Source: Macrostomum lignano
Lineage: Eukaryota
Assembly (NCBI GenBank): GCA_002269645.1
Contig: NIVC01001575.1
Location: forward strand, 246,232-310,231
Direction: 5' to 3'
Length of the DNA stretch: 64,000 nucleotides
The position numbers and the translations under genes are program-made. Each line of letters starts with the position of its first letter. The first letter of the stretch is position 1. Shown here one piece after another: positions 1-64,000 of this stretch. The notes beneath the pieces were generated by a model, which was not told the DNA's origin, ran no database searches, and worked only from the letters and a program-made list of their open reading frames with translations.

Positions 1-36
1 CAAAAGATATTCACCGATCTCATTAAAGGACTCGTA

Positions 37-1206
37 CTAAATTATTAAAAGATGACGGCAAGCAATGAAAGTCAAGCGATTCAAGTTTCTCACCTCGGCA
101 GCCAGAGCGACGGGCTGCTGCAGTTCGCGCCAGATCTCGTGCCCGCCGGATCCCATCTCTAGCAGGGCGGCAATCTGCACAGCGCAATGCCCGATCACGT
201 GCGGCTTGCCAACGGGCACCGTCTCCTTCACCTCGAAGTGCAGCTCGCTCTCGGGCGCATCCTCCTGGGTGCAGGGCAGCGCAAACTGGCGATCGAACTG
301 GGGATTGCAGGCCGCGCTAACCAGCTGAGTCTTGCGCTTCTCTTTGCTGCCGCCCGGTCTGGTGTAGGCCAGAGCAACATAGAATGTGCACATGTTGCTG
401 GGCCGACGGCGCAACAAGTACTTGGCCTGGCAAATGGTCACTAGGAGAGTCGATTTCTTCGGCATCAGCTCCAGCTTCAGACAGAGCCGTCCAAGTAGAG
501 TCTCGTGCTGCATATCGGGATCCTGATCTGTTGGATACAGCGACAGATTAAGTCCCAGCTCCTCCAGGGTGGTCGCCGTATCCGAACCTGTCGACGAGGA
601 ACACCTCGCTGCTCGGCGATGCAAATCGCTGAAGCTGCTGGCTCGACGCCGGCGCAAATATTCCACGGCACCCTCGCTGACGCTCTCGGGCACCGGGCTG
701 ATCATCAGGAGGCACTCGGAGCTCTGGCGATATTTGCCAGTCAGGAAGGCCTTCTTGTCTGCGACGGCTGTTGGCGTGGTGTCGGCCATCTGGCCCGAGG
801 CGCTGCTCAACTTGGCTGAGTAGGGCGACCAATCGGCTGACGAAGCAGGCGTCAGGGAGCTGCCGCTGCCGAACCTGGGCCGCCTCGGCGACAGCAGCTG
901 TGTCGGCGAGAAGGTTCGATAACTACCAGTACTGGGCTTTGGGCACTGCAGCAGCTCGCTGTGGCTGCGCGAGCCCACCATCAGCTCCTCCGTGGAGCCG
1001 CCGCCGAACACTGAGCTGGCCCGGCCATCGTCGCTGGAGGTTCGGTGATCCCCAGTCAGCAGGAAGCCGTGCGTGCTGGCCTCCGGCTGCTTCGACCAGG
1101 GCGCCCAGGTCCAGCTGCGGCACCACAGGCAGAGGCCGACGGTCACCGAGACGATGGCGCCGCTGATGGTGCAGACAACAACAAGGATGACGTCAGAGGA
1201 GTTCAT
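37..1206 (-). CDS. Synaptotagmin-like protein: N-terminal TM helix, Ser-rich linker, single C2 domain
   Basis: 389-aa ORF. Hydrophobic N-terminus (VILVVVCTISGAIVSVTVGLCLWC) and a C-terminal C2-like pattern (LGRLCLKLEL...LLVTICQAKYL...RKTQLVSAACNPQFDRQF...LHFEVKE...VIGHCAVQIAAL). The extreme C-terminus could be spliced differently. Confidence 0.7.
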   Translation of the reverse strand: MNSSDVILVVVCTISGAIVSVTVGLCLWCRSWTWAPWSKQPEASTHGFLLTGDHRTSSDDGRASSVFGGGSTEELMVGSRSHSELLQCPKPSTGSYRTFSPTQLLSPRRPRFGSGSSLTPASSADWSPYSAKLSSASGQMADTTPTAVADKKAFLTGKYRQSSECLLMISPVPESVSEGAVEYLRRRRASSFSDLHRRAARCSSSTGSDTATTLEELGLNLSLYPTDQDPDMQHETLLGRLCLKLELMPKKSTLLVTICQAKYLLRRRPSNMCTFYVALAYTRPGGSKEKRKTQLVSAACNPQFDRQFALPCTQEDAPESELHFEVKETVPVGKPHVIGHCAVQIAALLEMGSGGHEIWRELQQPVALAAEVRNLNRLTFIACRHLLII

Positions 1207-3473
1207 GCTGTTTTTCTTTCAAATTGTTGACTGCTCAGATTTCGGATGAAAGCGGCTCAACTTTTGCTAGCTAAGGGGATATTTATTCAGCCCTAGCCGA
1301 ATGCGGGAGATTTTCCCAGCCAATAGGGATTCGCTTTGCCATCATTTCGAGGGCTTTGCTGTTAATCCGTCTCGCTGCTCAGTCCGGCTGTTCCCTATGT
1401 TCCTGCTCTGGCAAATTCTTTTGCGGCTTCGATTACAAAGCGGCCGCAGCAGAAGCCACGAAGTCGCAATCTCGATATTATTAATTTGCGCGGCAAACCA
1501 CTTCTATAATGAAACATAATGTCGATCATATAAAATGGCTATATTTGAAGTCTGTAAAAGTAATCCTTCCTTTTCGTCTTGACCCTCCTTAAGCAATGGA
1601 GTCTTCTCCTTCCTAGAAGTTTCCTGTAATGGGTAAAGCTGGATGCCCGAGCGTGCTGGGTTGAGTTGAACCCCCGTTAGGTAGGCTGGTCGATTACTTA
1701 TTAACAAGGATAAGGCATAGTGAGCCGAGTGAGTAGCTTAGCGGTCAGTAACATTCATTTGTGCTCTTGCACGGAAATTGGCCGGTGGGTTGTCGTGCGT
1801 TTTACAGCCATGAGGGCCAACACCCCGAGGCACAGAGAGCGTACATGCCCCGAGGGTTAGAAAGTCGAGGATGTACACCCCGTGTGAGCGTGTGAGATAC
1901 GCCTGCCTACTTGGGCAGAATTGCCCCAGCGCTGGTTGTGCGACGGACGATGTCACCGAAGGCGTTGTGCTAGGGGTGCCCGCAGGCCTCCTGCTGTTAT
2001 ATATTGAACCTAAAAAGGTGTAGGCGTACCGCGGTAGCACCGCTTGCCACGGAGCAACCATAGGATAATAGAAATTAGTTATAGAAAAACTGGATCAAAA
2101 AGACTTCTGGATTATAAGTCGGATATCTAGAATCTCGAACTAGGATGGTGTGCAAGATTTTATTAAAAACTTCCTCCTGGAAATTCGTCTTTTGAGTTCA
2201 ATTTGAGGTGCCACCTTGCACATGTAAAACGTTGCATGATTATGCCCCATTAGTTATTTCGCTTAGTCTCAGGGGAGGCGGTTTTGCATGAGCAACGTTC
2301 ACAAATCAAGGCAAGTTCCCTGCGCAATCACTTTAGGATGGGTGTCTGGAAAATTCCCGAGACTTTTAATCCCAAAGCTAAAATGAAAGCAGCTACAGGC
2401 ACTTTAAATGCGGCACTTTTTGTCTTTCTAATTTGTTCCATTCAAAAGTTATGCTTGAAAACCCATCGCAATGCCACTGATCCACTTACAGCTAAAGTGA
2501 AAGTTATAGTCGTTGTTAATCTCGTAGCTTTGAGATTAAAAGTACAAAAACTGGAAAAGGGGGTTGTCGAGCGATGTCATATCCATGAGGGCCCAACCTC
2601 CAAGGCACAAGGCCGAGAGCGTTGCACCAGAAGTGCGACATTGTGCCACAACCACTCTGCTGAGGTAATTCTGTCCGCTGACCTCCTACTGAGAGCAGCA
2701 CATTCAAGTGCGACAATGCTGTACGCAGGCCCGGACTCATACTCATATAATCAAACGTTTTTTTGCTTCGTAAAAATGGAAAATTCTGTGGAAAAGTGTA
2801 TATATAAATTGCGGGAAGCCAGCGAAGAGATGAAATATCCAAATAGCTCCTGTCGAACTAATATAGTTGCTTCAAAGCAGCGAGCTGAGCCATGGGAGAG
2901 CTAATATTTCTGTCAAACGGCCGAGAGGAGAGCAGAAATGTACCAAGAGATTCGGTCGTGAGAAAAGAAAGCGAATATTTAGCCGAATGACTGAGCACAC
3001 AACGAAATCATCCTCTCTCCGACTCTTTTGATCTAGTTCTGCCTGCTTCTGCCGCTGCTGCTGCTATTGATGATGTACTTTAACAATCCAAGGGAATAAT
3101 TAAACGCGTCAGATATTGCGAGCCAAAATTTATTAGACGCCATATAAGCTGTCCAAGCCGTTTTAGTGTATACTGAATGTGTACCGGCTTGAAGTTATAA
3201 AGCTTATTGCACGAGCTACCGTATATGATCCCCAAGACGATTTAAACTGAAGCAGATCAAGTTCGGAGAAGAGTCAGACCAGCATCTCATACTCGTACAT
3301 GCCCTATGCTTTAATTTACGAATCTGTTTGGCACTTTGCGCAGAAAAGTACGCCTCGCTCGGTTGTGAAGTCAAACTCTTTTCTACACAGTAGAGTTATT
3401 TGGAGCCTATCCTTTACTTTAGCCCAATCTAACCCTAACCCTCGTAGGTCAAGGAAGTCTTACGGAAGTTAAG

Positions 3474-4562
3474 GACAGTCTCGATTCTCTCGATAACATG
3501 CGGTGTGGACAGTCCCGATTCTCACGACAACATGCGGTGTGGACAGTCTCGATTCTCACGATAACACGGTGAGGACAGGCTTGATTCTCACGACAACACG
3601 GTGAGGACAGTCTCGATTCTCAGGATAACTCGGTGAGGACAGTCTTGATTCTCACGACAACACGGTGAGGACAGTCTCGATTCTCACGATAACACGGTGT
3701 GGACAGTCTCGATTCTCAGGATAACTCGGTGAGGACAGTCTCGATTCTCACGACAACACCGTGTGGACAGTCTCGATTCTCACGACAACACGGTGTGGAC
3801 AGTCTCGATTCTCACGACAACACCGTGTGGACAGTCTCGATTCTCACGACAACACGGTGAGGACAGTCTCGATTCTCACGACAACACCGTGTGGACAGTC
3901 TCGATTCTCACGACAACACCGTGTGGACAGTCTCGATTCTCACGACAACACCGTGTGGACAGTCTCGATTCTCACGACAACACGGTGAGGACAGTCTCGA
4001 TTCTCACGACAACACGGTGAGGACAGTCTCGATTCTCACGACAACACCGTGTGGACAGTCTCGATTCTCACGACAACACCGTGTGGACAGTCTCGATTCT
4101 CACGACAACACCGTGTGGACAGTCTCGATTCTCACGACAACACGGTGAGGACAGTCTCGATTCTCACGACAACACGGTGAGGACAGTCTCGATTCTCACG
4201 ACAACACCGTGTGGACAGTCTCGATTCTCACGACAACACCGTGTGGACAGTCTCGATTCTCACGACAACACGGTGTGGACAGTCTCGATTCTCACGACAA
4301 CACGGTGTGGACAGTCTCGATTCTCACGACAACACCGTGTGGACAGTCTCGATTCTCACGACAACACCGTGTGGACAGTCTCGATTCTCACGACAACACG
4401 GTGAGGACAGTCTCGATTCTCACGACAACACCGTGTGGACAGTCTCGATTCTCACGACAACACGGTGAGGACAGTCTCGATTCTCACGACAACACCGTGT
4501 GGACAGTCTCGATTCTCACGACAACACGGTGTAGACAGTCTCGCTTCTCACGACAACACGGA
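3474..4562. repeat. 32-bp minisatellite (GGACAGTCTCGATTCTCACGACAACACGGTGT and variants), ~34 units
   Basis: Head-to-tail tandem units visible directly; no unique spacers. Confidence 0.95.
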
Positions 4563-5369
4563 GTGAACAATTTCAATTCACCAAAGAAAGCGAAATGCCT
4601 AATCTTATTTGCAGAGAAGTCCCAGACATTGCATGGCTAAAATTCTACAGTTGACTCCTTTATTGATTTCCCAATGTAGCGATGGCGATCTTCTTCACGA
4701 GCGTCGACTAGATGGAAACACTGCCTCTATGCATCCCCCATATGCGGCGTCAAATAACAACATCGAGGTCGTTTTACAAAGACGTTGTTACATCGCTTCC
4801 TCTTATTTGTCTCATCAGCCGAAGGAAAGAAAAATGCTTCTTCTAAAAGAAGTAGCAATAACAGTTCAGGCTTTGAGGCTTTCATCTAACCATTTGTTTC
4901 ATCTTCATTAGCTAATGTTAGCTAAAGCAATGTACATGTTGTCTCGACAGAGAATTAGGCTCTTTCGGGCGATGTAAATATGGAATTGCAAAAGCGGAGC
5001 ATACGAGCATATAGTAATAAATTTGGCACCTGTACCGATTGAGTAGAAAGCTGAGTTTTAATTTGAGGTTTCAAACATAATTTGCATTCTAGGAATAGGC
5101 TGATAACATTGGGTCGAAGTGCTTGATTATTGGTGGTAGAATTTGTGATTCATTTGTGATTAATGATGCTATTGGCCAAGAAATCAGGTTCATTGTTGAT
5201 CAGAAGCACTGGATGTAATTGACCATCGATCGTTATGCATGAACAGTGATCAAGGATGTCTTTTATCAAGAATTATTTGCGTACTTTACCATTCACAAAT
5301 CAAGGGTATGATTGACCTAGAACTAAGAATTTGATTGAGACCGTAGAATCAAGGATGCACCACTAAATT

Positions 5370-6620
5370 AAGGATATGATTGATTGTAGAATAAAGGATA
5401 TGACCATAGTATCAACGATGTGATTGACCGTACAATCAAGGATATGACCATAGAACCAAGGATATGACCATAGAATCAATGATATGACCATAGAACCAAG
5501 GATATGACCATAGAACCAAGGATATGACCATAGAACCAAGGATATGACCATAGAACCAAGGATATGACCATAGAATCAATGATGTGATTGACCGTAGAAC
5601 CAATGATATGACCATAGAACCAAGGATATGACCATAGAACCAAGGACATGACCATAGAATCAATGATGTGATTGACCGTAGAATCAATGATATGACCATA
5701 GAATCAAGGATATGACCATAGAACCAAGGATATGACCATAGAATCAAGGATATGACCATAGAACCAAGGATATGACCATAGAATCAATGATGTGATTGAC
5801 CGTAGAATCAATGATATGACCATAGAACCAAGGATATGACCATAGAACCAAGGACATGACCATAGAACCAAGGATATGACCATAGAACCAAGGATATGAC
5901 CATAGAACCAAGGACATGACCATAGAACCAAGGATATGACCATAGAATCAATGATGTGATTGACCGTAGAACCAAGGATATGACCATAGAATCAAGGATA
6001 TGACCATATAATCAATGATGTGATTGACCGTAGAATCAAGGATATGACCGTAGAACCAAGGATATGACCATAGAACCAAGGATATGACCATAGAACCAAG
6101 GATATGACCATAGAACCAAGGATATGACCATAGAATCAATGATGTGATTGACCGTAGAATCAAGGATATGACCATAGAATCAAGGATATGACCATAGAAT
6201 CAAGGATATGACCATAGAATCAAGGATATGGCCATAGAATCAAGGATATGGCCATAGAATCAAGGATATGACCATAGAATCAAAGATATGGCCATAGAAC
6301 CAAGGATGCGACCATAGAATCAATGATGTTATTGACCGTTGAATCAAGGATACGACGATAGAACAAAGGATATGACCATAGAATCAATGATGTAATTGAC
6401 CATTAATCAAGGATATGACCATAGAACTAATGATGTGATTGACCGTAGAATCAAGGATATGACCTTGATGATGTGATTGACCGTAGAATCAAGGATATGA
6501 CCTTGATGATGTGATTGACCTTAGAATCAAGGATATGACCATAGAATCAATGATATGACTATAGAACGAAGGATATGACCATAGAATGAAGGATGTGATT
6601 GACCGTATAATCGAGGATAT
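5370..6620. repeat. 20-bp minisatellite (GATATGACCATAGAACCAAG) interspersed with a 24-bp variant (GATGTGATTGACCGTAGAATCAAT)
   Basis: Tandem units visible; degenerates at both ends. Confidence 0.92.
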
Positions 6621-8010
6621 GATGGATCAATAGAATCTATATAGGATAGGGCTGACTTTGAATCAAGGAGACGATTTACCAGAAGTCATGAATGCGATTA
6701 AACATTTTTAAATGCTTAAGAATACGGGTATGATTATTAACCAGAGATCTAGCTTATCGAGAGTGAATGACAAAGAGAATGTAAAAAGACTCTATCTTCT
6801 TATCTTCCCGTAATCTAAAAGGTGGATTTTAATAGTGCACATGCAGATAATTAAATATTAAAGATCGAATTGTCTTAACTATAGCAGAATCATGAAATAT
6901 TTGTGTTTTTTTTTAATTTCACCTTCGATTTCTCTGATCAACGCGTCATATTATGCATATGTTAGTTCGGCTCTAGCGACAAAGCAATAAATGAACACGA
7001 TTCAGCGAATTTCCTACTCGTTTATTTCTAGAAAAATCTGCAAAACCCACCCGTGCAGTCAAACTGCACCCCTCTTCAGTTGCTCACTTTTCCGCGATGT
7101 TATAATTACTCTTACCGTCTTCTCCCGTTGAGAACACTTCTTCAAAAACATCTATTTTGAGAGCCCGAGCTGTAACTTACGGTAATTTTCTACCGTATTG
7201 CCAAATATGGAAATTTCGGAAAGGTCTGGAGAAGTATGCCTGGATAGGCACTATAATTTATTTACCTTGAGTTCTTCAAACTTGATGCGAAATCACCTTG
7301 AACTTACTAAAATTTTTTGTTAAGCGAATTTGTAATCAACCTATAACTGTCGTATTTTAGTTACATGGTATAAGATTAGGGCCCGTGAAGCCTCCCTATC
7401 CAGCTCTCGGGTCCTTCGAAACTTCACAATAGCAATCCGCGGCCTGCTCAAGGCTTGCGTCTCTTCTCAGCTCTCTTTCTCTTCCCTCTCCTCTATTAGC
7501 TCTCCTTTCCTCTCTCATCAGGCCCGCAGCAATCAATGAGCTGGATTCTTTATCTTGTCCTTGTGGTAAAAAAAGTTTGTCAATCCCTGCTGTAAAGGAA
7601 ACGGAGCGCTCGCATACAAGCAGCCATTTCAACGAATTCATGGTTGTACTTTGCTGGCTCTCTACAACGAACGGCCTAATTAAATTGGCCGTCTCACGGA
7701 TGTATCCACCTTTTCTAAATGTCCACAAAGCTTGCTAATTGTAATGGAACAAGTAGAGGTATATAGTGGCTTTTGCGTCAAACAACCGTAATGAGATTGA
7801 GTCTAGACTGCTTATTGATTTCTCTATACTGGGTCAGGTACGCGACATGAGCTTTTTGTCCCGGGCACCTTACGGCCGCGATTTTGCAAATCTTGCAAAA
7901 GCTTTAAATGACCAAATAACTATTCACCTGGACAGTTTAATGCAAACCTAAAACTTTGCTTCAGGGCGCCAAAATGAGTATCTGCAGCACCAGGATGAGT
8001 ACCTGACAGC

Positions 8011-8917
8011 CAAAATGACTATTTGATGCTGTAGTCGGGCCTGAGGTGTCAAAATGACTATTTGATGCTGTAGTCGGGCCTGAGGCGTCAAAATGACTAT
8101 TTGATGCTGTAGTCGGGCCTGAGGTGTCAAAATGACTATTTGATGCTGTAGTCGGGCCTGAGGCGTCAAAATGACTATTTGATGCTGTAGTCGGGCCTGA
8201 GGCGTCAAAATGACTATTTGATGCTGTAGTCGGGCCTGAGGCGTCAAAATGACTATTTGATGCTGTAGTCGGGCCTGAGGCGTCAAAATGACTATTTGAT
8301 GCTGTAGTCTGGCCTGCGGCGTCAAAATGACTATTTGATGCTGTAGTCGGGCCTGAGGCGTCAAAATGACTATTTGATGCTGTAGTCGGGCCTGAGGCGT
8401 CAAAATGACTATTTGATGCTGTAGTCGGGCCTGAGGCGTCAAAATGACTATTTGATGCTGTAGTCGGGCCTGAGGCGTCAAAATGACTATTTGATGCTGT
8501 AGTCGGGCCTGAGGCGTCAAAATGACTATTTGATGCTGTAGTCGGGCCTGAGGCGTCAAAATGACTATTTGATGCTGTAGTCTGGCCTGCGGCGTCAAAA
8601 TGACTATTTGATGCTGTAGTCGGGCCTGAGGCGTCAAAATGACTATTTGATGCTGTAGTCGGGCCTGAGGCGTCAAAATGACTATTTGATGCTGTAGTCG
8701 GGCCTGAGGCGTCAAAATGACTATTTGATGCTGTAGTCGGGCCTGAGGCGTCAAAATGACTATTTGATGCTGTAGTCGGGCCTGAGGCGTCAAAATGACT
8801 ATTTGATGCTGTAGTCGGGCCTGAGGCGTCAAAATGACTATTTGATGCTGTAGTCTGGCCTGCGGCGTCAAAATGACTATTTGATGCTGTAGTCGGGCCT
8901 GAGGCGCCAAAATGAGT
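8011..8917. repeat. 39-bp minisatellite (AAAATGACTATTTGATGCTGTAGTCGGGCCTGAGGCGTC), ~23 units
   Basis: Tandem units; explains the 13-aa periodic minus-strand ORFs 7948-8928 and 7961-8938. Confidence 0.95.
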
Positions 8918-10152
8918 ATTAACAACACCGATTATCAAAATATTATAGAGAATTTTCTTTTTGGATTGTTGGTTTTGTTGTTCCCTTCAATTCTCACCAA
9001 ATTATAAACTCCGAGGTGACGATCCCTGTAATCAACTGATGTATTAATTTGAATAGAGGCGCGGTCTTGTACTTAATTTCTTATTCAAAGCTGCATGCTG
9101 ATAGAAAGTCGTACTCACACCCTGCCTTCTCCATCCTATGGCAACTGTTTCTATGTGTGCGGTCGCCCACGCCCATTTCAAATTCTGCAGCGATTCTTTA
9201 CATCTATGAGCTGTTGAATTTGTTCCCTCAGAATAATTATAGATTGCTTTGTTAAGGCCCTGAGAAACCCAGCTCGTTTGTCTCAGGAGTCTATTAATTA
9301 AGAAGTCATTTTGCTAACTAGCTCATACCCCTGTTTTGTAGCTGAAATTTGTTGCTCATGAATCCTACAACACACAAAACTCATTCGACATTCGCCATCC
9401 AAGTATACGAGCGCCAAATCGTACTTATCGTACTGAGCCATCGTACTTATATGCATGTATACAATGTATACTCATGTACATATATGAATGATATATGTAT
9501 GTCTTTAAATGTTTAGAGTCCAGGCTTACCAGCTGTTACATGAGCTGGTATATGAATTACATGCATGCAAGTGGAGAGCTATTAATTACATGTAATATAT
9601 ACAGATGCACAGTACATGCAACCGCATAATTTCTTAACGAGGTGTACGAGCTGTGTACGCTCGTACGTGTATGGTGTAGCTATATTAAAATAACCAATTG
9701 TACATTCGGCAATTACTACTGGTGCAGGTGATCGATCTGAAAGCTTCAATTTAGACCGGCCTTATAAGTGATTGAATAACAACAGAGTATATATATTGAT
9801 TAGTGTCATGTTGTTTAGATAAAACCAGAAGGTTATAAAGAGTGAAAAGTGAAAAAATGAATTATTGTTATAAAAATTTGCAAAATGAAAAGATGATAGT
9901 ACGTAGCAGTGTGGCGGTGGCGGATCCAGCTACAAGGGAGGGGGCAAGGGGGCCCATGACGGCCCCCCTCGCTAAGGGCCGATTTTTTCTGGCATATTTT
10001 CCTTGTTTTGGCGATTTTTGCTTAATATGCCATGAAACATATTTATAGGAATTGTCTGTCTTTTTAAAACCTTTTTTCGACCGGCCTGGGAGTGGCATTG
10101 TACATGAATATATGATTCTGTCTAAAGCCTAATGAATTGATTAAACCAATGA

Positions 10153-11967
10153 TGTAACCGCCCTTGTCGCCTGTCGGCTCCGTTGAGAGACGAACACATG
10201 ACTAGAGGGGGCAATGACCGTAGGCTGCCTATGACCGGGCAATGACCTGATGGACCTCCAGCACCAGACTGTCCCGCCCACATGATTGATAGCTTTGGTA
10301 GCGCTTTGTGACCAGAGGGCCAAGGACCCACATGGACCCCACCTGTAGCCAAGGTGCAATAGTTGGTCACTCGGTCATGGTATGACCGAGTGGCTGCCAC
10401 CACTCTATGTGACCTGGCGCACCTGGATCTTACTACCAGACCTCTCGAGGCTAGAGCCCCGTCTGGGATGGTTACCAGGAGATTTAGGCTAACAGGGGAG
10501 ACACATGCAGCCGAGTACAGGGACTCTGCTTGGGGCATGATCGGGAACTCTGGGCTCAATCTGGAGGATTTCTCAGCAGGGGATCCTTTGTGGCTGTGAG
10601 CGAGGCTGACTTGCGACTTTGATTACTAAGAGTAGTATGAGGCGAACATGTACTGTCTATAGTTTAGATTGCTCAGGGCGAAGGGACGCGTCAGCATGGG
10701 GTTGCAACCTTCCTACTGCCATTCTGTGCCAAGACTCGCTAATCCCTCTACTGCACGCACACACGGCCCCGCAGCACGCACTCACAGGCGAGCTTTGCAC
10801 GGGGAGAGGCCATTAGCTTGCCCAAACTTCCCTATGCTTTGCCACCCCGGGAGAAAGGCTTAGCAAGCCATGAGTGAAATGATGGTGAAAGATTGAATAA
10901 TGATGAGGTTAGTTAATAGTTAATAATTAGGCCCTTAGGCAAATAATCAGGCAATTAGGCGGCTTCACTATTGAGTAAAAATACAGCAAAAGGTACGGTA
11001 TCACAACTGGCTCAGCTCTCTAATCAGACAATGGACAAATAGGCAAACTCCGGATAAGCAAAGGCAATTAGAGCACAAATCAGTAACAGGAACTTACCGG
11101 CAGCTGCACAGAGAGAGAGAGAGAGAGAGAGACGGAGTGACCGAGGGCGGCTGTAGGCTGCAGTCAGGCGGACAGTGAAGCGGCGATGCGCTGAAGCGAC
11201 GAGGCGCTGGTGTAGATCAGGCGAAGCTGATGATGCTGGGCGGTGTCAGACCGCTGGCCAATAGGCGAGCTCACTTGGGGAGCTGAAGAAAACTTGGCGG
11301 TAACAGACCGCGGACCGGCAGGGATTCGTCTTATAGACGAATGGGTCAGAACTCAGTCTGACGGCAAGTCTAAAGAAAGACTAGGAGCCCGAAGGTGGGC
11401 AAAAGTTGAGGATTCTCATGCCGAAAACCGCTTCCTTATATAGCCTTCCCAGCCGCCAAGGTCGTTTCCATGACTCCCTCTCTCTGATTGGCTGCCGGCA
11501 GAATGACGTCAGAATGACTCATGATGAGAAGCATGAGAACGGCATAGCAACATGAGAAATGGGAGAATTGCGCAATCCGGAGGTGGGGTGGGGGATTATT
11601 GGCGCAGCGGGAGGTCGAAAAAGTGTTGCGCAAGCAAACATTGAGAAACAATGGGGCTGGGGTCGAGAACAAAGGAATTGGAAATCGGGGATAATTGGGG
11701 AGAATCGAGAACAATAGAAAAACAGACATTGGGAAAAAGTTGATAATTAGGTGCGAAAACGAGAACAATAGAGAGAGAAAATCGGAGAAAATGTGATAAT
11801 TGGTGGGGTAAAGAGAACAAAAGAATCAAAAACGAGAACAATAGAAGCGGAGGTGGGGTGGGTGTCGCATGAGAAATTTGGGGAGGAGAACAATAGCATA
11901 AGAAAAGGTTGCGCAAGAGAGGGGGGATGAGTCATCGATGAGTCATCGAAGGGAAGAAGGGGTCACA
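10153..11967 (-). mobile_element. Probable solo LTR / LTR-like segment
   Basis: Ends TGTAACC and GGTCACA (imperfect TG...CA inverted termini). On the minus strand: enhancer-like motifs, CCAAT and TATATAAG (~11434-11441), then a CCG/GTAAGT splice donor near 11096. No matching TSD found, so boundaries are uncertain. Confidence 0.4.
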
Positions 11968-12960
11968 CGACTTGCGTCACCGTTTGGGAGTTTGAGAAGG
12001 GATGGGGTGGCGGTGAGCGCACAAAATACTGTAAGTAGACGCAGAGAAAGGGGGGACAGCGCAGGAAAATAGTGCGAAAAGGGGCAAAAAGAGGGGAGAC
12101 AGGAAAAGTACATGAAGAATAGGGTGGAGCGCAGAGGAGATAGGGTAGAGGGGGAGGTACAAAGAGGGAGGGGGAGCTCCGGAAAGGCAAGTGTGGCGGC
12201 AGGGGAGACGGAGCCAAGGCAGCAGGGGGGGGGTTGCAGCAGAGCGGGAGTCTCCAGGCCTGGGGGTCGAAGACCTGGCCGAGTCTCAACAGCTCTGTGC
12301 AGGGGGTGCACGGCGATAGGAGGCACTTTCGAAAAAGTTCCCCTGCCCTATCCCACGACCAGAGCGTGGTTACATCACCAATAAAATTTATGGCATATTC
12401 ATTTATGGGCCGACATGGCCGACACTCCCATGCATTTTGAAATTTCACGTTTTTTCGCCAAAAAATGCTCCCGTTCTGCAACCACTGCACCACCGATTGA
12501 GTTGAGTGAGGTGTCGATCGATAGAACACTTTAAGATCTATCGAATGAATATACTTTCAAGTGCAAAGATTTTTAACTGAGCCGCAAATTAACTGGAAAG
12601 ACGATTTTTTTCAAAATTGCTTCTGGGGGAGATCTCAAAGCTTGATCGTACACTTTACGAGATACGGCTTCGACATCTGATGATCAAAGTTGTCAAACTA
12701 AATTTCCTGCAAAATGGTATAAGGCGCTTTGATTTATTTCAGTTTTGGTGGGTCTTTTTGGTAGAAAAATTACCCTCATTTTATTATTTCGCCACTTTTT
12801 CTTACGAAACTGTTGCGCTTCAAAGCAGTGCAGTTAGATGCGCAATGCAAAAATCTACAAGTGTCTAAAGTTCTGTTTTCACGATTCTGTAGTGCTGAGA
12901 AAATCGATAAGAATCGATTTTTCAAAAAATCACGTGAGTTTCGCATTATTGCTCATTGTA

Positions 12961-14000
12961 CGAGGGGTGTCCCAAAAGTTCCCGGAATGTCTAACGTAGC
13001 TCTTCAACGGAGCCATGATGTTTCACGCCCTTGGTGTCAAGTGAAAGGAAGTTTTGTCACGAAGAAAATGAAGTTAAAAGCATGTTGATATCTGTTTTTA
13101 TTCAGGAGCTGCAGCAAGAAACGTGCGCAAAGGTCAGGGGTACTGTTACACAACCTCACATATCACTGAAAATAATTTTTCATCTTCGTTTTTGGATATT
13201 TTCATTTTGAATTCGTGCTATACTAACGTCTCAGAAAGACGTGGTAGTGTCTATGGAAAAAACAGAAATTCTCATTAAGCTAATCTGAGCTTTTGCGCGA
13301 GTGCAGATAATTCTTACCAAGTGCTTGCTTTCAACTTGAAATCTCTTTGCCAAATTGGGTTCTCTTCAGAGCCTCGAAAGTCAGCGAAGTCAAGTTTTTG
13401 TCCTTTGGTCAGTAGGATGGAGTGGGGCCAAGATTTCTGACCACTTATTCTCCATCCATGGTAAGAAAAGCCTGAAAAAACTGCCATTTACGAATGGATC
13501 GAACGCTTTAGAGACGGTCCAGAAAATTCGTAGCCGGTGTTCCAGAACCGCAGTGAACTTGAAGGCTTCACTCGTCGCGTCATCCTGCATCATGAAATGC
13601 CTCGAACTGTTTTTGCCCAGGCCATCGACGGCATGCTTTCAAAGTGGCAGAGGTGTATTCAGCTGAATGGGGACTACGTGGAGAAGCCGCAGGCTGAGCT
13701 TGACGATTCGCTTTGAATTTTGAATCGGTGCATGTCCCAAGGATTCATCAACGGTATGAAATGTTCTGTGTTTTATTGTTTAAAATCATTGCCATAGATT
13801 TTTGAGGTTGTGTAACAGTACCCCTGACCCCTGCGCACGTTTCTTGCTGCAGCTCCTGAATAAAAACAGATATCAACATGCTTTTAACTTCATTTTCTTC
13901 GTGACAAAACTTCCTTTCATTTGACACCAAGGGCGTGAAACATCATGGCTCCGTTGAAGAGCTACGTTAGACATTCCGGGAACTTTTGGGACACCCCTCG
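12961..14000 (+). mobile_element. Internally deleted mariner (Tc1/mariner) element with ~198-bp TIRs
   Basis: TA on both flanks. Near-perfect TIRs 12961-13158 and 13803-14000 begin CGAGGGGTGTCCCAAAAGTT. Transposase remnants KTAIYEWIERFRDG (HTH) and AIDGMLSKWQRCIQLNGDYVEK (mariner C-terminus). Confidence 0.88.
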
Positions 14001-16616
14001 TAATTTTGAGAACATGGTGCGAATAATCCGACCTCGAATTTCTATAGCATAGTTGCTGTACTATATTGGTTTTAAATTGCCGCCGTCTGATTTCGCTGCT
14101 TTCGGGTTGAAAAATCGATCAGAAATCGATAATTAGTGATTTTTTGGCTGATTGGGTGCCCGAAAAATGAATGAATAAAATTTTAAAAGAATGCTAGATC
14201 AAAGGCGGATACCGCAACGAGTTGTACTAATGTCTGGCTAAAATTGACTAAGTTGTTAAAAGTCTGCTCCAAGTGCTCATGTGTCAAAAGTGATTGGAAA
14301 TCGATCAGAGTAGTGATTTTTAAATGTTTTGCTTGAAATCAGGCAAAAATACGCAATGGGACGGCATTATTTTTATGACGGCTGATTTCCCACATAACGA
14401 TCGGCATATTTACAGTGTGCAATTTCTGGAGATTCGGTTCATTGGGTAAAAAATTATTGATAAAAAACTTGTTTACTTGTGACACTTTTGTTACTTCCGG
14501 GCTAATTAACCGGGAAATGGTAGGAATTTTGCACTGAAACCAATGCACACGCCGGGGGAGCTTGTCGGGGAATACTCCCCGGGGAATTGGACCGGGGACC
14601 CTGGGGAGAAAAAAGTATTAAAAAATGTATTTGTAACTTAATTTTTGCCGTTAAAATAAGAAAATGATTCACAGACAGCTGATTGAAACTCTGTCTATGC
14701 TATTTTACCGCATAACTGCTTAATTTCAATGTTTTACATGTATTTCAAACACAACACACGTTTAAACGTTTTTCACTACCAGTCTTTCAATCAAGGAAAT
14801 TGCACGTAGAAACCCGTCAGGAAAAAGAAGCCTCACTGACTACTGAGTTGGTCTGCGTTGACGGCTTGACGCATTTGACGACGCAGGCGCAGCGCTGCGT
14901 CCTGCGTCAGTCACTGACGCATGGGGGGTGTCATACATATACTCCCAATTGGACAAGAACAAAATGGTGATTTATAACTGTATTTTCCGCCTCCGGAGTC
15001 TGGACTCTTTCTGACAAAGGTGCGCGCACGATTTCGTGATGCCACGTTGTCAAATACAGTTTTAAAAAACATTGTTTTTACCCTTGCGCCTTGAACATGT
15101 AGTACAAAGCTTAAATCAAAGTTTAAAAAATTCCACTTACGAATCTAAGTTATCCGCCGTTTTTACTTATCTTTTCTTTTCCCCGGGGCCCCAGGGGTCC
15201 CCAGGGAATGACAGTAAATTCCCCGGGGTCCCCGATAAGATAATTCCCTGGGGAATCGACATCCCTATTCACTTCCTAAAAATCATTCGACGTTAGAGAC
15301 ATCTTACAATGACTCTCCCCCTACTTTATCTATTAGGCTAACTTTATGTATGACACGACACAAAATATTAGGAGCATCAGCGTTAATAATGCCTTGGAAG
15401 TTTTTAAATAATCGATACAACACTAGGTATTATAAAATTCCAACCCCAAAGCTCACTGGGGCGACAAGACTTTGTCTTCATTAACTAGTGCTTTATGTAT
15501 AATATGCTATAAATTTTATTGGTTTAATCAATAATCAATCAATAGTCTAGTCATTTTATATATATATATTTTAAGTACTAGTAATTTATATAAACTAAAT
15601 TTAGTTTAAAATCTGTTTAAAAAAAGAATTTGTTGCCTATATTTTCTTATATTGTGTTTAACTTTTGTTAATACTTTTAAACTTTTTAGCTTGTTCAAAA
15701 CACTTCGCGTTTAAATTTACCCACATTTTTGTAAGTTCTTATTTAAAATGACCAAACACAACACTAAGATAGTGAAAGTGCTGTGTCTGTTACTAGGCCC
15801 CACTTTTGCTGTGGTTGATTAGTTTTAGCATGTTTGTGAGCGAATCTAGGATTTTAAATTTTAGTGATGTAACATTACGTAAATTCTACTACTACATACA
15901 CTAAATGTGACAACTCAATTTTTAAAAATTTGTTTGTACACGTGGGTTGGGTGTGCAAGCACCAACCAGTGTACTTCTAAAGTAATTCACTTCACTGTTC
16001 TGCTTATTGTTTAGGTTTTTAAAAACGTTTTTAAATTTATATGCTGGCTTAAATTCTTAACAGCTTTCCCAATGTCAATCTAGTTTTTTGGGCCATATGG
16101 GGTTTTTGGCCCCTTGAAAATTTCATTGGCAACTGGATTTTAGGCATCAGAGGCCAATCTAGCAATTTCACTTTCTCTGTGCCAGTTACCAATTAAAAAA
16201 ACTGATTTTGTAAGTGTAAAAAAAAGTGCCATATAAAATTGATATGATGGATTGGAAATTGGAATTGTTAGTTTGTTTTTGTTTGCAGCATAGATAGATA
16301 GCAATCTTAGACTCAAGTTGAGAGAACTAATTTCTGCTTTTCAAATGTAGCCTTGGAAATAGAGGCCTATTCATTCTCAAGAATTTGGCTAGTTGCCAAT
16401 GGGAAACTGAAAATAGCCATTGGCAACTAGATTTTGAGCCCCAACTCAAGGCCAAGGGCCAGCAGCTGGCAAAGTTCTAGCTTTCTAACCTTAAAAAACC
16501 TAGAATTGTCAATGAAGTGTGCCTTTTTGCTCAAAACCCTTTGTTAATTTTTTGTCAAGTTAATCTCTACATATAAATATAATATGAATAAAGACTAATT
16601 ATAATCTAGGCTAGGC

Positions 16617-17176
16617 CCATAGTCAAAAAGGTGGCATAGTGTGCGCCAGAATAATTTTTTTGGGACAATTTGTGCGCCGTCTATGCGCCGTCTATGTGCC
16701 ATTTGTGCATTGTCTATGCGCCGTCTGTGTGCCACTCTTCACGAATAGAGTTTTCTAAGAAAGGCCTTTGTACAAAAAGCCTTTTTAAAATGTTATATAT
16801 ATTTTCATTTTAAACAAACTTAAATTATACCTACAAATAGAGTAATGCAAAATTGACATTTTTAGCGATAATTTATACTAATTTTATTTACTGTTAATTT
16901 TAAAGAAGCAAAAAGTTTATCATTGACTTTCTAGACTATACAAATCTCCTTTATTTTACATAAAATTGTTAATTTGCATTACAATTTTCATGCATGTCAC
17001 GGACCTTATGTGCCACAATTATGCGCCGCATGCGCTAGGGACCTTAGTGTGCGCCATGATTGTGCCCAAGTGTGCCAAGGACCCCTTGTGTGCGCCGCGC
17101 TTGTGCGCCAATGTGCGCCAAGACCCTTTGTGTGCGCGGGAATTTTCCCCCTCAGAGGCCACCTTCCTGACTATGG
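16617..17176. mobile_element. hAT-like MITE
   Basis: Imperfect TIRs CCATAGTCAAAAAGGTGGC / GCCACCTTCCTGACTATGG; 8-bp flanks GGCTAGGC / AGCTAGGC (7/8 match); subterminal TGTGCGCC repeats at both ends. Confidence 0.6.
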
Positions 17177-18274
17177 AGCTAGGCATTGTCATTGACATCT
17201 AGGTGGCTAAGCTTAGGGCTAAACATACATGCGCAACAGTTGGCCAAGTTAGCTAATTCGGCTGACCAATTTGGCAGCCAACCAAGGTAAGTTGTAAAAA
17301 TGCACACCCAAATAAATACCTAAGTAGTACTAAGTAGATGACAAGGCATTTTGCCCTAATAAGACAGTCATAATTATTCCTGCCATATGCCAAAAGTTGC
17401 AATAATTTTGCTTTAGGGTTTCTTGGCATAAACCCGATTATTACTTATCAGACAAGACCCAAAGTAGTTGGGTCAAGATGTTTGCTTTTTAGGCCTTTTT
17501 ATATACATGCCCAACCTCAAAATTTTACCCATCTAGTGTGACTTAGTTTTGTCCAAATTTTTGACTTAGTTTTTCCCAATTGCAACCTAATTTTCACTTT
17601 GTATATGACTTTTCTTGCCTTGTTCTCTTTTCTTCTCCTTTCTCTCTTCTCCCTCCTTTCTTTTCCTTTTCTCTTCCTCTCCTTTCTTTCTTCCCCCAAT
17701 CTTTCGATTTTGCAACTTATCTTGGCTAGTGGCCATTTCACCTGTCTAGTTTGGATGGGTTGGACAGGTGTTGGGCAATTATGCCTATCTATATAAAATA
17801 TGTAAGCTTTTTGTAATCATTTTGTATCATCATTATCATGTATCATTTTGTAAGCTTCCTATGAATAAACTCATTTCTGTTATTATTTATTAGGCCTGAC
17901 TTAACGTTTTTAGCATTTTTTAGATATAAAAAACAATATAAAAACAAGAAGTTATTAAAGAAATTATTAAATTCAGGCAAAATAAAAATAGAAAATGCAA
18001 AATAAACTTCTTTGTTTCAAGTCCCAAATGCTAGTTTAGGGCTAATAAACTAGAATGTTATTATTTTAATAAATGTAAATGTATTTTAATATATAAATTT
18101 AGATTTGAGTTTTCTTAAATTAGTGTAGTCTCACATCTGTACTCATACAGTCAGTTTACAAACTGGAGCACAAAAGGTTAACTGCTTGGTGCCCTGCTTC
18201 CTTTCACATTTGATGCTGTTGTTGCAGTTTCTCAGAAGCACTATTATCAACTCTCTGTCTAAGCTGAAGCAGTC

Positions 18275-19033
18275 ATGACTCAATACACCGCCGCCAGTGT
18301 TAGGCAAAGCTTCATCGACTTCTTTGCCCAGAAGCACAAGCACACCTATGTGCACTCATCGTCGACTATTCCATATGACGATCCAACCCTGCTGTTTACC
18401 AATGCTGGCATGAACCAGTACAAGCCTATCTTCCTGGGCACAGCCGATCCCAACTCTGACATGGCCAAATGGACGAGGGCTGTTAATTCCCAAAAGTGCA
18501 TTAGAGCAGGCGGCAAGCACAACGATTTAGACGATGTTGGTAAAGATGTTTATCATCACACTTTCTTTGAGATGCTGGGCAATTGGTCGTTTGGCGATTA
18601 TTTCAAATTGGAAGCTTGCACCTGGGCCTGGGACCTGCTCACTAACGTCTGGGGCTTGCCCAGGGATCGTCTGTACGTCACTTATTTTGGCGGCAACGAG
18701 GCCCAGGGCCTGCCATCCGATGAGGAGGCTCGCGACATCTGGATCAGCTTGGGCCTGCCGCCTGACCGAGTGCTGCCATTCGGCATGAAGGACAACTTCT
18801 GGGAGATGGGCGAGACTGGACCATGCGGTCCCTGCTCCGAGATTCACTTCGATCGGATTGGAGGCGGTAGAAATGCCGCGGATCTTGTCAACATGGACGA
18901 TCCGGACGTGTTGGAGATTTGGAATCTCGTATTTATCCAGTTTAATCGCGAGCCAGATGGCAACCTGAGATTGCTGCCTAATAAGCATATTGATACCGGC
19001 ATGGGAATGGAGCGAATTCTCTCTGTGCTTCAG
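18275..19033 (+). CDS. AARS1: Alanyl-tRNA synthetase (cytosolic type), first coding exon
   Basis: Canonical AlaRS motifs: [99 protein letters not shown]. Donor CAG/GTGTGT after 19033. Confidence 0.95.
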
Positions 19034-19156
19034 GTGTGTTGAACATCTTTTTTGTGTCTTCTCGTAGTTGAAATGACTAAATTGACACAATCATTTCTCA
19101 CTTATTATTCCGTGCCACTAACCTTAGCTATCTTTGTCTAATTACGGTTTATCAAT

Positions 19157-19535
19157 TTTCCCTGTAAATACCCTCCATGTCATCCCTGTAAATACCCTCC
19201 ATGTCATCCCTGTAAATACCCTCAATGTCATCCCTGTAAATACCCTCCATGTCATCCCTGTAAATACCCTCAATGTCATCCCTGTAAATACCCTCCATGT
19301 CATCCCTGTAAATACCCTCAATGTCATCCCTGTAAATACCCTCCATGTCATCCCTGTAAATACCCTCCATGTCATCCTGTAAATACCCCTATGTCATCTC
19401 TTTAAATACCCCTATGTTATCCCTGTAAATACCCTCCATGTCATCCCTGTAAATACCCTCCATGTCATCCCTGTAAATACCCTTCATATCATCCCTGTAA
19501 ATACCCCTGTCATCTCTTTAAATACCCCGTCATCC
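19157..19535. repeat. 24-bp minisatellite (CATCCCTGTAAATACCCTCCATGT) in AlaRS intron 1
   Basis: Tandem units visible. Confidence 0.92.
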
Positions 19536-19612
19536 TTGTCCCTCCATTCGAACCAAATTGTCTGCAGCCCATATGCATTACCCATCTATCTAGTCGATTC
19601 CACAACCCGCAG

Positions 19613-19728
19613 GGCCACCGATCCAACTACGACACCGACGCATTCCAACCGCTGTTCGCCGCCATCGAGAAGTTCACCGGCAGCCGGCCCTATTCTGGCC
19701 GGGTGGGCGCCGAAGACACCGACGAGTT
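19613..19728 (+). CDS. AARS1: Alanyl-tRNA synthetase exon 2 (runs into assembly gap)
   Basis: Acceptor CCGCAG/; phase-0 continuation [38 protein letters not shown] matches the AlaRS SNYDTD motif. Confidence 0.9.
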
Positions 19729-20643
19729 NNNNNNNNNNNNNNNNNNNNNNNNNNNNNNNNNNNNNNNNNNNNNNNNNNNNNNNNNNNNNNNNNNNNNNNN
19801 NNNNNNNNNNNNNNNNNNNNNNNNNNNNNNNNNNNNNNNNNNNNNNNNNNNNNNNNNNNNNNNNNNNNNNNNNNNNNNNNNNNNNNNNNNNNNNNNNNNN
19901 NNNNNNNNNNNNNNNNNNNNNNNNNNNNNNNNNNNNNNNNNNNNNNNNNNNNNNNNNNNNNNNNNNNNNNNNNNNNNNNNNNNNNNNNNNNNNNNNNNNN
20001 NNNNNNNNNNNNNNNNNNNNNNNNNNNNNNNNNNNNNNNNNNNNNNNNNNNNNNNNNNNNNNNNNNNNNNNNNNNNNNNNNNNNNNNNNNNNNNNNNNNN
20101 NNNNNNNNNNNNNNNNNNNNNNNNNNNNNNNNNNNNNNNNNNNNNNNNNNNNNNNNNNNNNNNNNNNNNNNNNNNNNNNNNNNNNNNNNNNNNNNNNNNN
20201 NNNNNNNNNNNNNNNNNNNNNNNNNNNNNNNNNNNNNNNNNNNNNNNNNNNNNNNNNNNNNNNNNNNNNNNNNNNNNNNNNNNNNNNNNNNNNNNNNNNN
20301 NNNNNNNNNNNNNNNNNNNNNNNNNNNNNNNNNNNNNNNNNNNNNNNNNNNNNNNNNNNNNNNNNNNNNNNNNNNNNNNNNNNNNNNNNNNNNNNNNNNN
20401 NNNNNNNNNNNNNNNNNNNNNNNNNNNNNNNNNNNNNNNNNNNNNNNNNNNNNNNNNNNNNNNNNNNNNNNNNNNNNNNNNNNNNNNNNNNNNNNNNNNN
20501 NNNNNNNNNNNNNNNNNNNNNNNNNNNNNNNNNNNNNNNNNNNNNNNNNNNNNNNNNNNNNNNNNNNNNNNNNNNNNNNNNNNNNNNNNNNNNNNNNNNN
20601 NNNNNNNNNNNNNNNNNNNNNNNNNNNNNNNNNNNNNNNNNNN
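19729..20643. other. Assembly gap (915 N)
   Basis: Run of N. Confidence 1.
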
Positions 20644-20654
20644 GCCGATCCAGT
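20644..20654 (-). CDS. SLC16/MCT-like transporter, start of exon 2 (runs into gap)
   Basis: Minus-strand acceptor TTGCCCTGCAG/ACTGGATCGGC. With the phase-1 end of exon 1 it reads Q-N-W-I-G, the WIGS motif expected next in MCTs. Confidence 0.6.
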
Positions 20655-20689
20655 CTGCAGGGCAATGCGTTGTTCTGAAGTCTTGATTG

Positions 20690-21156
20690 TATCTGACTCT
20701 TACTTGAGTCTGATTCTTACATGAGTCTGACTCTTTCAATTATCCTGACTATTACTTGAGTCTGACTCTTACAGTTTGCCTGACTCTTACTTGAGTCTGA
20801 CTCTTGCAATTATGCTGACTCTTACTTGAGTCTGACTCTTACTTGAGTCTGACTCTTACTTGAGTCTGACTCTTACTTGAGTCTGACTCTTACAGATATG
20901 CCTGACTCTTACTTGAGTCTGACTCTTACAGTTATGCCTGACTCTTACTTGAGTCTGACTCTTACAGTTATGCCTGACTCTTACTTGAGTCTGACTCTTA
21001 CTTGAGTCTGACTCTTACTTGAGTCTGACTCTTGCAATTATGCCTGACTCTTACTTGAGTCTGACTCTTACTTCAGTCTGACTCTTACTTCAGTCTGATT
21101 TTACTTGAGTCTGACTCTTACTTGAGTCTGACTCTTACTTGAGTCTGACTCTTACT
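20690..21156. repeat. 17-bp minisatellite (CTGACTCTTACTTGAGT)
   Basis: Tandem units with interspersed variants. Confidence 0.9.
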
Positions 21157-21775
21157 CGTGAAGTAAAACATGCTACTTTAGTCGTCCTTATGTACTGCCT
21201 GTTAAGATATATTTGGCAACACATTTTATTAAATAGTATCACTGAAGCTCCAAGCTCTATCACCAGTGAAACTGCATCAGTTGGATGGAGCTTGGTCTGC
21301 ATCCCCAGCATCTCTCTACTCACTAGTGGCCTCTTAGCGTTTTCCTTTTCAATCATTTGCCCCCCTCCCACGTAAAGCCAGTGCTGAGTGCTTTTAGACA
21401 AGCGAGCAGAGGCTCGAAGCCTGCATTGCATTCACCTGCATCGGCTGCAGGTAGGGGGACAGATCTGCTACAGCTGGAAACTATCGAGCTGCATGTCTAT
21501 ATGCTCTGGCATTATTCTTCCACTTTTTTGGTATCCCATTTTGTCCGGGAAACTCCGAACTCCACTTTGTCACTGTCAGTGTCAGAGTTCGTTTAGGCTA
21601 AGGAGGGAGTTGACTGAGCTGGACAAACAGAACAGCGTGTTGCTTGCAGGCGAATGAAATAAGAGTGAGATCGCGGCTTTTTTAATTTATAATGCATCTT
21701 GTGACTTCATTAGTGAGCTTATGTGTTGAGTTGATGAGTTTGTAGGTTTAGGATTTTTCCATGAGTGAGTTCACG

Positions 21776-23400
21776 AGTGACTGACTCAATTTAATGAGTG
21801 ACTGACTCAATTTGATGAGTGACTGACTCAATTTAATGAGTGACTGACTTAATTTAATGAGTGACTGACTCAATTTGATGAGTGACTGACTCAATTTAAT
21901 GAGTGACTGACTCAATTTAATGAGTGACTGACTTAATTTAATGAGTGACCGACTCAATTTAATGAGTGACTGACTCAATTTAATGAGTGACTGATTCAAT
22001 TTAATGAGTGACTGACTCAATTTAATGAGTGACCGACTCAATTTAATGAGTGACAGACTCAATTTAATGAGTGACTGACTCAATTTAATGAGTGACTGAC
22101 TCAATTTAATGAGTGACTGACTTAATTTAATGAGTGAATGACTCAATTTAATGAGTGACTGACTCAATTAAATGAGTGACTGACTCAATTTAATGAGTGA
22201 ATGACTCAATTTAATGAGTGACTGACTCAATTTAATGAGTGACTGACTCAATTTAATGAGTGACTGACTCAATTTAATGAGTGACCGACTCAATTTAATG
22301 AGTGACTGACTCAATTTAATGAGTGACTGACTTAATTTAATGAGTGAATGACTCAATTTAATGAGTGACTGACTCAATTTAATGAGTGACTGACTCAATT
22401 TAATGAGTGACTGACTCAATTTAATGAGTGACTGACTCAATTTAATGAGTGACTGACTCAATTTAATAAGTGACTGGCTCAATTTAATGAGTGACTGGCT
22501 CAATTTAATGAGTGACTGGCTCAATTTAATGAGTGACTGACTCAATTTAATGAGTGACTGACTCAATTTAATGAGTGACTGGCTCAATTTAATGAGTGAC
22601 CGACTCAATTTAATGAGTGACTGGCTCAATTTAATGAGTGACTGGCTCAATTTAATGAGTGACCGACTCAATTTAATAAGTGACTGGCTCAATTTAATGA
22701 GTGACTGGCTCAATTTAATGAGTGACTGGCTCAATTTAATGAGTGACCGACTCAATTTAATGAGTGACTGGCTCAATTTAATGAGTGACTGGCTCAATTT
22801 AATGAGTGACCGACTCAATTTAATAAGTGACTGGCTCAATTTAATGAGTGACTGGCTCAATTTAATGAGTGACTGGCTCAATTTAATGAGTGACTGGCTC
22901 AATTTAATGAGTGACCGACTCAATTTAATGAGTGACTGACTTAATTTAATGAGTGACTGACTCAATTTAATGAGTGACTGACTCAATTTGATGAGTGACT
23001 GACTCAATTTAATGAGTGACTGACTCAATTTAATGAGTGACTGACTCAATTTGATAAGTGACTGACTCAATTTAATGAGTGACTGACTCAATTTAATGAG
23101 TGACTGACTCAATTTAATGAGTGACCGACTCAATTTAATGAGTGACCGACTCAATTTAATGAGTGACTGACTCAATTTTATGAGTGAGTTCATAAGTTCA
23201 CGAGTGACCGTCGAAAATTCACGAGTGACGACTAAAATTCACGAGTGACCGACTGAAATTCACGAGTGACGACTAAAATTCACGAGTGACCGACTCAATA
23301 TCACGAGTGACTAATTTAAGTTCACGAGTGACTGATTTAAGTTCACGAGTGACTGATTTAAGTTCACGAGTGATCGACTCAATTTCACGACTGACCGACT
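21776..23400. repeat. 21-bp minisatellite (GAGTGACTGACTCAATTTAAT), grading into AAGTTCACGAGTGACTGATTT variants near 23190-23400
   Basis: About 67 tandem units in the main block; source of the 'SQSLIKL' ORFs. Confidence 0.95.
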
Positions 23401-23406
23401 CCTTAC

Positions 23407-23584
23407 TCTGCACAGCCATTGCTGTGTGGTTGTCCTGAGCCTCCAGCTTCACCACGAACACCCCGAAGCTGTAGGTGATGCCGCTGCGAACGACAGTCAG
23501 CAGCAGCACCGCCAGGCAGATCAGCCAGCCCTGCGTGCCGGTTGGCAGCTTGCGAAATCTTCGACTAAAAGCAGACACGAGCAT
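23407..23584 (-). CDS. SLC16/monocarboxylate-transporter-like MFS protein, exon 1
   Basis: GWLICLAVLLLTVVRSGITYSFGVFVVKL resembles MCT TM1 (GW....G..YSFGVF); donor CAGA/GTAAGG. Confidence 0.7.
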
Positions 23585-23884
23585 CCTGTTGCTGATGAAT
23601 GAAAGCCGATCAGTCAGTCAGTTTCAGTTGGTCGGGTATATCTGCAATGCAAATCCAGTTGTAGACCGGCTGACACACCAATTTCTATGGAAAGTAGGCT
23701 TACTTTGGTCTTCTTAGTTGCGAGTATCTTGTTGTCAAGGCTTTATGAAGATACCCGCACTGGGGAATGGTTAGAGTCCGCTTTCTCTATCTTAAGCGAT
23801 TTACGACAGTTTAAATTGTATTACCTGGTATTGTTTACTCTTCTAGATATTACTCTCAAAATCTCCCTTATTCTGCAATAATAC

Positions 23885-24600
23885 CAATCTCTAATCCCAC
23901 CCAATCTCTAAACTCATAACTCACCCCATTCCTTAACTCTTAACTCGCCCCATCTGTAATCTCACCCAATCTCTAATCCCACCTAATCTCTAATCTCACC
24001 CAATCTCTAATCTCACCCAATCTCTAATCTCACCCAATCTCTAATCTCACCCAATCTCTAATCCCACCCAATCTCTAATCCCACCCAATCTCTAATCTCA
24101 CCCAATCTCTAATCTCACCCAATCTCTAATCTCACCCAATCTCTAATCTCACCCAATCTCTAATCTCACCCAATCTCTAATCTCACCCAATCTCTAATCT
24201 CACCCAATCTCTAATCTCACCCTATCTCTAATATCACCCAAACTGTAGTCTCACCCAATCTCTAATCTCACCGCCATCTGTAATCTCAACCATACTGTAA
24301 TCTCACCCTATCTGTAAACTCACCGCCATCTGTAATCTCACCATATCTCTAATTTCACCGCCATCAGTAATCTCAACCATACTGTAATCTTACCCTATCT
24401 GCAAACTCACCGCCATCTGTAATCTCACCCCATCTGTAATTTCAACCATACTATAATCTCACTCTATCTGTAAACTCACCGCCATCTGTAATCTCACCAC
24501 ATCTGTAATCTCACCCATCTGTAAACTCACCGACATTTCTAATCTCACCCAATCTCTAATCTCATCCAATCTCCAATCTCACCTTATCTGTAATCTCACC
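23885..24600. repeat. 17-bp minisatellite (CCCAATCTCTAATCTCA) and degenerate derivatives
   Basis: Tandem units visible. Confidence 0.9.
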
Positions 24601-24756
24601 CAACCTGTACTCAAACTTATCTCTCTCAAACCTCAATTCCTCCACCTCTTTCATCTCTCCCAGTCTTGTCCTCTACAATCTCATTTTTCTGATCCAAAAT
24701 GTCCACAAGGTCCGAAATGGTCGAATGAGGCTCGATTATGATAGGGAGTGATGGAA

Positions 24757-25780
24757 TGTTAGGATCAGACGGAGTTGAAGACAAGGGGATTATGAAAGTT
24801 ACACTGGAGCGTTACCTAGTAATGGTAACTCATGCCAAAAAGTCCTTATTAGAGCGAACTGCTAGTTGCAAGCATTTAACCCTAACCGTAAGGTATCAGT
24901 ACAGCTAATTTGCATCCCGGACTCAAGGCAACTCCTTCAGCTGACCTTCTTGCCGATGATGGACTAAAAGGTTCCCAAACCCGATGGCTGCAGCGTATAT
25001 AAAGATCGCAGAGAGCCAGAAAAAAGGGGAGAATTGTGAAAGCGCGGACACAAAAATCAAGCCATGCAAGCTCGTTGATCGATAAAATATTTATGAGAGG
25101 TTGCGGCCCCCTGCAATCTCCCAGAGCTCGCTGTCTGCCTTCTTTGCCTCATCTCTGCTCTCCCTCTGGCCTCTCGAGTTGTCCCAGGTACAAAAAGTCT
25201 CGGCGACATCAACTGTAAATCTCGGGGATCAAAACTGGAAAGACAAGAGACGCTTGGACAGGGGGGGGGGACTGTGAGAGATATGAAGGAACCAAGGAGA
25301 TGCACGACACTCTTGAGACTTCCCCTGACCGCCAGCAATCCCCACTTGACAACCTATAAGGGGAGACGAAATGATGAGCTTTGGGCCCGGGTTGACAAGC
25401 CACAGCACCATGTTTATTGGGACCAGATTCGCTTGGGAGGGAAAAATAATAAGACCAAAATATGTTCGGAAGGTCGACAGGACAGATGTGGAGCTTCCCA
25501 AAATAAAACATCCCCCATACAAGCTCAGGAGATCTTATTTGGCTCGGATTCGGGGAAATTCACACCGCGAACTCCTGCGACAAAACTAGAGTAGGCTTAT
25601 TGATTGCCAGGGTCGCGAGTCATGCGTGAGCATAAATCTGGAATCGATTGCTAGTGTCAAATATGCTTATAAGCTCTGCCCGAAATAAACGAGACTTGTC
25701 CGACTTCCTAAAGAACACTGGATTTAAGTTGAGTTCCAACCTTCAATCTTAATTTTCAAGTTCTCATTCTGCAACATTTT
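24757..25780 (+). mobile_element. Possible LTR-like segment
   Basis: Begins TGTTAGG; TATATAAAG near 24996; AATAAAC near 25685. No TSD or partner LTR found. Confidence 0.25.
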
Positions 25781-26343
25781 TCCAAGTTGATCAAACTGAA
25801 TTTTTACGCTTTTATCGGGTATTACGTTTCAACACAAGTAGGCCTTGTTCGATTTCATAGGAAGTTGTCAGTTTGTGTGCATGGAACAATAAAATAATGA
25901 GCAAATAAAGCAAAAGGAAATTGAGCTCCAGGACTTACCGGTGGTAACAATTGTTCGGCCCAAACTTGATCAACGCGATTGTGAAAGCACTGCTCCTTTT
26001 CCACGATCAGCAAACTCTCTTAAGCTTGCCTAGAGCAGTTGAATGTTCCGCATGAGACGCTGACAGTGCTTGGGATTTGAGATGCGGTTTTTTGGCGGAG
26101 GGGGGCTGGAGGGGGGAGGCCTCCGGACTCTGCAGCGGGTTATGGTGGCGGCAGCGAATCGCTGGGCCAAGATGAGCGGTTGGACGACTTCGCGTCGGCC
26201 ATTCCTCGGGCGTCAGCTCGGCTGCCTCCCCGACTTGGCCACAAAGCTTTCTTCTTGGCACCAGCTCATCTTTCCTTCTCTCTCTCTCTTTCTCTCACAG
26301 ACAGTTTAGCAGGAAATTCAGTCGAAAAATCCGTCACGAAAAA

Positions 26344-28235
26344 ATGGCATCAACGTCGAACGTTGGTAAACCGACCATGCTGTGGGCGGTGCCGCGCAGC
26401 ATCAGCACCGCGTTCTTTCGCGCGATGGAGAACCACCCGAACACTAGGGTGTACCTGGAGCCCTACTCCAAGGCCTACTACTTTGGACCGGAGCGGGTCA
26501 GCTCCCGCTACGCCGATCAGCCGGTGCAGGAAGAGTGCACCTTTCTCAGCGTGAAGAACACGCTGGAATCTGCCGGGTCGGCCAGCCCCGACAAGCAGGT
26601 GTTCGTCAAGGACATGGCCTACTACCTGTACGGGAACAAGTACGAGCCGAAGGAGCTCCTGCCTAGCGGTTATCGGCACACCTTCCTGGTGCGAGACCCG
26701 CATAAGACTGTGAAATCTCTGTACAAGATGTCAATCAATACGCAGCTCACAGGTTGGCAGTTTTTGCTGGACTAATTTTTTAACAACTCAGACCATAATA
26801 TCAGCCACTATGATATGCTTTATCTATATAAAAAAACAAAAATTTACAGGCTGGGACAGCTTTGACGAGCATGAAATCGGCTTCAAGGAGCTCTGGTCTC
26901 TCTACGAACTCATTCAGACTATTGAGGATGAGCCGCCAATAGTGATCGACGCTGATGATCTGCTTCAGCAGCCGGGTCTGTCTATGATATGCTTTCTTTG
27001 CATGCTACTTACCTATGATAAATTCAGTAGAAAGTTGTGCGCATACAACGATACTTTTTTAGATCCAAATCCCTCTGGTGTTTTTAGTTTTTTTTTCAAA
27101 GCTGCTTACGGCTGTTCAGACCAAGGACTGGGGTCGCCACACACACCCTCAATCACCCCAGCTAATGCTGGCACACATTTTACAGCTAGGTGAACACTGA
27201 AGCAATGCAGAGTTAAGTGTCTTGCTCAAGTGGGATCGGGAATCGAACCCTCGACCTTCAAGTCGTGAGTCGGCCGACGCTCTAACCACTAGGCTGCAAC
27301 CCTATCTATGCTTCTATGTTCTGCAGGATTCTATAATGTGGAAGCTTCTGTGTAGAATATGGAAGCTTCTGTGTAGAATGTGCAAGCTTCTGTGTAGAAT
27401 GTGGAAGCTTCTGTGTAGAATGTGGAAGCTTCTGTGTAGAATGTGGAGGCTTCTGTGTAGAATGTGGAGGCTTCTGTGTAGAATGTGGAGGCTTCTGTGT
27501 AGAATGTGGAGGCTTCTGTATATAATGTGCAAGCTTCTGTGTAGAATGTGGAAGCTTCTGTGTAGAATGTGGAAGCTTCTGTGTAGAATGTGGAGGCTTC
27601 TGTATATAATGTGCAAGCTTCTGTGTAGAATGTGGAAGCTTCTGTGTAGAATGTGGAAGCTTCTGTGTAGAATGTAGAGGCTTCTGTATATAATGTGGAG
27701 GCTTCTGTGTAAGGTAGAAGCTTCGGTGTAGAAGGTGGAAGCTTCTGTGTAGAATTTAGAAGGCTTAGCATGTTAACATGCAGTTACAAAAAAACTCAGA
27801 ATTGTTTCATTCACGTACGAACAGCGACATACCATGACCGAAAACCAATTTCAAATTTTAAAAGAATCTAACATCCTAACTCTAATCGGTGGTCGCATGA
27901 CAAAAGTATAGTTACAGTATACAACTAAATGTTGACTTGAATCGCCGCCCGCAGAGGACTATTTCAAGGCCTACTGCAGCCGTATCGGCCTGCCCTACGA
28001 GCCCAGCATGCTGAAATGGGACGCCGCTCGGGATTCGATCGCTGCAAAGGACGAATGGGCCGGCTGGTTCGAAGGCGTCCTTGGTACAACGTCGTTTGTT
28101 AAGCCTCTGGCTAGGAAACGACAACCGTCTATTGATCTGCCGGACTATGTGATGCTCAGCATTGAGAGGAACCTGCCCTACTATCACAACTTTCTGGCTG
28201 TGAAGACTCGCTTGGAAGACATAGCCGAAGACTGA
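26344..28235 (+). CDS. Sulfotransferase-fold (P-loop; Sulfotransfer_5 / 'BCAT-like protein 2' type) protein; exons 26344-26752, 26850-26975, 27955-28235
   Basis: Motifs LWAVPRSISTAF, EPY, FVKDMAYY, HTFLVRDPHK, PIVIDADDLLQQP and LPYEPSMLKW. GT/AG boundaries with matching phase-1 junctions give a continuous frame. Confidence 0.8.
27085..27300 (-). mobile_element. tRNA-derived SINE with CORE-like domain, in intron 2 of the sulfotransferase-like gene
   Basis: Minus strand: A box (TAGTGGTTAGAG), B box (GGTTCGATTCCC), then CTTGAGCAAGACACTTAAC...CTGTAAAATG resembling the MIR/CORE domain, then an A-rich tail. Confidence 0.7.
27335..27755. repeat. 21-bp minisatellite (GAAGCTTCTGTGTAGAATGTG)
   Basis: Tandem units visible. 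Confidence 0.92.
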
Positions 28236-31200
28236 TTTGATATATGTATGATGCTTTTCATCATAACTTACGCAAACGTACGGATTTCACTGAAGTTGAA
28301 GTTTTTTTTTTACCATGGCTTAAAACAAAACGCTCCATTGTCATGCACCATCCGTTTACTTGTTGTCTAGGCATACAGCTATCCCACAGTCAGTTTTATT
28401 CGATTAACAATCAACATGTTTTGCTTCTAGAAAAATCAGTAGTCAACATTTTGTTTAGATTCGAGCTTCATTTTATGGCTAATTATTCGTACATAGCTTG
28501 TCAAACTTCTTATTCCCCATCATAGCCTTAGTTTAACTCATATTGACGTAGCTGCTGTTGGTGTAATTATTATTACGAGAAAGTTTCACTATTTTGTTGT
28601 ATTATATTGATTCTAGCTCGTTATAAAAAAACGCTTCGATATGTAGGTACACTTCTGCGTTGTCTCACAAGAAAAAATGTTCATTTCATTTATTTATCAA
28701 AACTAACAATGAACAAAAAATATACAGCGAACTATATCGTCAGTATACTTTTATGTAGTAATCCAAGTCGTAAAAATATACAATTGTTTTCAGGTAAATA
28801 TTTTAACTGTATTCAAATTAAAGTGAATTTATTAGAAGTTAACACGTACAGAATCCTAATTTTCTGAGCGAAAAGCTTTATGAATTATCAATAGAGCTAT
28901 AGGAAGGCACAGCATATCAAAAGATGAACATTGCGGGTATGAGGAAAAGCAATAACATTTTTGTGATAAAAATGAAAAACTTCCTATCTCCGTTAGTGTA
29001 TTTTTGGCGAAAAGTGGCCTCTAGCAAGGCTCGAGCAAGGACGACTTAAGTCGTCCTTGGGCCCGAGTTGATTGCAAGATTATACGAGCGGACCAAAGCT
29101 AAGATTTCAATTTAGCCCTAAATTAATGTGACAATGCTACTGCACTTAGATTCGAGCCTAGGCCAATGGCGTTAAATCTTTTTGGTAAAAAATGCACAGT
29201 TTTCTTTTGCTTTGATTAACTTTTGTTACTCTAGAAATATTAAAATATTTTAAAAAGTCTTGATTCCAAGACATCAGTTTTCGTTTTCTCCAATTACCAC
29301 CGTTGTCAATGGTTTAGTTCCTTGTTTAAAATGTTCTAGCAGAAATGTCATTTTCGCGTTTTGAGTCCTTATTTTGTATTGTATTTCTTCAATTTAATAT
29401 AGGCCTAACTTTTACATTTTAAATATAAAATATGTTGTTCATTATGACTTGAATTATATATTAAAAGCCAACAATTTGCATGTCAACAGTAAACTTGTAA
29501 CGAGTAAAATTGTTACTTGATTCTATTGATTTACTAATTTATGTATAGTATTTGTGTCTGCATTATGTGACAAAATGACTATAAACTATAAATTTAAGTA
29601 ATAATAAATGATTTTTGTCTTCTTTGTGCAAGGGTAGATCTAGACTTTTTTAGGCCACCCTAAGGCCTAAGCCTAAACGTATTTCTGTGTCTAGTTTCTG
29701 GTTATACTTTTAAACTGAAAATTGATTCCAACTTTTATAAATATATAAAATGCAATATACAAATACAAATCCAATATTAGTTGTGTTAGTAGTAGTAGTA
29801 TACCATAGTCAAGATCATGGCATGCCTGCGCTAGAATAAATTCTATCAAAAAGTTAGATTGTGCCATGCGCCAGAACAAATCCTATCAAAGAGGTTTGCT
29901 TGCACTGTGCACCAGAACAATTCCTATAAAAAGTTTGATACTAAACCTTTTGAAAAAAATTCAAAAATTAATAATTTTCTAATTGAAAAATACTGGTAAA
30001 ACTTGTATTTGAATCTGTTTCATAGAAAATTCAATGTTAACATAAATAAAAGCTGTCAATATAGGCCTACCAGAAAACAAAAAGAAAAGTGCTAATAAAA
30101 ATAAATAATATTTTTTTGTCTTGCGCTGTACTATGCCAGATTTTTCTTCCTTGCCTACTGTTATACCAAAATGCATTGGCGTGGCACATGTCTACCCCTT
30201 TTTATGCCAGAATTTTCCATAAAAAAGGCCATCTTCCTGACTATGTCTATGAGTAGTATATTATATAATAATGAAAAAAATCATTATTAGAAGAATGGCA
30301 TCATTGGCATAGATTATATGAAATAGCTTAGTTAGTCTTAGAATAATATTATAGATTGAGTTAAATTTGCAAATTTTGTTTTCAATTTATTTATTATTAT
30401 AACAATATATTCTTTTTGAAAAACAAATTATTATTGGGAGAATTTAAAAGTATTATAAAAAAGTTTAATAGTAAACAAAGGAGGCAAAATGCTATATAAT
30501 GCTTTAAATAGGCTAATTCTAAAAAATAAAAAATGAAAACTTTAAATAAGAGGAGATGTTATTTTATACCTAATTTATATAATATTAGTTAAAAGATAGT
30601 GAAATATAAGTGCATTATATTTTAGTTGTTCTTATTGACAATTAAAAAAATTTAATTTTATTAGTATAAATCTTTTTTTAAATAAAATTATTGTCTAATA
30701 GAATTTTTACATTATGGTATTATAATGAATCTTATAAAGCTAGATAATCATAGTGAATTAGTTCTATTAAAAAGGCATAATAGATAAATAATATAATTAT
30801 ATTTACATTTTTATTTTGCTTAATTTATGTTTTTGTCAGATTTTTTAAAGTAATTTATTTATATTAAAAATATATGAGCCTATAGTATAAGGGATTTTAT
30901 AAAAGTTTTTAGACTTTTTATTATATATAGTTATTATGTATAGGGTTGCTTAAATGAATAGAAATTTTTATCAATATTTTCTTTCAATTTATTTTATTGA
31001 AATATAAAGTTTCACAATAATACAATTTGCTTGCAAAAAGTTGTGAGCATTTTAAAGCTTTTCCTAAGATATTTCTATCATAATTTTGAAGTTTTACATT
31101 TTTTATATAGGAAAATAGGATATTGGTGCCAAAAATTGTCATGGGTATGACTTTGCATGGCATTTAACTTAGCTATTAATTGAATAAATTTTCAAATCAA

Positions 31201-31515
31201 TATTTATTGCTTTTTTACTGCTCCTTAATAAAGTTTTACATCAGATGCATTTGTGTCATAGATAAAAATCATAGACAAAAACCATAGACAAAAGCCATGG
31301 ACCCTTCAGCAAACTATAAAATCCCATTCATTTTTTGTAAGCAATATAAATGTATTTTTATGATTATTCATGCTGCTGTTAGTTACATGGTGCTTAATTA
31401 TTGTTGGTGACTCATTAGATAGACTGGTAATGGAAAACAAAACTGAATAGAAAAATAGAAACCACCTGTCATTATTCCTGATAACTACTTCAGCATATAT
31501 AATGTAGTAATTAGC

Positions 31516-33972
31516 ATGTCAAGTTGCAATCATCCACCCAATCAGCTGCACAAGCGATGCACAGCCTGCAGCATTGTGACATCCAAGCTGCATGGCAAAT
31601 TCTGCTCAGAGTGCCGAGCTCGCGAGTCATTTGAATATTTCTGCGCCCAGTGCATCATTGGCACTGTGGTGAACTGCCCACATTCGATTGCCAACTGGCA
31701 GAAACGCTGCTCCAAAAAGGATTGCAATGAGGTTGCAGAAAATCTTGGCAGCAAATTCTGCTCAGAATGCGGCGCTGAAAGTTCTTTTCAGGTCTTCTGC
31801 AATTGCTGCAATGGCCAACAAGTTGCCAATGCCAGTCTGCCTTCAAACAGCCAGTCAGCTTCTTCATTGCCGCTGCCACCAGAGCAAGCCAGTCTTGTCC
31901 CTCCATCTTTGCCTGAAAATAGCAGCTGCACATCGCTGACTCAGGTGCAACTTTATCATCCAGAGCTGCTCCAACAGGAGACTGGATTCGGTGCTACATC
32001 TGATAGGCCAATGACTAGTGGTAGCAGCTCAGAGCATGGGCAATCTCAGCCTGATACTGCTGGGCATAATCCGGTCGCCTCAACTTCGGAGCAGCCAGCC
32101 CAGTCACACACATCTGCCATGTTGTTTGGTCCTTTGTCTGACAGTCCATCGGTATACCAGCGGCAGCACCAAATGGACGCTGGGATGTCTGCCAGTCTTT
32201 TTAGCCAGCAGCTCCAACCAGGCGCTGGGATGTCCGTCAGTCCGTCTGACCAGCAGCTGCAGCAGCATCAAGACACCCAGGCATCTACCAGTCTGTCTGA
32301 CCTGAACCAAGTCCAGCAGCAACCAGCTCAGATGTCTGCCACTCCATCTGACCAGAACCAAGTCCAGCAGCTACCAGCTCAGATGTCTGCCACTCCATCT
32401 GACCAGAACCAAGTCCAGCAGCTACTAGCTCAGATGTCTGCCAGTCCATCAAACCAGAACCAAGTCCAGCAACTGACTGAGAGTTCATCCAGTCAGCGTC
32501 CTCAGGGAGCAGGTGAACTTACACCTGAAGCTGGTAACTCAGTGCCTTCTAGCGTGTCCGACCAGGGCTCAGAAGTTTTATCACCGCTGATAGATCACCA
32601 GAGAAAGCGACTAAGTCCTGCTGTTGAGGCGCAAGTCAAATCTAATGATCCGAGTCTGATCGAGTCTGGTTCTTCTACAATGCCTGCTTCGAGCAGCACA
32701 AGCGCCGACGACGCAAAACGTCAGAAGCTTGACGACGCTTCCCGCAAGTCTGTTGATTGCGATCTAGACACAAATAAGCAGACCGAGACGGATAAGGGCA
32801 GTGTCTCAGGTGTCAGTGGCAGTCTAGCTGAGTCGGTCAGTGGCGCAGGTGACTGCAGTCGCCATGGCGAAATTAATGCTCAAACTGATGACGCGAACAC
32901 GTGCCAATCAGAAAATAGCCAAGCTGTGCAGTCACCGAAGACTGCTGGATCAACTGATCAACAACAGTCTGAACCAGGTGTAAACTCTAAAATAATCTCT
33001 GACTCTGGCAGGAATCAACCTTCAACAGAAAAGAAAAGTGGTTCTGCTAGTACCACAGATGACACTTTGACAAGTCAAGCACCAAAAAGTGCTGAACACG
33101 GAGAACCAATGGACACAGATGACGATGAAGGCTCTATCAGAGGTCAAAACAATGAGAATTATACTGGAAAATTCTCGTCCGAGTCTACGGATCAAGCAGT
33201 ACAAAACTTAGGCGCGAAGCTAGGTGAGATTCAAATGGCCGATGCTAACGGAAATGATTCGTTATCCAAGCAACCGGCTTCGCAGCCTACTGAACCTACA
33301 GCCAAATCGAAGACAACAGAAAAGCTTTCACAAACTAAAATCCCGAAAAGTGGTGATGATTATAATCGAATCGTAATGAACGCGTTTCCAAACGATGATC
33401 TCATGAAAGTTAAGCTCCGGTTTTTTTTGGACATTAGGTCGTTAAATTTTAATCCTAACAAAGACGAAATCATATTTGTGATTTGCCACGAGTCTCTCGG
33501 CGGTGGCCATGCGCACAAGTCTCCTTTTATTATGAGTAGCGATTGCATGAAAGATTTTGCTCAAGATGATGCCAAACTTAAACTGATTCAAGTCTCTGCA
33601 TCGTTTATGCTGCCGAAAAGTCTGTTAAACAAAGGATTTGACTACAAGTATGCAGTCAAAACAGACAACGCCTGGCAAGAGGCTGGTGAAAAGCGCCATA
33701 TGCGATCTAAAAGCGAGCATCCGCTTTTTCAGTTTGACGGTCTAGTACAAATACCTGATAAGCAATTACAAGAGCGTGTAACCCGCTCTTCTGCTAGCGT
33801 TAATTATGAAAATTGCTTGCTGCAGTATCGCCTAGTGTCCGAAAGTCTGCTAGCAGAGATGGCCGATAGCAAAGGCTCTGGACCAACTGCTGTGCTTAAT
33901 ACTATCGGCTCAATGCTTGACACTGTAAAAATTGATCAGCACGATCACAGGATGAAAGATTTGAAACCACGC
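31516..33972 (+). CDS. RNF213: RNF213-like first coding exon: zinc ribbons, Q/S-rich disordered region, CBM20-like domain
   Basis: KFCSECR and KFCSECG motifs; VKLRFFLDIRSLNFNPNKDEIIFV...FDYKYAV; donor CGC/GTAAGT after 33972. Confidence 0.75.
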
Positions 33973-36900
33973 GTAAGTTTAAAGTTTGTAGATATTGAAT
34001 TGCGAACTTATAAAGTTTTTCAAAGCTTCTTTAGCAAAAGTCGGTTCTGGCGCTAAAGGTTCGAAGTTGCGAATAGGAAATTGAAAATAATTTTAAACTA
34101 TGGAGTTCTGAGTCTTTGACTAATGAACCTAACTTTACGAGTATGGTCTCAGCAGTAGCTGTATATAGAGTTTTGAAAGTAACATTATATTACTGAAAAA
34201 TTAAATTCATTAGTAAATGTAGCCCTTGTGTATTCAAGACTTGTGGTGTGTTCTATGCAAGCATTTTTCGCCTTACCACCATCCTATCTTACTACTTACT
34301 TGAGCAGACGCTGAAGAATATGCTGGAGCGAATCGCCGACTCTCCCAGCAGCTTTGGTTTCTCTGACGACGCAGATAAAACCTGGAATCAGTGGCTCAGT
34401 TGTGTCCGGCTATTTCTGTTCGCCTCTTACAACAGAATGCTTCCATTTCAGAGGCATTGCTCTTTTCAACTAAAGAAGGATCACGGCATTACAATTTTGA
34501 AGCTTATTTTGCCTCCCATCAGATCCTATTCAGAATCATTTCCTTCTATTAGCAAGTGAGTGGTTTTCACGTTTTTCGTTTATTGTCAAGCTACTGGCCA
34601 TCAAGGATACTATAATTACGAGTATTCTGCCCGCAGCAATGTGACTAGAAGATTTTCGGATGCTATTCAAGCCATATCCGAGTGCAGCGATTTAGATTGT
34701 CTCCCCGAGCTGTTGTACCTGGCTCCAGCTTACCATCTTATTGTGCTGGGCTTGCAACCGTTTGACTCGAGCAGTGTCTATGAAACGTACGGGCTACGGC
34801 ACAATGCTCCCGATCCTGACTGGTGGGGCCTGCATGGAGTCCCTTTGGTCTTCGTTGACAAAATGAAAAGACTAAGAGACGGGTAAGAGTTTCCTTCACA
34901 AATATTTTTGCGCTTAAATTGTTTTTCCAAAATATATATTTGTATTATTTTCATATTTGTCTTTTGTGCATTTTTTGCATAAAATTGTATTTATATGCTT
35001 CCCACCTGATTTTTTCAGCTTGAACTATCAATGGCTTGAAGAATTTCTGACTCGGTACGGCGAATTCGATCCTCTGCTAGACAGATTTTGCTTCGCTGTA
35101 GCAAAGGAGAGCGACCTGCCTAATCTGCTGAAGCTAAAATCAGCTAGTCCGGAAGTTAAACTCGCAGTTTGCCTTTATTTTATGGTTTGCAGCTCCCACG
35201 GGATGGGCAGGTACCATGGCGAAATTCTGGTAATTATATATGCATATAATTACCATTTGCCATTTGTTAACAATACAATATTTTATATTTATTTTTGCTA
35301 ATCATTGTTGAAAGCCAAATATAATTCGTGTAAATTGTAGGAACTACTAGACGTGATTCCGATTCGGCAACTCCAACCTAATTCATTAAGGCTTTGTCTA
35401 TTTATCGGTGCTGATCTTTGTGAAGTGACACAACGAAAAACTATTTTACACGCGAGATACAGCGATATGGCAAATCAGCTGAGGTATGCATTGGTCAACT
35501 TTGTTCTTCAATGCCACCTGGAAATTAAGCGGCGTCTTCGCATGGCACCTACCGATGATAGTCTTTGCAAAGATGACGAAGTGTCTGGCTTGCGTCTCGT
35601 GCAGCTTGAATTTCATAATTTAGTTATTGGTGACAAAACTTTCGTCTCGGGGCTACTTCAAAACCTCGTTTCGAGTGTTATGGTAATGCTGAAATATGCC
35701 CATACGTGCCAATTTTTATTCAACGCATCTAACTTTAATATATCTTATTAAACTTTCATTTCCTTTAAAGAGGTATAACTTATTTTACGGAACGCTAAAG
35801 GCATACGAAGAAGTGAATGCATCAGAGTTGACTCAACTTTGCTCCGAGTCGTTGAGAGAACTCTTGTCTTTGGTATCTAAAGTAAGATTCTGTGCTGTCC
35901 TTTTTCCTTTAATTTCATTTGTAGTTTTAATTATTTCAAAAACCTATCTTTATATTTTAGGACCTCATGATGGATCTTTTTAACACAGAAAATGCTATCT
36001 CTCTGCTGGAAGTCACAATGACAGGAATTGTGCTGCAGATTCTCTTGGAAAAGCTTGAAGGCGGCTCGCATAAAGGAGCTTTTTCAGAAAATTTGGTTTG
36101 TTTTTTTTATGTTTCCAAAATATTGATAAGCTTTTAAAAATTTCAGTAGAAACTGTAAGTCAGGCCACCCCACTTCATCGTCCTGTGAATTCATATATTT
36201 TATTGTAGCTACATCGAACAATTTTTAGAAAAAGGCATGGAAGGAAATCAAGAGCTTCTTTGATAGTAAACACCGCTACTCGACAAAGATCAGCGAAGTT
36301 ATGTCCAACATGATTGTAACCATGAGTAACAAGTTTAAGCGATCTGAGGCCCAGCACAGTATCGATCGGTCGCTAGTTTTCGTGCTGGAATGGCCCATTG
36401 CAACTCATCTAATCGCTGAGCTCAGTAAGAAATCGATTTTTTATTAGTAATTTTCCATTTTTACTCACAAAATCCTTTTGTGAAATATCTTTATTTGCCC
36501 ATAACTTACTATGCAAGACCATTCTAGGACAAAGGCTGCTTCTATTTTCACCAATATTTTGTTTCAAGTACTCTCTTACAGTCTTACACCTGTCTGTTTT
36601 GTTCGTTTCCATCTGACGTCTGCTTTATTTGCTTTCTTTCATTGCAGATCGCGATGGCCTCTCTGATCGATTCTCAACCGAAGCGTTGAGTATTCTAAAG
36701 CATTGTTCCTCTTCTGGCTCAGCATTCCTGAGGCAGCTCTCCGCCGTTGAGTTTGTAAACTATGGAGATGTGGAATATCTGTCAAAGCAGCAAGATGCGC
36801 TAGAAACTCTTTCGCGGGCTCTCAAAAACAAATCGGACATTAAAAATCTTGTGGAAACTGCTGTTGAAATGAAGCAACAATTTGATGGTACACTGGAAGT

Positions 36901-39900
36901 ATTAAATAATCTTCTTAATTTTCTACAACAGTTGACCGACTCCCAACTGGGTAAGCGATAATTTTTTCTTCTCTGTATTTGTTGACTTATTTCTTTTCAG
37001 TATTTTAATATCACTAAAATTATTTTTAGTGGATCTGGAAGGATTTCGGAATTCACTGTCGTCAAGTAATTTAAAGAGAGTAGGTCTGGGATTTTTGGTA
37101 GACCCACAGGCGCCAAAAAATGCTTTGCAGTTAAAGTACTTTGGAACTTTGGAGGAGTTTGAAAGCATAATTATTCAACTTGTGCCGAGATTTGAGCAGT
37201 TATCGCGGAGCAAAACCTTTGAACGGACATTTGCCAAAGCAATGCGTCTGCAATTTAAGCGAAACAATCAGCAAAGACTGTCAATAGATCTCATTGTAGC
37301 GTGCCTCGCTGCCTCAGTTGAAGAGTGGGACGCTCAAGTTAAAAATCTGATGTCTGATGATGCCACTGTGCACACGGTTGAAACGTTTTTTGGCAACTTG
37401 TCGAAAAGCCCAACAGAATTAGCCGAGGAGTTTCGGTGCTTCCAGTGCGGATGGGACCAAGATACTTGGATGGAATACCTGCGCAAGATTTTGTTTGCTC
37501 TACGGATGTCCAGCTATTCGAAAACTGCTTCTGCCATTATTAAAGTTTCCGAAAAATTCGGCATGACAGGTGAACTCCAGATGTTAAAAAGAGTTCTCCA
37601 GATGGGTGAGAGAAGCCTGGACACGCCTCTGCGCAGCATCGAGACGGCTCACATCGAGCAGTTCGACTACCTTGAAGAAGTTTCAAAGGACGAAAACTTT
37701 GTCCCATTGATGGATGCAATTAGTAAGAGCTACGACTTCTGCATGTGGGTTCGAACTAATGTTCAGAGACAGGATTTAAAAACATTTTTTGACCTAGCAA
37801 TGATTTATCTAGGTGATTCTGGCGATATGGAACAGAAGAAAATCGAGACATTTAATCAAGTAGTCAGTGAGTTCGATGGAATCATTTACGATCTAGGTGA
37901 AGCGAGAGAGCAGCAATCAGCAACAGTCGTTGGATTGCTGCGGCTGTGCGGTGAAGTTCTAGCAAAGGTAAAAACCAATCAGACGTTAATTAAAGATCTG
38001 ACAGACACCAGCGCTCGTTTGGACTGGATTAAAGCCGTAAAGGAGAATCAAGGCTCAGTGGAAAAGTCCACGATAAAAAAAATTGAGGCGATCGTTGCGA
38101 CTGGCTTCATTTATTTAGGCTGCCAGGTTGACAGAAAAGAGCCATTTTTAATGAAAGCTACTTCTGCTAGTGAAACGGATCCAGATAATCATGAAGTAAT
38201 GGAGTTTGATCTCGATGATGTGAAGGACCTTCAATCCAAGCTTATGCTCATAGCTGGTCAGTCATACGAAAACAGAGATCTTTTAGATCGGTTCATTAAT
38301 TTGACTGCAAGTATTTTCAGATTGATTGAGGTTTACAAAGAGTTCAATTTGCATTGTTGTGTTTTGTGCGAGAAAGTTTTCATGAAGTTCAACCTTAAAA
38401 CTGGAAGAAAGAATAACGCTTCTATAGAGCTGCGCTACTGCAATCCACCAAAGAGTATCAGGTACTCTTACAGCAACATTACCGCGGGTCTAACCGATCT
38501 CTCTAATGTTTTTCAAGATTGCCTTAACGAGTGGAAAGAGATCATTCAACGTGTCAGAGTATCATATCACTCACTAAACTTTTTTAATCTTCGTCAAATT
38601 AGAATTCTTCAGACCGACTTAGCCCCACTGTTCTGCACAGCTGATGCGACTGACGAAGTTGGATCAGTTTTGCTTCATCTGTTGGGCTATTTGAGCCCGA
38701 ACTGTACGATTGAAGATATTAATAGGAGTGTGGATGAGGTTGTTGTTGAACGAGCTCAAGGCTCTCGCAAACAGGCGCAAAGTGACGACACTCATTCTAT
38801 AATAACTGAGCATCTGCGCGACGAAGGATTTAGCGAAGATATCATCAAGCAGACTGCGCGCATCCTCTTTCGAAACACCGATCTCGATGATCTGCCCACA
38901 GTCGAAGAGCTTCAAGCGCAGGCCACAGATTTGGCTTACAAAGTAGAGAGAAACACCGTCACACAGGCTGACAAGCAGCCCAGAAAAGAATGGAAAACTG
39001 CAGATCAAGAGTTGATTGCTGCAGAAGTTGGTAACCTATCGGCGCATGATGCTTTCAGTCGACTTTGGAAGATTTACATAAAAAATATTGACACATCTCA
39101 TAAAGACTTCCTTAGCTTCAAAGATGTTGCACTGTTTCTAAATCATATTGGAAGTCAAAGATCTAGTCATAGATCTCAACGGAAGCTGCGAAAAAGTTTT
39201 CGAGATCATTTTCCACCTGGAAAACCGATGTCGCTGACTCTTGAACCGAGCGAACAGTTGCTAGTAGCATTGCACCTATTTCAGCAGGCATACGATTCTC
39301 TTCCTCATTTTGAGGAGGTGCTAATTTGTAGCGAAGAGACTAACGAAGAAGAAATTACGGTGTTCTTACACCGCGCTATTTTAGACCAGAGCCCAAACTC
39401 TCTTTATGTGATCATGAATGCAGATAAATTGACGTATGATCTGTCAGTGGTTGCTGAAGAAAACTTTAGCGCACTTCTAGACCGCGTCAACAGCCGAACA
39501 AACTCCTATCTTTTTGCACTTTCATCATCTGAAAGTCAGAAACAATATCCATTCTGCAACGCTCTCAGTCTGTTTCAGAAAGATCTACCTACCAAACCCA
39601 ACCAGAAGAAAATAACTGATTGGGTTGCACAGTTCATGATAAGGGAAGCAGGTCCAGCTCACAGCAGCTTTCTTTGGATCACTTCCAATCGTTCAGGAAT
39701 GGGGAAGTCGCACCAGTGCAATGAGATTGCTAAGGTCCGATCAAGAAAAGTTCCTCACGTATTCAGCTGCAGTGATTCGCACCTGGATGTCGACAAGCTG
39801 TATAATTTCTTTGCCAAAGCAGAAGATGAAGACAGGCGGCCGCAGACATTTCACCTGGATATTGCTCGTGAAGTACAGACAGGCTTTGAAAATGTCTTCA

Positions 39901-42900
39901 CTCAGCTTGCAATGTTTGGAGCCATCACAGACTCAAGCGGACGAATTTGGCGCAGAAGAAGAGAAGACCTGTACTTGCTGGAACATTCGAGAAATTATCT
40001 ATTCAAAACAGAGTTCTTCGTACTTCGATACCTGCCGTCAATCACTTGTGTTTCGCCAAGCGACGCTTTGAGGCAGCTCGAAGCAGGTGAAATGGCATCA
40101 GACTGGCAACCGCTGATCAGCGATTCGCGTCTGCAAAGCGCCGTGTGCAAGCGACCTGCAGTGTACCTGGCATCGCTAGGCAATAGAAATGCTGCTCACT
40201 GTGACCTAGAAGCGCAAATTCCTTCAATTGAAATCGTGCGTCTGCTTTTAGAAAATTGCGGCATTGATAATCCATCGTGGCTTGAGCTGAACAACTTCGC
40301 CAGATTTTTCAACGGACAGCTTGTTGACTTTGAGCGATCACCTTTCTGTGGGCCACTAGCCGAGCAAGACCTACCTGGCTTCAGAAGATTTGTGCTTTCC
40401 TGTCTTTTGCTCATGTCCAAAGATTTTTCAAGTCGCTCATTGAACATCGCTGATGAGAGCGAAGCTGCACAGCCAAATGCAGAGAATGATCGTCCACTGA
40501 TTGAGAACTTTGAAGTCCGCCGTCGTTGGGAGCACACCTCTCACCCCTATCTGCTGTTCAATCAAGACGGCACGACCTTTACATTCGTTGGCTTCACAGT
40601 GAGTCAACAAGGTCATCTCTTGGACAGCGCGACCAACGCTGTTGTACAGGAAGGCATCATGAGTCCGCAGCTTTACCAGAGCCTCATCGCACAACGTGTT
40701 CGTCTTCAAGAGCGGTTCGAGGATCTGAGTCGGCAGAATAAAATTGAGAGAATGAGAATGGTGTTCGGTCACTCTGACACTAATTTCCCGGACCCCGATC
40801 CGTCCTATGAGCTGACTATGGACAACGTCAAGAAGATGCTGGCTATCTACATGCGGTTCAGGAGCGAGATTCCTGTCGTTCTGATGGGCGAAACGGGCTG
40901 TGGAAAGACTAAGCTTGTCGAGTTTCTGGCTCGAATCATGCTGCCAGCTCAATCCGACATTTGCAACATGCGAATTCTGAAGGTCCACGGTGCTGTAACA
41001 ACTGCCGATGTGGTGAAGGCAGTCCAGGACGCTGTTGAGTTGTCACGTCAGAACCACGCAGTGACTCCTTACACAATTCTATTCTTTGATGAAGTAAACA
41101 CGACCAGTGCTGTCGGTCTGATTAAGGAAATCATGATTGACGGCAGAATCAATGGTGAGAGGATAAGCTTTGCCTATGGACTGAGATGCATTGCCGCTTG
41201 CAATCCTTACCGCAAGCATCCCGAATCGACAATCAAGAGACTGGAGAACAGTGGACTTGGATACAGAGTGAGAAAAGAGGATACTCAGGATAAATTCGGA
41301 AATGTTCCGATGCGACATTTGGTTTATCGTGTAAAGCCGCTGCCTCTCTCCCTGATCAGCGTTTTGTGGGACTTTGGCAGTCTCTCTGATGACTCTGAAA
41401 GGAAGTACATTACCAGAATGGTTGAGTCCAGACTTCGGACCTCTCCAGCGCAGAAGGCACGCCTTGTAGAGCTGGTTGCAGCATCACAACACTTCATGCG
41501 CAATACGGATGATGAGACAAAGTATGTTTCACTGAGAGAAGTCGAGAAGGTCATAGTCGTGTTCCAGTGGCTTTCAAATGGATTGCTAGCACAGTTGGAC
41601 GCTCGAGATGACGGAGATTCTGATTGCAATGAGGAAACTCTAATCGAAATTATGGCTTTAGCTTCGTGCTATCTGAGTCGCCTGCCAAAAGAGAACAAAA
41701 ATGGCTATCTCGAATTGCTGTCTCAGGTTCTGAATGCAGGTCTGAGTCCTCATGACATTATGCAAATCATCACCCAGTGTCATCAAAGGCTTTTAAATGA
41801 CATTTCGGAGCATCTGCCAAAGTCAATTGCAAAGAACGAAGCTCTTAGAGAAAATGTCTTCATGATGGTGCTTTGCATCACACTTCGAATCCCATTGTTT
41901 GTTGTCGGAAAGCCTGGAAGTTCCAAGTCGCTCGGAAAGTCGATTGTGAAGAGCAACATGTTGGGAACAAACTCACAAGGCGAAATATTTCGCCAGCTTC
42001 CAAATACGCAGATGCTGTCGTTCCAGTGTTCCCCATGGTCAACTTCTGAGGGAATCATCAAGACGTTCGAACAGTGCTCTCAACTGCAGAAAGAAAAGGA
42101 CCTCGATAAGTTCGTCTCCGTGGTTATTCTTGACGAAGTCGGTTTGGCAGAAGACAGTCCCAAGATGCCTCTAAAGGCACTTCACCCGCTTCTTGAGGAA
42201 GGCTACTTTACTGACTCCTTGCAAACAGCTCAAAACAGAAAGCATAGCAAAGTTGGCTTCATCGGTATCTCGAACTGGGCTTTGGACCCGGCCAAAATGA
42301 ACCGCGGACTGTACTTGTTGCGAGACGTGCCCACGCACGAGGATCTACTGGATACGGCAAAGGGTATCTGCCAAAATCAGGTTCGAAAAGAGCGCGTTCG
42401 ATTACACCTGGAGCCCGTAACTAAGTTTTACGAGAAAATATACGACCACACGCAGAAGGAGAGAGAGTTTTTTGGCCTTCGTGACTACTTCAGTTTGGTA
42501 AAGCATTTGGCCTCAAAGTCTACCCTGAATCTTAGGACTGTGGCTCAGTGCATAAAGAGAAACTTCAGCGGATTCGGCGACTTGGATCCAGTGGACTTCT
42601 TTGCTAAAGAAATTGTTGGGAGAGAAATCGACTTGGGAAATTATTCAGCCATCAGAGATGCTCTGCGATCCACTGGTGAGGAGCAGCGATACCTGCTGCT
42701 TATCACGGAAAACTATTCAGGCTTTAAGATTTTGCCTCGACTGCTAGAGGACCAAGAGCATGATCAGCAAGTGAGCATCATCTTTGGCAGCAGCTTTCCA
42801 AAGGACCAGGACTACTCGAAAATCTGCCTGGACATCAATCGTATTAAGATCAGCATGGAGCGAGGCAGCACTGTTGTCCTGCTGAACATGGACGCTCTGT

Positions 42901-45900
42901 ATGAGAGTCTTTACGATGTTTTAAACCAGTACTATGAGCAGTGCGGTGACGATCGCTTTGTCGATCTTGGACTTGGCACCCACCGGCTCAAATGCAAGGT
43001 GAACCGGAACTTCCGCATGATTGTCGTTGCTGAGCAGACAACAGTGAGAGAGCGATTTCCAATTCCATTGATCAATCGGCTTGAGAAGCATAAGCTCACG
43101 ACATCTGCAGTTCTGGTAGCGGAGCAACAAGAGTTTGTTAGCAAGCTCAATAGTTGGGTGAAGTCTTTCTACCTTCAAGGACAACTGGCAAAGGGCGAAA
43201 ATCCCAGCAATGTGTTTGTCGGCTACCACGATGATGTGATTTCATCTCTTGCGCTAGAGTTCGGATCCGATGAAGAGGCTGTGAAGAGAAGTATTCTGCT
43301 TGTCGCTCCTCCAGACAGTCTCGTGAGACTGAATCAAACCCGACTGCGTGATCTGAAAAGTGACTATCTGAATGAACATTATGACAGGCACTGTCTGCAA
43401 AGCATAAAAGCTTTTTTGGCTAACTACAGCTTTTCAAAGCCATTTCTTCAGGTAACAACATTCGATCGTCTTCTGGCTACCAGGCAAGTTGACGAGCTTT
43501 CGAGACTAATTCCAGGAAGCGTAACTTCCGCAAATCTGAGCAAGTTCGAAAGTGAAACGCAATTTATGGAGTTCATTAGGCGCTTCCTTAGTACGGATGA
43601 TATGACGACACTCATTTTGCAGTTTGAAGGTCTCAGACTGAACTATCAAAACCTTCTCGCGTGTGCCAAGTATCTGATAGAAGAACAGTTTAAAGAGCTG
43701 GCTGAGAAGAGTCCAAATGTTTATCAGAATAAGCGAGTAATGCTGTTTATCAAGCTTGTCCGATCGCATGCCAATCCATTCACTGGATTTGACTCGGGGA
43801 CTTGGCAGTCTGTGCACATTGAGGAGTTGGTGCCGTCCGGCAGGGTGAACATTCGTCTGTTGGACACTATGCCAGTTTCCGCTGCTGTAAAACTTAGCTA
43901 TGAGGCCTTCCCTGCTGATGCCAACGAATTTGCTATGGAAATTGATCAGTCTCTCTTGCTCGACAGAGATCTGGGTATTCCTATCGACTTGCGTCTTCTA
44001 ATTGAGCAGTCTTTGCATCAGGCAATGAGCATGCTTAGAGATGGCGGCGATCGCGATTCCAACGAGACTGACAGCCGCCTGATGGAGAGACAAGAGATTC
44101 TGAGTGGCGCGTTGAGAGATGACCAGTCAGGGGGCCAAAAATTTTTCGAATGCATGTGCAAGTTCGTTGTTAATGTACTTACGTGGAAAGACGAGAGCTC
44201 ACTTGCTATGTACAGTCCTAACGAGTGGCTCAGTCGAGAAGCTGCTCGAGACTTGAATGTTCTAAACGCTGGTACCTTCATGTAAGTTAAGATAGAGTTA
44301 AGCAATTATTTTTTAAAGCATTATGCAATTACTTGTAGTTTCTTTTTTCCATGTAATCTATAGCGAGAGCACGTGGCGCGTCCTGAGACAGAAAGTGGCT
44401 CCTGCCATCGCCTGCTTCCTGGCATTATCCGACCGAGACCAGAACCTCAACTGCTACCGACGCGATGGCCTGCGAGGCCTGTGGCTGCGCATGGTGGAGC
44501 CGTCATCCGGTCTCGACCAGATCACGGAGAACCTGGTGAAGGGAACCACGGGCGACTTCCAGAGAATTGAGGTCGCTTCGTCCTCATGCGACGGTCGCCG
44601 GTTCGCGTGCCGATTCCCGTTCTCCTGGGCGGTGGTGGAGCGGCTGGAGCGAATCTGCAACAAAGAGCAGCAGAGAGAAGCAGAGCGCTTAATGGAGCTG
44701 TTCTTGAATAGCACCCCGATCGGCCAAGTTCTCCAAGATGAAGAGGCCATCCCGGATCTGGTTGGCGGCTTCTGTCATGACCTTGTGAGAATTCGCATCG
44801 CAGGAGTAACCGAGGAAATGCTGCAGGTGCTGGTTCCCGTGATGCTGCGAGGACTCAGCGGCAGAGCCGAAACTTGTCTGGGCGCCGCGGTGTTCGAGAG
44901 CTTCTGGCTGTTCAAAGAGTTCAGCCAGCAGATGACGCTGGTGACTAGGCTGATGAAGAAGGTTCCGGGCCTGGCGCTGCAAGTGGACAGGATTGACAGG
45001 CTCGAAGAACTACCCGAGGTAAGTTTGATCGCTTCCAACAGAACAGTTGCCACGTGTCTTCACATGAAATGAAGTGATACCAGCTCCTCGAATAGGTTCT
45101 TAACTTTTCAATATTTGAATGAAGTAATATTCAACTTGGGTACTTATATAAATGGCTAGCAACCTCGGTTTTTGGCTTTGGAATAGTACTCAATCAAGTT
45201 GGATGTTTATTTAAGATGGTTTATAGTTACATGTGCATGTAGTTTGCTGGAGCGCTTTAGGCACGGTCGCAAAATCAAGGTAGTCTTGATTCATTCTAAA
45301 TTTTCTGGGCAAATGGTATAATATCTTCAGTTCTTGAATGCTCGGGCAATGGGCCAATGAATTTTCCGATACTTAAAAGTCACGTTTAAAGTCATACTCC
45401 ATGTCGCCTGATGAGGCCACCAAAAACGTGTTGCATTTCAGGCCCTGTTTGACGCATTTTATGAGTACTTCGAGACGAACAAGCGTGACCTGAACGCGGC
45501 CGAGAAGCGAGCCGTCTGGCTGAACCGGGTGGAACGGGCCCAGTCGGTGATTGACAGCCTGTTGAGCAATTTCGGCAAGCCTGCCATGGACTCGCATTGG
45601 CAGCGCATTGTGTGCGTCTACCTGTTTCTGAAGAACGTCACCGCACCGTTCGATGCGAGTCAAGAGAATGGAGAGAGTTCTATTAAGCCTATTCAGCTAT
45701 GGACTGTAATTAAACTTTTTTGTACTTTTTTCATTAAAATACGAACTTTAAAATACTAAGTTTACTTTAATCTTTGGTGTTTCAGTCTCTGGGCAAAAAT
45801 CCGAGTGCCAACTTCAGCGACGTATCCGGACTTCGATTGGTTGAAGACTTCTTGAACAAAATGAAGGAGGACTTGACAGTCAAACTGCTCGGGTGAGTTG

Positions 45901-48900
45901 AGGATTTATATATTTGTTAAAATCATAACTCAACTAATAGAACGACATGTATGTTAATTTGATAAAATTGATTTTATTCCATACTTATTCCATTACTTCC
46001 TGTAGTATCTGGATCCCTTCTGTCCTCTAGGGGTACCCTAACGTCAATTTGGTAATTTGGTACTGTACTCCACATCGGTACTTATTCGGTACACAGCACT
46101 CCGCATCGGTACTTATTCGGTTCGGTTCGGTACTTATACTTAAAGTTCGATCTGACGTATGAAGCGATGGTCGCTTTCTCATCTTTGCTTGCTCAGGGGC
46201 TAATTGGTTGGATAAACCTTCAGAATAGGATGGAAAACTTTAGGGTGACAAATACATACTCGCTCTCTCATCATTTCCAGCGCGAACGCTTGTTCCACTT
46301 GCGAAATCGCTTCCGACCAGCTGCTGCGGCTGCCCTGCGGCCATCCGCTCTGCCGCAATTGTCACGCCAATTTGCAGAACGCAGCCGCTGCTGCAAACAC
46401 CTGCACGCACTGCCAGGCTCCGTTCGACCCGTCAGTGGTTGTCGTTAACCCCAGAGTTGCGGCGCTAGACCAGTTTAAGGCTCGGTGCAACGCATTCCTC
46501 ATGGAGCTGGTCACCAAGCTCTGCTTCCGCCGCGGTGGCCAGGGCGGCCAGCCTCCAACCAGCGACCTGTGCGACCGTCTGCTCGGTTACGTCACCCGGA
46601 GCGGCCGGCACGACGTGGCCGCTGTCGCCTGCTTTGACGTGGAAAGCAACAATGGCGACGATGGCGAAGAAGGCAGAAGTCCGGTGTTCCGTTCATTCAT
46701 ACTACAGCAGCTGCTGGCTTATAAAGAGGAGCAGGTTCTTGGTCAGCTAGATGAGCATCTGAGAGCGGCTAACCGTATTATCGACTCACCTGATCATCTG
46801 GCGCTTATTGTGGTGCACTGTCTGGAGGTGAGACGATGTTGACGATCAGTTCACGATGTTTAAAAGGTGGTTAAAAATATGCCCTCAACAATGTGCATTG
46901 GTGCCAGACAGAGGTAGAGAGGCAACAACCACCCCTAAAGCACGTAATAAGCTGTGTACATTGCAGCGAGCCACTGCAAACATTCAATCTAATTCAATGC
47001 ACTGAATCCAAAAAATTCCCTTCCCCATCCAGGACCTGTCGATTTCCAGACTTGCTGGACACCCCATCGAGCAGCGGCTGCTCCGAGCTGTCAGCCAGGT
47101 GGTCGGCACGGAACCTCCAAGCATCACACCTCACGATGCCAACCCGCTGGATCTGCGACGCCTCCGCCAGGTGGCCGACTGGCGAGTTGCCCTGTCGCTG
47201 CTGGCCTCCAGCATCGCCGCCCTGCCTGACGGAGCGCGAAGCGTCGACTTGCCGCCGCTGCAGGACGGTCGACGTCGAGAGCGACTGGCCCGCTCGCTGC
47301 TGCAGCACCAGTGGTCCCGGGTGTACTTCCTGCGCTGCCTCAGCCGCTTCGGCGGCACCTGCGCAGCGCTTGAGCGACTCCGAGCAGATGAATACTTGGC
47401 CAGGGTGTTCCGTGAGGAAATGCAGCTCATCGAGGGCCGGGTGGAATTGCCAGACATCCTTCTGTGTCATTCGGAGCTGTATAGAAATGTGCGCAGGTGT
47501 CTGTACCAGGCCTACCTCACTGCAGAGCTCAACCAGCAGGTATGATGATTAGCTGCCAGTGTTGGTTATGAAATGGATGTTAAGGTGGAGAAAGTGAGGA
47601 GCATCCACCCGCCGCACACAGTGTACAAAGGGCACTGAGTGAGGAGCAGCCACCCCACAGCACACAGTGTACAAAGGGGGAGATAGCGACGTTTGCCAGC
47701 CGACGTTTGCCAGCCGACATTTGCCAGCGGGACGTTTGCCAGCGAAATTTGTCTGCCGGACGTTTACCTGCGGGACGTTTGCCAGCCGACGTTTGCCAGC
47801 CGACATTTGCCAGCGGGACGTTTGCCAGCGAAATTTGTCTGCCGGACGTTTACCTGCGGGACGTTTGCCAGCCGACGTTTGCCAGCCGACGTTTGCCTGT
47901 CGGAAGTTTGCCAGCCAAAATTTGCTAGCCAATATAAAGCCAGTCAGTGAAAAATTTGATACTGAAATATTCGCAGTTTAGCGGTTTGACAAAAACCGTT
48001 TTTACCCCAACTTTTTGACGCTTATTCGCATGTACAAGTTCGAAAGCAAAATCATATAAATTATGCAATTTATTAGTCTAACATCTAATATCTAGTTTAA
48101 CAAAGATTTTGGCACAACATATCAAAAGAACATTTGGGTTTTCCTCTTATGAAAGCAATAACAAATGTTGTGCTGAAAAGAGGAAAATTTCCTATCTCCC
48201 TATGGCCTTAAAATATTTTTCATAGATTTCGAGTGCTGCGTCCTTCTACTTTAGAAGTCTTTGGTATCCTACTAGCTCGTAGTACTCGTTTTCTTCATAA
48301 CTTAAATCGCTGGAGATTCCCGTTTTAATCTGCGTGAAGATTTTGCACGTCAAAAATCAAACTTCTCAAACTGGGAAAAAAATATTTCACATTCAAATAA
48401 AATCGTTGTTAAACTGGATATTAGATGTTAGACTAATAAATTGCATAATTTATATAGATTTTGCTTTCGAACTTGTACATGCGAATAACCGTCAAAAAGT
48501 TGGGGTAAAAACGGTTTTTGTCAAACCGCTAAACTGCGAATATTTCAGAATCAAATTTTTCACTGACTGGCTTTATATTGGCTAGCAAATTTTAGCTGGC
48601 AAACTTCCGGCAGGCAAACGTCGGCTGGCAAACGTCTCGCAGGCAAACGTCCGGCAGGCAAACGTCCGGCAGGCAAATTTCGGCTGGCAAACGTCGGCTG
48701 GCAAACGTCTCACTGGTAAACGTCCGGCAGGCAACGTCGGCTGGCAAACGTCGGCTGGCAAACGTCGGCTGGCAAACGTCCCGCAGGCAAACGTCGTAGA
48801 CCCTACAAAGGGCACTGAGTGAGGAGCAGCCACCCCACAGCACACAGTGTACACAGGGCACTGAGTGAGAAGCAGCCACCCCACAGCACACAGTGTACAC

Positions 48901-51900
48901 AGGGCACTGAGTGAGAAGCAGCCAACCCACAGCACACAGTGTACACAGGGCACTGAGTGAGAAGCAGCCACCCCACAGCACACAGTGTACACAGGGCACT
49001 GAGTGAGGAGCAGCCACCCCACAGCACACAGTGTACACAGCATGCAATGTACACGCGACACTGAGTGAGGAGCAGCCACCCCACAGCACACAGTGTACAC
49101 AGGGCACTGAGTGAGAAGCAGCCACCCCACAGCACACAGTGTACACAGGGCACTGAGTGAGAAGCAGCCAACCCACAGCACACAGTGTACACAGGGCACT
49201 GAGTGAGAAGCAGCCACCCCACAGCACACAGTGTACACAGGGCACTGAGTGAGGAGCAGCCACCCCACAGCACACAGTGTACACAGCATGCAATGTACAC
49301 GCGACACTGAGTGAGGAGCAGCCACCCCACAGCACACAGTGCGCACAGGGCACTGAGTGAGAAGCAGCCAACCCACAGCACACAGTGTACACAGGGCACT
49401 GAGTGAGAAGCAGCCACCCCACAGCACACAGTGTACACAGGGCACTGAGTGAGAAGCAGCCACCCCACAGCACACAGTACATGTATACACCGGACACTGA
49501 AGATCAGCCACCCCACAGCACACAGTGTACAGCATAAGACTTTCCTGTTTCAGAGACCGGATTTCCCACCAGCCGAGAGTCCTGTGGTGGCTCTGGTTGC
49601 CCTCGTCGCTGCCTATCGCCTTCGCCACATGCAAGGCAGGTGCGATGAGCAGCAGCTGACCGCCTGCATCAACTTGATGCTCAGCTGGATGACGCCCGCA
49701 GCCCAAGAGCTGTACAGGCGACTGGAGCCTCTGGCTGGGGCCACGGATGGCAACCATCAGCTTTGTCTGCTGCAGATTCACCTGGCCTTCGTGTTGGCAA
49801 CCTGCCAATCTGACATTGTCAACTTTCTCACTCAACTGCCGAACAACTTCAACAACTGGCTGCTGCCTGGCATGCGGCATGACGAGCTGTTCGAAGCTTT
49901 CACGGCTCAGGGAATCGGGGGCACCCGCGCCTATGGTGAGCTCGCTTGGGACTCTTCAATTAGTCTGCAAGACTATGGATTTGAACTGTTTCACTGGCTG
50001 TTGACTCATTTCAGCTTGCCCCAACGGCCATCCGTACTACATTGCCAATGTAAGTCTTTTGTATGTTGTTGGCAGATGAGTGGGGGTGGAATCGCAAAGT
50101 GGGGATCGGAGAGATAAGGAAGGTGGGGTGCAAAGCGGGGGCTGACGAGAAAGGGAGCGGTGGAGGCGCAAAGTGGGGCTGGGGAGGGGGCCCATCACAA
50201 GCTCGAAAAATCACATCGTCGAAAAGCATCCACCATCACAAGCTCGAAATGTCATAAGCTCGAAAAATTACATCGTCGAAAACTGATTTAGAAACCACCA
50301 TCATAAGCTCGAAAAGTCACATCGTCCAAAACTGATTTAGAAACCACCATCATAAGCTCGAAAAGTCACATCGTCGAAAAGGTTAGCAACCACCATCACA
50401 AGCTCGAATAGGGTTAGGGCTAGTGCTTGTGCCTTAGAGTAGGGTTTAGGGTTATGTTAGGGTTGGGGTTAGAACTTGTGCCTTTAGAGTTAGAGTTTAG
50501 GGTTAGGTTAGGGTACTGGTGCCTTAGGGTTAGGGTTAGTGCCTTGGGGTTGGGGTTAGAGCTTGTGCCTTTTCAACCTTGTGATGGTGGTTGCTTTTTG
50601 ACGATGTGATTTTTTGAGCTTATGATGGCGACCCCCTTCTGGAGAGAAAGGTGGAGGCGCAAAGTGAGGGTCGGAGAGACAAGGAGGAGCAGAGGCGGGT
50701 GGGGTCAGAGAGATATGAAGAGGAGGGAAGAGAAATAGAGCAACTACTAGCTAGATAGAAATAACCCAACAGTGGCAGTTGATAGCCAAGCCTGAGAGAA
50801 CTGCAACCGCAGTCACAAAGAAAAAGCGATAAAATGATATTCGATAGGGCTGGTCACAAAATTCGTGGACAAATGACAAACCCTTTCTTTCTACGAGTAC
50901 TTTGCCTGCAAACTTTCTCTAGCTATCTATCAGTATCCGGAGCCCTCTCATCCAACTCTCCGACTCTCCTATCCTCCCAGTGTGGCCAGGCGATGCAGCT
51001 CTCCCGCTGCCCGGACTGCGGCAGCGCCATCGGCGGCCAGAACCACCAGCTGGTGGCGGGCAACGCGGGCTACCAAGCCGCGGACCGAACCCAGCGCGGG
51101 TTCGTGCCGGTCGCCGACCACAACCGGCCAGAACCGGTCCGTCAGCTGTCTGCCGGTGCAGCGGCGCTCCTGCGGTCACTGCAGGCGCTGGCGCTGCTGC
51201 TGGGCGGCGCCGCTGGAGGCGACAGGCGCCGATTCGCTGAGGAGTTCCACACCGGCCTGGCGTTGTTCAGCCGCGCCACGGGTCGCAGTCAGGAGGACGC
51301 AGCACAGGCGCTCCACCTGCTGCTGCTGCGCGGCCTGTCAGCACCCGCGCCCGCCACCGCCTTCAACCTGCTCAACAACGATGGACGTCGCGAGTTCGAG
51401 ACCCGCTTGGAGACGCGCCTGCTCCGGCCGCTGCTGGACAACCTGAGCGACTGGCTGCAGGAGTCCAACCGAATCGTCGGGCAGGACGACCTCGGCAGGA
51501 CATCGGAGATCGTCCGCCTGGTGCAGGAGACCTCGGAGCTCGACAGGCGACAGGCGCACGAGGGCCAGCTGTGGCGCTACAGGCAGGTCATCTCCGTGGA
51601 GCACGCGGTGCAGACCTTCCGGGAGCTGGGCGTCGAGGAACAGAGGCGGCACGCCCTCATCGAGGCCGTCACTCGCTGGGAGTTCGCGCTGAGGCACCTG
51701 CGGTCTCTGCCGGCTCTGCTGCAGCTGGTGAAGGACCTGGTGGCCGCTTGGAAGCTGAATTTGAGCATGGATAAAGCTAAGCAGCAATTCCTGCGTGTGG
51801 TTGGCAGGAATGAGAGGTAGGCATTGTCTGCTGTTGCGACTTTCTTAGTCATGGACTCATGTCTTAGTTCATCTGGGGCCTGTGCTATAGTAAATTTATA

Positions 51901-54900
51901 TTAAACTCCTAAATAAGAGTAATTCTAGTCGTAATTCAAAAACAACAAGTTTTATTACCCTGTGAAAAGCGGCTGGCGTGAGATACGAGCGCGTAAAGCA
52001 ATAAAACCATTTTAGGCTACAAGCCTACGAATTTAATTAAGTTGATAGACAAGTCAATAGAAAATGGTTTAACTGCTATCGTAGTTAATTGCTCCCATTT
52101 GATATAAACAACTAACACTCGTATAAGAAATATCGTGTAGGAAGGGTGCTGCGTTGATTCTCATTGATCCGAAATTGTGATAGTACGAAATTCTTCGAAA
52201 AAGCTTGTCCTTTGCTTAAATTGCCTGTATATCTTTAGGACACGCACTCCTAAAATTCACTCGTAAACGGCAACTCTTAGCTTCTAGCTCCTACTCCCCG
52301 CTTCTTATTCTATAGCACGCGACAAACCTTAATGAGGTCTCCTAAATTCACCAAGGAGTCCTCCTACGTGCTTAAAAGGAGCCTCCTAGCTCTTAAAATT
52401 TACTCTTGATTCTATAGCACAGAAAAGCCATCTAGGAGGCAGGAGCTAGGACTTAGGACACTCTTAAGGATAGACGAGTATTCTATAGTACGGGCACTAC
52501 TAAGGGATTCCGTAAGTGTTGATTTTGGAGGTGAGGTGGGTGTCAACCCTCCTCGCCTCTCATTGGCTGGCGCCCCGATCACTAGGTGATCGATACCCGT
52601 ATCGATATCGGCGCTCGGCGCGCGCGCGCGCGCCGCAGGCGCCAAGCGCCGCAGGCGACCCTCCCCAGCCGCAGGCGCACCTACCGATATTAGATCCCAA
52701 TAAATCAATCAGATCCCAAATCAATCAGATCCCAAATCAATCAGATCCCAAGCGCACCCACCCGAGCCGCAGGCGCCCATGCAGCAGGCGCCCCTCCCCG
52801 CCGCACGCGCCCTCCCCCGACATGTATGCCGCAGGCGCCCTCCCCGTCTCAGGCGCCCCTCCCGATATGTATGCGCACTCTCCCTATATGTACACCGATA
52901 TGTATGCAGCAGGCGCCCCGAGTGTACACTCCCCCGATATGTGTGTACACCGATATGTAGTCATCGATACGGGCCTCTTTCCCTCTCTCACCTACATCTC
53001 AACTAGCGAAATCGAACCCAGGTCGCGCCCATACTAGGACACTACACGGTTGTGGGGTATAGGGAGCGAGAAGTTTCAACCCTAACGCTGACGCAGCCCT
53101 GTACAGTGAGAGTGTACGGGCAGAGAGGGGTGGCGCGGACAGAGAACCAGCCACTAGGTTGTTATACTGTTGAAGCATAGGGAGCGAGAAGTTTTAACCC
53201 CGATGCTGACGCAGCCCTGTACACTGAGCGTGTACGGGCAGAGGGTGGGTGGAAAGAGATGTGAATAACACAGCCTGCTGCAGGAGCCGGATAGAGAGGC
53301 GCATGCTAGGACAGAGAGGTAGTGTGAGTCACACACACACCCCACAGAGAAAGCCATACAGAGGATAGAGAGCTCCCTCCCCAGTTGCAGGGGACAGAGA
53401 GGCAGGCTGGGTATGCAGGGGCATGCGAACCGTCAAGGGGCCACGCGAGGATAGAGTGGAGGAGCAGAGATGTGTTTGGACAGAGAGCCAGCCACGTGTG
53501 CGTAGTGTGAGGGAACAGAAACATATGGAGCAGGAGGGAGATAGGAAGCAAACGCGCAGGGTAAGGGAGCCACACAGGGCGGTACAGTGAGACACGGGCA
53601 GGGGTGGAGCCGTGCGTGGACAGAGCTGAACGGCACGGTCAGCTGCAGGAATAGGATGATAGAGAGGCGCGGAGGGGGACAGAGAGCAGTGTGCAGGGGT
53701 AGGCAGCCACGCAGGCTGGGGAACAGAGAGGCGCGTGTCAGCCAGTTGCAGCCCGGGACAGAGAAGTATGAAGGGGGGCCTGGGACAGAGTTCCGAGCAA
53801 GGCACAGAGGTAGGGTCCTGTAGCTATGTATAGGCAGGGAGCCACGCGAGGGCAGGACAGGGGAGCAGACATGCAAGTTGCATGCAAGGCCAGAGAGGTG
53901 TGCGCGGAGGGAGACAGAGAGCAGTGTGTAGGGGTAGGTAACAGCAAACTTTAGTAGCGGCGCGTGCGGGGACGGAGAAACCAGTCAGAGCATACAGAGA
54001 CGTTACAGAGAGGTACACAAGCAGAGACCAAAGCGAGCAGAGCACATGTGTAGGGACAGAGACGTGAGGGAGAATCGACCAAAACACGCTATGTATTTTC
54101 AAAAGTTGGTTTTAGTGCAACATGTTTAATAGTGGGTAGTATAATAGTATGTACATAGTAGGTATAATAGTAGTAATAATAGTAAGCATATTAGCCCAAA
54201 AGGTAGACTAAAACAGGCTAAACTGTGTGTACGCATCCTCATCACCCCACAAGCCCCCTCTCCCGCCAGACTCACTCTACCAAACCCTCCTGTATTGCTG
54301 CATGAAGGAAAATATAGTGTAAAAATACAGATCTTAACCGTCAGACCGCTGAAATCAGGGCACACTAGAGGGGTTTCGGGGTCTGCATGCTCTATGTAAG
54401 CTGCTTGAGGAGGTTCCAAGGGCGTTGTGAGGGTTTCCATTATGTTTTGAAAAAAAACTAGAGGCTTAAATACAACGTTTTATTCAAAAGTAGGTTATTT
54501 TAATGAAATAGCTGACACAATCATTGTCGAGAGTAGAAATTTTTATAAGAAACCAGGCATTTTAGCAAAAATAAACCTTCAAACCACATAAAATTGAATA
54601 AAAAGCAGACATTTTCAATTATAAACCGCAAGTATTTTAATAGAAAAGTAAGCAAACAAGGCACAAAACCAGCAAATTTTACCTTTTTATTTTAATGTTA
54701 CTGATAAGGTAGAGAGTAGAAACTTGTGAGCTGTACGGAGTTAGAAAGTATTAACCATTATGTATCGTATGAATTATTAGTTCAGTACCAGCCATTGGTC
54801 AAGCGAGCATTTATGAAGTTATTACGAGTGATGAAGGGATAGAGAGCTATATACAGGAAGACAGTATCCTTCTAAACCACCACGAACAGATTGCTAATAG

Positions 54901-57900
54901 AGATAAGCTTTGTCTGTGTGCAGTATGAGTAAGCGAAGGCGGGGCAAATACTTTTCCACATGCCGGACAGAACAGTATTGTGCTAGGATTTCTCTCGAAA
55001 TCGCGGTACGTTACTAGTTTTTATCACACCATCCAGATGCGTCAACTAGTCAGCAGTAGTCATTTATATGTTATTAGAACTTACAAACCCAGGTCAAGTA
55101 AATATTACAAAGAGTATATTACGTACACACGCCAACTCCGAATACCAAGCCATACTAGTCTACTTGCAGTGCTCCTGGAGGGAAGGGACGGCGGGGTGTA
55201 CATCCGGCAGGGTGGGCGTCCAGCGAGTGTACATCTGACAGGATGGGTGTTCAGCAAGTGTACATCTGACAGGGTGGGCGTTCAGCAAGTGTACCTTCAG
55301 CGTCGAGTAGGTGTACACCCGTCAGTGGGAACTCAGCCCCTCCCACCAATGTCGTGTGCATGCGGTTAGTCAGTATAGTGGTGGGGTAGACGGTGCAGGA
55401 AGGAAACCCAGATGCTGACGCTGCCCTGTACAGCGAGCAACCAGCCCTCCTGTAGCAGGAGGGGACATAGAGTGCGTGGAGGCAGTAGGAGATAGAGGAC
55501 GCTACCCGGCATGTCGCAGCACGCGGCGCGGGACAGAGAGGCAGTGTGTAAGTCACCCCCGCGGAGGGACAGAGAGCTACCCTGGCAGGAGGCGCGGGAC
55601 AGAGAGGCGGTGAATCACACCCCACGGAGAGAGCCGTACAACGAGCTTCCCCACCCGAGTCCGGTAAATATTACAGAGTATTACGTGCACACGCCAGCCC
55701 TGAATACCAAGCCATACTAGTCTACCTGCAGTGCTCCCAGAGGGAAGGGATGGTCAGGAGTTACACACCAAGAATGCATTCATACAAAGAGTACACAACT
55801 CGAGCCAGACACCAAGTCACAGTCTACTTACAGTAGAGATGGTAGATTAATAGCAAGATTATATTACAATTAGACCTCCCTAGCACATGAGGAGTGAAAT
55901 TCAATAATAATTGAATTCAATAATAATACAACATTTAGACGTAGTAATTTAATTACAAAATACCACTAACACTGAGCCAACGAATTGTAGGTTACAAAGG
56001 AGTTGTCACTCATATGGAAAGTCAGTATAATGCAGGTGTATATTATTAAAACATAGACAAAAACGATGCAGACGTATATACACACTATTGATTTTGTACA
56101 TGTACATTTCGGCATATTACCACACATCGCAGGCACATATTATATATCGGGGATAGGTTAAAATACACACATCGTAGATGTAGAAGCAGACACAATGCAG
56201 GAAAATTATGATACGAGTGTACATATTAGTGCGTAAAAGTATCATATTATGACACCCTGTAGCACATATTGACATAATGCAGGGGAAAATATTGACAGAA
56301 ATAGTACACAATTGTAGAGGTAACAACCCGCCAACTAGTAAGGACATCCAGCACTTGTTCAGGTTTTTATTATTTCGAGACGAGTGTCATGCCCCCGCAA
56401 GAGATCTTATCAGAAATTTGTTGAACTCCACTGCAACTCTCCCCAGAGCCTCCAAATGTGAGTTTTTAACCCAGGGTCGAGTACAAAGGACCCGCCCACT
56501 CTTAACCCCAAGGGGTGATCGTAGCGGAGACCAAGTACAGTGCGGACGGAGAGGGGTAACAGAAAGCGCTGCATCAGACCGCAGGGCTGCATTCCTCCCC
56601 GAGGTAGGCGCGTCAGCTCCCACTCCTCATTTAACCATCAAGTAAACTAAAGAAGTCAAGCAGAAAGCCTTACAATCACCCGCAACCAGCACAAGTAAGA
56701 GTACTTTCCACTAGAGAGCCATAGTGCAAGATTCGCGAGCCAAGTTGAAGAAGCACACCAAATTACACTAAAGACATATGTATTAAAAAGCATACCGGCA
56801 CCTCTACAAAAACACAGTATGTACCGATTAAAGTTGCTTTTGGTGCAGTGTATTTAATAAAAAGCAGGTACCTAACACAAAAGTAGGCATCAATGCAGTG
56901 CACGGGCTAAACTGTATTTACAAACGCAGGGCAACGAACTACACACAATGTAGCGCATAGACATAATTGTACGCATAAATGTACGCAATTTCCGGTATAT
57001 AGGACCAAATGTACACAATGTACACAAACACACACACACACACACACTCAGGCGCATCCTGCAGCGCATCCTGCAGCACCGATCGCCGCAGGCGATGGCG
57101 CCATCGCAGGAAGCTCTTGCTGTGAATACGCCTGAGTGTGTGTGTGTGTGTTTGTGTACATTGTGTACATTTGGTCCTATATACCGGAAATTGCGTACAT
57201 TTATGCGTACAATTATGTCTATGCGCTACATTGTGTGTAGTTCGTTGCCCTGCGTTTGTAAATACAGTTTAGCCCGTGCACTGCATTGATGCCTACTTTT
57301 GTGTTAGGTACCTGCTTTTTATTAAATACACTGCACCAAAAGCAACTTTAATCGGTACATACTGTGTTTTTGTAGAGGTGCCGGTATGCTTTTTAATACA
57401 TATGTCTTTAGTGTAATTTGGTGTGCTTCTTCAACTTGGCTCGCGAATCTTGCACTATGGCTCTCTAGTGGAAAGTACTCTTACTTGTGCTGGTTGCGGG
57501 TGATTGTAAGGCTTTCTGCTTGACTTCTTTAGTTTACTTGATGGTTAAATGAGGAGTGGGAGCTGACGCGCCTACCTCGGGGAGGAATGCAGCCCTGCGG
57601 TCTGATGCAGCGCTTTCTGTTACCCCTCTCCGTCCGCACTGTACTTGGTCTCCGCTACGATCACCCCTTGGGGTTAAGAGTGGGCGGGTCCTTTGTACTC
57701 GACCCTGGGTTAAAAACTCACATTTGGAGGCTCTGGGAGAGTTGCAGTGGAGTTCAACAAATTTCTGATAAGATCTCTTGCGGGGGCATGACACTCGTCT
57801 CGAAATAATAAAAACCTGAACAAGTGCTGGATGTCCTTACTAGTTGGCGGGTTGTTACCTCTACAATTGTGTACTATTTCTGTCAATATTTTCCCCTGCA

Positions 57901-60900
57901 TTATGTCAATATGTGCTACAGGGTGTCATAATATGATACTTTTACGCACTAATATGTACACTCGTATCATAATTTTCCTGCATTGTGTCTGCTTCTACAT
58001 CTACGATGTGTGTATTTTAACCTATCCCCGATATATAATATGTGCCTGCGATGTGTGGTAATATGCCGAAATGTACATGTACAAAATCAATAGTGTGTAT
58101 ATACGTCTGCATCGTTTTTGTCTATGTTTTAATAATATACACCTGCATTATACTGGCTTTCCATATGAGTGGCAACTCCTTTGTAACCTACAATTCGTTG
58201 GCTCAGTGTTAGTGGTATTTTGTAATTAAATTACTACGTCTAAATGTTGTATTATTATTGAATTCAATTATTATTGAATTTCACTCCTCATGTGCTAGGG
58301 AGGTCTAATTGTAATATAATCTTGCTATTAATCTACCATCTCTACTGTAAGTAGACTGTGACTTGGTGTCTGGCTCGAGTTGTGTACTCTTTGTATGAAT
58401 GCATTCTTGGTGTGTAACTCCTGACCATCCCTTCCCTCTGGGAGCACTGCAGGTAGACTAGTATGGCTTGGTATTCAGGGCTGGCGTGTGCACGTAATAC
58501 TCTGTAATATTTACCGGACTCGGGTGGGGAAGCTCGTTGTACGGCTCTCTCCGTGGGGTGTGATTCACCGCCTCTCTGTCCCGCGCCTCCTGCCAGGGTA
58601 GCTCTCTGTCCCTGGGGGTGACTTACACACTGCCTCTCTGTCCCGCGCCGCGTGCTGCGACATGCCGGGTAGCGTCCTCTATCTCCTACTGCCTCCACGC
58701 ACTCTCTGTCCCCCTCCTGCTACAGGAGGGCTGGTTGCTCGCTGTACAGGGCAGCGTCAGCATCTGGGTTTCCTTCCTGCACCGTCTACCCCACCACTAT
58801 ACTGACTAACCGCATGCACACGACATTGGTGGGAGGGGCTGAGTTCCCACTGACGGGTGTACACCTACTCGACGCTGAAGGTACACTTGCTGAACGCCCA
58901 CCCTGTCAGATGTACACTTGCTGAACACCCATCCTGTCAGATGTACACTCGCTGGACGCCCACCCTGCCGGATGTACACCCCGCCGTCCCTTCCCTCCAG
59001 GAGCACTGCAAGTAGACTAGTATGGCTTGGTATTCGGAGTTGGCGTGTGTACGTAATATACTCTTTGTAATATTTACTTGACCTGGGTTTGTAAGTTCTA
59101 ATAACATATAAATGACTACTGCTGACTAGTTGACGCATCTGGATGGTGTGATAAAAACTAGTAACGTACCGCGATTTCGAGAGAAATCCTAGCACAATAC
59201 TGTTCTGTCCGGCATGTGGAAAAGTATTTGCCCCGCCTTCGCTTACTCATACTGCACACAGACAAAGCTTATCTCTATTAGCAATCTGTTCGTGGTGGTT
59301 TAGAAGGATACTGTCTTCCTGTATATAGCTCTCTATCCCTTCATCACTCGTAATAACTTCATAAATGCTCGCTTGACCAATGGCTGGTACTGAACTAATA
59401 ATTCATACGATACATAATGGTTAATACTTTCTAACTCCGTACAGCTCACAAGTTTCTACTCTCTACCTTATCAGTAACATTAAAATAAAAAGGTAAAATT
59501 TGCTGGTTTTGTGCCTTGTTTGCTTACTTTTCTATTAAAATACTTGCGGTTTATAATTGAAAATGTCTGCTTTTTATTCAATTTTATGTGGTTTGAAGGT
59601 TTATTTTTGCTAAAATGCCTGGTTTCTTATAAAAATTTCTACTCTCGACAATGATTGTGTCAGCTATTTCATTAAAATAACCTACTTTTGAATAAAACGT
59701 TGTATTTAAGCCTCTAGTTTTTTTCAAAACATAATGGAAACCCTCACAACGCCCTTGGAACCTCCTCAAGCAGCTTACATAGAGCATGCAGACCCCGAAA
59801 CCCCTCTAGTGTGCCCTGATTTCAGCGGTCTGACGGTTAAGATCTGTATTTTTACACTATATTTTCCTTCATGCAGCAATACAGGAGGGTTTGGTAGAGT
59901 GAGTCTGGCGGGAGAGGGGCTTGTGGGGTGATGAGGATGCGTACACACAGTTTAGCCTGTTTTAGTCTACCTTTTGGGCTAATATGCTTACTATTATTAC
60001 TACTATTATACCTACTATGTACATACTATTATACTACCCACTATTAAACATGTTGCACTAAAACCAACTTTTGAAAATACATAGCGTGTTTTGGTCGATT
60101 CTCCCTCACGTCTCTGTCCCTACACATGTGCTCTGCTCGCTTTGGTCTCTGCTTGTGTACCTCTCTGTAACGTCTCTGTATGCTCTGACTGGTTTCTCCG
60201 TCCCCGCACGCGCCGCTACTAAAGTTTGCTGTTACCTACCCCTACACACTGCTCTCTGTCTCCCTCCGCGCACACCTCTCTGGCCTTGCATGCAACTTGC
60301 ATGTCTGCTCCCTGTCCTGCCCTCGCGTGGCTCCCTGCCTATACATAGCTACAGGACCCTACCTCTGTGCCTTGCTCGGAACTCTGTCCCAGGCCCCCCT
60401 TCATACTTCTCTGTCCCGGGCTGCAACTGGCTGACACGCGCCTCTCTGTTCCCCAGCCTGCGTGGCTGCCTACCCTGCACACTGCTCTCTGTCCCCTCCG
60501 CGCCTCTCTATCATCCTATTCCTGCAGCTGACCGTGCCGTTCAGCTCTGTCCACGCACGGCTCCACCCCTGCCCGTGTCTCACTGTACCGCCCTGTGTGG
60601 CTCCCTTACCCTGCGCGTTTGCTTCCTATCTCCCTCCTGCTCCATATGTTTCTGTTCCCTCACACTACGCACACGTGGCTGGCTCTCTGTCCAAACACAT
60701 CTCTGCTCCTCCACTCTATCCTCGCGTGGCCCCTTGACGGTTCGCATGCCCCTGCATACCCTGCCTGCCTCTCTGTCCCCTGCAACTGGGGAGGGAGCTC
60801 TCTATCCTCTGTATGGCTTTCTCTGTGGGGTGTGTGTGACTCACACTACCTCTCTGTCCTAGCATGCGCCTCTCTATCCGGCTCCTGCAGCAGGCTGTGT

Positions 60901-63744
60901 TATTCACATCTCTTTCCACCCACCCTCTGCCCGTACACGCTCAGTGTACAGGGCTGCGTCAGCATCGGGGTTAAAACTTCTCGCTCCCTATGCTTCAACA
61001 GTATAACAACCTAGTGGCTGGTTCTCTGTCCGCGCCACCCCTCTCTGCCCGTACACTCTCACTGTACAGGGCTGCGTCAGCGTTAGGGTTGAAACTTCTC
61101 GCTCCCTATACCCCACAACCGTGTAGTGTCCTAGTATGGGCGCGACCTGGGTTCGATTTCGCTAGTTGAGATGTAGGTGAGAGAGGGGAAGAGGCCCGTA
61201 TCGATGACTACATATCGGTGTACACACATATCGGGGGAGTGTACACTCGGGGCGCCTGCTGCATACATATCGGTGTACATATAGGGAGAGTGCGCATACA
61301 TATCGGGAGGGGCGCCTGAGACGGGAGGGCGCCTGCGGCATACATGTCGGGGAGGGCGCGTGCGGCGGGGAGGGGCGCCTGCTGCATGGGCGCCTGCGGC
61401 TCGGGGGTGCGCTTGGGATCTGATTGATTTGGGATCTGATTGATTTGGGATCTGATTGATTTATTGGGATCTAATATCGGTAGGTGCGCCTGCGGCTGGG
61501 AGGGTCGCCTGCGGCGCTTGGCGCCTGCGGCGCGCGCGCGCGCGAGCGCCGATATCGATACGGGTATCGATCACCTAGTGATCGGGGCGCCAGCCAATGA
61601 GAGGCGAGGAGGGTTGACACCCACCTCACCTCCAAAATCAACACTTACGGAATCCCTTAGTAGTACGGGCCCCTGCACCAGTGGCGTAGCCAGGGCCCCC
61701 CCCCCCAATCGCCTGGGGGTGGGGTTGGGCGCGCGGGTACCAAAAACCATGAGGCAATTGAGTGCCTGCGGCGCCAAAATGAGTGCCTGCGGCGCCAAAA
61801 TGAGTGCCTGCGGCGCCAAAATGAGTGCCTGCGGCGCCAAAATGAGTGCCTACGGCCGCCAAAGTGAATGCCTGCGGCGCAAAACGAGTGCCTGCGGCGC
61901 CAAAATGAGTGCCTGCGTGCCAAATGAGTGCCTGCGGCGCCAAAACGAGTGCCTGCGGCGCCAAAATGAGTGCCTGCGGTGCCAAAATGAGTGCCTGCGG
62001 CGCCCAAATGAGTGCCTGCGGTGCCAAAATGAGTGCCTGCGGCGCCAAAATGAGTGCCAATGGCAATGGTGGCAATGGCGTAAGGCATGGCCAGCCAGGC
62101 CAACCCGCCCCCCCCAATTGATATTCCTGGCTACGCCACTGCCCTGGGGCCCGTGCTATAGAATACTCTTAACTCCTAAATCCTTAGAGTGTCCTAACTC
62201 CTTGCTCCTAGCTGGCTTTTCTGTGCTATAGAATCAAGAGTAAATTTTAAGAGCTAGGAGGCTCCTTAAGGACGTTAGGAGACTCCTGGTGAATTTAGGA
62301 GAACTCATTAAGGTCCGTGCATGCTATAGAATTAGGAGAGGAAGTCTAGGAGCTAGGAGCTAGGAGCTGGCTTTTAGGAGTCATTCTAGGAGGTGTGTCC
62401 TATAGAATGAGAAAATTTCGCTCCTAACTCTTGACTCCTAAGCAAGAGTTCAAGGGCAATTTTCACTCTTAGACAAGCTAGGATTATAATGTTTTCGGAC
62501 AGCGAATCGGATTCTGATGAGGAAGGAGTCAATGATAGACGCCGTCGACAATTTAAGGCAAGAATTAATATTTTTGAAGAAGATCCAGCCGAGAGTGCTA
62601 TGCGTTTTAGACTTAACGATATCCAGCTTTCAAGCCTAACAGATAGAATTCGACACAGAATCGAACATCCAACATCAGTGTGTCCTAACAAATTCCAACA
62701 TTCCAATATCACGTCTTGCCACATAGCAATCTTCGCATTCTTAGTTATGGTTGTACTAAACGCACCAAAGAGAACCTCTTTGCGTGCAGCGACGGCTCTC
62801 ACAAATGATTTTTTTTGAGCAATTTGCATTTTCACTCCTGAGATTCAATCCTTAAGGACCGTAAATTTAGGATTGTGATATAGCACACAATTCTCTATCA
62901 TCCTTAAACAAATTGCGCAACACTCCTTGAACACCACCCCCACTCCTAGGCTGCACTCCTTGCAAGAACTCCTAGCTCCTAACTCTTAACTCCTGAAATC
63001 TATAGCACACAAAATTCAATCACTCCTTGTCAAGAGTACTCTTGTGTCCTAGCTCCTAACTCCTGATTCTATAGCACGGGCCCCTGCACTTGTCTCTGTT
63101 TTCTCTCCTCTGTCTAGCCCAGTCTTGCTATTTTATCTCCTCTCCCTCGCTGCCTTCTGATTGGCTCTTCTCTCTCGCCTCTTTCCTTCGTCGCGCACTC
63201 CGCCCTTCATTGTCTTATCTACACCCACCCCCCACTAATTATATGCCTTAAATATACTCCCTTGGGCCCGGCACCCCCACTGGGAGACACGCACTCGTGC
63301 ACACGCTCACACAGGCTGTACAGCAGCTTTTTGACTTTTTAATCGTCAGGCAGTGTACACTCTCTGTGCCTTGGGGTTGGCACTCATTAATTTGAATGGG
63401 ACAACAAGCCCCAAATGAAGTGGCTGCATACGGAATCGAACCCACAGTCACAGCCAGGTATCATTTCCATTCAATCACCAGGTGGGAGGCCGGCATTCGC
63501 GAGTTTGTCGAGACCTGGCGTGCCCTCAGCGGCTACCTGGCCACCAGGGGTGCCAGGTTCCCCGACGCAATTTTCCCCATCACGCTGCACGCCCACCCGG
63601 CCGATGAGATGCGGCTGGCCGCGCTGCTACCTCACAACGGAGTCTGGGGCCGCTGCATCGGGCCTGGTGCAGCTGCTCATGGAGGCTCAGAACGCCGTGC
63701 TGGACGCTAGCGGGGTTCACTGCGACGAGATTGACATCTGCCAG
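31516..63744 (+). CDS. RNF213: RNF213/mysterin-like giant AAA+ ATPase / E3 ubiquitin ligase gene (multi-exon, continues beyond window)
   Basis: Domain order: KFCSECG zinc ribbons, CBM20-like domain, stalk, AAA+ modules, C3HC4 RING, RZ finger, C-terminal domain. Most exon junctions from 36950 onward are phase-compatible GT/AG. 'RNF213' denotes the family; orthology is untested. Confidence 0.88.
34308..36950 (+). CDS. RNF213: RNF213-like stalk region: cluster of small exons (individual boundaries only approximate)
   Basis: Coding-like segments such as LPELLYLAPAYHL, WLEEFLTRYGEFDPLL and FLRQLSAVEFV, separated by short AT-rich introns. The last donor CTGG/GTAAG after 36950 joins the giant exon in phase. 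Confidence 0.55.
37030..44281 (+). CDS. RNF213: RNF213-like giant exon containing the AAA+ core
   Basis: Walker A GETGCGKT and GKPGSSKS; Walker B ILFFDEVN and VILDEVGLAE; ISNWALDPAKMNR; SIIFGSSFPKD; LYDVLNQYY; FPIPLINRLEKH. Confidence 0.92.
44364..45892 (+). CDS. RNF213: RNF213-like E3-module exons (44364-45018, 45442-~45658, ~45787-45892)
   Basis: ESTWRVLRQKV...FACRFPFSW is an RNF213-like segment; phase-compatible splice sites. Confidence 0.75.
46281..46827 (+). CDS. RNF213: RNF213-like RING-finger exon
   Basis: Reads CSTC-x11-CGH-x2-CRNC-...-CTHC (C3HC4), followed by FLMELVTKLCF and FRSFILQQLL. Confidence 0.85.
47033..47539 (+). CDS. RNF213: RNF213-like exon
   Basis: CCATCCAG/ acceptor; open frame DLSISRLAG...AELNQQ; donor CAG/GTATG. 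Confidence 0.75.
47679..48803. mobile_element. Mutator-like foldback MITE with ~400-bp TIRs
   Basis: 9-bp direct repeat TACAAAGGG at 47670-47678 and 48804-48812. TIRs consist of GACGTTTGCCAGCC repeats plus a ~190-bp unique inverted segment. Inserted into the 46-bp minisatellite. Confidence 0.75.
48804..49530. repeat. 46-bp minisatellite (CAGCCACCCCACAGCACACAGTGTACACAGGGCACTGAGTGAGAAG); first units at ~47590-47678
   Basis: Tandem units visible, split by the MITE. Confidence 0.92.
49554..51816 (+). CDS. RNF213: RNF213-like RZ-finger exons: 49554-49935, micro-exon 50015-50049, 50981-51816
   Basis: The spliced frame reads TRAY-A-CPNGHPYYIAN-CGQAMQLSRCPDCGSAIGGQNH, the RZ-finger consensus. Confidence 0.88.
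50187..50636. mobile_element. MITE-like element with CATCACAAGCTCGAAAA subterminal repeats and internal TTAGGG-rich tract
   Basis: The two ends are inverted (CCATCACAAGCTCGAAAAATCACATCGTC / GACGATGTGATTTTTTGAGCTTATGATGG); no TSD identified. Confidence 0.55.
51886..52495. mobile_element. PIF/Harbinger-type MITE (copy A); its last 2 nt lie at 61671-61672, beyond the palindrome
   Basis: Left TIR GGGCCTGTGCTATAG preceded by CTG. The right TIR CTATAGTACGGGC|CC is interrupted and followed by CTG at 61673-61675. The right part resembles the reverse complement of 62147-62330. Confidence 0.75.
52496..61664. mobile_element. 9.17-kb fully palindromic insertion (arms 52496-57054 and 57129-61664, 74-bp spacer), unclassified
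   Basis: The arms are near-identical reverse complements wherever compared. Termini ACTACTAAGGGATTCCGTAAG / CTTACGGAATCCCTTAGTAGT; direct repeat ACGGGC at 52490-52495 and 61665-61670. Confidence 0.92.
61679..62141. mobile_element. hAT-type MITE with internal 21-bp repeats (AAAATGAGTGCCTGCGGCGCC)
   Basis: TIRs CAGTGGCGTAGCCAGG / CCTGGCTACGCCACTG. 8-bp TSD CCCTGCAC; the right copy is split by Harbinger copy B. Confidence 0.85.
62147..63083 (+). mobile_element. Internally deleted PIF/Harbinger transposon (copy B)
   Basis: TIR GGGCCCGTGCTATAGAAT at both ends; CTG TSD (62144-62146 and 63084-63086). Transposase N-terminus on plus (RRRRQFKARINIFE...MRFRL...IEHPT) and Myb/SANT-like N-terminus on minus (KEVLFGAFSTTITKNAKIAMWQDV). 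Confidence 0.85.
63482..63744 (+). CDS. RNF213: RNF213-like C-terminal-domain exon with apparent frameshift
   Basis: The acceptor TCACCAG/G completes the Arg codon split at 51816. It reads WEAGIREFVETW...LAALLPHNGVWGRC, then continues in another frame as ASGLVQLLMEAQNAVL. The 3' donor is approximate. Confidence 0.7.
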
Positions 63745-63771
63745 GTGGTGCCAGCTCGAAAGGACAGGCAT

Positions 63772-63773
63772 GC

Positions 63774-63862
<89 letters not shown>

Positions 63863-63938
63863 TACAGACAGACAGACGGACAGATGGACAGTAAGACAGA
63901 CATGCAGACAGACAGACAGACAGACAGACAGACACAGA
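63772..63938. repeat. (CAGA)n microsatellite
   Basis: Directly visible. Confidence 0.97.
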
Positions 63939-64000
63939 CATTGGCTTGGATATATTATAGTCTATCCAATCACTACACTGCTATCAGTAGGCTAGTTGTG

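Follow-up and report, generated by a model that had tools for sequence, protein, structure and literature searches.

A gene-less 9.2-kb fold-back DNA element of Macrostomum lignano, inserted into an RNF213-like intron and bearing a Polinton-like integration signature

An insertion of 9.17 kb at positions 52496-61664 of the window (the 64-kb stretch of Macrostomum lignano DNA analysed here) raises the question of what kind of mobile element can consist almost entirely of its own terminal inverted repeat (TIR), and by whose proteins it was moved. Self-BLAST of the window gives this segment as its sole long minus-strand match (99.0% identity). Global alignment divides it into a left arm of 4559 nt (52496-57054, forward strand, non-coding, starting with ACTACT), a right arm of 4536 nt (57129-61664, reverse strand, ending with AGTAGT), which is the reverse complement of the left, and a central loop of 74 nt (57055-57128). 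The arms of about 4.56 and 4.54 kb and the 74-bp loop described in the initial annotation of this DNA are thus borne out; the description of the fold-back as perfect has to be relaxed, the arms being 99.3% identical with 5 substitutions (0.11%) and 15 small indels. Bases are missing from the right arm in 14 of these 15 indels (two-sided p = 0.001), so that it lacks 24 nt spread over 14 small deletions. Ten of the 15 are single bases in homopolymers and two more are (CA)n units. Since this one-sided pattern looks technical, the true arms are perhaps closer still than 99.3%.

The arm is not uniform in composition. Its GC-rich terminal domain (52496-53050 on the forward strand; 60% GC, CpG observed/expected 1.12) contains five copies of CGCAGGCG, eight of CAGGCG and one 16-nt triple repeat. 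CpG depletion is absent from the outer 550 nt and the motif clusters are limited to the outer 420 nt. In the whole window CGCAGGCG is present 12 times, where 0.92 copies would be expected; the two terminal domains account for five each, and of the remaining two copies one is in the loop and the other outside these regions. No CAGGCG lies in the 4.1 kb separating the terminal domain from the centre. These motifs are candidate binding sites for a mobilising protein. The terminal domain is followed by purine-rich (67%) degenerate repeats with GGACAGAGAG-type units (53050-54080, forward strand), partly re-duplicated at 55380-55750, and the rest of the arm is a mosaic of degenerate purine-rich repeats and internal duplications. 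Tandem arrays span only short stretches, and the arm is mostly non-repetitive.

The loop comprises a 12-nt tandem duplication, a mini-hairpin and a 16-nt palindrome (57092-57107). The mini-hairpin (57082-57096, forward strand, ATCGCC-GCA-GGCGAT) has a 6-bp stem and a GCA triloop, lies 2-3 nt off the symmetry axis and carries the terminal-domain motif; it is a candidate turn-around (self-priming) point. Special stability of the loop is not supported, 255 of 1000 shuffled loops folding equally well, and a 12-mer common to loop and arm is also found in 149 of 5000 shuffles. The MITE adjoining the element is filled with a related motif. For these reasons the motif at the apex is modest evidence.

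Where the element ends depends on how its borders are parsed. Of the parses tried, nine symmetric shifts (-4 to +4) and every staggered one close to the ends, only 52496/61664 combines mismatch-free symmetric ends, ACTACT...AGTAGT, with a long target-site duplication (TSD), the 6-bp ACGGGC at 52490-52495 and 61665-61670 (both forward strand). Beyond the left copy, identity runs 4 nt further (TAGT) into the right end of the element. Because the four bases before the target are the same as the last four of the element, duplications of 7-10 bp (up to TAGTACGGGC) can also be read; they are exact only with staggered ends, the right end being 1-4 nt shorter, and for this one copy the exact 8-, 9- and 10-bp duplications need a stagger of 2-4 nt. 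The TAGT identity has by simple arithmetic a chance of about 1 in 256, equally under the 6-bp and the staggered parse. The 6-bp duplication is the most economical parse, in agreement with the initial annotation, which had preferred these termini and 6 bp to a readable 10 bp on grounds of symmetry. Symmetric 8-bp and 10-bp parses were rejected, each requiring a mismatch. EnSpm/CACTA/Chapaev elements, for which CAC(TA) termini and a 2-4-bp TSD were the terms of comparison, would require a start at 52495 or 52494 with a mismatched terminal base; the left end reads CACTA from 52495 and the right end TACTA, so that CAC(TA) is not present at both ends, and this parse was likewise discarded. An IS3EU-like TA..TA parse (52498/61662) was set aside as well; it needs a mismatch and has no exact duplication.

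Removal of the element together with one duplicate restores CTATAGTACGGGCCC followed by CTG; that a Harbinger TIR is restored had been noticed at the outset. The restored 15-bp TIR pairs with the left TIR at 51876, which has CTG immediately before it. A sister Harbinger element (62147-63083), likewise flanked by CTG, has TIRs that match these two. The target is therefore an interrupted Harbinger-type MITE spanning 51876-61672 (51876-52495 plus 61665-61672), with 15-bp TIRs and a CTG duplication on both sides. The sister element retains a weak Myb/SANT remnant (E = 0.007), as in Harbinger elements. DNA transposons with repeat-rich TIRs are common in the window.

The host gene is RNF213-like. 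Four named M. lignano proteins match its 2449-aa frame (36936-44282) with 99-100% identity. The element occupies 9.17 of the 11.67 kb of one intron of this gene (51817-63481, forward strand), with the correct exons on either side, and the exon ending at 51816 is joined to that starting at 63482 in two annotated, near-identical M. lignano proteins (…GRNER followed by WEAGIREF…). The flanks are thus continuous at the level of both bases and exons. Since the MITE is restored on removal and the flanking exons splice together, the insertion at 52496-61664 is genuine; it is also young. M. lignano is described as a hidden allotetraploid with a redundant assembly (PMC12801592), and copies of the empty site should therefore exist. 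The next exon lacks bases near 63660 compared with the in-frame A0A1I8IBB0; this shift may be an allele, since it is common to the annotated record PAA66251.1, and as proof of poor sequence quality it was dropped as ambiguous.

Searches for coding capacity gave a consistently negative picture. No Pfam cut-off was reached by any of 92 frames (at least 35 aa) of the left arm and centre (best E 0.022) or by any of 12 frames of the right arm and centre, and none of the 92 matched PHROGs at E<=0.01. No remnant of Polinton genes, including the protein-primed polymerase pPolB and rve integrase, was found in these Pfam and PHROGs searches, and the Pfam frame searches revealed no transposase remnant, Mutator-type included, and no open frame or remnant of a reverse transcriptase (RT) or GIY-YIG endonuclease, which upholds the early impression that recognisable transposase, integrase and polymerase motifs are lacking. 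At 183 aa, the longest open frame is as long as shuffled sequence would give (mean 190 aa; 183 aa reached in 145 of 300 shuffles). A 146-aa frame compared by HMMER with 1.84 billion representatives gave three weak matches (E ~2e-4), each broken into 4-6 stretches and bearing names of Actinospica and damselfly proteins; they were taken as chance. A word search with the 173-aa terminal frame matched none of 266 candidates (of 95-303 aa only), the 130-aa and 266-aa frames had no usable match in the ESM Atlas (best 0.80), and exact look-up of ten ATG-started frames in a protein collection returned none. On a codon score trained on the host, a single one of 29 arm windows attained 0.2; exon controls scored 0.20 to 0.51, and introns and intergenic DNA used as controls -0.52 to -0.02. 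This is a weak test, since the GC-rich windows of the arm lie between the two.

At the level of RNA, no Rfam family reached its gathering score in the element, ribozymes included; the only matches were sub-threshold ones of miRNA precursors to the central hairpin, and neither strand of the arm holds a canonical hammerhead core. No similar DNA was found in plasmids or phages, the 28-nt core of the loop has no match in 185,579 prokaryotic genomes, and the window contains no second copy of the element terminus. No direct pseudo-LTR or other direct terminal repeat is seen in this single copy. The element is gene-less as far as testable.

Among the families checked, Polinton/Maverick is the best fit, because the 6-bp duplication goes together with a six-base tandem end that starts with A; perfect short tandems such as (ACT)2 make up 76 of the 4096 hexamers (1.9%). 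For Polintons the TSD is given as 6 bp in PMC8097293 and PMC10045372 and as 5-8 bp in PMC10748475. Intact vertebrate Mavericks are described as having 6-bp TSDs and the end motifs (AGT)2, (AG)3 or (AC)3A, tandems of 6 nt that the authors link to protein priming by a jumping-back mechanism (PMC8097293). The likeness to Polinton ends drawn in the initial annotation consequently stands for the length of the duplication and for the 6-nt tandem starting with A; it fails for polarity, the element ending in 5'-(ACT)2//(AGT)2-3', the reverse of the common vertebrate motif 5'-(AGT)2//(ACT)2-3' (PMC8097293). The ends match none of the three described Maverick types, in a described set that is vertebrate only, a nematode supplement giving no end motifs; of the 712 rows with ACTACT in the vertebrate Maverick table, part were covered for its use as a 5' motif. 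Mavericks starting with AC are the rarer sort, for instance in 11 rows for Monopterus albus with the 5' motif ACACAC and 6-bp TSDs (PMC8097293 supplement). The match is thus one of analogy with this rarer type rather than of identity: (ACT)2 would relate to (AGT)2 as (AC)3 does to (AG)3. The other superfamily with 6-bp TSDs that was checked, IS3EU/GingerRoot, has termini TA..TA, sometimes TG..CA (PMC10045372), whereas those of the element are AC..GT, and Polinton/Maverick is the better fit on account of these TA..TA ends.

In other respects the element departs from the vertebrate Mavericks. It is 9.2 kb long with 4.5-kb arms, compared with 12.7-24.6 kb and TIRs of 46-1447 bp in intact Mavericks (PMC8097293), so that its arms are three times the longest of these TIRs; PMC10748475 gives 100-1500 bp for Polintons. 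Between the arms there is a 74-nt interior with essentially nothing unique in place of the coding interior of Mavericks, and pPolB, integrase, ATPase, protease and capsid genes are all lacking. The lack of pPolB and rve integrase is expected of a non-autonomous derivative. Repbase files a non-autonomous element by TSD length and first 11 bases shared with a known superfamily member (PMC4455052). The element named 'Polinton-N1A_NV' has a capsid gene (PMC11296320). In the literature searched, most subscription papers lying outside it, no report of an all-TIR Polinton derivative was found, nor, supplements included, any description of Polintons or of the present element in Macrostomum. Further background is provided by PMC2836005, PMC6431247, PMC11131425, bioRxiv 10.1101/2022.07.12.499685 and PMC8502044.

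By analogy, then, the element behaves like a non-autonomous Polinton-type element, membership itself not being claimed, and the explanation tentatively preferred is a non-autonomous, all-TIR DNA element derived from a Polinton/Maverick and moved in trans by the proteins of the parent type. Under such a scheme, copying from one end of a linear parent would run for about 4.6 kb, and the new strand would fold back at the GCA mini-hairpin and be copied back to the same end, giving two identical ends. The (ACT)2 tandem could serve protein-primed jumping-back initiation, as proposed for the Maverick end motifs, and the retroviral-type integrase of a helper would insert the double-stranded palindrome with a 6-bp stagger. 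At every passage through the hairpin, one arm would serve as template for the other, so that the two would stay near-identical. The Polinton reading leaves the TAGT identity between element end and pre-target bases to chance, and the bias of deletions towards the right arm is unexplained by its biology.

Snap-back or copy-back defective genomes are known from linear DNA viruses such as AAV, in which one end is copied back through a hairpin to give a gene-poor palindrome that needs a helper. Those genomes are extrachromosomal, whereas the present element sits in the germline genome, flanked by a clean duplication; it showed no sequence link to any virus. A bolder version of the Polinton reading, which we regard as improbable, is that a hairpin-capped, gene-less half replicon of 4.6 kb, with a protein-primed (ACT)2 end and a self-priming hairpin end, spreads as a family, here integrated in double-stranded form, by parasitising a flatworm Polinton-like virus that has a new type of end motif and whose polymerase and integrase it uses. 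If so, the insertion would be a heritable, germline-integrated copy-back defective genome, or satellite, of a Polinton, and a fossil trace of the single-stranded hairpin through which Polintons are proposed to replicate.

The staggered parses are the point of departure for a Foldback-type cut-and-paste transposon, MULE/Phantom-like or of an unclassified DDE family, whose TIRs would have grown until they met and which a transposase would have moved in trans, leaving either a duplication of 9-10 bp, the element ends being offset by 3-4 nt, or, if the family is an undescribed one, 6 bp. The Mutator, P and Tc1/mariner lineages each acquired, independently of one another, long composite Foldback-like TIRs with repeats in the subterminal region, and in the Tm1 family of nematodes TSDs measure 8-10 bp and the outermost bases are asymmetric (PMC3169594); in the present element, staggered ends would allow exact duplications of 9 and 10 bp. 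Like Tm1, Drosophila FB, Galileo and FARE as described in PMC3169594, the element is non-autonomous, with long hairpin-capable inverted arms and clustered subterminal motifs. Its motif clusters are typical of transposase binding arrays, and it shares the window with numerous transposons of repeat-rich TIRs. However, the TIRs of those families consist largely of tandem units, Tm1 measuring about 0.4-2.6 kb, whereas the arms of the element are much longer and mostly non-repetitive and its best TSD is 6 bp (PMC3169594 for the former). Moreover, the ends would have to be staggered although the arms are otherwise copied to within 0.11% substitutions, the overhang would have to complement the start of the duplication by chance, and no transposase remnant is present. 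This origin is rather unlikely. Technical error is a different matter: the ends and the 6-bp duplication could belong to a real element whose unique interior has been lost, a fold-back (chimeric) read or a wrongly resolved repeat standing in its place, so that the all-TIR structure would be false. That 14 of 15 indels shorten the right arm, mostly in homopolymers, would be expected if one arm rested on poor single-molecule data, and nanopore reads miss bases in the second half of inverted duplicates (PMC7229812); the window also includes a 915-N gap and the exon short of bases near 63660 relative to its in-frame annotated copy. The same missed-base signature is, however, given by genuine inverted duplicates (PMC7229812), and the exon shift, common to PAA66251.1, is perhaps allelic. 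A fold-back read would return into the left flank, whereas the right end enters the correct unique right flank, with the restored MITE and the next exon. The loop carries the motif of the element itself, and its 28-nt core is absent from the prokaryotic genomes searched, where one would expect a common adapter to appear. We consider an artefactual centre unlikely.

Target-primed retro-insertion is the only model that accounts for the 4-nt TAGT overlap. A Penelope-like or other retroelement would have reverse-transcribed a non-coding RNA of 4.6 kb twice, to nearly equal length, and the products would have been joined head to head, both 3' ends outward, with priming through a 4-nt homology between RNA end and target and a 10-bp duplication. 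Known Penelope insertions have 8-10-bp TSDs, inverted copies and, where the copies meet in inverted orientation, palindromes put down to self-priming, and Penelope is able to move unrelated DNA in trans (PMC3846280); non-autonomous Penelope-like elements (PLEs) exist, and Naiad PLEs, of 3.4-4.4 kb, are described as lacking hammerheads (PMC8557442). The element resembles PLEs with inverted pseudo-LTRs in its like ends facing outward, its palindromic inverted junction and the alternative 10-bp duplication (PMC3846280, PMC8557442). It differs from them in having no RT or endonuclease, no remnant of RT or GIY-YIG despite its very young age, no direct pseudo-LTR and no tail of 30-40 nt, and in arms equal in length, whereas the described inverted copies are 5'-truncated (about 200 bp in rotifer examples) and fall short of a whole unit. 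The element is, moreover, base-exact at its two outer ends. The lack of a hammerhead core on either arm strand and of any Rfam ribozyme also counts against this origin without being decisive, as Naiads (and Chlamys) lack hammerheads. A retro-insertion thus appears improbable. This origin, the polarity mismatch of the end motif and the one-sided indel pattern, compatible with a read artefact, did not figure in the initial annotation.

The element is best placed among the non-autonomous fold-back DNA elements, as a new form marked by a Polinton-like integration signature. Its fold-back structure is exceptionally long, recent and gene-less, with a centre known from the assembly of one copy. To our knowledge, Polinton replication and excision have been deduced almost entirely from sequence data. 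Were 6-bp duplications to flank a whole family of all-TIR hairpin derivatives, that family would reveal which cis sequences are sufficient for copying and integration; it would also represent a new type of end motif and indicate that a helper is active in an animal amenable to laboratory work. An artefactual centre would serve as a warning on how long TIR elements are represented in the M. lignano genome. Whatever its origin, a near-perfect inverted repeat of 4.5 kb should form an unstable palindrome in DNA and, lying in a transcribed RNF213-like intron, should yield very long double-stranded RNA.

At the site of the foldback element, about 20 bp of original sequence holds a stack of four elements. 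Beside the foldback element lies a hAT-type MITE (61679-62141) with perfect 16-bp TIRs, an internal 21-bp satellite and an 8-bp duplication, CCCTGCAC. The insertions are nested: the right copy of this duplication is interrupted by a second Harbinger-type element (62147-63083), which has a CTG duplication and a Myb/SANT remnant. The arms of the foldback element differ by five substitutions, at 52980, 53408, 55468, 56006 and 56022, and the left-arm base is T in every case; at 55468, the right arm retains the consensus of the internal repeat.

The host gene, an RNF213-like giant AAA+/E3 gene (31459-63747) including a 7.3-kb exon, has many paralogues in M. lignano. Some of these, P0003, P0004 and P0127, are apparently mosaic, judging from sequence identity that alternates between ~45% and 99% along the gene. 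In the exon downstream of the element (63482-63747), the reading frame shifts at ~63660 relative to the annotated protein A0A1I8IBB0 and to the paralogues; a second annotated protein, PAA66251.1, matches the frame of the window across this point. Two readings would account for this: the consensus is wrong here, or the allele is an inactivating one, in which case it may be linked with the foldback insertion.

Other elements with TIRs are present in the window. One at 12959-14002 (221-bp TIRs, 95% identity, starting TACGAGGGGTGTCCC) is presumably a Tc1/mariner-type MITE with TA ends. A Foldback-like element (47687-48796), with ~425-bp TIRs composed of 14-bp subunits, is inserted into a 46-bp intronic minisatellite, and the A0A1I8IBB0 annotation wrongly treats part of it as coding. 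A small TIR element (50192-50628) contains degenerate TTAGGG-like repeats (50409-50560). Elsewhere are a C2-domain membrane protein (37-1218, minus strand), an alanyl-tRNA synthetase exon (18263-19042, plus strand), a 915-N gap (19729-20643) and a weak sulfotransferase match (26176-26775, plus strand).
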